Shown: positions 1 to 40,881, counted from the first letter of the stretch. The stretch is DNA of 40,881 nucleotides from an uncultured bacterium (GCA_965369655.1 CBDUQR010000026.1:1-40881); one strand, 5' to 3'. Translations and numbers: made by a program. Notes: generated from the letters alone by a model not told the origin.

Positions 1-51
1 GTTGTGTAGAGGACTCTCACCTCCAAGTTGTCAAACATGCTCGGCACACAG

Positions 52-82
52 AAAAAAGAGAGGCCTCTTTCGAGACCTCTCT
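52..82 (-). terminator. Intrinsic terminator after the cohesin-dockerin gene
   Basis: Minus strand reads AGAGAGGTCTC-GAAA-GAGGCCTCTCT followed by TTTTT, 25 nt after the stop at 108. Confidence 0.85.
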
Positions 83-107
83 GTATCATGAAGCAGTGAT
101 TCTGCTC

Positions 108-2666
108 TTACTTCATGAGGACCATCTTCTTCGAGTCTGTGTATTGACCCGCAGTGGCCTTGTAGAAGTAGATGCCCGAAGCCACACCGGCAGCATCCCA
201 GGTAACTGTCACTTCGCCGATGTCGTAACCGGAGAAGGTCCTGATCAACTGACCCGCTACGTTGTAGATATCGAGTTTCCACTCTGACTGCTCGGGAAGA
301 ACAATCGTGATATCAGTAGTCGGGTTGAACGGGTTCGGATAGTTCTGCTTCAGCGAGAACGTGCTCGGGGCAATCTTCGCCGACATGTCAACATTCATCA
401 TGTTGCCATTGTAGTCGGACACTGATACCTCGACCAGGTTCACGTTACCAGAAACAGCGATCACATCCCGCTCACCAGCGAGAATGCGATTGGTGTTGTC
501 AGACCAGACCAGCACACGAAGCTGACCGTCAACAACGTCGCTCTTGATCTTCATGCCGTCGGCAAGAAGATCCACGGTTCCTGCGCCGTCGAAGACGAAG
601 AGAGCCGCGCCAACGTCAATGTCGGATTTGACACTGACTACGTCGCCGAACACCACTTCCACGCTGTTAGCGAACGGAGTAAGTTTCGGGAACGGAAGAG
701 CGTCGCCAACGACCACACGGATGAGGTACACGAGGTCACCAACTGTCAGGACTCTACCATCGTCATTGACATCGGAGGCCGCAATCTGGCCTTCCACATT
801 GATGTCAAAGACGCTAAGTCCATAGATGAAGTAGTTGGTGAACAGCACCGCATCAGCGATCTCGTTCGGGATGAGGTTAAGGTTTATGTCACCAGGGGCG
901 TCGATCGAATCGGCACAGATGATGTCAACACCACCAGTGTAGAAATCGATGCCCGGAAGCGGGCCGATTTTAGGACCGTCACCATCAGGATCCGCATCGC
1001 AGTTGACTGCAGGAATTATGCCCTGCCAGCCGCCGATCCACGGATCACCGGTGATTTCGAATGGCGATGTGGTACCATCATAAGCGTAGACATGACGCGC
1101 GATCCAGGCGGTGTCACCCGAGACACCCGAGATGATGTTGTCACCGCAGTCGAGCCAATAGAAGCCGACCGGGATATACATGCAATCGTATGTCCTGTCA
1201 TTCGTGACATAGAACTTCAACTTAGCCAACTCGCCGGGGCCGGCTGAGCAGTCGGCATCGGGATGGTACGGGCCGTTGTTGTAATCGGCCATGCCGACGA
1301 TGCGGAGCATTCCGCTCGGGCATGAACTGCCGCAATTACCAAACGGACCGAAACGATAAGTGAAGTACTCCCATCCACAGTCAACGAGAAGATCGCCAAG
1401 CTCGGCCTCCATGAACGTCAATGCGGACGCATCGTAGTAGATCAGGAAGTCGTAACCACCGATGAAATCGGTCGTATCGGACAGGAATACCGAAAGCCAC
1501 GCGTAGTGACCCTGGTATACGCCCATGCCAGTAGGACCTTCTTCCTTCTCGACGTATACGCGGTAGGTCGGCAGAACGTTGATCACAAAGCTGGAATCAA
1601 CGTGTTCGCAGCCATCGCTTGCTCTCACGTAGAATGTCCACTTGCCTACGTAATCCGGATCTTCCATCGTCTGCCACGTCCAGGTGCCAAGAGCATCGTC
1701 CAGGATGAAACCACCCGGAAATGTGCCAGGACCGGTCACGTTTTCGAGAGTGTATGTGATATCCTGCGGACAGTCATCGGGATCCATAGCTTCCACATAA
1801 CCCGTCGCCATATCACCCCACAGCATCGTGGTAGCATCCGGGACATAAGTCCACACCGGAGGAATGGTATTCACGATCAGAGCGAAGTTGCAAAACGCTT
1901 GTGCATCGTGCTCATCAGTCACAACTATCTGATAGTTGTATGTTCCGCACATCTGGCTCACGTTGATTTCCCAGAGACCGGTGTCTTCATCGATAGCGCC
2001 ACCGGTACCTGTACCAAGTGAATAGGTCAATGTAGTTCCGCAGTCGTCGTCATCAGCATCGAAGTCATAATCCACCATTCCGTCCGCACACATGGCTTGA
2101 ACCGAAGCCGGACAGTTGGTGAAGTATGGAGCGGTATTGATGACGTCGTACGTACCGGCGATAACGGTCAGGGCTGTGTACTCAGAGTTGGCGTTAACAA
2201 ACCCGGTCGTTGCCAGGTAGCTACCAAACAGCTCTTCGTCGTCCACATCTATCGTGAACGTCCCAGTGGGTGAACCGACGGTAACATTCAACTCGGCGAG
2301 CAACATCTGTGTCCCGGTAGGGATCACATCGCAAAAGCCGACGACGTCGCATCCCCAGAATCGGAACTTGGGCGGGTAGTGCGTCGTCAGATCAGAACCA
2401 TGGTCTGTGCCACAAGCGACAAACAGTTCAATGGAGTTGATCGTGGCGATAGCGCCACCGCTTTCAGTCACCAAGTCGGCTATCAAGTCAAAGACCTTGA
2501 TCGCTTCATTGGTTGTCACATTAACAACAATAACTGCATCGCAATCATGCACGAGGCCATTATCGCTGACAAATGTGACTTCCGTCTGGGCAAAAGCGGA
2601 ACCACTAAAGACAAGAAGCATTAACGAGGCCAGCAAAGTAAGAACGCTTAGATTTTTTTGCTTCAT
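108..2666 (-). CDS. Secreted protein with cadherin-like repeats, cohesin and dockerin domains and a T9SS type A sorting domain (852 aa)
   Basis: Signal peptide (…GSAFA/Q); two NTxP..F/W cadherin-like units; cohesin-like segment (IGGYDFLIYYDASALTF…ELAKLKF); dockerin-like GDINLN…IADAV / SDVNDDG…VGDLVYL; C-terminal FSLKQNYPNPFNP…ASGIYFYK…KKMVLMK. Confidence 0.85.
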   Translation of the reverse strand: MKQKNLSVLTLLASLMLLVFSGSAFAQTEVTFVSDNGLVHDCDAVIVVNVTTNEAIKVFDLIADLVTESGGAIATINSIELFVACGTDHGSDLTTHYPPKFRFWGCDVVGFCDVIPTGTQMLLAELNVTVGSPTGTFTIDVDDEELFGSYLATTGFVNANSEYTALTVIAGTYDVINTAPYFTNCPASVQAMCADGMVDYDFDADDDDCGTTLTYSLGTGTGGAIDEDTGLWEINVSQMCGTYNYQIVVTDEHDAQAFCNFALIVNTIPPVWTYVPDATTMLWGDMATGYVEAMDPDDCPQDITYTLENVTGPGTFPGGFILDDALGTWTWQTMEDPDYVGKWTFYVRASDGCEHVDSSFVINVLPTYRVYVEKEEGPTGMGVYQGHYAWLSVFLSDTTDFIGGYDFLIYYDASALTFMEAELGDLLVDCGWEYFTYRFGPFGNCGSSCPSGMLRIVGMADYNNGPYHPDADCSAGPGELAKLKFYVTNDRTYDCMYIPVGFYWLDCGDNIISGVSGDTAWIARHVYAYDGTTSPFEITGDPWIGGWQGIIPAVNCDADPDGDGPKIGPLPGIDFYTGGVDIICADSIDAPGDINLNLIPNEIADAVLFTNYFIYGLSVFDINVEGQIAASDVNDDGRVLTVGDLVYLIRVVVGDALPFPKLTPFANSVEVVFGDVVSVKSDIDVGAALFVFDGAGTVDLLADGMKIKSDVVDGQLRVLVWSDNTNRILAGERDVIAVSGNVNLVEVSVSDYNGNMMNVDMSAKIAPSTFSLKQNYPNPFNPTTDITIVLPEQSEWKLDIYNVAGQLIRTFSGYDIGEVTVTWDAAGVASGIYFYKATAGQYTDSKKMVLMK

Positions 2667-2933
2667 TACTATGCTCCTTCGAATTTTAGTTAAGGTCTGT
2701 TAAGTTTCATTTCATGAAATCTTAACTTTCTAACTCTCCCCCTCAATTCGCGTCATAAGACGCATCCAAATTCCTACACGACACAAAACAGTAGGTACGC
2801 CAAGTTCTGTCCTATCTCGTTATGTAGGTAAATTTTCGGGGCAGCTTATCAAAACACGAAGTTCTAATAAACTTGCTTCTTGAGCAGATATTTCAGTACA
2901 GAAGAAAACGAATACAATTCCCTAGACGACAGC

Positions 2934-2961
2934 AAGATATATATTCCGTCACGGATGTCAA
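2934..2961 (-). promoter_or_regulatory. Candidate sigma70 promoter for the cohesin-dockerin gene
   Basis: TTGACA (2961-2956), 16 bp, TATCTT (2939-2934); implies a leader of about 260 nt. Confidence 0.4.
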
Positions 2962-3019
2962 GAGAAAAATGAAGTGTTTTTGGAAAAAAGCGCAATTCCC
3001 GGGAACAAACGATCAGGTC

Positions 3020-3051
3020 AAAGAAATGCGGCCCGGGTCAACCGAGCCGCA
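3020..3051 (-). terminator. Intrinsic terminator after the YceI gene
   Basis: Minus strand TGCGGCTCGG-TTGAC-CCGGGCCGCA followed by TTTCTTT. Confidence 0.7.
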
Positions 3052-3079
3052 CAGAAATCTAATTCGATATGATTTTTCC

Positions 3080-3829
3080 TCAGTTGCCGGATGATTCGAC
3101 CGGTTCCCCCGGCTCTCCCTCAAAAACCACAGGCTCTTCTATAGATAGAGTCCTGTCTATCGGCTCAACGCCTGTTCCGCCGAACGCCTCGACCTCTATG
3201 TGGATCCTATCATCGAGCATCAGGATAGCTTCCTCAGGGATCACAATCCCGAAATCCGACATTCGTATGTCAAAGCTGACCTTCATCTTCAGGAGATCGC
3301 CCGGAAGACGTCTCTCTGTCACGTCGTTGGTCTCAAAATAAGTGACTTTCACGGCGCAATTGACTGTGTCGAGCGCTCCGTGCAGCGAGAATTCACCCCT
3401 CGCCGTCATCTCCGCAGTCCCCTCGTTGCTGAGGATCTCGATGTCTGTCTTCTTGAATTTCAACAACTTAAAGCTTGCGTCGGGAAAGCTGTCAGTCATA
3501 AGATAGACGTCTGATAGCATTTCCAGATCGCGACTCTCAATCCCTGTGCTCAGGGACTTCAGATCAAACTCGAAGTGTGCCTGCGGGTTGTCCGACAGCG
3601 AGTCAAGGTTAAGTTCCACAAAGCCATACAGCGCCGAACCGACTCCCAGCACTGTTTCGAGCGGAGCCACAGACTTGAAAGTGACAATATTGCGGCCATC
3701 AGCGTCATCGAAAACGAATTTGCTGATTCGCACCTGAACACTGTCGGCGAGACTGTCGGTCTCCTGAGCAAGACCCGTGGCAGCGTAAGCCACGAAAAGA
3801 AGCAAGGTTATCGCCAAAACCCGTCTCAT
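3080..3829 (-). CDS. YceI-family (polyisoprenoid/lipid-binding) periplasmic protein
   Basis: VTFKSVAPLE, DLKSLSTGIESRD, GEFSLHG and FDIRMSDFGI match YceI motifs. Start moved to ATG 3829 (GGAGG upstream, signal peptide MRRVLAITLLL…). Confidence 0.85.
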   Translation of the reverse strand: MRRVLAITLLLFVAYAATGLAQETDSLADSVQVRISKFVFDDADGRNIVTFKSVAPLETVLGVGSALYGFVELNLDSLSDNPQAHFEFDLKSLSTGIESRDLEMLSDVYLMTDSFPDASFKLLKFKKTDIEILSNEGTAEMTARGEFSLHGALDTVNCAVKVTYFETNDVTERRLPGDLLKMKVSFDIRMSDFGIVIPEEAILMLDDRIHIEVEAFGGTGVEPIDRTLSIEEPVVFEGEPGEPVESSGN

Positions 3830-4321
3830 TTTCCATCCTCCCTGTATGTCATACAAAAACACAACATTTCAACGGTCAGAGCTTGAATTCACAAGGGATA
3901 TAATCAAACACTTACGCCTCTCCAATGCAAGCGAAATTATTCCATTGTTTGCGACGTACACTAATAGAGATGGGTCAGCGAGACCACGCCGAACTGACTT
4001 TTAGATATATAGACGCTCACGCATATAACAGTCTCGCTCTGATCTACAAGATATATCCTAATATAATGCGGCCTGTACGACCGAAAGAAGCCTCTTGTGC
4101 CCAATCTTAGTCCCAAGGGGCTACACAGAAGATTATATATAGCACATCATGCATATTCACTCGTCCAGAAATTATCACTGAACATCAAATTGGGAAACGC
4201 CTGATGGAACAAACGCCTGTCCAGAATCAGCAGTGTTACATAACTCATTGCAATTTGGTATGTATCGATGTGTGTGACATGCGGGAGCGCAGAAGTTATA
4301 TTGATGACTGCGTATATATTG

Positions 4322-5287
4322 TCAGTGTTCGCCTAACATAGCCGCGCCGACGAAACCGGCCTGGTTACCCAATTGCGCCTTCGCCACTCTGAATAGCTTT
4401 GAGCTGGGGCCAATGGCCCTTTCCCGCAAAGCCGATTCGATCTCCGCGATATACGGTTTACCGCCCGCGTCGGGAAGCCCACCGCCGATGACCACAAGCT
4501 GGGGGTCGATAATTGCCATGACCGAGGCGAGACCAGTCGCGAGGTAATTGACACAGTAACTGACCGCTCGCCTGGCCGCAGAATCGGAGTTTTCGTACGC
4601 TGCTGCGAATATGTCCCCGACCGTCAGTCGGCTTCCCGAATCGAGCTTTTTTCTGAGAGATGATTCGTCGGATTCGGACGTAGCAAACTCGGTCGCCAGA
4701 GAGATCAGCTTTGCAGCCGAAGCGTATCGCTCCATGCAGCCGGACCTGCCACAGTTACATTTCTCGCCACCCTCCACGACCGTCACGTGGCCGATTTCGC
4801 CGGCGGCGCCGTATGCGCCCCGGTAGAGACGACCATCCAGGATCAACCCGCCCCCGACTCCGGTGCCGACCGTAACCGCCAGAACATCGGTGAATCCTTT
4901 GGCCGCCCCGAAAAGGTGCTCGGCGAGAGCCACGGCATTGGCGTCGTTATCCATGTAAACGGAAATGCCGAGTTCGGTCTCAAGGAATTCCTTCGGATTC
5001 ACCCGGTCCCACCCTGGGATATTCGGAGATACTCCGACAACCTTGCCGGTGTCGCGATCGACCGTGCCGGGAGTCCCCAGCCCAATATAATCGAAACCCG
5101 CGTTCATTTTCTCGGCTTCCGATGTCAACTCACTGGCACAATCGACAAGCCGCCCGAGGAGCGACTCAGGACCTTCGTCTGTCCTCGCTTCTGTGACACG
5201 AGCGCTCACTATCGACCCGTCAACGCGGCAGAGGCCGTATTTTATCAGAGTCCCGCCAAGGTCCATCCCGGCATATATTTTTTCCAT
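4322..5287 (-). CDS. ROK-family sugar kinase (glucokinase-like)
   Basis: GMDLGGT, DNDANAVALAE, VGTGVGGG, AGEIGH and CNCGRSGCME motifs. Confidence 0.92.
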   Translation of the reverse strand: MEKIYAGMDLGGTLIKYGLCRVDGSIVSARVTEARTDEGPESLLGRLVDCASELTSEAEKMNAGFDYIGLGTPGTVDRDTGKVVGVSPNIPGWDRVNPKEFLETELGISVYMDNDANAVALAEHLFGAAKGFTDVLAVTVGTGVGGGLILDGRLYRGAYGAAGEIGHVTVVEGGEKCNCGRSGCMERYASAAKLISLATEFATSESDESSLRKKLDSGSRLTVGDIFAAAYENSDSAARRAVSYCVNYLATGLASVMAIIDPQLVVIGGGLPDAGGKPYIAEIESALRERAIGPSSKLFRVAKAQLGNQAGFVGAAMLGEH

Positions 5288-5395
5288 GATTTACTCCAGT
5301 TCTTTCAAATCGGGCAAAACAATAACGCCAGGGGGCTCTCCGATGTCAATCCGAAAGACCGGCGATCAGAGTGACGTTGAACAAAAAACTTGCAA

Positions 5396-5414
5396 AAGAC
5401 TCCTGATGAGTCTT
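5396..5414. promoter_or_regulatory. Palindrome, candidate ArsR operator
   Basis: AAGACTC-CTGAT-GAGTCTT inverted repeat directly after TTGCAA in the divergent ROK/ArsR intergenic region. Confidence 0.3.
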
Positions 5415-5477
5415 CATTCTGAGAGTGCCCTGGCGACAGGCGCAGAGTATCACTGGTAGAAGATCGCCGATCGAGAT

Positions 5478-5762
5478 ATGGACTCAGATAAACTCGCAGA
5501 CATATTCAAAGCTCTATCGGATTCCACGCGGATGAGAATTCTGCAAATGCTCGATAAACGCTCACGATCCGTGAACGAGATTGTCGATTTCTTCGCGCTG
5601 ACGCAGCCGACGATTTCCCGCCACCTCAAAGTGCTCAGGGAGGCCGGGCTGGTGAAAGTGGACCGGAACGGGCAGAAGATGATCTATTCGCTAAATGCCG
5701 ACGGCCTCAGAGAGGTGGCGTCAGGTTATTTACGCAGTTTTCGCTGTCTGTCACGGAAGTAG
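5478..5762 (+). CDS. ArsR/SmtB-family transcriptional regulator
   Basis: FKALSDSTRMRIL…QPTISRHLKVLREAGLV winged-HTH signature. Confidence 0.93.
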   Translation: MDSDKLADIFKALSDSTRMRILQMLDKRSRSVNEIVDFFALTQPTISRHLKVLREAGLVKVDRNGQKMIYSLNADGLREVASGYLRSFRCLSRK

Positions 5763-5774
5763 CCGGGAAATAGT

Positions 5775-6644
5775 GTGAGAAGCACCATACATATTGTTGC
5801 GATGTTGTTGGCTCTGTCCCTGCCGCACGTGGTCATGGCATACGACGGGCCACTCGTTGTGGATGATGCGAACCTGCTCGACGGGCGACAGATGCTCGAA
5901 CTGGATTATGCCGTGCGCGACGTCAACAGGCAGCAGGATATCATCATGGTGATCCTGTCGGTAGAGTCGCTGGATGGACAGAATGTCTCCTCATACGCAC
6001 GGGCTGTCGTGCAGGTGTGGGGAATAGGAGAGGACGACCGGGCCAACGGCCTGCTGCTGCTGATTGCCGAAGATCAGATGCTGGTGCACTTTGAAGCAGG
6101 AAAAGACATCAGCGAATCGCTGCCACCTGAACTTCTCGACAGAATCAAGAACGAAATACTGGAGCCTGCGCTAAGAGACAAGCGGTACGTCGAAGGACTT
6201 ACCCGTGCGGTAGCCGCGCTCACTCAGCCATGGCAGGAACCGACCGATTACTCGCTTCTTCTCTGGATCATGCCCGCATTCATCGTGGCTGCGTTTATCT
6301 GCGCCAACACACTCAACAGAAAACTACGGCGGTGCCCACACTGCGGGCATAAGGTACGGCCTTCGGTGATTCGCTGCCCAGGTTGCCTTGGCGAGATACG
6401 ATCCGGCCCGAGCGATCCGTGCCCATGTGGATCGAAGAAAACGTACGCGGACTGCTGTCTCGATCTGCACCTCGATGGGCGCGAATCGTTCCAAATTCAG
6501 TTCCTGAGATTCCTCGACATCCGCTACCTGTTGGCGATGTCGACCCGGTTCGGCGGATTCACATCGGGAGGCGCGGGAGAGCTGCCGAGGGAATCTGACG
6601 GACCTCAGCGGTTCGATATTTCAAAGTCGGTCGGGGGGTGGTGA
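5775..6644 (+). CDS. TPM-domain (YgcG-like) membrane protein with zinc ribbon and SEC-C motif
   Basis: Signal peptide; VVDDANLL…WGIG…NGLLLLIA TPM domain; one TM helix; CPHC…CPGC; DPCPCGSKKTYADCC; Gly-rich tail ending GGW. Confidence 0.8.
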   Translation: MRSTIHIVAMLLALSLPHVVMAYDGPLVVDDANLLDGRQMLELDYAVRDVNRQQDIIMVILSVESLDGQNVSSYARAVVQVWGIGEDDRANGLLLLIAEDQMLVHFEAGKDISESLPPELLDRIKNEILEPALRDKRYVEGLTRAVAALTQPWQEPTDYSLLLWIMPAFIVAAFICANTLNRKLRRCPHCGHKVRPSVIRCPGCLGEIRSGPSDPCPCGSKKTYADCCLDLHLDGRESFQIQFLRFLDIRYLLAMSTRFGGFTSGGAGELPRESDGPQRFDISKSVGGW

Positions 6645-7034
6645 TTGGAACAACTTTTCACGCGCAATGATCTGACAGATATAGCCGGAATCGTGAAGCA
6701 CTTCGAGCAGCAGACCAGTTGTGAACTCGTGGTGCGAATAACCCACGACCGCGTCATTTCAGACGATGCCGCTCAGATCGAGTTCATGCGCTTCGGTCTG
6801 AACCGACATGACGGACAACTCGGACTGCTTCTCTATGTCAATCTGTTCCAGCGCAAATTCGTGATCCTTTCCGGGCACAGTATTGCCGACAAACTCGGTG
6901 GGAGCTGGGCTGATAAGCACGCTGAGATGTTAAGCGACAGATTCAGGAAATACCAGTTCGGATTCGGCCTGCATGACATAGTCTCGCGCATGGCAAACGA
7001 ACTCAAGGTACACTTTCCTCCCCGACGACACTGA
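6645..7034 (+). CDS. Second TPM-domain protein (DUF477-like)
   Basis: FEQQTSCELVV…GLLLYVNLFQRKFVIL…HFP resembles the short TPM partner of lemA-TPM operons; abuts the upstream stop. Confidence 0.7.
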   Translation: MEQLFTRNDLTDIAGIVKHFEQQTSCELVVRITHDRVISDDAAQIEFMRFGLNRHDGQLGLLLYVNLFQRKFVILSGHSIADKLGGSWADKHAEMLSDRFRKYQFGFGLHDIVSRMANELKVHFPPRRH

Positions 7035-7283
7035 TAAGATAGTTTCGACAGGTCTTGACGACGACAGAGTCGTCGGTGTGACCTGTCGATCTTCTGAAAA
7101 CTGTTGCCTGACATTGTTTCCATTTTTCCGTCAGTTCACACGTCCGCTTTCTGCGGACGCAAGAACTGACGGAACAGGTAACGATACCGTCGGGTGGCAT
7201 GCACAAACTTGTTTGGGCATGAATATCAACACGCCCAAACGGACTTGAGCGTGCCACCCGCCGATGATTTCGCGATAAATCGC

Positions 7284-7317
7284 AAAAGAAATCACCGGAC
7301 AGTCGCCCGGCGATTCC
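7284..7317 (-). terminator. Intrinsic terminator after the amrS-hypothetical unit
   Basis: Minus strand GAATCGCCGGGC-GACT-GTCCGGTGATTT then CTTTT. Confidence 0.6.
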
Positions 7318-7345
7318 ATCCCTGCTATGTATCAAAACTCTCACA

Positions 7346-7561
7346 TCATACGAGTGATTCTATCACATAGACCTCGGTCGCGTGCTGGCCTTCTCCGTAA
7401 CCGTTTTCCTTCTCCTCGATCACAAGCGCCATCGGCTTCTCCTCGGTCCTGATCGTCATAAAGAGACCGTTGCGCCCTCTTAATTCAAACGCGCTTTCCA
7501 CTGTGCCCCCGATGATTTTTCTCAGATCCTCTTTCAACGTCTCGGTCATTTCTGCCTCCAT
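7346..7561 (-). CDS. Small hypothetical protein
   Basis: Starts 19 nt after the amrS stop, has protein-like composition and is followed by a terminator; the start may be the second Met (GGAGG upstream). Confidence 0.6.
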   Translation of the reverse strand: MEAEMTETLKEDLRKIIGGTVESAFELRGRNGLFMTIRTEEKPMALVIEEKENGYGEGQHATEVYVIESLV

Positions 7562-7580
7562 TCCGATAGGAAAAGTTACA

Positions 7581-8570
7581 TCATGTTACGACAGGCACAA
7601 TCGCTTTGCACCTGCCGCATTTATTATCTTCGAGTCCGACTATACGAACGTCATAGAATGACCTGGAAATCAGCGTGTGACCGCACTGAGGGCAGACTGT
7701 GTCAGACGCGCCCTCGATTTCAGCATTGCCAACATAAACATAATCGAGCCACTCCCGCGCCAGATCGTATGCGTGTTTCAGGCTCTTCATCGGCGTCGCT
7801 TCGATATTCATCTCGTGATGCGGGAAGTACCGCGATATGTGAAACGGGATTCTCCGGTCAAGCCCTGAAATCCACGAGACCAGATCACGGATATCGTCAT
7901 CGGAATCATTGAGCCCGGGTATCAGCAGATTCGTCAACTCGACATGGATACCGGCTTCGACGCACGCAGTCACTGTGTTCTTCACCGTATCGAGATTGCC
8001 CTTGCAGATTCTCCTGTAGAACTCCGGCCTGATCGATTTTACATCGACGTTCACAGCATCGATGAAGGGCAGAAGCTCCCCGAGCGGTTCGGCATTGATG
8101 TACCCGTTTGTCACACAGACATTGTAGAGATCGTTATCGTGCGCCACCTGCGCGGCGTCGAGCAAGTATTCGAACCAGATGAACGGTTCGGTATATGTAT
8201 AGGCGATACCGGGGCAGTTGCGGGCGATCGAGACTTCCGCAAGCTGGTCGGGAGCAATGTACGAGGTCGGCTGCTTAGTCTGTGAGATCGTCCAGTTCTG
8301 GCAATTCTTGCATGAGAGATTGCAGCCGTTTGGGCCGACAGAGAGAATCGGGTCTCCCGGATGAAAATGATACAGCGGTTTTTTCTCGATCGGGTCGATA
8401 TTCACAGAGACTGTCTCGCCATAATTCGTGGCGACCATCCTGCCGGAGACGTTCTTCCTGCCCATGCAGACGCCTTCTTTCCCGTCGTCCAGCTTGCAGC
8501 GCACAGGACAGATAAGGCATCTGACCTTTCCGTTATCGAGAGTCTCCCAATGCTTTGCTTCGTGATCCAT
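7581..8570 (-). CDS. amrS: AmmeMemoRadiSam system radical SAM enzyme
   Basis: CLICPVRC…C; IDPIEKKPLYHFHPG; GCNLSCKNCQNWTISQ radical SAM motif; C-terminal CPQC…CGRC. Start placed at MDHEAKHW. Confidence 0.92.
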   Translation of the reverse strand: MDHEAKHWETLDNGKVRCLICPVRCKLDDGKEGVCMGRKNVSGRMVATNYGETVSVNIDPIEKKPLYHFHPGDPILSVGPNGCNLSCKNCQNWTISQTKQPTSYIAPDQLAEVSIARNCPGIAYTYTEPFIWFEYLLDAAQVAHDNDLYNVCVTNGYINAEPLGELLPFIDAVNVDVKSIRPEFYRRICKGNLDTVKNTVTACVEAGIHVELTNLLIPGLNDSDDDIRDLVSWISGLDRRIPFHISRYFPHHEMNIEATPMKSLKHAYDLAREWLDYVYVGNAEIEGASDTVCPQCGHTLISRSFYDVRIVGLEDNKCGRCKAIVPVVT

Positions 8571-8658
8571 ATTCTGCGAGTAATCCGATGAGTACCCTTG
8601 CAATGATCTATTGTCAAGCTGATTCTATAAGAGGAACCAGAAAGGATTTCAACAAAAA

Positions 8659-9243
8659 TTACAGGCGGGGTTTATTTTTCTCGATCCATCGGGCTGCACC
8701 GAGGACATTCTCAGCCACGAAATCGGGAGTAGTCTCGCCCTGTTTGATGCTGTTCATTGCCGATTCACCGTAGCCGGTCAGAACCAAAATGCCCCTGCCA
8801 CCGAGATTCCGGCAGAGCTGAACATCGGAGAGTCTGTCTCCGATAGAAACAGAGTTCTCAAAGTCGACCGATATGAATTGCTCCAGCATCCTGATCATGC
8901 CGGACCCGGGTTTGCGACAATCGCACTCGATACGATACTGCTCAACTTCGGCTTCGGGATGGTGCGGGCAGTAGAAGAAGAAATCGGGCCTCGCGCCCAG
9001 TTCCTCGAACCTGTGAAACACTTCCTCGTTGATCTGAAGCATCCGCTGTTCGCTCATCAGTCCTCTTGCCACTCCAGACTGATTTGAGACGACGGCGACG
9101 AGATACCCAAGATTCCAGAGCAACTTTATCGCATTGGGCGCGCAGTCGATCAACTCAATGTCGCGCTCATCGGTCAGGAAATCCTTCTCCTCAACCAGAG
9201 TTCCATCCCGATCGACGAACGCTACTTTCTGCTTCTCAGCCAT
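8659..9243 (-). CDS. gmhB: D-glycero-D-manno-heptose 1,7-bisphosphate phosphatase (HAD)
   Basis: FVDRDGT, SNQSGVARG, CPHHP…CDCRKP and IGDRLSD motifs. Confidence 0.9.
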   Translation of the reverse strand: MAEKQKVAFVDRDGTLVEEKDFLTDERDIELIDCAPNAIKLLWNLGYLVAVVSNQSGVARGLMSEQRMLQINEEVFHRFEELGARPDFFFYCPHHPEAEVEQYRIECDCRKPGSGMIRMLEQFISVDFENSVSIGDRLSDVQLCRNLGGRGILVLTGYGESAMNSIKQGETTPDFVAENVLGAARWIEKNKPRL

Positions 9244-10258
9244 GATCGCCCAGAATCTCTTTTACGTTCCGGAGAATCATCTCCTCGTCCATGTTCGTGA
9301 AACAGAAACGCTCGTTCCTGAAACACTCCTTCGCGCCGTGCCTCGAACAGGGCGAGCAGGATTCATCGATAGTCAGGGCGCGACACTTCTCTCCGAGCGG
9401 TGCAAAACCGAGCGACGGATGAGTCGGCCCGAACAGGCCGATCGTCGGCGTCCCGACGGCTGCGGCAAGATGCATTATCCCGGAATCGTTCGACACAGCG
9501 AACCGAGCGAGAGAGATCAGTTCTGCCAGCTCCGGGATGGCAATGTCGATGGCCGTAGCGAGATTTCCAGATTTTTCGAGGTCATCGAACAGATTCAGGT
9601 AATCCCACCGCTCCTTCTCGACGATCACGATCCTGGCTCCAAGCTGTTCCACAATCCTCTCGGCGAGCCGCACCCACTGCGGTATTGGATAGTGTTTGGT
9701 CGGATGCGACGCTCCGACGGCAAGTATGGCATAGCCGCTATCTCCTGAGGTGACTTCAGAAAGTTCTTCCCGGATGGAGGTCATCTTGACAGAAGGCGTC
9801 AGATTCGGTACACGGTCGACCGGCTCTATCCCTGCTTTGTTCAGCGCAGAGAGATACAGATCGACGGTATGAAAGCCGACTGTATGGATATTCTTCCGCA
9901 CTGCACGCCGCCTCGCACGGAAGTTTTTCGGATATGTGACAATCTTCTTCGCATTCAACTGGAACTTGATCCACCAGCTTCGGAGATTGCCGTGCAGGTC
10001 GATCACAAGATCATACCGCTTGGCGCACATTCGCTTCACGCTGTCCGACAGGCCGAGGAGCGTCCCATCCCTGCCCGGTATCTGCAACTCGAACACATTA
10101 TCCACGCCCTCGAACATCATGACAACTTCGCCATATTCCGAGCGAGTCAGGAAATCGATCTCAGCGTCAGGATAAGCCGATCTCAACGATCTCACGACAG
10201 GTTCTGTCAGGATTATGTCGCCGAGGTGTGACAGCCGTATTATGAGAATATGATTCAC
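9236..10258 (-). CDS. GT9 LPS heptosyltransferase (WaaF-like)
   Basis: ILIIRLSHLGDIIL, YDLVIDLH and SNDSGIMHLAAAVGTPTIGLFGPT motifs. Confidence 0.9.
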   Translation of the reverse strand: MNHILIIRLSHLGDIILTEPVVRSLRSAYPDAEIDFLTRSEYGEVVMMFEGVDNVFELQIPGRDGTLLGLSDSVKRMCAKRYDLVIDLHGNLRSWWIKFQLNAKKIVTYPKNFRARRRAVRKNIHTVGFHTVDLYLSALNKAGIEPVDRVPNLTPSVKMTSIREELSEVTSGDSGYAILAVGASHPTKHYPIPQWVRLAERIVEQLGARIVIVEKERWDYLNLFDDLEKSGNLATAIDIAIPELAELISLARFAVSNDSGIMHLAAAVGTPTIGLFGPTHPSLGFAPLGEKCRALTIDESCSPCSRHGAKECFRNERFCFTNMDEEMILRNVKEILGDHG

Positions 10259-11052
10259 GCGACGAATATAAGCCCTGCAAGGCCGACGATCAAGGTGTAG
10301 ATGCCGAACAGATAGAACCGGCCGCTGACGACCAGCTTCTGCAGTAACATAATCGAAAAATAGCCTGAGACAAATGCCACGAACATCCCGACAAGATAGC
10401 TTGGTTCAGTGAATGCGATGCCGCCCTCGATCTTTGCAGCGGTCAGTGCGGTTGCGCCGAGGATCGCCGGTACTGACAGCACGAACGAGAAGTTGAATGC
10501 CTCGAGCCGACTGACTCCGGCGAACAGCGCCGTCGCAATTGTGGAGCCTGATCTCGAAATGCCGGGCATGATCGCCAGCGCCTGGGCGCATCCGATCAGG
10601 AACCCGCAGCGAAATCCGACACGATTCTCCCCTGGCTTTGCCAGCAGCGTGAGAAAAAGAACGGCGGAGGTGACCAGTAGCATGATCGACACTACTGTGG
10701 CCGATTGGAACGCCTGCTCGACATAATCGCCCAATAGCAGCCCGACGAGAACCGCCGGGATCGTGGCGACGGCAATCACCAGCAACAGGCGGAAATCGCG
10801 CCATGTCTTCCTGTCATCGGCTCCGGAGATCAACCGAAATGGCGAGATGAATATCCTGTTCAGTATAGGAAAGAAATAAACGCCGAGAGCGATCAGCGTC
10901 GCGAAATGTATCGCGACCTCAAAGGTGACGTCATCGGTCTTTACACCCATGAGATGCTCGGCCAGCACAAGGTGACCGGAGGATGATACGGGTAGGAACT
11001 CAGTCAGCCCCTGCACGAGGCCAAGTACAGCCGCTTCAAGAATCGACATCAA
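10255..11052 (-). CDS. uppP: Undecaprenyl-diphosphate phosphatase (BacA)
   Basis: LGLVQGLTEFLPVSSSGHL and PGISRSGSTI motifs. Confidence 0.95.
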   Translation of the reverse strand: MMSILEAAVLGLVQGLTEFLPVSSSGHLVLAEHLMGVKTDDVTFEVAIHFATLIALGVYFFPILNRIFISPFRLISGADDRKTWRDFRLLLVIAVATIPAVLVGLLLGDYVEQAFQSATVVSIMLLVTSAVLFLTLLAKPGENRVGFRCGFLIGCAQALAIMPGISRSGSTIATALFAGVSRLEAFNFSFVLSVPAILGATALTAAKIEGGIAFTEPSYLVGMFVAFVSGYFSIMLLQKLVVSGRFYLFGIYTLIVGLAGLIFVA

Positions 11053-11127
11053 TTATCCAGACCGCACCCAGGAGCTTGTTGAATAAACCTGCTGACCTGG
11101 ATTCCTGATCGACTATCGTATGATGCC

Positions 11128-11320
11128 GTCATTGCAAGCGACCGGAGGGAGCGCGGCAATCTCATGCTGTCTTGTGGCCGGCAGACCTCCCGGCAAGTCC
11201 TGATCCTCGAAGGGTCTGCCGCATTCCAACGATTGCCGACCCGATGGGGCAGACGAGGACGTCTGCCGCCCACAGGAACAAGAACTGAAATCACCACGTC
11301 GCTGACACTCCTCGTGATGA
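11128..11320. repeat. Nested REP-like composite: outer GTCATTGC-family pair, inner GTGG-family doublet, 21-bp insert
   Basis: GTCATTGCAAGC…GCGGCAATCTC (11128-11163) and a degenerate inverse at 11287-11320 enclose 11173-11274, which is closely similar to 17280-17362 apart from a 21-bp insert. Confidence 0.8.
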
Positions 11321-11364
11321 TGGGTCCGCAAACAATGCCTGTCACGGGGTTTTTCAGAAAGCCC

Positions 11365-12033
11365 CTAATAGATGGCAAAATTCACTCCGGAAATGAATCC
11401 CCACTGGTCGTCAATCTGGAACTCGCCATAGAACTGAGTGCGGTTCGAGTGGGCATATTGAACGCCGAGATTAAGACCAATATCGAAGTCGGTATCTTTG
11501 AATCCTGCGTCGTTCAGACGCTCCGCGCGGAAATTGAGCCGACCATACGGAGTCAGATTCACGTTAGGTGACACCTTGATCGGATGTGAGCCGATTATGC
11601 CGGAGCCGAGAACCCAAACTTCCGCATCCGGCCCAACATCGTAGTAATCTGCGAATAGGCTCAGAGCCATGTCGGGCATGACCCAGTCTTCCCGCTTCAG
11701 AAAATGGCTTTTCACCGACAGGCTGATCATGAAGTGAGGATCGTCGCCGCGTTCGGTATCGTCGAGACCCATTTTCACTTCGAATTCAGCATCGGACACG
11801 AGTCCCATCCTGAAGTGTCCGAAAACGGCGTTTGCATCATCGAAAAAGCCGACGTTTCCGCCGACGTCGATAGCGCCCTGCGGAACGACTTCCGCAGTCG
11901 AAAGCTGGCCGAACAGCCCGCCATCTCTGAGACCGCCGTCGCTGCTGTAGCTCAAAGCGTTATCCGATTGACCGGCAAGCACAGGCATAGTCATAAGCAG
12001 CATGCAAAAAACAACAAACACGAACTTTTTCAC
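11365..12033 (-). CDS. Hypothetical outer-membrane beta-barrel protein
   Basis: GTG start with GGGAGG upstream; signal peptide (…PVLA/G); alternating amphipathic strands; aromatic C-terminus (GVNFAIY). Confidence 0.7.
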   Translation of the reverse strand: MKKFVFVVFCMLLMTMPVLAGQSDNALSYSSDGGLRDGGLFGQLSTAEVVPQGAIDVGGNVGFFDDANAVFGHFRMGLVSDAEFEVKMGLDDTERGDDPHFMISLSVKSHFLKREDWVMPDMALSLFADYYDVGPDAEVWVLGSGIIGSHPIKVSPNVNLTPYGRLNFRAERLNDAGFKDTDFDIGLNLGVQYAHSNRTQFYGEFQIDDQWGFISGVNFAIY

Positions 12034-12461
12034 TTCACCCTCCCACAACAACTCAATTATTCTCTCGACAATCCTCTCTGTTGCTCTTACGCAGTAACCT
12101 GTCGCAACGATTCAGAAAAAATCCAGCGGCTCGTATTGATCCAGGTGAGCATCCAGAGCCCGGGAAGAAACACAGCATCCTTCCATCAGGCCGAATCTGC
12201 GCAGACTATCGTCCGGTGTCAACAAATATTTGAGATGCGCCGAAACGACCGGTCTCCCCATCTCCGGTCTTTTTTCGCCGAAACGGGAATTGCACTTGGC
12301 GATAGTAAGGCATGTATCCAAAAAATATTCCAAAAGTGATGTTCTCATATTGATGAATGTGTTATGATTATGGTGATTTGGTGTCGGGAGTATGTTGGAG
12401 GTCAACTTGTGAAACACCGCCGATTCGGTGCTTTGAACATGGATAGGCGTAGGAACAATTC

Positions 12462-13991
12462 ATGACCGTTTCTGCCGATCAATTAGTCATCAGCGTTGAA
12501 GCTCTACGAACGAGGTTTATTGGTGGATATTGCCGTAAAGCTCGTTCCGAAAATGGCCAGTTTTTGACTCCGGCACGCATCGCTGAGTTCATGGCATCAT
12601 TGTTCCGCAACCAAGTCGAAAAGGTACGGATTCTTGATCCTGGAGCGGGAGCTGGCGCCCTTTTTGCGGCATGCGTTGCAGATTTGTGCAATCGGAAAGA
12701 GCGCCCCCAATCAATTTCGGTGGTTGCCTATGAAATTGACGATGGACTTATCTCATGCTTAACAGAAACAATGGAACTTTGTCGTGATGTGTGTCGCAAA
12801 ACTGGAGTTCGGTTCGACGGTAGTGTATTGCACGAAGATTTCATACCTGCGGCTCTTGAACAGACAGACCATAGCCTTTTTGCCCCAGAGCAACGGACGT
12901 TTACGCATGTGATATTGAACCCTCCATACAAGAAGATCAACGGACGATCTCCCACTCGGAAATCCTTGGACGCAGCGGGAATGGGAACTTCAAATCTTTA
13001 CACGGCATTTGTCTGGCTTGCGGCGCGAATGTTGGAGCCAGACGGGGAGTTGGTCGCAATTACACCACGTAGCTTCTGCAACGGGCCGTATTTTCGGCGG
13101 TTTCGAAAGGCGCTTCTCGAATTAACGAGCCTAAGGCACATTCATGTTTTCGACTCACGCAAAAAGGCGTTCTCGGACGATGGCGTTTTGCAGGAGAACG
13201 TGATCTTCCGTGCAATTCGTAATCGTCCCAATCCTGCGAAGGTGACTATTTCTTCCACAAGTGGGGCTGAGTTTAGCGCTCTCAAGACGAGGACAGTACC
13301 ATATGAACGCGTCATTCAGCCTGATGATCCAGATATGTTTATCCATCTGGTGCAGGACGAAAAGGATGACTATGTCATAGAACGCATGAGGACCCTCAGT
13401 GCCAGCTTAGAGGTTTTAGGGTTAGATGTATCGACAGGACGAGTTGTCGATTTCCGGGCAAAGAGATTCCTGCAGCAGGAGCCGAATGAGAAAACTGTGC
13501 CGCTAATCTATCCGTGCCACCTGCGGAACGGCTTTGTGGACTGGCCGAAATTGGATGGGAGGAAACCTAATGCCATTTTGTCCAGTTCGGAGACCGCTGA
13601 TTTGATGGTATCTTCGGGATACTATGTGTTAACAAAACGGTTTACTTCCAAGGAAGAGCGACGTCGTGTCGTGGCAAGCGTCTTCGATCCTCAAAGGTGT
13701 GAATCTCCCCTTATCGGGTTTGAAAATCACCTGAACTACTACCATGCGAAAGGCGCAGGAATATCGGCAAACTTGGCGAAAGGCTTGGCGCTATTCCTGA
13801 ACTCCACGTTGTTTGATGCATTTTTTCGCTTGTTCAGCGGCCATACCCAGGTTAATGCAACTGATCTTAGGAAAATGCGGTATCCATCGCGCGAAGAACT
13901 GTTGCGATTAGGTGCACTCGTAGAAGAACAAATGCCAGAGCAAGAAATTCTTGACGAGATTGTGGAAAAGGAAATCAGCTTCAGTGCGTAG
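12462..13991 (+). CDS. Type II N6-adenine DNA methyltransferase, BsuBI/PstI (Eco57I-domain) family
   Basis: GQFLTP, ILDPGAGAG, ILNPPY, NLYTAF, ITPRSFCNGPYF, GFENHLN and SGHTQVNATDL motifs. Confidence 0.92.
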   Translation: MTVSADQLVISVEALRTRFIGGYCRKARSENGQFLTPARIAEFMASLFRNQVEKVRILDPGAGAGALFAACVADLCNRKERPQSISVVAYEIDDGLISCLTETMELCRDVCRKTGVRFDGSVLHEDFIPAALEQTDHSLFAPEQRTFTHVILNPPYKKINGRSPTRKSLDAAGMGTSNLYTAFVWLAARMLEPDGELVAITPRSFCNGPYFRRFRKALLELTSLRHIHVFDSRKKAFSDDGVLQENVIFRAIRNRPNPAKVTISSTSGAEFSALKTRTVPYERVIQPDDPDMFIHLVQDEKDDYVIERMRTLSASLEVLGLDVSTGRVVDFRAKRFLQQEPNEKTVPLIYPCHLRNGFVDWPKLDGRKPNAILSSSETADLMVSSGYYVLTKRFTSKEERRRVVASVFDPQRCESPLIGFENHLNYYHAKGAGISANLAKGLALFLNSTLFDAFFRLFSGHTQVNATDLRKMRYPSREELLRLGALVEEQMPEQEILDEIVEKEISFSA

Positions 13992-14949
13992 GAAAGAACA
14001 ACAGGCAAGAATCCAGAAGAAGATAGAGCAGGTACTGGAAGTCCTGAAGGCGCTTGGATTACCAAGGCAACAACAGAATGAGCGTTCAGCGTTGACATTG
14101 CTTTCGCTGCTCGGCCTCAAGCCAGATGATGAATGGGCCGATGCCCAAGCCCCTCTTATGGGCATCACTCCAATGATGGAATTCTTTGCGGAACATTACG
14201 GAAAACGGTACAAACCAAATACGCGTGAAACCGTTCGCCGCCAAACCGTCCACCAGTTCTTGCAGGCCGCGTTGATCGTATTGAATCCAGATGAACCCGC
14301 CAGGTCGACAAACAGCCCCAATGCGGTATATCAAATCGAGTCTTCCGCAGTGAAGTTGCTCAGAAGATTCGAGAAGCCCGACTGGCCGCGAAAGTTGGAG
14401 GAGTACCTGCGTAGCGTTCCATCGTTGAAGGAGCAATATGCGCAAGAACGCGAGATGCTGCGCATTCCTGTACAATTGGCAAATGGGGGAGAAATCCACC
14501 TGTCGCCGGGCGGTCAAAACGTGCTGGTCAAGAAAATCATCGACGACTTCTGTGCCCTTTTCACACCAGGAGCTGAAACCATCTATGTGGGCGACACACA
14601 GGACAAATGGGCTTACTTCAATAGGTCAGCCCTGGAATCATTGGGCGTAGAGATCGAAGAGCACGGGAAAATGCCTGATGTAGTTATTCATCATGGGCAA
14701 AAGGACTGGCTTGTCCTCGTGGAAGCGGTAACCAGTCATGGCCCTGTAAATCCCAAGCGACATCAGGAACTGAAGGAACTGTTCGGCGGATCGAAAGTTG
14801 GGCTTGTCTATGTAACTGCCTTCCTGGACCGGCGAACCATGGTCAGGTATTTGGATGATATAGCGTGGGAAACTGAAGTGTGGGTCGCCGAATCGCCGAC
14901 ACACTTGATTCATTTCAATGGGGAGCGATTCCTTGGACCATATGGTTAA
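13951..14949 (+). CDS. BsuBI/PstI-family type II restriction endonuclease
   Basis: YKPNTRETVRRQT, LSPGGQN, GKMPDVV…EAVTSHGP, IAWETEVW…HLIHFNGERFLGPY; overlaps the MTase end. True start may be GTG 13984. Confidence 0.92.
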   Translation: MTRLWKRKSASVRRKEQQARIQKKIEQVLEVLKALGLPRQQQNERSALTLLSLLGLKPDDEWADAQAPLMGITPMMEFFAEHYGKRYKPNTRETVRRQTVHQFLQAALIVLNPDEPARSTNSPNAVYQIESSAVKLLRRFEKPDWPRKLEEYLRSVPSLKEQYAQEREMLRIPVQLANGGEIHLSPGGQNVLVKKIIDDFCALFTPGAETIYVGDTQDKWAYFNRSALESLGVEIEEHGKMPDVVIHHGQKDWLVLVEAVTSHGPVNPKRHQELKELFGGSKVGLVYVTAFLDRRTMVRYLDDIAWETEVWVAESPTHLIHFNGERFLGPYG

Positions 14950-15141
14950 TTGATTGCATCAAGACCGTCCTTCGCTACGCTCTTTCCGATTTACCAATTC
15001 ATCTGATAGTCCTTCATCTCTTTCTCGCCACTTATTCCCCAACGGACCTTCTGACTACCGGGTCCCCATCTCACACCTTTTTTCTGTTGACCTTTGGCGA
15101 TCTCAGTGTTAATTGCCCAAGTCAATTTACCGGGAGGCCTG

Positions 15142-16237
15142 ATGGCTCAACAGACTGAATACGATCTCACACTTTTCGAACAAAAGCTCGAACAGATTCG
15201 AGGTTATCTTTGACGTCGAAAATCGCCTCACTTCAATAGCGAAACTCGAAAAAGAGACGACGGCTGAGGGCTTCTGGAACAACACGGCCAAAGCACAGGC
15301 TGTGCTCAAGCGACTTAAACTCGATAGAAATATCCTTAAAGAACTTGACGAGTTGAAGAAGGAGTTCGACGATCTCGAAGTCCTCGATGAATTCTGTCGG
15401 GAAGACGACACGGGCGACACTCAGAAGGAATTCGAGGAGACCGCCGATTCGTTCGCCCGGAGACTCGCCAGCTTCGAACTGAAAACATACCTCTCGGAAC
15501 CCGAGGATCCGAACAATGCATTGCTAACGATCCATCCCGGCGCCGGCGGTACTGAATCGATGGACTGGGCAGCCATGCTCCTGAGAATGTACCTCAGGTG
15601 GGCCGAGCAGAACGGCTACGAAACCGATACGATCGATTTTCAGTCAGGCGACGAAGCGGGAGTGAAATCGGCCACAGTCGAAATCAAGGGTGACTACGCC
15701 TATGGATTCCTTAAGTGCGAGTCGGGCGTGCACAGACTCGTGCGGATTTCGCCGTTCGACGCCAACAGCCGGAGACATACATCATTCTGCTCCATCTTCG
15801 TCTACCCGGAAGTGGAAGGCGATATCGACATCGAGATAAAGAGCGATGATCTCAGGATCGATACATATCGCGCGTCAGGCGCAGGTGGCCAGCATGTGAA
15901 CAAAGTCTCGTCGGCGGTGCGGATCACGCACAACCCGACCGGAGTCACCGTGCAGTGTCAGTCTGAGCGTTCGCAACTGAAGAATCGTGAATCGGCAATG
16001 AAAGTACTCAAGGCTCGCCTGTATCAACTCGAGAAGGAAAAAGAAGAAAAGAGAAAGCAAAAGCTCGAATCAACCAAGATGAAAATCGAGTGGGGGTCCC
16101 AGATCAGATCGTACGTTTTTCACCCGTACAACATGGTCAAAGATCACCGCACGGATTATGAGACGTCGAATGTCGACAAGGTAATGGACGGAGATATTTC
16201 CGATTTCATAAACGCATATCTTGCTTCAAACAAATAG
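15142..16237 (+). CDS. prfB: Peptide chain release factor 2 with programmed +1 frameshift (about 364 aa)
   Basis: GGGAGG then ATG 15142; 23 codons to CTT-TGA-C (15208-15214); the +1 frame joins the 15302 ORF, which has SPF and GAGGQ motifs. Confidence 0.96.
15199..15214 (+). promoter_or_regulatory. prfB autoregulatory frameshift site
   Basis: CGAGGT-TAT-CTT-TGA-C: internal SD-like sequence plus the canonical shift site. Confidence 0.92.
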
Positions 16238-16249
16238 TTGGAGGAACAG

Positions 16250-17245
16250 ATGAGTATTTTGACGAAAGTGCAGGATAAGGCCAAGACACTGAAGAGACAT
16301 GTTGTCCTGCCGGAAGGCGAAGAACCCCGTGTCGTGCAGGCGGCTAAGAAGATACTGAGCAATGAAATCGCAAAGGTCACGCTCCTTGGAAACGAGTCTA
16401 AGATCGCCGAGCTCGCCAAAGAGCATGGCCTGAATCTCCGCAAAGTCCAGGTGATCGATCCTGCGACCTCGCCGAAGCTGTATGAATATGCACAGGAGTT
16501 CAAGGAGATGCGCAAGGCCAAAGGCATCACCGACGAGCAGGCGGAAGCGACGATGCAGCAAGTTCTGTATTATGGAGCGATGATGGTCAGGCATGGTGAG
16601 GTTGACGGCTCTGTCGCCGGTTCTGTTCATACCACCGGCGACGTACTGCGCGCCGGCATACAGGTGATCGGTCTCGCCGAAGGTATCAGGTCGGTCTCGT
16701 CCTGCTTCATGATGGTCGTGCCGGAGTTCATGGGCGAGTACAACAAGGTGTTCCTGTTTGCCGACGGCGCGGTCATTCCCAACCCGTCAGCCGAACAGCT
16801 CGGATCGGTCGCTGTGTCGACCGCCCGCACTATGAAAGTCCTCGTCGGAGAAGAGCCGAGAGTCGCGATGCTCTCGTTCTCGACAAAAGGCTCGGCGGAG
16901 CACGCCGACGTCGAGAAGGTGCGCAAAGCTCTGGCAATAGCGAAGACGATCGATCCCGACTTGATAATAGACGGTGAGCTTCAGGTCGACGCCGCCATCA
17001 TTCCTAAGATTGCGGACTCGAAGGCGCCGGGGTCACCGGTCGAGGGCAAGGCAAACGTGCTCGTGTTTCCGGACCTCGACGCTGGAAATATCGCGTACAA
17101 GATCGTCCAGCGGCTGGCCAAAGCCGAAGCAATCGGACCGATCATCCAGGGTCTGGCGAAACCGGCCAACGATCTGTCGCGCGGCTGCTCGCCGAACGAC
17201 ATCGTGAATGTAACAGCAATCGCTATGATTCTCAGCACCTTGTAG
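16250..17245 (+). CDS. pta: Phosphate acetyltransferase
   Basis: VVLPEGEEPR, RVAMLSFSTKGSA, DGELQVDAA, FPDLDAGNIAYK and NDLSRGC motifs; GGAGG before ATG 16250. Confidence 0.95.
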   Translation: MSILTKVQDKAKTLKRHVVLPEGEEPRVVQAAKKILSNEIAKVTLLGNESKIAELAKEHGLNLRKVQVIDPATSPKLYEYAQEFKEMRKAKGITDEQAEATMQQVLYYGAMMVRHGEVDGSVAGSVHTTGDVLRAGIQVIGLAEGIRSVSSCFMMVVPEFMGEYNKVFLFADGAVIPNPSAEQLGSVAVSTARTMKVLVGEEPRVAMLSFSTKGSAEHADVEKVRKALAIAKTIDPDLIIDGELQVDAAIIPKIADSKAPGSPVEGKANVLVFPDLDAGNIAYKIVQRLAKAEAIGPIIQGLAKPANDLSRGCSPNDIVNVTAIAMILSTL

Positions 17246-17279
17246 AAAGGACGTTTTGAATAACGTGGTAAGCTCATAC

Positions 17280-17362
17280 TGTGGCCGGCAGACCTCCCGG
17301 TCTGCCGCATTGCAGCGGTGCCGACCCGACGACGGGGCAGACGAGGACGTCTGCCGCCCACA
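17280..17362. repeat. REP doublet (GTGG/GTAG type), insert-free allele
   Basis: TGTGGCCGGCAGAC-CTCCCG-GTCTGCC…GGCAGAC-GAGGAC-GTCTGCCGCCCACA: two inverted hairpins with GTGG feet. Confidence 0.85.
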
Positions 17363-17444
17363 GGACGGCGGGATCAATTCGATGACTGCATTGTTACAGG
17401 ACGGAAGAGTCTGCGCGAAGCCGCATATCGGAGGATAAAAAGAA

Positions 17445-17735
17445 ATGCCAACTTATGAATATCGCTGCAAGACATGCGGGTATGAGTTCGAAGAGTTTCA
17501 GAGCATAGTTGACCCGCCGTTGACCAGGTGCCCCAAGTGCAGCGGATTGATCGAACGCTTGATATCCGGAGGCGGAGGATTGCTCTTCAAGGGAACCGGC
17601 TTCTACCTGACCGATTACCGATCGGAAAGCTACAAGAAAGCGGCTGCCGCCGACAGTGCGAGTGGATCAACATCAAGCTCCTCGAAATCGTCCGGATCGA
17701 AATCAACCTCCAAAGGAAACTCCAAGTCCGGATGA
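17445..17735 (+). CDS. FmdB-family zinc ribbon protein
   Basis: MPTYEYRCKTCG…CPKC…FKGTGFYLTDY followed by a Ser/Lys-rich tail. Confidence 0.93.
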   Translation: MPTYEYRCKTCGYEFEEFQSIVDPPLTRCPKCSGLIERLISGGGGLLFKGTGFYLTDYRSESYKKAAAADSASGSTSSSSKSSGSKSTSKGNSKSG

Positions 17736-17752
17736 GATAAACTGGATCGGGT

Positions 17753-17890
17753 ATGAAGGCTGTCGACCTACTCAAGGGGGAATTCGCCGACCTCGTCGAT
17801 GAAGTCGGCGATAACACAATCAAGCTGTTCAGGCTGATCAGGAAATCGTTTGATCCACACGGCATTTTTAACCCGGGCAAGACATTCTGA
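17753..17890 (+). pseudogene. 45-aa remnant carrying the C-terminus of an FAD-linked oxidase (GlcD/Dld family)
   Basis: Translates MKAVDLLKGEFADLVDEVGDNTIKLFRLIRKSFDPHGIFNPGKTF*; DPxGIxNPGK is the family's C-terminal signature. Too short for the ORF track. Confidence 0.65.
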
Positions 17891-18168
17891 GGAGAAATCA
17901 GCAAGCCAGTTCAGTGGATGGAGAAGGCGGTCGCATTAGCGGCCGCCTGAGGATTTGAGAAGATAATAGTTCGAAGCAGATGAATAATGCTCTCGTCTTG
18001 TCTTACGCGCATACGTAAGAAAGGTTCGATGTTTTTGAACTTCACTGCCGAATTCTCAGCGTTGCATAGAAATGTCCGGCGCTCTTTTTTTTCTTGAATA
18101 AGTTTCATCCATTGCAGTAATTTCAATGAAGTTCGAGTCTGGGCTCTTGGAGACGTGCGAGGAAAGTC

Positions 18169-18699
18169 ATGGATACAATACGATCGGGAGTAGTCTTCAG
18201 CGAGGAGCAGCGATTCACGCAGGTCTGGCTATGGATTCTTATCATTGCCTCATCGCTGATGATGATCGGGATTTTCGGCTACGGCATGTTCAAGCAATTC
18301 GTCATTGGGGAACCGTGGGGCGACCACCCGATGTCCGACACCGCGCTCGCGATCATGGGACCGATCTATGTGCTGTTCGGGATCGCACTGTATGTATCAT
18401 TCCGAACCACCCGACTCGTCACGCAGGTGCGGCACGACGCGCTGTACATCAGGTTCTACCCCTTCCATATTCGCTTCAAGCGATTCCGCTACGATGAGAT
18501 TGAGAAGTACGAGATTGTCGATTACAGGCCGATTCGCGATTACGGCGGGTGGGGAATCAAGAAAGGTCTGAAGGGCTGGGCATACAATGTCAGTGGCAGC
18601 AGGGGCGTCCTGTTGACGTTTCACACCGGCAAGAAACTCCTCATCGGCTCACAGAAACCACACGAACTGGTCGGTGCAATCGATTCGGTGGAGAGATAG
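18169..18699 (+). CDS. DUF6141-like membrane protein
   Basis: FSEEQRFTQ, two TM helices, YRPIRDYGGWGI and LLIGSQKP motifs. Confidence 0.8.
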   Translation: MDTIRSGVVFSEEQRFTQVWLWILIIASSLMMIGIFGYGMFKQFVIGEPWGDHPMSDTALAIMGPIYVLFGIALYVSFRTTRLVTQVRHDALYIRFYPFHIRFKRFRYDEIEKYEIVDYRPIRDYGGWGIKKGLKGWAYNVSGSRGVLLTFHTGKKLLIGSQKPHELVGAIDSVER

Positions 18700-18711
18700 A
18701 ATTCGCAGCGT

Positions 18712-18739
18712 CGTCATTCCCGCGAAGGCGGGAATCCAG
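18712..18739 (+). repeat. dRS3-like REP, left arm of a perfect 28-bp inverted repeat
   Basis: CGTCATTCCCGCGAAGGCGGGAATCCAG, exact reverse complement of 19703-19730. Confidence 0.92.
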
Positions 18740-18768
18740 TTGACTGTTAACCCTGATACGTCTATTAT
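18740..18768 (+). promoter_or_regulatory. Candidate sigma70 promoter for the AbiJ-like gene
   Basis: TTGACT (18740-18745), 17 bp, TATTAT (18763-18768), beginning at the first base after the repeat. Confidence 0.55.
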
Positions 18769-18806
18769 TAGGCACGGATTATGTTATTGGATCGGGGAAA
18801 AGACAA

Positions 18807-19667
18807 ATGAAATTCTCAGAGCGCATGGGATATGTCTCACCGAGGACAGAACTACAGATTGAGTCGATGGACAATGACATGCGAGTCGCACTATGGAATT
18901 GTTACTGGGAAAGATTTGAATCCCTTTTCAGGTTTTCTGAATATAATCTTGAATGTTTTAAGTACTCTAGAGGTTTGTGGAAAAACATCCTTATTCAACC
19001 ACTTAATGAAATGCCTGAGGAACCATACAATATAGCAACCTATCTTTCGGATTGGTATTTTGACTGCATGTGGTGGGAGGTTTACGATTTTCTTGAGTTC
19101 TCAGATAATTTCCTTTGTACTTCAGCCTACACCGCTGACGATTTCAGAATCCAGTGTAATGAAGCACTCCAGAAGTATGCTTCTGGATATAGATTTGTGG
19201 GAGAAATCATTGCCCCAATCACGAATGATTCGGAGATTACAAGCATTGAGGAGACACTTGATCTGTCAATCAAATCAGGGCTCGAAGGTGTAAGGAATCA
19301 TATACAGTCAGCTCTTTCAATGCTCTCTGACCGTAAGGAACCTGACTACAGAAATTCGATCAAAGAATCGATCTCGGCAGTCGAGAGCGTTTGTAGGACA
19401 ATCACAGGGAACCCGAAAGCAACTCTCGGAGATGCTATCAAGTTGCTGAAAAAGAAAATTAATATCCACCCTGCACTTGAGAAAGGATTCTCGAGCATCT
19501 ACGGATACGCAAGCGACGGAGATGGCATCAGACACGCAATGACTGAGAAGAACGATTGCGACTTTGAGGATGCCAAATACATGCTGGTTTCATGCTCTGC
19601 TTTTGTGAATTATCTCATAATGAAAGCTCAGAAGGCTGGCATCGACTTATCATCAACGAAGAAGTAG
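18807..19667 (+). CDS. AbiJ N-terminal domain 4 (AbiJ_NTD4)-type protein with HEPN-like C-terminus; putative anti-phage protein
   Basis: MKFSERMGY…LQIESM…LWN, WWEVYDFLEF, PDYRNSIKESISAVE and HPAL…YGYASD..GIRHA motifs; visibly more AT-rich than its neighbours. Confidence 0.75.
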   Translation: MKFSERMGYVSPRTELQIESMDNDMRVALWNCYWERFESLFRFSEYNLECFKYSRGLWKNILIQPLNEMPEEPYNIATYLSDWYFDCMWWEVYDFLEFSDNFLCTSAYTADDFRIQCNEALQKYASGYRFVGEIIAPITNDSEITSIEETLDLSIKSGLEGVRNHIQSALSMLSDRKEPDYRNSIKESISAVESVCRTITGNPKATLGDAIKLLKKKINIHPALEKGFSSIYGYASDGDGIRHAMTEKNDCDFEDAKYMLVSCSAFVNYLIMKAQKAGIDLSSTKK

Positions 19668-19702
19668 AACTGCATTCATACATCGCACATATAAGAAAGG
19701 TT

Positions 19703-19730
19703 CTGGATTCCCGCCTTCGCGGGAATGACG
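19703..19730 (-). repeat. dRS3-like REP, right arm of a perfect 28-bp inverted repeat
   Basis: CTGGATTCCCGCCTTCGCGGGAATGACG. Confidence 0.92.
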
Positions 19731-19847
19731 TGGTCAACTGTCCATCTCAACAAACAACAAAATCGGTTGACGATCTATTCCATAGCTGCTTTCTTTCACC
19801 CCGTAGCCCTGTGGCTCTGATTGAACACTTCAGAACTGGAGCAGGAA

Positions 19848-21071
19848 ATGGGAAATGATTCAATGATAAAACCGGCGAAGAGAACCGAGCATATCGAGTA
19901 TGCCGTAAGAGACATAGTAGTGCTCGCGAAACAGGTCGCCATGACCGGTAAGGAAATGTTGTATCTGAATATCGGCGACCCGAACCAGTTCGATTTCGAG
20001 ACTCCTCCGCACATGGTTGCGGCGATACAGAAGGCTATCGCTGACAACTTCAATGGTTATGCGCCATCGTCCGGCATACCTGAAGCGATCGAATCAATCG
20101 AACGCGAGGCAAAGCGCAAGGGCATAGATAACATTCAGGATATATTCGTCACGACAGGTGCGAGCGAGGCTATCGAAATCTGTCTCACCGCGCTCGCTGA
20201 CGAGGGCGATAATGTCCTGACGCCATCGCCCGGCTATCCGCTCTATCAGGCGGTTCTCGCAAAGTTGCAAGTTATCGAGAATGCGTATTACCTCGATGAG
20301 GATAATGGCTGGCAACCGGATCTCGAAGACATCAGGAGCAAGATCAACGAGCGCACACGCGCGATCGTGCTGATCAATCCGAACAATCCGACAGGGTCGG
20401 TCTGTTCTGAAAATACCATGCGAGGGATTATCGATCTCGCCAGCAAACACAACCTCGTGATCTTCTGCGATGAAATATATGACAAGCTGATTCTCGACGA
20501 CAAGCCACACATCTCGCTCGCCTCGCTCGACAAAAATGTCCCTGTGGTGACATTCAACGGTCTGTCAAAATCATATCTCGGACCGGGTCTGCGCATCGGC
20601 TGGGGAATAGTCAGCGGCGATCACTCGCGGCTGAAAGACTACATCGAAGGCATCAACAAGATTCTGCGCGCGCGGCTCTGCGCAAATCACCCGATTCAAT
20701 ATACGGTCAAACCTGCGCTCGAAGGCGATCAGTCGCATCTGAAAGTGGTGCGTGATAAGCTCGCGAGACGACGCGATATAACGACCGAAATGCTCAACGC
20801 GATTGACGGCATCACATGCGTGCGTCCCGAAGGCGCGTTTTACGCGTTCCCGCGGCTCCACATTGATGGCGATGACAAGCATTTCGTCGCTGAACTAATC
20901 AAGGCGACCGGCGTGGTGGTCGTGCATGGCAGCGGTTTTGGGCAGGTACCCGGAACACAGCATTTCCGAGTCGTATTCCTGCCGACTGAGGATGTGCTGG
21001 AGAAAGCCTACAACAACATCGCAACGTTCTTTGCAGAATACGTGAAGAAGCACTCACAGGTGACGGCGTAG
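19848..21071 (+). CDS. Class I/II PLP aminotransferase (AlaA-like)
   Basis: LNIGDP, INPNNPTG, DEIYDK, FNGLSKSY…GLRIGW, PEGAFYAFP and HFRVVFLP motifs. Confidence 0.9.
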   Translation: MGNDSMIKPAKRTEHIEYAVRDIVVLAKQVAMTGKEMLYLNIGDPNQFDFETPPHMVAAIQKAIADNFNGYAPSSGIPEAIESIEREAKRKGIDNIQDIFVTTGASEAIEICLTALADEGDNVLTPSPGYPLYQAVLAKLQVIENAYYLDEDNGWQPDLEDIRSKINERTRAIVLINPNNPTGSVCSENTMRGIIDLASKHNLVIFCDEIYDKLILDDKPHISLASLDKNVPVVTFNGLSKSYLGPGLRIGWGIVSGDHSRLKDYIEGINKILRARLCANHPIQYTVKPALEGDQSHLKVVRDKLARRRDITTEMLNAIDGITCVRPEGAFYAFPRLHIDGDDKHFVAELIKATGVVVVHGSGFGQVPGTQHFRVVFLPTEDVLEKAYNNIATFFAEYVKKHSQVTA

Positions 21072-21123
21072 GCACAAGATCGCTGCGCATCGCCTCTACC
21101 AAAGCAACAGACATAGGTCAACC

Positions 21124-21250
21124 GTGCCCAGGCAGATGTCCACATCTGCCGATATCAACGCTGGTTGGGGCAGACCCCTCGAAGCTCAGGACTTGCGAGG
21201 ACGTCTGCCGCCCACAATACTTGATACTGAGATCGCCACGTCGCTACGCT
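21124..21250. repeat. REP doublet with a 21-bp insert, followed by a truncated GTCATTGC-family arm
   Basis: GGCAGATG-TCCA-CATCTGCC; GGGGCAGA[21 bp]CGAGGACGTCTGCCGCCCACA; GAGATCGCCACGTCGCT resembles 11287-11303. Confidence 0.8.
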
Positions 21251-21335
21251 GTTATGTAAAAGGTCAAGCCGTTTCCCGACATTTCAATGTTGCGTCGGGT
21301 CTTGGTCGTGCGGTGCGCGAGTGTGACCTGACGCT

Positions 21336-23168
21336 TTAAGCGGATTCTCCGAAGTATGCCTTGATTCGCTCGGCGTCTTTCGTGCCGATTCCGGGGAGCT
21401 TGCAGATTTGCTCGACCGTTACTTCGCGGACTCGTTTCACGCTCTTGAAATGTTTCAGAAGCTTCTTCGCTTTTGTCGGGCCGATGCCTTCGATTTTCTC
21501 GAGTTCTGTCACAACAGTCCGTTTGCTGCGCAGTTTCCTGTGATATTCAATCGCGAACCTGTGCGCTTCATTGCGAAGCGTCTGGAGCAGCCGCAGACTC
21601 GGCGATGATTTGGAGATGAGCAGAGTATCTTTCTTTCCGGGCTGAACGATCTCTTCGAGTCTTTTCGCAAGCCCGATGACATTGGCATCGACATTCAGAT
21701 CGGCCAACGCTTCGAGCGCAGCGGAGAGCTGCCCCTTTCCGCCATCGATAACGAGAAGGTTGGGACCTTCCCTCCCCTCCGTGTTCAGGCGTGAATAGTA
21801 TCGACCAACAACTTCTCTCACCGATGCGAAGTCATCCTGCCCGACGACAGACTTGATCTTGAAATGACGGTATTCGCTCTTCTTCGGTTTGCCGTTCGAG
21901 AAATATACCAGCGATCCGACCTTGTCGGTCCCGCCGAGATTCGATATGTCGATACACGCCATAGTCATCGGCGTCTTTTCGAGTCTCAATTCCTGCTGTA
22001 GTTTCAGCAGTGTTGCAGGTATGCGTTTCTTGTATCCCTGTTTCTGTACGAGAAGTTCATCGAGAACAAGTTTGGCGTTCGACGCCGCCATCCCGACCAG
22101 CTTGAGCTTCTCCCCTCGTTGCGGCACGACCAGTTTCAACTTCTTTCCGAGCCGTTTTGAGAGCCACTTCTCGATCAACTCGCTGTCCTCGATTACGTCC
22201 GAGAGATATATCTCCTCAGGAAGATTGGGCGCGTGCATGTAGTATTGCTTGACAAATGTCTCCGCCAGTTCGCTGCCGGTGGTCTGCGGTTCGCATTTGA
22301 GATAGAAATGCTGTCGTCCGATGAGCATGCCCTCGCGCACCTGCAGCACTACGCATGCCGCATCCGACGCTGCGACTGCAAACGCAATCACATCGCGGTC
22401 GACACATTTCTCTGCCGCAACTTTCTGCTTCTGACGAATGCTCTCGATCGCACGTATCTGATCGCGAACATCCGCCGCAGCCTCGAATTCCATCTGCTCA
22501 GACAGCTCCTGCATCGTATCATTGAGTCTGCCGATCAGTTCCTCTGACTGTCCTGCGAAGTAGAGACAAACGCCCTCGACACGTTTGCGGTAATCCTGTA
22601 CCGTCACGAGGTTCTCGCACGGACCGGGGCACCGTTTGATCCTGTACTCCAGACAGACTTTCTGCTCCTTGCCCTTCGGGTGCGGAATGACAAGATTACA
22701 GGTCCGTATCCTGAAGAGCTTCGTCAGGAATCTGACAGTCTGCCGCATCTTCTTTGCGTTCGTGAACGGTCCAAAATATCTGGCTTTATCTTTCTGAAGC
22801 CGTCGCACAATCAGGATTCGCGGGTATGGTTCGTTTGTCGTGACCTTGACATAGGGAAATCGCTTGTCGTCCTTCAAATTCACATTATAGCGAGGCTTGT
22901 GCTGCTTGATCAGATTGCTTTCGAGAATCATGGCTTCCATCTCGGTGTCGGTCACGAGAACTTCGAAGTCATGAATCTTCGAAACCAGCGCCAGGGTCTT
23001 CGGATCGAACTTATGCCCACGCTGGAAATAGGTCCGCACCCGATTGTTGAGATTCTTAGCCTTGCCGATGTAGATGATCCTGCCCAACCTGTCCTTCATC
23101 AGGTAGACGCCGGGACTCTTCGGTAGGTTTGGAAGCTTATCGACGTACGGCTTGTCTGTCATTTTCAA
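21336..23168 (-). CDS. uvrC: Excinuclease ABC subunit C
   Basis: PGVYLM…IYIGKAKNL..RV GIY-YIG domain, UVR domain, DISN, LLVIDGGKGQL and HhH motifs; start at 23168 or 23162. Confidence 0.97.
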   Translation of the reverse strand: MKMTDKPYVDKLPNLPKSPGVYLMKDRLGRIIYIGKAKNLNNRVRTYFQRGHKFDPKTLALVSKIHDFEVLVTDTEMEAMILESNLIKQHKPRYNVNLKDDKRFPYVKVTTNEPYPRILIVRRLQKDKARYFGPFTNAKKMRQTVRFLTKLFRIRTCNLVIPHPKGKEQKVCLEYRIKRCPGPCENLVTVQDYRKRVEGVCLYFAGQSEELIGRLNDTMQELSEQMEFEAAADVRDQIRAIESIRQKQKVAAEKCVDRDVIAFAVAASDAACVVLQVREGMLIGRQHFYLKCEPQTTGSELAETFVKQYYMHAPNLPEEIYLSDVIEDSELIEKWLSKRLGKKLKLVVPQRGEKLKLVGMAASNAKLVLDELLVQKQGYKKRIPATLLKLQQELRLEKTPMTMACIDISNLGGTDKVGSLVYFSNGKPKKSEYRHFKIKSVVGQDDFASVREVVGRYYSRLNTEGREGPNLLVIDGGKGQLSAALEALADLNVDANVIGLAKRLEEIVQPGKKDTLLISKSSPSLRLLQTLRNEAHRFAIEYHRKLRSKRTVVTELEKIEGIGPTKAKKLLKHFKSVKRVREVTVEQICKLPGIGTKDAERIKAYFGESA

Positions 23169-23857
23169 TCAGACTTGAACGCCAGAGAATATGCGATATA
23201 CGCCGCGAGTGCAAAGAGCACCGTCGGCACCCAGTAGATGAACATCAACATCCATCGCGCCCCACCCGACATGACAAGCATATCATCGAGGAGAGCGGCG
23301 GAGGTCACACCGCATGCGTACATGATGAAGTAGTAGATCAATATCACGATACCGCCGATGAGAACAGCCCTGCGGTAATCGTTCGGAGAGTCTACGAGCT
23401 TATAGGTCATCGCAGTCACGAGAACATAGATAGCAATTGGATGACTGAGTATTGGCAGGCGGCAGTAGTTGAGTATAAGATTGACACTCTTGTTGTCCAT
23501 CAGGTTCGATTCAGGGGGGATCACAACATCGATCTTCACCACGGAGATAACAAACAACGCGGCAGATATCAGAAAGAAGATCGAAGCCGAGCCGAGGTTC
23601 GCCCTGAGCAGACGCCAGAGACCTAAACAGTTGACAGATCGCTGCCGAACCATTGCCAGCCAGAGCGCCCATGTCGAGGCTATGACGGATGAAACGAAAA
23701 GCCAGTCAAACAGAGCCGAACTGTCGGTGACGGCGAATGGAACTGTTACTGAAGGAGCAACATAGTACAATGCCCCAAAGAGAACGAGAACAGCGATGTA
23801 GCTGAATGCAATCAGTCCTTGTCCTCGACTGTCTCCCATGCTGCTCATACTATCCAA
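23165..23857 (-). CDS. Hypothetical multi-pass membrane protein
   Basis: About six hydrophobic segments; overlaps both neighbours in operon fashion. Confidence 0.7.
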   Translation of the reverse strand: MDSMSSMGDSRGQGLIAFSYIAVLVLFGALYYVAPSVTVPFAVTDSSALFDWLFVSSVIASTWALWLAMVRQRSVNCLGLWRLLRANLGSASIFFLISAALFVISVVKIDVVIPPESNLMDNKSVNLILNYCRLPILSHPIAIYVLVTAMTYKLVDSPNDYRRAVLIGGIVILIYYFIMYACGVTSAALLDDMLVMSGGARWMLMFIYWVPTVLFALAAYIAYSLAFKSD

Positions 23858-24368
23858 GCACCCGTCGTGCTCCGACGAACGATTTGCGGTAGTATTCTTC
23901 TTTCATGGATGAGATGACCACGCCGCGACTCTCGGAAGAATGCACGAATTTGTTATCGCCGATGTAAATCCCTACGTGAGATGCATGCTTGCCATTGAGC
24001 GAGAAGAAAACGAGATCGCCGTACATCACATCGCGGTAGCTGATGCGAGGAAGTCCGTTGAACAGTTTCTTCGCATTGGGCGGAAGATGCATGTTATCGT
24101 AGTCGCGATACACAGCATAGACCAGCCCTGAACAATCGATTCCAAGCTTGCCGAATCCGCCGCGCCTGTATGGCGTCCCAATATAGTTTTCGATGATGCT
24201 GCTGAGTCGATCCCTGTTAAGACCGGTCGGCTGGCTCCCGACGCCGTCGTTATCCGGTTGCCCGTAGCCGGTCTCCTCGATAGACGCAGGGCCCGGCGGC
24301 GCGGGCGAATACCTGACACTCGGCTGGCATGCCAGCAACAAAAGAATGAGCAGTGACGTCCACTTCAT
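23850..24368 (-). CDS. NlpC/P60 (C40) peptidoglycan endopeptidase lipoprotein
   Basis: Lipobox LLAC; YIGTPY..GG, GIDCSG, GDLVFF and HVGIY…FVHS motifs. Confidence 0.93.
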   Translation of the reverse strand: MKWTSLLILLLLACQPSVRYSPAPPGPASIEETGYGQPDNDGVGSQPTGLNRDRLSSIIENYIGTPYRRGGFGKLGIDCSGLVYAVYRDYDNMHLPPNAKKLFNGLPRISYRDVMYGDLVFFSLNGKHASHVGIYIGDNKFVHSSESRGVVISSMKEEYYRKSFVGARRVLG

Positions 24369-24441
24369 ACGACTGTCTCCTGATCATGAAATTAAGAGCG
24401 AGGTTCAGACTGCGCAACAAAAAAACTCAGGATGTGTAGTG

Positions 24442-25380
24442 TCACAGGCCGACGGACGGATACTCGATCTCGAATCTCCATCTGTAGTACTGTCTCGCCA
24501 GGACAAAGCCTATTGCGAGAAGCGCTATGTAGGCAGGCAGATAGATACAGGCAAACAGAGATAGTGCAAGGATCGCAATCTTCGTCGAGCGCACGATATC
24601 CTCCATCCGACTTGTCGTCAATGCGCGGATGAAAAACGGCAGCGATACGAGCCCCGCAATTAGATAAGCGTAGTCACCGCTCATCTGGGCGAGAATGACC
24701 GAGAGTACGACCAGAAACACCGATGCCTTCATGGTTGTCCTCGGTCCCCACATGACTCCGTGCGTGATTTTCCCGACAGCCTTATCCCCGTCCCTGTCCG
24801 GCAACGTTGTGTTGAGATAGATCGCGCCGACTCCGAACAGATACGGAAACGACTTGAGCGCGGTTTCGAGCGTGACGGCATCGACAATGGCCCAGCCAAT
24901 CATGAACGGAATCATCCCGTGACCGAAAGCGTTCGACCAATACCCGTGCGATGGTTTTCCCTTGAAATTTGTGATAGGATTTGAGTAGAGCAACCCGAGT
25001 ACGAATATGATCACGAAAAGTATGCCAATCTGCGTACTGAGATAGAACCCGCCTGCAAGTGCGATCGCATTCAGCAGAAATGTGCAGGCGTATGCCGAAG
25101 GAATTGAAATCATTCCCTCGGCGAGATAGAACAGCTTGTTGTTCTGTCGGTCGGACTCGATATCATGAATCTGGTTGAATGTATAGACCGCTCCGTAGAG
25201 ACATGTGGCAAACAGCATCAGCAGCCAGAAATCGGAACCGACGCCGGCGAGTCCGGTCGTCGCCAGTGGGGACGCGCCCTCGCGGACATCAGCCGCGCGC
25301 GCACCAAGAATCAAGATAGTCCAGACGGGTGGAAACAGCACTGGCCGGGTGAAAAATATGTAGTCAAGCGCTTTCTTCAT
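24442..25380 (-). CDS. UbiA-family prenyltransferase
   Basis: FFTRP, NQIHDIESD, YSNP…K and LPDRDGDK..GK.T motifs with many TM helices. Start moved to MKKALDY because the upstream extension is repeat sequence. Confidence 0.88.
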   Translation of the reverse strand: MKKALDYIFFTRPVLFPPVWTILILGARAADVREGASPLATTGLAGVGSDFWLLMLFATCLYGAVYTFNQIHDIESDRQNNKLFYLAEGMISIPSAYACTFLLNAIALAGGFYLSTQIGILFVIIFVLGLLYSNPITNFKGKPSHGYWSNAFGHGMIPFMIGWAIVDAVTLETALKSFPYLFGVGAIYLNTTLPDRDGDKAVGKITHGVMWGPRTTMKASVFLVVLSVILAQMSGDYAYLIAGLVSLPFFIRALTTSRMEDIVRSTKIAILALSLFACIYLPAYIALLAIGFVLARQYYRWRFEIEYPSVGL

Positions 25381-25391
25381 ATCGTGAGATT

Positions 25392-25475
25392 GTAGGTCAA
25401 GCGGTCTGCCCTGTCCTGAGCTTCGCGAAGGGCCGCTTGACATTGTGAGCGACAGATGTCCAAAGGCTGTCCCAC
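25392..25475. repeat. GTAG-type REP doublet with a 23-bp insert
   Basis: GTAGGTCAAGCGG…CCGCTTGACATTGTGA matches 25775-25808 except for an insert at 25410-25432; the right element ends TGTCCCAC. Confidence 0.8.
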
Positions 25476-25510
25476 AAGTTCTGATCGGTTCTGGCAGGAT
25501 GTGTGACTCC

Positions 25511-25606
25511 GTCACTCCCGCGAAGGCCCTTCGCTTTGCTCAGGATACCACGGGAGCCTATTTATCGATAACGCATTCAATAGATTCCCGCCTGCGCGGG
25601 AATGAC
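25511..25606. repeat. dRS3-like REP doublet without cargo gene; left arm carries a 24-bp insert
   Basis: GTCACTCCCGCGAAGG[24 bp]CGGGAGCCTA … TAGATTCCCGCCTGCGCGGGAATGAC. Confidence 0.85.
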
Positions 25607-25774
25607 CTCGCTTTCTTTCGCAAACGTGACCACCAACCTATCAGACCTTTTGTCTCCGCATCTGCCGCCACAGTGACAAATTGCTTAAGCAGATACTGAT
25701 TTATGACGTTGTTGTCAAGGTGAAATGTGGCAAGTGCCGCACAAGTAACTGTTTGACAACTCAAACGGCGATTT

Positions 25775-25825
25775 GTAGGTCAAGCGGCCTGTCCGCTTGA
25801 CATTGTGAACGCCAGAGGTTAGTAT
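25775..25825 (+). promoter_or_regulatory. GTAG-type REP hairpin whose 3' arm supplies the -35 box of a candidate promoter
   Basis: GTAGGTCAAGCGG-CCTGT-CCGCTTGAC; TTGACA 25797-25802, 17 bp, TAGTAT 25820-25825. Confidence 0.55.
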
Positions 25826-25842
25826 CAGTTAGAAAGATCCTG

Positions 25843-26103
25843 ATGATGGACATTAGCGATATTACAATCTCACTCATTGTTGCATTCGGAATCATGGCTG
25901 CGATATTCTTCTTCTGCGGAAGGGCTGTCTGGCGTCACTGGGTCAGGAAGAAATGGATCAGTTCAGAAAGTCAGTTTGTCGGACGCAATGTCTACTCACA
26001 ATTTGTAGATAGTGACAAGAGAAGGGCTATGGAGGAGGTGGCATTCAAAGAGGAGGAGGACCGTGAACAGGATTTCGACGCCGATGGCTACCGGCCACGG
26101 TAG
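25843..26103 (+). CDS. Small hypothetical single-TM protein with acidic tail
   Basis: N-terminal TM helix, basic stretch, acidic C-terminus; promoter candidate upstream. Confidence 0.65.
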   Translation: MMDISDITISLIVAFGIMAAIFFFCGRAVWRHWVRKKWISSESQFVGRNVYSQFVDSDKRRAMEEVAFKEEEDREQDFDADGYRPR

Positions 26104-26116
26104 GACAACAAGAGCA

Positions 26117-27178
26117 TTGTCTCACATCGCTCCCAGTGTTATCATCACGATATTGCTCATCTTTGCATCTTCGATTCAGTCATACGCACAAACAAAGGTT
26201 GGGGAGCCCGCGAAACCTGTAGCACACTTCCTGAGTTCGCCGAGGGCAATGGCGATGGGTGGGTGCGCGGCCAATTTGCCATTCTATCAATCTTGCCTTC
26301 AGAATCCGGCGACTCTGGGAGTCTATCATCTCAACAGGGCGTTCTCAGCATCGCTGTCTCGCAGCGGCGACCGGTACCCATATCCGTTTGATGACTTCAA
26401 ACTCAAATCGGCAACAGTAAGTGTGGGCGCATCCCTTAGCCCTCAGACGAACGACAGACTCAAAGCGTCAGTCGCTGTGGCATACGCAAAACCAACTGTG
26501 GAAGTTGAGTACTATACGACTATTTATGAGCACTATCTCGACCCAAATCGAAAGTCCACGTGGACATATTCCGACGAAACCATCGCTGTTGGCGGGTGCG
26601 TCGAGTACATAGTCAGATTGGGACTCGGCCGCAGGTTTGCCGAACAAAGCGATGCTGCTGGCATATTAGTGGAATTACCCTTGGCGATGGACCTGACATG
26701 GCTGAATCGATCAATTGAATCCGGGAATCCACCCAATCGCCTGGAGATAACTCCATCGCTGGCATACGTTCGACTTGATGATCGACGAGCTGAGACCTAT
26801 GGTTTCTCTCTCTATGGTGGAGTGATCCAGGATATCAACGAACTCGGGTCGTTCAGGTTCAGCTATGAGATTGAGAACCTCCACCCTGATGAAATTGGTA
26901 AGATTGGTGGCGAGATAGGTGTTCTTGGTATGCTCTTCCTGCGCGCTGGATCCTACAATGCTTTTGAAGAGCATCCGGCTCATACAACTCTTGGGGTTGG
27001 ATTCAGCTTGCACGGTCTCCTGACATGGCTGAACAGGTGGGGAGTGATTAACCCATCAAATGATCAACTTGAGAAACTCGTCAAGCATCTCGATATTACT
27101 GTGGATTACTCATGGTACGACAGGAATTCCGATTCATTCGATAACACAAACTTCTTCGGAGTGGGAATATCACTCTGA
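26117..27178 (+). CDS. Hypothetical outer-membrane barrel, PorV/FadL-like
   Basis: Signal peptide (…SYA/Q); SPRAMAMGG…NPA N-terminal motif; LFLRAG…TLGVGF strands; C-terminal FGVGISL. Start uncertain (TTG 26117 chosen). Confidence 0.6.
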   Translation: MSHIAPSVIITILLIFASSIQSYAQTKVGEPAKPVAHFLSSPRAMAMGGCAANLPFYQSCLQNPATLGVYHLNRAFSASLSRSGDRYPYPFDDFKLKSATVSVGASLSPQTNDRLKASVAVAYAKPTVEVEYYTTIYEHYLDPNRKSTWTYSDETIAVGGCVEYIVRLGLGRRFAEQSDAAGILVELPLAMDLTWLNRSIESGNPPNRLEITPSLAYVRLDDRRAETYGFSLYGGVIQDINELGSFRFSYEIENLHPDEIGKIGGEIGVLGMLFLRAGSYNAFEEHPAHTTLGVGFSLHGLLTWLNRWGVINPSNDQLEKLVKHLDITVDYSWYDRNSDSFDNTNFFGVGISL

Positions 27179-27195
27179 GTGGAGATTCAGCGTAC

Positions 27196-27267
27196 GTGGG
27201 CGGCAGACCTCTCGGTCTGCCCCTTCTTGATATTCAAGATGTCCGAACCACAAGAGTTTCGACCTAC
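27196..27267. repeat. GTGG/GTAG-type REP doublet
   Basis: GTGGGCGGCAGACC-TCTC-GGTCTGCC (same family as 17280) and …TTTCGACCTAC (inverse GTAGGTC foot). Confidence 0.75.
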
Positions 27268-27338
27268 TCGACATATACAAACAATAAGCTTAGGTAATCG
27301 CGGTATAGTACTGTGCCACTGCATGTTACATGCGTTTT

Positions 27339-28163
27339 CTATCTATATACAACCGCAAGCATGAAGAAATAGAGTGTCGGGAGTGCGAAGAGCAGGGAGT
27401 CGAATCTGTCGAGGACGCCGCCATGGCCGGGGATGATCGTCGATGAGTCCTTCACGCCAAAGCGTCGTTTGAAGATCGATTCGACAAGATCGCCAAGCTG
27501 GCCGACGAGAGAAATCGCGAATGCTGCGAGAACCAATTGCCATACGACGATATCTTTGAGCGCAAAAAATGAAAAGATGAATCCGGTCAGTGTGCCGAAC
27601 AACATGCCACCTGCGAATCCCTCCCAGCTCTTGTTCGGAGAGATGACCGGTGACATTTTGTGTCTGCCAATTTGAGAGCCGACAAAATAAGCCGAGGTAT
27701 CGCAGATCCAGATCACGGCAAACGCGAACAGTATCCAGACGCCCGCCTCACGGTACTCGGCGAATTTGAGCAGGTCTGTCTCGCGGATCAATATGAAAAA
27801 ATTGAACAGGCTGACGTAGATCAGTCCAAACAGGGTATAGACAATTCTCGTGCTCGCGAGCGCGACATCGCGTCTGAATACCGCCGACAATGTCGTAATG
27901 AAAAAGCCGACCAGGAGTGAGTACAGCAGCATCGGCTCGCCATAATAGAATACCAGCCAGTTGGCCGCCGGAAGCCAGACAAAGAGAACAATCTGTGGGA
28001 AGATGCGAATGCGCGTCTGCGTCAGTTTCATGAATTCGTAGAAACCGATTACCGTCAACAGCGAAACGAACGCGACGAGTACGGCCTTGCCGAACAGGAC
28101 AATGTTAACAAGAATCGGAATTGCTATGATGGCAATGAGAACGCGAGTCGCGAGGTTTTTCAT
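27339..28163 (-). CDS. cdsA: Phosphatidate cytidylyltransferase
   Basis: DTSAYFVG, ISPNKSWEG and GDLVESIFKR…KDS…IPGHGGVLDRFDS motifs. Confidence 0.96.
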   Translation of the reverse strand: MKNLATRVLIAIIAIPILVNIVLFGKAVLVAFVSLLTVIGFYEFMKLTQTRIRIFPQIVLFVWLPAANWLVFYYGEPMLLYSLLVGFFITTLSAVFRRDVALASTRIVYTLFGLIYVSLFNFFILIRETDLLKFAEYREAGVWILFAFAVIWICDTSAYFVGSQIGRHKMSPVISPNKSWEGFAGGMLFGTLTGFIFSFFALKDIVVWQLVLAAFAISLVGQLGDLVESIFKRRFGVKDSSTIIPGHGGVLDRFDSLLFALPTLYFFMLAVVYR

Positions 28164-28164
28164 C

Positions 28165-28911
28165 TCAGCCGGTCGTCACCTCGCCAAACCGACGATTACG
28201 CATCTGGTAATCCAGAACAGCCTTGTAGAAATCATTTTCGGCAAAGTCGGGCCAGAGAACATCAGTGACGTACATTTCAGTATATGATGTTTGCCAGAGG
28301 AGGAAATTCGACAGGCGCCTTTCACCCGATGTGCGAATCAGAAGGTCCGGATCGGGCATGCCGTTTGTGTACAGGTAAGTTGAGAACATATCTTCATCGA
28401 GCTTGCGCGGGTTCACAAGTCCATGTTTGATGTCGCGCGCAATCTTCTTCACAGCTTCAAGAATCTCGGTTCTGCCCCCGTAGTTCAACGCGAGATTCAG
28501 AATCATCCCGGTATTCTTTTTCGTAGCATGAATAGCCTGCTTAAGAGCTTTCCGGCGAGTGATGGATAGTCCGTCGATCTTCCCCATCGCGGTCAGTCGT
28601 ATATTGTTGCTATTAAGTTCATCCAGTTCAGTGCGCGTTTTCTCACACAATAGCCGCATGATGTGAGACACTTCCGACTTCGGCCTCTTCCAGTTCTCGA
28701 TCGAAAACGTGTAGAGCGTCAGTATCCTGACGCCAATCCTGGCCGCAGCTTTAACGATAGTCTTGACCGTGTCGACGCCGGCATCATGGCCGGATGTCCT
28801 GGGCTGGCCACGCTTGCTGGCCCATCTGCCGTTGCCGTCCATAATGATGGCGACGTGCTCCGGCAGATTACCGTTTTCTGCTATCTTCTTTTCGTAGTTG
28901 ACTCGCGGCAC
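28165..28911 (-). CDS. uppS: Undecaprenyl diphosphate synthase
   Basis: HVAIIMDGNGRWA, FSIENWKRP and PDLLIRTSGE.RLSNFLLWQ motifs. Confidence 0.97.
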   Translation of the reverse strand: MPRVNYEKKIAENGNLPEHVAIIMDGNGRWASKRGQPRTSGHDAGVDTVKTIVKAAARIGVRILTLYTFSIENWKRPKSEVSHIMRLLCEKTRTELDELNSNNIRLTAMGKIDGLSITRRKALKQAIHATKKNTGMILNLALNYGGRTEILEAVKKIARDIKHGLVNPRKLDEDMFSTYLYTNGMPDPDLLIRTSGERRLSNFLLWQTSYTEMYVTDVLWPDFAENDFYKAVLDYQMRNRRFGEVTTG

Positions 28912-28921
28912 ACCGTTTTCC

Positions 28922-29476
28922 TCAGATTTCCATTATCTCGGTTTCACGCGTGGAAACCATCCCGTCGATTTTCTTTGAACAATCATCGATGAGTTTCTGG
29001 ACATCGTCGAGACCGTCGTGCATCTGATCTTCCGATATCTCTTTGTTCTTCTCCGCCTTCTTTAGTTCGTCGTTGACATCCCGACGGATATTCCTCAGCG
29101 CAACCTTGCCTTCCTCGCCATATTTCCTGACAATTTTGACAAAGTCCTTTCGTCTCTCCTCTGACAGAGGCGGAATCGGAATCCTGATAATCTGTCCTTC
29201 GACCTGGGGATTCAGACCAAGATCCGATGTCTGGATTGCCTTTACTACTTCATGTACGACCGTCTTGTCCCAGGGTTGTACAACAATGAGTCGCGCCTCA
29301 GGCGCTGAGATCGATGCAACCTGAGCTATCGGAGTCAGGGTTCCGTAGTAGTCCACCTTCAGACTCTCCAGGAGCGAGGGAGAGGCTTTGCCTGTGCGGA
29401 CGGACGCCATTTGCTGGGCGACGGCATCGATTGTTTTCTTCATTCGGGCTTCTGCTGCGGCAAATCTCTTATCCAT
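28922..29476 (-). CDS. frr: Ribosome recycling factor
   Basis: RTGKASP, VDYYG, SDLGLNP, PPLSEERRK and RNIRRD motifs. Confidence 0.97.
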   Translation of the reverse strand: MDKRFAAAEARMKKTIDAVAQQMASVRTGKASPSLLESLKVDYYGTLTPIAQVASISAPEARLIVVQPWDKTVVHEVVKAIQTSDLGLNPQVEGQIIRIPIPPLSEERRKDFVKIVRKYGEEGKVALRNIRRDVNDELKKAEKNKEISEDQMHDGLDDVQKLIDDCSKKIDGMVSTRETEIMEI

Positions 29477-30204
29477 TATTCGTCCTCCCTGGAGTGAACC
29501 ATAGTACCGATGTTCTCGCCTTGAATCACTCTCCTGACATTCCCCTCGCCGTTCAAGTCAAACACGACAATCGGGATACCATTATCCTTGCAGAGAGCTA
29601 TGGCCGTGGAATCCATCACGCGGAGATTCCGTCTAAGCACTTCCATATAAGTTATACTGTCGAATCTGACGGCGTTCGGGTTCTCCACAGGATCCGAGTC
29701 ATAGACGCCATCCACTTTCGTCGCCTTGAGCAATACCTCGGCGTTGATCTCCATCGCTCTGAGAGCGGCGGCGGTATCCGTCGTAAAATACGGGTTGCCC
29801 GTGCCCGCCGCAAGTATAATGACTCGTCCCTTCTCGAGGTGTCTCACAGCTCTGCGTCGTATGTACGGTTCGGCGACCGCCTCCATGTTGAACGCGGTCA
29901 TGACACGCGTGACCACCCCGGTTTTTTCGAGACAATCCTGCAACGCCATCGCATTAATAACGGTTGCGAGCATACCCATGTAGTCACCAGCGACGCGATC
30001 GACGCCGCGCTCTGCAGCCGCGAGGCCTCGATAAATGTTGCCGCCACCAATCACGAGGGCAATCTCGGTCCCAAGCTCTTTCGCGGACATGATCTCGCGC
30101 GCGACATACTCAAGCATGCCGCTATCGATACCGAAGCTGAATTTGCCTATCAGGGCTTCGCCCGAAAGCTTCAGAAGGACTCGTCTGAAGCGAGGTGAAG
30201 GCAT
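29476..30204 (-). CDS. pyrH: UMP kinase
   Basis: [27 protein letters not shown] and [10 protein letters not shown] motifs. Confidence 0.97.
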
Positions 30205-30798
30205 TTACTCACCCAACGCGAAACGTTCAAACCTTCTTATAATGAGATTCTCGCCAAGCTTGCCGATTGTCTCATTGAGGATATCTTTGACAGTCTTGTC
30301 CTGATCGCGGATAAATGGCTGATCAAGAAGACAGACTTCCTGATAAAACTTCTCGATTCTGCCGATGATGATTTTGTCGACAATCTGCTCCGGCTTTCCC
30401 TCGTTGAGAGCCTGCGCGCGATAAATCTCACGTTCCTTGTTGAGAATCTCCTCATCGAGTTCTTCCCGCCGGACAACCTGGGGGTTCGCAGCAGCTATCT
30501 GCATAGCGATATTCCTGGAGAGCTCTTTGAAATCATCGGTGCGCGCCACAAAGTCGGTCTCACAGTTGAGTTCCAAGAGAACGCCCAACTTGTCACCGGG
30601 ATGAATATACGATATTACTGCGCCTTCTTTAGCGCTCCTGCCGGACCTCGTGGCGGCCTTCGCGATACCCTTCTCACGAAGAATATCCACAGCTTTCGCC
30701 AAATCGCCCCCCGCGTCCGCAAGCGCTTTCTTACAGTTCATCATACCTGCACCGGTTTTATCACGAAGTTCTTTGACCTGTTTTGCTGATATTTCCAT
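30205..30798 (-). CDS. tsf: Elongation factor Ts (short form, about 197 aa)
   Basis: VKELRDKTGAGMMNCKKAL, ELNCETDFVA and GKPEQIVDKI motifs. Confidence 0.96.
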   Translation of the reverse strand: MEISAKQVKELRDKTGAGMMNCKKALADAGGDLAKAVDILREKGIAKAATRSGRSAKEGAVISYIHPGDKLGVLLELNCETDFVARTDDFKELSRNIAMQIAAANPQVVRREELDEEILNKEREIYRAQALNEGKPEQIVDKIIIGRIEKFYQEVCLLDQPFIRDQDKTVKDILNETIGKLGENLIIRRFERFALGE

Positions 30799-30818
30799 CA
30801 CTGAATCCTCTGCGTTGA

Positions 30819-31598
30819 TCAATTATCGGTAGTGGGAGGAGGAATATGATTTGTCGCTGCCGCAGTATCATTATCTCTACCAGCCACTTCTGCTGTCACA
30901 ACCGCCTGACCCTGGAAGTCGGCCTGAGAACCGATCACCGCCCTGGATATCTCCTTAGTGATCACACGGATCGACTTGATCGCGTCATCATTTGCAGCAA
31001 TCGGGAAATCAATCGGATCGGGGTCAGAGTTGGTGTCGATAATCGCAATGATCGGAATACCGAGCTTTGATGCCTCGGCAACAGCGATATGCTCCTTCTT
31101 GGTATCGACCACGAACATAAGCCCGGGAAGGACATTCATCTCTTTGATACCACCGAGCGCCTTTTCCAGTTTGCCCATCTCTCGTTCGAGCTTGGCAACC
31201 TCTTTTTTCGTCAGCTTGTCGAAAGTGCCGTCCGTCTGCATCAGTTCAATGTCTTTGAGACGCTTGATGCTTTTCTTGATGGTCTGGAAATTCGTCAACA
31301 TCCCGCCAAGCCAGCGCTCGGTCACGTGAAACTGTCCGCATCGAGTCGCTTCATCTCTGACCACTCCCTGTGCCTGCTTCTTGGTCCCGACGAAGAGAAT
31401 CCTCTGATTCTTGTCGACAACTTCCTTGACTTTCAAACAGGCTCTGTTGAGCGCAAGCAACGTCTTCTTGAGATCAATGATATAGATGCCGTTCCGAGCG
31501 GTAAAAATAAAGCGTTTCATCTTGGGATTCCAACGCCGTGTCTGGTGCCCAAAATGAACGCCTGCTTCGAGAAGATCCTTAATGGTGGTTTCCAGCAT
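30819..31598 (-). CDS. rpsB: 30S ribosomal protein S2
   Basis: [28 protein letters not shown] and DTNSDP…NDDAI motifs. Confidence 0.98.
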
Positions 31599-31605
31599 GC
31601 GTACT

Positions 31606-31686
31606 CCCTGTGGTTGAAACTTCCACCTGCTTCACCCCCGGCGGGACACATTCGTGACCACCCGCTGAGTCCACAGGTGTGATTAG
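31606..31686 (-). promoter_or_regulatory. Candidate rpsB (S2/t44-like) structured leader
   Basis: Minus strand CACACCTG…GCGGG…CCCGC…CAGGTGG-AAGTTTCAACC pairs into nested stems just upstream of rpsB, as in S2 autoregulatory leaders. Confidence 0.55.
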
Positions 31687-31699
31687 TTAGATGTTAAGG

Positions 31700-32092
31700 C
31701 TAACGCTTCGAGAACTGGAATCTCTTGCGAGCCTTGACCAATCCGTATTTCTTGCGCTCCACCTCACGGGCGTCACGAGTCAACAGTCCCGCACTCTTGA
31801 GCGGTTTGCGAAGCGTCTCATCCATCTTGATGAGCGCTCGCGCGAGCGCCAGCCGCACAGCGCCAGCCTGACCGGTCTTTCCACCGCCTTTGGCGCGGCA
31901 TTTGAAACCGACCTTGCCTACGGTACCGGTAACATTGAGTGGAGTCTGAATATGGTTGGCCAGAAGCTGCCGCTCAATGTACTGCCTCATTTCTTTCCCG
32001 TTTATGGTGCAAGCGGGATCGCCCGGTGTCAGCCAGAGACGAGCTACCGCCTCTTTCCGTCGACCCGTAGCGTAATAAATCTGCTGCTGCAT
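31700..32092 (-). CDS. rpsI: 30S ribosomal protein S9
   Basis: ATGRRKEAVAR, GGGKTGQAGA and ERKKYG…QFSKR motifs. Confidence 0.98.
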   Translation of the reverse strand: MQQQIYYATGRRKEAVARLWLTPGDPACTINGKEMRQYIERQLLANHIQTPLNVTGTVGKVGFKCRAKGGGKTGQAGAVRLALARALIKMDETLRKPLKSAGLLTRDAREVERKKYGLVKARKRFQFSKR

Positions 32093-32122
32093 TAAATGCC
32101 TTTCAATATATGAAGCGATAAT

Positions 32123-32557
32123 CTACCGATTCAGTACGAGCGACTCCGGCTTCTGCGCCTGGTGCGGATGATCGGGTCCGTCGTAAACAAAGAGCTTCTT
32201 GAGCATCTTGCGTCCGAGTCTGTTCTTTGGCATCATCCCCCAGACAGCCTTCCTGAAGAGCCTTTCAGGAGTCTTGTTAAGCATCTGCTCGAACGAGCGC
32301 TCGGAGAGCCCGCCCGGATAACCGGAATAGCGATAGTACTTCTTCTCGGTCATCTTGTTGCCGGAAATCTTCACTTTCTCCGCGTTCACGATTATCACAT
32401 AGTCACCACAGTCGAGGTGAGGAGTGTACATAGGCTTGGTCTTGCCCATCAGTATTCGAGCTATCCTGACGATCTGCCGCCCGAAGTATTTGTCGGTGAC
32501 ATCGACCACGTACCACTTTTTCTGAATCTCAGAAACTTTCGGAATATACGTCTTCAT
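32123..32557 (-). CDS. rplM: 50S ribosomal protein L13
   Basis: KWYVVD, YTPHLDCGDYVI and SGYPGG…HPHQAQKP motifs. Confidence 0.98.
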   Translation of the reverse strand: MKTYIPKVSEIQKKWYVVDVTDKYFGRQIVRIARILMGKTKPMYTPHLDCGDYVIIVNAEKVKISGNKMTEKKYYRYSGYPGGLSERSFEQMLNKTPERLFRKAVWGMMPKNRLGRKMLKKLFVYDGPDHPHQAQKPESLVLNR

Positions 32558-32595
32558 TCAATCTCCTCAAAAGCCATGAAAAATCTCAGACGCGT

Positions 32596-32623
32596 ATTAT
32601 ACCCATTATTCCCTGTTTGTCAA
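32596..32623 (-). promoter_or_regulatory. Consensus sigma70 promoter of the rplM operon
   Basis: TTGACA (32623-32618), 16 bp, TATAAT (32601-32596), about 40 nt before the rplM start. Confidence 0.85.
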
Positions 32624-32732
32624 GCCCCACAATACAAAGTTTGAACACTTTTACAGTATTGTTTTCGGCTACAGACTCACCTGTTTAGTGACAAAACGGA
32701 AACATATTCTGGTCAGTTGAACCAATATGACC

Positions 32733-33152
32733 CTATTTGTCGCCCACAATCTGGACCACAACCTCGCGACTTCTCGGCCTGTTGTCGAAATCGAGCAGCA
32801 CAATCTGCTGCCAGGTCCCCAGAATCAGCCTGCCGGACGATAGCGGAATCGAGAGCGATGGTCCGACCAGAGCCGCCCGGACATGCGAGAAACCATTGCC
32901 GTCGCCCCATGTGGCATCGTGATGATACGTCGGCCCCCTCGGGATGATCTTCTCGAAGAACTCTTGCAGGTCTTTGAGCAGACCTGGCTCATGCTCGATC
33001 GTGGTGATGCCGGCAGTCGATCCCGGGATAAAGACCGTCACAGTGCCGTGGGTGATACCCGACTCCTTTGTGATATCAGTGACTCGTGAGGTCAAATCAA
33101 TGATATCGCCATCGCCGTTTGTCTCAAACTGTATGCTGCATGTTTCTACCAT
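32733..33152 (-). CDS. yjbQ: YjbQ/UPF0047 family protein
   Basis: GSTAGITTIE.EP, NGFSHVRAAL and LGTWQQIVLLDFD motifs. Confidence 0.92.
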   Translation of the reverse strand: MVETCSIQFETNGDGDIIDLTSRVTDITKESGITHGTVTVFIPGSTAGITTIEHEPGLLKDLQEFFEKIIPRGPTYHHDATWGDGNGFSHVRAALVGPSLSIPLSSGRLILGTWQQIVLLDFDNRPRSREVVVQIVGDK

Positions 33153-33265
33153 ATGCGGAATCTACAATATCGTGTTGCGTTAGCCAATACTTATTTGCTC
33201 AATCCGGATGGATGGGTGGCGCACTCAAGCTGTGCCTGTGCGTGCTTGTACTCATGTCCAAACTT

Positions 33266-33297
33266 CCGTGCCCGGCAGATGTCCAGAGGTTGTCCGC
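33266..33297. repeat. Degenerate REP remnant
   Basis: CCGTGCCCGGCAGATGTCCA matches 21122-21142; CAGATGTCCAGAGGTTGTCC resembles 25453-25472. Confidence 0.5.
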
Positions 33298-33356
33298 AAA
33301 GTGCGACTCAACTTGAGCGGGAAGCTGACCCTGTCGCTCCCGCGGTACTTACGAAC

Positions 33357-35093
33357 TCAGACTCTGGACCTCTCCAGCAGATTCCCCTCGTCGTCGATCT
33401 CCAGCGATCGTTTGATCTTGCGTGTGGATGTCCTGGGGAGTTCCTCGGTGCGGATGTAGTATTTCTTGATTCGTTTGAAATCGGCAAGGCGTGAACAGAC
33501 TGACGCAACCTCGGACTGGATAATCTCTTCCACCGAACTCGCGACAGGACTTGCAGAATCCGACTCAGCCTGACTAATATACTCTCGGTCGGGTACGATG
33601 ATCGCTATCACGTCCTCGGCGCCTGACCCGGAAGCCTTCCTTCCCAGCACCATCGACTCCAGGATGTACGGTGACTGATCGAGCAACGCCTCGATTTCTT
33701 CAGGATAGATATTCTTGCCTGCCGCAGAAACTATCACATTCTTCGACCGGCCTGCAATGTAGAAATATCCCTCGTCGTCAACTCTGCCGATGTCGCCGGT
33801 GAAGAACCAGCCGCCCTTCAGTACCTCATCGGTTGCCGCGCTGTTGTTGTAGTATCCCTTCATGACCATGGGACCCCTGGCTACGATCTCACCCAATCCT
33901 GTGTCATCCGGGTTGTCGATTATCATCTCGACGCCGGGAAAAGGCAGGCCGATCGATTCAAATCTGTTTCTTTCTACAGGATTCACCGTGAGGACAGGAG
34001 AAGTCTCCGTGAGACCATAACCCTGGACCAGGCAGATCCCGATAGCATTAAAGAACTGACCGACCTTGAACGGCAGCGCCGCACCGCCCGACACAAGCAT
34101 CCGGAGATGACTCAGCCCGGCTTTTGTTCTGAGTGATGCGAAAAGCGTTTTCCCTCGATACGAGAAATTCTTCAGCCCGCGCGAAGACACCCAGAAAAGC
34201 AGTTTGAATATCGCACGGTTCAAGGCCGAACTCCTGCCGATCCGCCGCTTGAATCCGATATACATCTTCTCGAACAACAACGGGACCCCGCACATGACAG
34301 TCACTTCGTTATTGCGCAGGTCCTCGATGAGCTCAGTAGATTTATAGCTCCTCGCAAAAGCGATCCTGCAACCTTTCGACATCGGTGTCAGGAATCCACA
34401 TGTGCACTCAAATGTGTGGTGCAACGGCAATATTGAAAGAAAGACATCATCAGGCGTGAAGTGCAACGTCTCGTGGACAGCTATGACGTCTGAGACGATA
34501 TTCCCATGCGAGAGCATCACGCCTTTCGGCTTGCCGGTCGTCCCGGATGTGTATATGAGAACTGCAAGTTTGTCAGGATCCATCACGGGAAATTTGATGT
34601 CCTGTCCTCTCCCCTTCTCGATCAGTTCGATCGTTTTGGGCGCACCAAAACTGCCGGAGACCTCCGTGGCGACAATCGTTTCCAGAGACGGCACATCGCG
34701 TTTGATCCTCTTGAATGTCTCGACCTGGCTCCCGGAACATATTACGGATGAGGCAGCACAGTCCTGCAACATCGATTTCAGTTCATCATCCTTGAGACCG
34801 GGATCAAGCGGCACGACTACGCTCCCCATCCTCAGAATCGCCAGGTAGTTAATGCACCACTCGGACGAATTCCGCTCGCCGATAAGCCCCACACGGTCAC
34901 CGGCAGCGATCCCTGACAGCACGAGTCCCTTTGCGAGATCGACAGTCAGGTCTCGCGCAGATGCGTACGTCGTCGTCCTGCCCGAGGAATCCTTGAAGAT
35001 AATTGTCTCAGGGAACTCGTTCGCCGACGTATCGAGAAGGTCCGTGATAAATCGCCAGTTGTGCATTGAGTAAATGTACCCAGCTTGAGACAT
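33357..35093 (-). CDS. AMP-dependent long-chain acyl-CoA synthetase (FadD15-like)
   Basis: IYTSGTTGKPKGVML, ILPLHH, QGYGLTETSP, FFTGDIG and GKNIYPEEIE motifs; start at 35093 or 35066. Confidence 0.92.
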   Translation of the reverse strand: MSQAGYIYSMHNWRFITDLLDTSANEFPETIIFKDSSGRTTTYASARDLTVDLAKGLVLSGIAAGDRVGLIGERNSSEWCINYLAILRMGSVVVPLDPGLKDDELKSMLQDCAASSVICSGSQVETFKRIKRDVPSLETIVATEVSGSFGAPKTIELIEKGRGQDIKFPVMDPDKLAVLIYTSGTTGKPKGVMLSHGNIVSDVIAVHETLHFTPDDVFLSILPLHHTFECTCGFLTPMSKGCRIAFARSYKSTELIEDLRNNEVTVMCGVPLLFEKMYIGFKRRIGRSSALNRAIFKLLFWVSSRGLKNFSYRGKTLFASLRTKAGLSHLRMLVSGGAALPFKVGQFFNAIGICLVQGYGLTETSPVLTVNPVERNRFESIGLPFPGVEMIIDNPDDTGLGEIVARGPMVMKGYYNNSAATDEVLKGGWFFTGDIGRVDDEGYFYIAGRSKNVIVSAAGKNIYPEEIEALLDQSPYILESMVLGRKASGSGAEDVIAIIVPDREYISQAESDSASPVASSVEEIIQSEVASVCSRLADFKRIKKYYIRTEELPRTSTRKIKRSLEIDDEGNLLERSRV

Positions 35094-35103
35094 ACAGGCA
35101 ACA

Positions 35104-35134
35104 GAAAAGGCCGCCTTGATCGGGCGGCCTTTTC
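35104..35134. terminator. Bidirectional-type intrinsic terminator ending the pil operon
   Basis: GAAAAGGCCGCC-N7-GGCGGCCTTTTC. Confidence 0.85.
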
Positions 35135-35154
35135 GATTGTGACATGATCTTCGT

Positions 35155-37332
35155 TTAGATATCTGTCGCCTTGATCTTTATCTTCTTGGTTAGAATGACT
35201 CCACCGCGAGGATCATGGTCAGTGACAGTGATGTATGCGTTACCCTCGGTCGCCGGAGCCGTATAGGTAAATCCTACAACCTCGCCATACTCATTCGAGT
35301 AGAGCGTATCCAGATCGGATGGGTTGCCATCGTTGTCGGTCACGAAACCGTCGGATGCAAACGCTGTGATCAGATGACCGCCGAGCGGATTGCCCGCACG
35401 ATCTTTGATCATCACCGTAATGGGTTCTGACGAAAAAGGTGCGACCGTTGCCGCCAAATTAAGTTCCGACTGCTCTGTGTGAGTATATCCAGTCTGCAAC
35501 TGCACAGTCACAGTATGAGAAACGCCAACACCGATGCCCGCCGTAGCGGTCAACTGACCATACGCGCCAACCCCGTCGTCGGGGATTGTATACGAGTAGT
35601 CTTTGGACAACACCTGAGACGTCAGCCTTGACTTCGCTATGCTCGCGTAATACCCGTCTGAGGTCTCACAATTCGAAATCGCTCCCTGGGGCCAGAAATC
35701 GAATTCGACAGCGGTCCCGCCGAGCACGAAGACGCCGTTGGCATCGAGCACTTCTACATATACGTAGCCATAATCAGCGCCGTCAGCCTGGAGAATTGTC
35801 GGATATGAGAATATGTCTACCGAGGCTGGATATCCGGAAACCCAGAGCAACGTACTATCTTTCACATTTCCTCCATCGGTCTCAGCGATAATCCAGGCGC
35901 GACCATCGCCGCACTCATCGTCCGATCGGAATACAGTTATGGAAACGCCATCAATTGTTACAGCCGCCGCTTCGATCATTCCAGGACCGTTAGTAGTATA
36001 ATAGACTACTGTACTATCCATTACCGGATTTTCGTACTTGTCTTCCACAAGAGCGACTACACTCGCTGTCAAATTCCCGAATACACACCCACGAATATTG
36101 CATGGGTCGACTAAGACTGAAATATTATCGGGTAGTCCCGCGTTCACTGCGATAAGCGTGACATCGGAATACACTGAAGACACGTTTGCCTGAGTTTTGA
36201 TCGTGCCGGAACGGATGCCTGAGAGCAGGCTGACTGTGGCAATGCCGAGTACATTCGTCGTTGCCGTGACAGGTCCGTAACCCTGAAGCTCGATATTTTC
36301 GCCGCCGTTCGGTCCTGAAAGAATGTTGAACTCGACATCGATCCCCTGCTGTACAGAATTGCCATACCTGTCATAGCACAAAGCGTGAAGCAGTGTAGAC
36401 TCGATTCCGCCGGTAGCCTTCACCTGAATTTCATAGCTGACCGCTTCGAGTTTGATGTAGGCAACCTCAGTGTTGGGCCTCAGCGAGAGAGCCAACTCAT
36501 CCCAGCTTGGATTGGGAGCATCCCCGATAGAAGTCCGCAGAAAAACCAGTCCGGACTGCGTGCCGGATGTGTACGTAAAGGTCGCAACGCTGTCGACAGT
36601 CGTCACTGTGGCAGGAACATGTCCGATCCTGTCCCAGATGCCGTTGTCGTTCGCGTCCCAAATAACATCGTCTACATTCTCTGTGAAATAGCCGTCGCCG
36701 TTGACATCCTCGAATCTCTCGCCAACTTCGAGTTTGACTACAGTCCCGGTCTCGACAGACACTCCTGCGGCGCCGGGATGGATCACCAGAGTAACTTCGG
36801 TTTCATCCTGCCCGTCGGCAAGAATGAATCCGTCCGGTATCTGATACTCGAAAATGTAGTTCGACTGCGTATCACCGCCACCGCCACTGCCAGCAGTGAT
36901 CCGGACTACTTTCGATGTCTGGTTGACGCTGTTGCCGGCAACCTGAACCCAGATTGCGACTTCACCAGTGTCGATGGGCAGAAAACCAGTTGCAAACGAT
37001 CCGTCGACGCGGGTCGTGTCGATCGCTTTCTGAAAATAGCCTCTCCACGACGGATCGGCATACAGGTAAACCTGCACGAAATTGACGCCGACATTATTGG
37101 AATCGACTATGAAACCGCTAACGTTGAGTGACCGATTGTTCTCGATCGTATCGCCGACATCCTCCATGAATCGAATAATCCGCAGATTCTGATCGACGAT
37201 ATCGTAGTCGTCTCCACCACCGCCGCCAACTACGGAATCATCCCCGCATCCGGCGAATGCAACCAACAGTCCGATCGCAATCAACCCGAGCCGGAAGCAG
37301 TTTTCCGACCTGTTCAATATCTTCGTGAACAT
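35155..37332 (-). CDS. Lipoprotein with tandem Ig-like (Big_1/invasin-like) domains
   Basis: Lipobox FAGC; repeated D.YGN/D.NG…V.F and L.ADG.D Ig motifs; Ca-binding-like DVNGDGY and DANDNGIWD loops. Confidence 0.75.
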   Translation of the reverse strand: MFTKILNRSENCFRLGLIAIGLLVAFAGCGDDSVVGGGGGDDYDIVDQNLRIIRFMEDVGDTIENNRSLNVSGFIVDSNNVGVNFVQVYLYADPSWRGYFQKAIDTTRVDGSFATGFLPIDTGEVAIWVQVAGNSVNQTSKVVRITAGSGGGGDTQSNYIFEYQIPDGFILADGQDETEVTLVIHPGAAGVSVETGTVVKLEVGERFEDVNGDGYFTENVDDVIWDANDNGIWDRIGHVPATVTTVDSVATFTYTSGTQSGLVFLRTSIGDAPNPSWDELALSLRPNTEVAYIKLEAVSYEIQVKATGGIESTLLHALCYDRYGNSVQQGIDVEFNILSGPNGGENIELQGYGPVTATTNVLGIATVSLLSGIRSGTIKTQANVSSVYSDVTLIAVNAGLPDNISVLVDPCNIRGCVFGNLTASVVALVEDKYENPVMDSTVVYYTTNGPGMIEAAAVTIDGVSITVFRSDDECGDGRAWIIAETDGGNVKDSTLLWVSGYPASVDIFSYPTILQADGADYGYVYVEVLDANGVFVLGGTAVEFDFWPQGAISNCETSDGYYASIAKSRLTSQVLSKDYSYTIPDDGVGAYGQLTATAGIGVGVSHTVTVQLQTGYTHTEQSELNLAATVAPFSSEPITVMIKDRAGNPLGGHLITAFASDGFVTDNDGNPSDLDTLYSNEYGEVVGFTYTAPATEGNAYITVTDHDPRGGVILTKKIKIKATDI

Positions 37333-37372
37333 GCTGTATCGCTCCTTATATCGATTTCAAGACACGCCCGCA

Positions 37373-38677
37373 TTATGGATTGTCCGTCGCCGACGCAATG
37401 CTGCTCTCGACGATTGTTGGCGTGACGAATATTATCAGGTCGCGGTTTTCGACTCTTTTCTTGCGATACTTGAACAGGTAGCCAAGAATCGGAATGTCCT
37501 TGAGAATCGGAATGCCCGACTCGCTCTCGATCAGGTCCTGAGTCGTGAGTCCGCCGATTACAGCGGTCTGACCATTGTCGACCACGACGTTAGTCTCGGC
37601 GTTATTCGTATTGATGATCAGGCCGTTCGGGTCGAATTCATAGGTCGAACGCTCAGGCTTGAGATGCATGAGAATCCTGTTCTTCGATGTGATATGCGGC
37701 GTAACCCTCAGGATCGTCCCGACTTCTTCGTAGACGATTACGACATTCCCAGAGCCGTCAAACTGCTTCACGGGAATCTTCTGACCCATCTGGATTCTCG
37801 CTTCCAGATTATCGATCGTTGTGATCTCCGGATGCGCGATGATTTTGCCCTTACCGTCGGCTAACAGAGCGGCGATCTTCGTGTTCAATTCCCACCCGTC
37901 CTGAATCGTCCCGAATGTGAACTGCGTGATTGGATCGGCGACATCCTCGGCGCCAAACATCTCTGTGTTGTGGTTGTAGCTCGTCCCGTCAGCTTTGGTC
38001 TTTGAGCCTCTGATGTCCCAGTCGATTCCGATCTCTTGCAGAGCGCTCGAGGATACCTCGACGAGCTGAGCGGATATCTTGATCTGCGGCGTCTCGCGAT
38101 CGAGTTCCTTCACGAACGACTCAACGATATCCAGATTGCTCGGGATATCCTGAACGATAAGCGCGTTTGTGCGAGCATCGACCTCGACAGACCCTCTCCC
38201 GGTCAACAACGATTGGATAGGCGTTACCAGGTCAGGCGCCGAAGCATGATCGACATCTACGATCCGGCTCTCGAGTTGAACGATGTTATCGTGATCTGCC
38301 TGATGCTGCTGGAGTGATTTGGACTCCTCCATCCACTGCCTGGTCGGAAGAACCCGTATGTATCCCTTTTCCTGCACAGCGGTCAGACCATAGGTCTTCA
38401 TCACGATGTCAAGCGCCTGTTTCCAACTGACATCGTTCAGACTCAGGGTCACCAGGGCGTCGACTGTCGGCGCCGTCACAATATTAACCTGCCCATAATC
38501 AGCAAGCTGGTTCAGGACAAGTTTGATGTCTGCGCTCTGGAAATTGAGTGACTCGATCGTGGCCCCCCTCGAGCCGACCGATGTACTCTGACCGTTGAGA
38601 GAAACCGCTCCCGACATCAGGAGGAGCATCAATGTGAACGCTGTCAACGATACGATTCTGATTCTTCTCAATCGCAT
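37373..38677 (-). CDS. pilQ: Type IV pilus secretin (compact, no AMIN domain)
   Basis: LNFQSADI N0 domain, VSWKQALD, VDARTNALIV…LD..TPQIKI, LRVTPHIT, GQTAVIGG and GIPILKDIPILGYLFK…LIIFVTPTIV motifs. Confidence 0.92.
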   Translation of the reverse strand: MRLRRIRIVSLTAFTLMLLLMSGAVSLNGQSTSVGSRGATIESLNFQSADIKLVLNQLADYGQVNIVTAPTVDALVTLSLNDVSWKQALDIVMKTYGLTAVQEKGYIRVLPTRQWMEESKSLQQHQADHDNIVQLESRIVDVDHASAPDLVTPIQSLLTGRGSVEVDARTNALIVQDIPSNLDIVESFVKELDRETPQIKISAQLVEVSSSALQEIGIDWDIRGSKTKADGTSYNHNTEMFGAEDVADPITQFTFGTIQDGWELNTKIAALLADGKGKIIAHPEITTIDNLEARIQMGQKIPVKQFDGSGNVVIVYEEVGTILRVTPHITSKNRILMHLKPERSTYEFDPNGLIINTNNAETNVVVDNGQTAVIGGLTTQDLIESESGIPILKDIPILGYLFKYRKKRVENRDLIIFVTPTIVESSIASATDNP

Positions 38678-38689
38678 TTTATCCTCACT

Positions 38690-40207
38690 TTAGTCATCCG
38701 TTTCCATCCTCAACGCAACGGTACGACTCCAACCGTACTCACTTAAATGAAAGATGATTTTGTCCCGACCAATCTGAACTACATAACCGTTCTTGACCGA
38801 GTCGCCATCCTTCAGGATATACCCGTATCCCTCGAGATCTTCGAGAAGGGCGCTGGCTTCGTCATTGGCCTTAAGCACTCCGACAAGACGCAGCGATTCG
38901 ACGTCGGGAATCTCGTCCGGCCCACTTCCCGACCGCCCCCGACTATCGATTAGCGCTGCGAACGGATCGGGTTTTCCCCAGGACTGATAAGTAATAATCT
39001 TACGCTTCGGGAATCTGTCTGCGAGCGTGCCCGATGTCTTGGTGGGTGCGTCGGGATTTTTCCTGAAGTCGTCTCCTTCGGGTTCCTTGCTCGGAAGATT
39101 CGGCTTGGGAGTCTCTGCCGGGGTCTGCTCGTCCGTGCCGTCTTTCCCGTCACCGTCCTGCGCCCCGGTCTCTCGATTCAGGGCCGAATCGGTAAGGCCG
39201 GCAGGCTGCAATAGCTTGTTTTCGGTGGCAGGGACCTTCGGAGTCGGCACTGCCTGCTTCTTAGCCGACGGTGGGGCAGGTACGACATCAGCCTGAGCCA
39301 TTACAACAGGTTCGGAGTGTGGCGTCTGGCGCTCAGGGACAGATGTGACTGCCACAGGAGGATTGATCGCCATATCCGATGCAGTGTATGATTCGGCTTC
39401 TGGTTTCTCTTCTGCTATCGTTGAAGAGGCCCTGTGGATTTGCGGCTCCGTTTTGGTCGGTTCTTCTTCGATCTGAGCCATATCGAACTCTGGCCTGAAA
39501 ACGTCCATCGCAAGCCTTGGTTCTTCATATTCTTTCACCGGCTGGGCTTGTTCGACGATGGCTGCGCTCTGATCCGGTTCTGCTGCACTCTTCTGAACCT
39601 GGCGCTCTACCCACGAAGGGAGCTTCGGGCCATTGTCAGGCTTTTCGGAGACTACACTGCTTACCAGCACAGGCTCCGGCTCTTCAGACTCCACAGACCC
39701 CGTGTTATTCTGATCGCTCGGCAGGCTGAGAGCAAGTTGAAGCTTCTCAGATTCCGACATGGGTTGAGCGCACCAGAACGGGAATTCCGGGTCATCCGGC
39801 GTGATCAGTGCAATTGTCACGCTGTTGTCGGTGGACCTTGTCTTGTATGTCACTCTGCCGCTAACATCGAGCACTACCCGGACAGTCCTCTCAGGCTTCA
39901 CTGAGAACTGACTCGTTCGTATGCTTGTGATGGTCCGGCTCGGTAACTCTGTAAAATTGAAGCGCGGCAGCTTGTGCACGGCTTCCCTGATGTCGAGCAC
40001 AACGCGGTACGGCTTGCCCGCGCCCGGATCAACAATCTCATGCGAAAACTCGACGCGGTCGGAAGTATAGATCGTAACTTCCGTGAAGCTGTCCAGCTTC
40101 TTGAGACTGATGTTGTCGACTGTCACTGCGGCCTGAAGGGAGGTCGATAACCCGACGACGCCTGTCACGACCGCCACAATAAGCAATTTCCTGGTATAGC
40201 GGATCAT
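38690..40207 (-). CDS. AMIN domain + long Pro/Glu-rich linker + PilP-like domain
   Basis: Sec signal peptide without lipobox; PYRVVLDI…ITSIRTSQF…TVRVVLD AMIN motifs; C-terminal Y…GKPDPF…LRLVGVL…ALLED..G.GY.LK.GD; located between pilO and pilQ. Confidence 0.75.
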   Translation of the reverse strand: MIRYTRKLLIVAVVTGVVGLSTSLQAAVTVDNISLKKLDSFTEVTIYTSDRVEFSHEIVDPGAGKPYRVVLDIREAVHKLPRFNFTELPSRTITSIRTSQFSVKPERTVRVVLDVSGRVTYKTRSTDNSVTIALITPDDPEFPFWCAQPMSESEKLQLALSLPSDQNNTGSVESEEPEPVLVSSVVSEKPDNGPKLPSWVERQVQKSAAEPDQSAAIVEQAQPVKEYEEPRLAMDVFRPEFDMAQIEEEPTKTEPQIHRASSTIAEEKPEAESYTASDMAINPPVAVTSVPERQTPHSEPVVMAQADVVPAPPSAKKQAVPTPKVPATENKLLQPAGLTDSALNRETGAQDGDGKDGTDEQTPAETPKPNLPSKEPEGDDFRKNPDAPTKTSGTLADRFPKRKIITYQSWGKPDPFAALIDSRGRSGSGPDEIPDVESLRLVGVLKANDEASALLEDLEGYGYILKDGDSVKNGYVVQIGRDKIIFHLSEYGWSRTVALRMETDD

Positions 40208-40214
40208 ATCGCAC

Positions 40215-40823
40215 CTACTCACTTAGTCCACTGAGGTTTCCATCTGGGAGAACGAAGTAAGTCGTAAGCATCATCTTCGCTTCCAGGCTTCTCGAATCAT
40301 GCAGAGTCCTTCTGTCGGAAGTATGCTGAAGGGAGGTCTCAGGCAAGCCTTCGATCTCCACATTGCTGACATTTGTAATGAACGGGAAGTTTGCGATACT
40401 CGCGAGGAACTCGCCGAGTTCGTGATACGTCCCGGTGAATTTGAGCTTATAGTCTGCAATCGAATAGTATTGGGTCGCTCTGGTTTCGACCGGCTCGAGT
40501 TCCAGCAGTCTCGATTGTGTGACCGACGCTGCGGAATGAAGCTGCATAAGAAATCTCGGCAGTTGACGTTTTTCCGGAAGCAGAGTCTCTATGGCAACGT
40601 ACCGTCCGCGGAGCAGATCATACTCACTACGCAGACCATCGAGGCTCTTTGCCTTCAGTTCCACAGCTTTCAAGTCGGTCATGATCGATTCATACTGACT
40701 TCTCTTGGCAGCGAGCTGTTCGTCGTTCGATGTATAGACCCTGGAATACCAGAAGTAGATTACAAGGAGAAAGCCCAGCACCAGGAGGGCAATCTTCTGT
40801 GTTTTCGGATCTTTGAGGTCCAT
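40215..40823 (-). CDS. pilO: Type IV pilus assembly protein PilO
   Basis: N-terminal TM, coiled coil, LLPEKRQLP and FTGTYHELGEFL..IANFP motifs; GGAGG before ATG 40823. Confidence 0.88.
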   Translation of the reverse strand: MDLKDPKTQKIALLVLGFLLVIYFWYSRVYTSNDEQLAAKRSQYESIMTDLKAVELKAKSLDGLRSEYDLLRGRYVAIETLLPEKRQLPRFLMQLHSAASVTQSRLLELEPVETRATQYYSIADYKLKFTGTYHELGEFLASIANFPFITNVSNVEIEGLPETSLQHTSDRRTLHDSRSLEAKMMLTTYFVLPDGNLSGLSE

Positions 40824-40839
40824 CAATTTCCTCCGTAAG

Positions 40840-40881
40840 CTATCTCTCGGCAATGGCCGGGCCAGGAATGTTTTCGATCGG
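40840..40881 (-). CDS. 3' end of upstream gene, probably PilN (partial)
   Basis: Open frame PIENIPGPAIAER* ends 16 nt before pilO; identity inferred from gene order only. Confidence 0.35.
   Translation of the reverse strand, partial: PIENIPGPAIAER

Follow-up and report, generated by a model that had tools for sequence, protein, structure and literature searches.

Four inserts in palindromic repeats of one window

The window, by which we mean the whole 40,881-nt stretch of DNA analysed here (GCA_965369655.1, CBDUQR010000026.1:1-40881), comes from an uncultured bacterium whose genome is referred to below as G000. Within it lie four short inserts, each embedded in a REP-type hairpin, and all four were confirmed at the coordinates given by the initial annotation. 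The pattern TCCTGAKC-N2-5-CGARGGG has 4 matches in the window, compared with 0 in each of 100 shuffles. The inserts, their host hairpins and the related empty hairpins are as follows.

11180..11220, + strand: filled host hairpin of insert 1, a family A REP (GGCAGAC...GTCTGCC)
11194..11214, + strand: insert 1, linker CAAG followed by a 17-nt core at 11198-11214 (a TCCTGATC-CT-CGAAGGG variant), in the left REP of a doublet
11246..11274, + strand, and 17335-17362: empty alleles of the insert-2 host type
14969..14982, - strand: possible decayed copy, matching 14 nt from the centre of the 19-nt core and missing both outer arms
17287..17306, + strand: empty allele of the insert-1 host, GGCAGACCTCCCGGTCTGCC
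18708..18742, + strand: empty CGTC-tagged REP of family B, CGTC-ATTCCCGC-GAAG-GCGGGAAT-CCA, with an 8-bp stem from AT
21169..21209, - strand: host hairpin of insert 2, a family A REP and the right member of its doublet
21175..21195, - strand: insert 2, linker CAAG followed by a 17-nt core at 21175-21191, directly 5' of TCTGCC
25392..25441, + strand: host of insert 3, GTAG-GTCAAGCGG...CCGCTTGAC (GTAG tag as in the relevant passages of PMC3733652)
25410..25432, + strand: insert 3, linker CCTG followed by a 19-nt core at 25414-25432, located in a GTAG-tagged REP (family G), at the 3' end of its loop
25515..25607, - strand: copy of a composite repeat (~200-nt type), with a filled C hairpin at 25515-25556, a spacer and an empty B hairpin at 25588-25607
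25527..25550, - strand: insert 4, linker (G)TGGTA followed by a 19-nt core at 25527-45, within a family C hairpin of CGTC type (CTCCCG...CGGGAG)
25775-25801: empty allele of the insert-3 host

Taking insert 1 out of its host yields the empty allele GGCAGACCTCCGGGTCTGCC exactly, with 0 mismatches; folded as DNA, this host has a predicted energy of -8.6 kcal/mol when filled and -11.2 kcal/mol as the empty allele. Removal of insert 2 likewise gives GGCAGACGTCCTCGTCTGCC exactly (0 mismatches, with a junction ambiguous by 1 nt), and removal of insert 3 gives GGTCAAGCGG(C/T)CTGCCCGCTTGAC, with 1 mismatch. The initial annotation had named an empty allele in the window for every insert. Those for inserts 1 to 3 are real, whereas the hairpin proposed for insert 4, at 18712-18739, is a member of a sister family (ATTCCCG...CGGGAAT); the exact empty form of the insert-4 host CTCCCG...CGGGAG, CTCCCGCCTTCGCGGGAG, occurs elsewhere in the genome and is absent from the window. 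The composite repeat at 25515..25607 is in the state B-empty/C-filled. As had been described, TCTGCC directly follows both insert 1 and insert 2, which occupy opposite strands of the REP doublet. Judging from its sequence, the 14-nt stretch at 14969-14982 is probably a decayed copy of the element. Two runs that may themselves have been the source of the window have Logan contigs spanning insert 1 (10500-11272) and insert 2 (20595-21208), with 0 differences. The contigs of three metagenome runs contained no 21-24-nt polymorphism at the four sites, a comparison in which contigs cannot show absence.

The initial annotation treated the hosts as unrelated REP families and missed that they belong to two known superfamilies, the GTAG- and CGTC-tagged REPs. 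Host families E-I begin with GTAGGTC; a terminal GTAG is the tag of GTAG-tagged REPs in the relevant passages of Di Nocera et al. 2013 (PMC3733652). CGTC-1 REPs are characterized in the same passages by a CGTC tag, an 8-9-bp stem from AT, a 4-5-nt loop and a CCA tail, and the window sequence at 18708-18742 has the corresponding 8-bp AT stem, GAAG loop and CCA tail. Those passages also report that some REP families mix short loops with long self-complementary loops, and that REPs can be inserted within other palindromes (PMC3733652). The loop variants they describe lie within families, whereas here one discrete module is common to both superfamilies; a module in non-REP contexts, or in tandem or nested forms, is not described in the relevant passages of that paper.

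Architecture of the repeated unit

Each unit is an imperfect hairpin of 17-20 nt preceded by a linker of 4-5 nt that is mostly C-N-N-G, and the core pattern scanned across G000 is TCCTGAGC-N1-6-CGAAGGG. The mini-hairpin is built from an outer stem (T)CC/GG(G), a T-A pair and two tandem G.A mismatches (TGA/GAA), and is topped by a 2-bp GC stem with a 1-4-nt loop. Core positions 8/12 (n=122) are occupied by C-G in 80 copies, T-A in 19, T.G in 14 and other combinations in 9, counts that are not independent since the copies are related. A sister core, TCCCGAGC...CGAGGGG, differs by a double change from T-A to C-G. Nearest-neighbour folding found no added stability of the core over shuffled sequence, either as DNA (-0.5 to -1.5 kcal/mol, z +0.4 to +0.6) or as RNA (z -0.9 to +0.6). 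A search of the entire window against Rfam 15 at gathering score gave 0 matches, in a search where very short motifs may escape every model. When the literature was searched with an 11-nt core stretch, only unrelated primers came up.

One way to account for this structure is selection for function, with the core acting as a binding or processing site for a widespread protein, or as a structured RNA, that is retained at hairpin tips. Its strong conservation across phyla and the compensatory changes at paired positions would fit, and tandem G.A geometry is a common protein-recognition feature. We nevertheless consider a functional motif very improbable. In spacers between tandem genes the core strand runs along transcription 54 times and against it 52 times, copy number varies from 0 to 133 within one genus, the window holds no Rfam family at gathering score, and tandem and nested copies fit poorly with a single functional site. 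The element was also compared with MITEs, which would have TIRs, a fixed-length TSD and a length of 70-300 bp. This assignment fails: the unit is only 21-25 nt long, there are no terminal inverted repeats beyond the single hairpin, and the junction overlap of 0-2 nt is variable.

Copy number and precise filled and empty forms

At up to 1 mismatch the core occurs in 245 copies in G000, and at up to 2 mismatches in 321, compared with 36 in a reversed-genome control; exact copies number 137, and the exact-pattern comparison within the genus gives 133 matches versus 0 in the same-genus genome G001. Midpoints of 54 of the 245 copies fall in an ORF of at least 150 aa, although such ORFs make up 89% of the genome, and 19 of the 245 copies lie inside gene proxies. 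A flanking perfect stem of at least 6 bp is present at 141 of 242 copies (58%) versus 4.9% of 5000 random sites, which bears out the enrichment in hairpins anticipated by the initial annotation. Most copies in G000 are at or beside an apical loop, either in GTAG- and CGTC-tagged REP hairpins or in the composite MITE-like repeat, with an orientation that is fixed within each host family. Unclassified copies include further host families. We infer that G000 represents a lineage-specific burst of the element.

The earlier proposal that one element occupies several distinct repeat families also stands, with at least 12 families in which some hairpins are filled and others empty. When one 21-24-nt block is removed, an existing empty allele results exactly for 86 of the 114 filled copies in 12 families, and gap lengths within families are bimodal, being either 6-13 nt or 6-13 plus 21-24 nt. 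These observations show that the unit is gained or lost as one precise 21-25-nt block. Because the junction is ambiguous by 1-2 nt in most copies, there could still be a target duplication of 0-2 nt. Family A hairpins that are restored exactly match at least 5 different empty alleles, with the unit on either strand and always 5' of TCTGCC.

Composite-repeat sub-lineages with identical diagnostic flanks are found both filled and empty, or B-filled versus C-filled. None of the 41 composite repeats is filled at both B and C (Fisher p = 0.001). On the composite-repeat tree, the filled and empty states require 18 changes, compared with 19.6 on average after shuffling; counting well-supported branches of the host tree, only 2-3 changes per state are required. 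Such scattering of states, as well as the mutual exclusion of B- and C-filled forms and the failure of enzyme searches to find a candidate gene, could be expected if there were no dedicated mobility, and units were passed on by template switching or short-patch gene conversion among repeats, with ordinary horizontal transfer between genomes. We regard this as quite unlikely, since conversion requires common flanks and the host families share only a terminal G. Neither insertion into heptamer repeats nor an identical 20-nt core in unrelated contexts across many phyla would be explained by conversion.

Two further features, tandem arrays and self-nesting, had been missed by the initial annotation. 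Arrays of two units occur 17 times, of three units once and of four units twice; their units are non-identical, and in Methylotuvimicrobium buryatense the unit spacing is 24 nt. Cores lie within the loops of other cores at three loci (L060, L063 and L075). A few chimeras between left and right arms are located close to contig ends and may be assembly errors.

Some of the filled forms have a longer history. A genome of another genus, G005, carries the same filled family-A haplotypes, so that many filled forms are old and have propagated as units, and there may have been few independent events. Filled hairpins multiply as units, since each host family has its own apical loop in the core. In another genus of the same phylum, orthologous sites were found with filled and empty alleles, as the initial annotation had proposed for related genomes: two such pairs divide two species (G109 and G107), one being a 24-nt gap in a REP and the other a 25-nt gap in a core-like hairpin, both with conserved flanks. 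As far as the sequences tell, gain versus loss is polarised at no locus, and each pair would fit precise deletion equally.

This lack of polarity leaves room for the view that the long forms are ancestral. The mini-hairpin would then be a conserved module at the apex of an ancient REP superfamily in which compensatory change drove the basal stems apart. The short forms would be precise deletions, with slippage between the 1-2-nt repeats at the junctions, or excision of the hairpin as the DNA is replicated, as examples of how they could arise. The 1-2 nt of microhomology at the junctions, the sharing of filled forms by several genera, and the similar core and CTTGC-type pre-linker found on differing GTAG stems (G000 families E-I; G004) are all in line with such a history. 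We find both the ancestry and the deletion route unlikely, given that the same core occupies otherwise dissimilar hosts (family A, CGTC types, family L, tandem heptamers and other cores) and lies on either strand of the symmetric family A stem. The non-identical units of tandem arrays and the nesting of cores in cores likewise speak against it, as does G001, which has ~116 CGTC-type hairpins (233 strand-doubled matches) and 0 cores.

Distribution and possible routes of mobility

The element is specific neither to G000 nor to its phylum, and its core is spread over many phyla. It was found in 91 of 257 genomes of the phylum, with a control near zero, and the 20-mer core was present in at least 124 stretches of genome_contigs, compared with ~9 expected by chance (calculated for 596 Gb). 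Five named genomes have 5-43 core copies versus 0-1 in the control; the cultured methanotroph M. buryatense has 43, and one Nostoc and one Trichormus genome have 12 each. Viral contigs contain the core in 34 stretches. Outside G000, a flanking stem of at least 6 bp is present in only 23 of 128 copies, so hairpin targeting is strong in G000 and not universal. A strict tandem-heptamer context was seen for 3 of 128 genome copies (one in Nostoc) and 1 of 38 viral copies.

The initial annotation's connection of the element with a RAYT/HUH nuclease is not supported: Y1_Tnp genes neither adjoin cores nor track copy number. Such genes occur in 235 of the 257 phylum genomes regardless of core count, while G261 and G264, both of unknown completeness, have 12 and 10 cores and no Y1_Tnp match, and no Y1 accompanies the 6 cores of G152. 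The palindromes that border the four short Y1_Tnp genes of G000 are neither the motif nor its hosts, and the four Y1 loci of M. buryatense contain no core or core-like match. At a Y1 locus of Maribacter algicola, one core variant, CCCTGAGCTTGTCGAAGGG, lies ~1.1 kb from the Y1 gene; a Nostoc Y1 locus has no core. G000 has no reverse transcriptase. Among candidate enzymes, the most concrete is an HUH/Y1-type nuclease that would act via a small single-stranded circle, a possibility that is unproven and, in our view, doubtful.

Like the mini-element as interpreted here, IS200/IS605 elements insert in an orientation-specific manner 3' of a short target with no or minimal duplication, and depend on recognition of ssDNA hairpins. 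They pass through a circular ssDNA intermediate, carry two different subterminal hairpins and measure ~1 kb or more, with miniatures of at least 100 nt. The joint of their circle resembles the joint between tandem units of the mini-element, which in contrast has a single 17-20-nt hairpin and no associated tnpA that we could find.

Another likeness is offered by the small dispersed repeats (SDRs) of heterocyst-forming cyanobacteria, which Elhai et al. are said to have described in 2008 as units of 21-27 nt with a predicted hairpin backed by compensatory changes. They reportedly nest in one another and are embedded in tandem heptamers and mini-transposons; eight families are said to have been published, inferred to be mobile with no enzyme known. 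The mini-element shares with them its block length of 21-25 nt (21-24 nt in the 114 filled hairpins), the compensatory pairs at core positions 8/12, the nested copies at L060, L063 and L075, and some tandem-heptamer contexts, a likeness in general features. Unlike SDRs, it resides in a marine-sediment bacterium outside the cyanobacteria, where it is much more numerous and mostly located at REP tips, and we know of no report of SDRs in which the same 20-nt core recurs across many phyla and viral contigs.

Comparison can also be made with the REP/REPIN-RAYT system (Nunvar 2010). Like the elements treated in the relevant parts of Bertels and Rainey 2011 (PMC3116915), the mini-element is a short non-coding palindrome thought to be moved in trans on ssDNA without clear target duplication, and its host hairpins form doublets, as REPINs do. 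Unlike them, it flanks none of the Y1 genes examined, is about half the size of a REP and is common to many phyla instead of being lineage-specific.

We favour the interpretation, with a probability of roughly 0.6, that each insert is a copy of a non-autonomous, SDR-like insertional mini-element of very small size. With ~250 copies, mostly at palindrome tips, and a core present in many phyla, it looks to be among the smallest insertion elements known. The substrate for insertion would be single-stranded DNA, which exposes hairpin tips and slipped repeats, and an enzyme that recognizes the mini-hairpin could act in trans as the catalyst. In a candidate ssDNA circle, the closed junction would be GGG|CNNG-TCC, the joint seen between tandem units. 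A bolder proposal, which we put forward as speculative and rather unlikely, is that of a domain-wide, horizontally spreading 24-nt ssDNA dumbbell mini-circle (a CNNG-closed hairpin) that inserts into exposed DNA loops via an enzyme class not yet linked to it, with tandem arrays as its rolling-circle multimers. If true, such a mini-circle would be the smallest transposable unit known and a general shaper of REP/MITE architecture in bacteria and phages.

Precision and hosts of the block

The four inserts reported for this window by the initial annotation were seen in the sequence at the following positions.

11194-11214, forward strand: insert 1
21175-21195, reverse strand: insert 2
25410-25432, forward strand: insert 3
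25527-25550, reverse strand: insert 4

Within the window, the motif proposed there has exactly four matches, one at each insert; 100 shuffled versions gave none. Each unit comprises a linker of 4-5 nt followed by a core of 17 or 19 nt, of the form TCCTGAGC-loop-CGAAGGG; the window returned no Rfam match at the gathering score. Insert-free alleles had been named for all four host hairpins. For inserts 1-3 the window does hold the same hairpin without the unit. For insert 4 the proposed allele (18712-18739) falls in a sister family, ATTCCCG...CGGGAAT; the actual host is a CTCCCG...CGGGAG hairpin, and its exact empty form is present elsewhere in the genome.

The draft genome to which the window belongs as contig C26 (2.99 Mb, 100 contigs, 99.5% complete) contains 137 exact matches to the pattern, 245 core copies at up to one substitution and 321 at up to two, the last against 36 in a reversed-genome control. 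The predicted genome-wide enrichment in hairpins was borne out: a perfect flanking stem of at least 6 bp surrounds 141 of 242 copies, compared with 4.9% of 5000 random positions. Gene proxies contain just 19 of 245 copies, and long ORFs, which make up 89% of the genome, hold the midpoints of 54. In the spacers that separate co-directional genes, the core runs with transcription 54 times and against it 52 times, and thus gives no indication of an RNA role tied to one strand.

In every host family the distance between the hairpin arms is bimodal, being either 6-13 nt or the same plus 21-24 nt. Removing one contiguous block from singly filled hairpins yields an existing empty allele without mismatch in 86 of 114 cases, in 12 families, and across a dozen host families more than 100 filled hairpins have exact empty counterparts in this genome. 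The base directly 5' of the block is almost always G, frequently within C-Y-Y-G. Asymmetric host families each carry the block in one fixed orientation; in the symmetric family A it occurs on either strand, without exception 5' of TCTGCC. A precise, oriented block has been gained or lost in many unrelated contexts. Its junction slides by 1-2 nt in most copies (G, GC or GT); three family-A copies in which the host has an A beside TCTGCC show A at both junction bases, and two further copies have G at the left junction base and A at the right. The sliding junctions and their bases suggest that a target duplication of 0-2 nt is possible.

At least 12 hairpin families house copies, with further ones among the unclassified copies. 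Family A (GGCAGAC...GTCTGCC) makes up the doublets of the window. Families E-I start with GTAGGTC and finish with GAC on differing, compensating stems, and match the GTAG-tagged REPs described by Di Nocera et al. 2013 (PMC3733652). Families B, C, D, M and N share a CGTC or TGTC tag, an 8-bp stem starting with AT, a 4-nt loop and a CCA tail, features that section 6 of the same article gives for CGTC REPs. The B and C hairpins are two of the parts of a composite repeat, roughly 200 nt long, that has a degenerate A-type hairpin at its end. A further repeat family, ATCACCACGTCGCT...CTCGTGATGAT, lies at 11290-11325 and 21232-21255 of the window; copies of it on contigs C5, C13 and C25 also house the mini-element. 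The genome also has a second type of insert, a hairpin of 28-46 nt built on GTCGGTCGCCGATCCCGATCC with GATCCC repeats, which takes the place of the mini-element in its host families.

Composite repeat and sites of the second insert type
Window 25515-25625: composite repeat (B hairpin, C hairpin and degenerate A hairpin), 41 copies genome-wide
Contigs C61, C38 and C15: GTCGGTCGCCGATCCCGATCC-based insert in family L
Contig C3, 94251: GTCGGTCGCCGATCCCGATCC-based insert in family C
Contigs C9, C15 and C38: GTCGGTCGCCGATCCCGATCC-based insert in family N

Gain, loss and nesting of hairpins

Each host family has its own apical core loop (for instance ACA or AAA for B and C, CTG for E, AGA for D), which indicates that filled hairpins multiplied as units once filled. 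Despite this unit-wise spread, several observations point to repeated insertion or removal. The family-A hairpins with exact restoration correspond to at least five distinct empty alleles, and, within the composite repeat, sub-lineages whose diagnostic flanks are identical include both filled and empty members, or members filled at B and others filled at C. A host tree built with the inserts removed gave 18 changes among three states against a shuffled mean of 19.6, and its well-supported branches force just 2-3 changes per state; with 2 of 38 branches starred, this tree is too poorly resolved for event counting. Of the composite copies, 13 are empty at both hairpins, 12 are B-filled, 16 are C-filled and none of the 41 is filled at both (Fisher p = 0.001, for copies that are related and non-independent). 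That B and C are never both filled in one composite is a lead only.

The sites of the window itself offer no filled/empty comparison because the same-genus genome G001 lacks these REPs there: its spacer at insert 1 measures about 13 nt and contains no REP, and its spacer at insert 2, which has other REPs, is located at contig ends. Three marine-sediment runs carry the window as Logan contigs only; these are broken at repeats and are uninformative on polymorphism, and they list no 21-24-nt indel at the four sites. The syntenic G001 contig also lacks the gene pair found at 12462-14949 of the window, an Eco57I/N6-type methylase and a BsuBI/PstI-type endonuclease, and the flanking genes are nearly adjacent there.

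Comparison of filled and empty alleles across related genomes, as the initial annotation had suggested, yielded two clean cases in another genus of the phylum, g58. In a syntenic spacer that is 94% identical between G109 and G107, one A-type REP has no insert in G107 and a 24-nt block in G109, and a core-like hairpin that is plain in G107 holds a nested 25-nt block in G109. Both repeats are missing at this locus from the genomes G106 and G108. Each pair fits a loss of the block as well as a gain. Counted together with its flanking sequence, the A-type REP spans about 90 nt that G109 and G107 have and G106 and G108 lack (L237:11478-11610 against L242 and L240); in G109 the direct repeat ATAGATTT bounds this REP-bearing unit and may be its target duplication.

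A short loop caps the pairing that the core can form (CC/GG, then T-A, two G.A mismatches and GC/GC), an arrangement also returned by folding programs. Across 122 copies, positions 8 and 12 form C-G (80), T-A (19) or T.G (14) or are unpaired (9). Computed core energies are no better than those of shuffles, as DNA or RNA, so the claim of stability rests on covariation and not on energy. A hammerhead-like ribozyme or a kink-turn was dropped because the defining unpaired bases are missing, a by-eye judgement.

Among 296 clusters in the genome, 17 contain two units, one contains three and two contain four, and neighbouring units are non-identical. The four-unit arrays, on C71 (near 9000) and C77 (near 200), share their right flank and differ in left-arm family; both are near contig ends, and an assembly join is possible. 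Hairpins with left and right arms of different families were mostly classification artefacts, with a few real ones near contig ends. In two loci from other genomes of the phylum (L060 and L063) a core lies within the loop of another core. The CGTC-type REPs of G107 and G109 hold a sister core, TCCCGAGC...CGAGGGG (for example G109:C9:272632-272676), which differs from the mini-element by a compensatory double change of T-A to C-G. Family-A REPs of G002, a genome of a related genus with no mini-element copies, contain another nested hairpin, ATCCCG...CGGGAT (for example C5:54272-54313). Together, the nested core loops, the sister core and the G002 hairpin indicate that a hairpin-in-hairpin architecture is general in this group. 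At L058 (G124:C8:101300-102200) a 61-nt unit that includes the 20-nt core is present in six head-to-tail copies; a CRISPR array was rejected because the "spacers" are identical and the rest of the unit is nearly so, as in a tandem repeat.

Distribution of the core

At least one exact match occurs in 91 of 257 genomes of the phylum (genomes at least 80% complete), with a near-zero reversed control. The window's genome is the phylum maximum with 133 exact-pattern matches in this survey, and several other lineages have 13-38. G001 (94% complete) has no copy of the exact pattern, despite 233 strand-doubled matches to the CGTC-type hairpin pattern. Genus g64 shows a similar contrast: G124, G125, G126, G127 and G129 carry 11-38 copies, whereas G122, G123 and G128 carry none.

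In a scan of one genome per species, the commonest 20-mer was found in at least 124 stretches, against about 9 chance matches calculated for 596 Gb; it is also present in 34 stretches of viral contigs. The matches listed include Proteobacteria, Acidobacteria, Chloroflexi, Bacteroidota, Verrucomicrobia, Planctomycetes, the candidate phyla radiation, Nostoc, Trichormus and others, and among them 33 of 128 have GCCTG as their 5' linker and 17 of 128 have GTTTA. Whole-genome counts reached 43 in Methylotuvimicrobium buryatense 5G, 12 each in one Nostoc and one Trichormus genome, 10 in a MAG of the Alphaproteobacteria and 5 in Maribacter algicola, with controls of 0-1; some copy pairs in these genomes are spaced 24 nt apart. 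Contexts are more varied among the matches listed from outside the window's genome: a stem of at least 6 bp flanks 23 of 128, 3 of 128 lie in strict heptamer tandem repeats and 1 of 128 is nested by the strict test.

Candidate mechanism and significance

A trans-acting enzyme would act on single-stranded DNA, possibly through a closed single-stranded circle of one unit whose joint would read GGG-CNNG-TCC. This is the joint seen between tandem units, a match that makes an IS200/IS605-like circle a concrete and testable idea, though the intermediate is a guess by analogy. The proposed link to RAYT genes found no support: the four short Y1 genes of the genome are flanked by other palindromes, and adjacency and correlation were negative or uninformative. 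Y1 is almost universal across the phylum, two carrier genomes have no Y1 match, and the Y1 loci of M. buryatense contain no core. The fifth Y1_Tnp match in the window's genome is a domain of a 1067-aa methylase-like protein (contig C23, L202:2915-6118, reverse strand), where it stands with N6_Mtase and a Type_ISP_C specificity domain; from its domain content this would be an unusual restriction-modification-like enzyme fused to an HUH domain. The 99.5% complete genome has no RVT_1 match, which argues against a retro mechanism and makes an RNA-mediated route unlikely there.

To our knowledge, the movement of repeats of 20-odd bases has been unsolved since 2008, when Elhai and colleagues reportedly described small dispersed repeats in cyanobacteria. 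Those repeats (Elhai et al. 2008) are the closest described likeness to the mini-element. Also close are the palindrome-nested REPs and the short-loop/long-loop variants noted in Di Nocera et al. 2013 (PMC3733652). Our literature search found no description of this core, which the tables of Elhai et al. 2008 may already list; what is new is its range of hosts, the number of copies in the window's genome and its identity across phyla.

REPs serve in strain typing and can influence the stability of mRNA. The units described here break assemblies, give spurious ORFs and reshape REPs. With its many filled and empty hairpins and a copy-free relative in the same genus, this Zixibacteria genome is an unusually rich natural experiment, and because the core also occurs on viral contigs and, at 43 copies, in a cultured methanotroph that is amenable to genetics, its mechanism can be tested at the bench.
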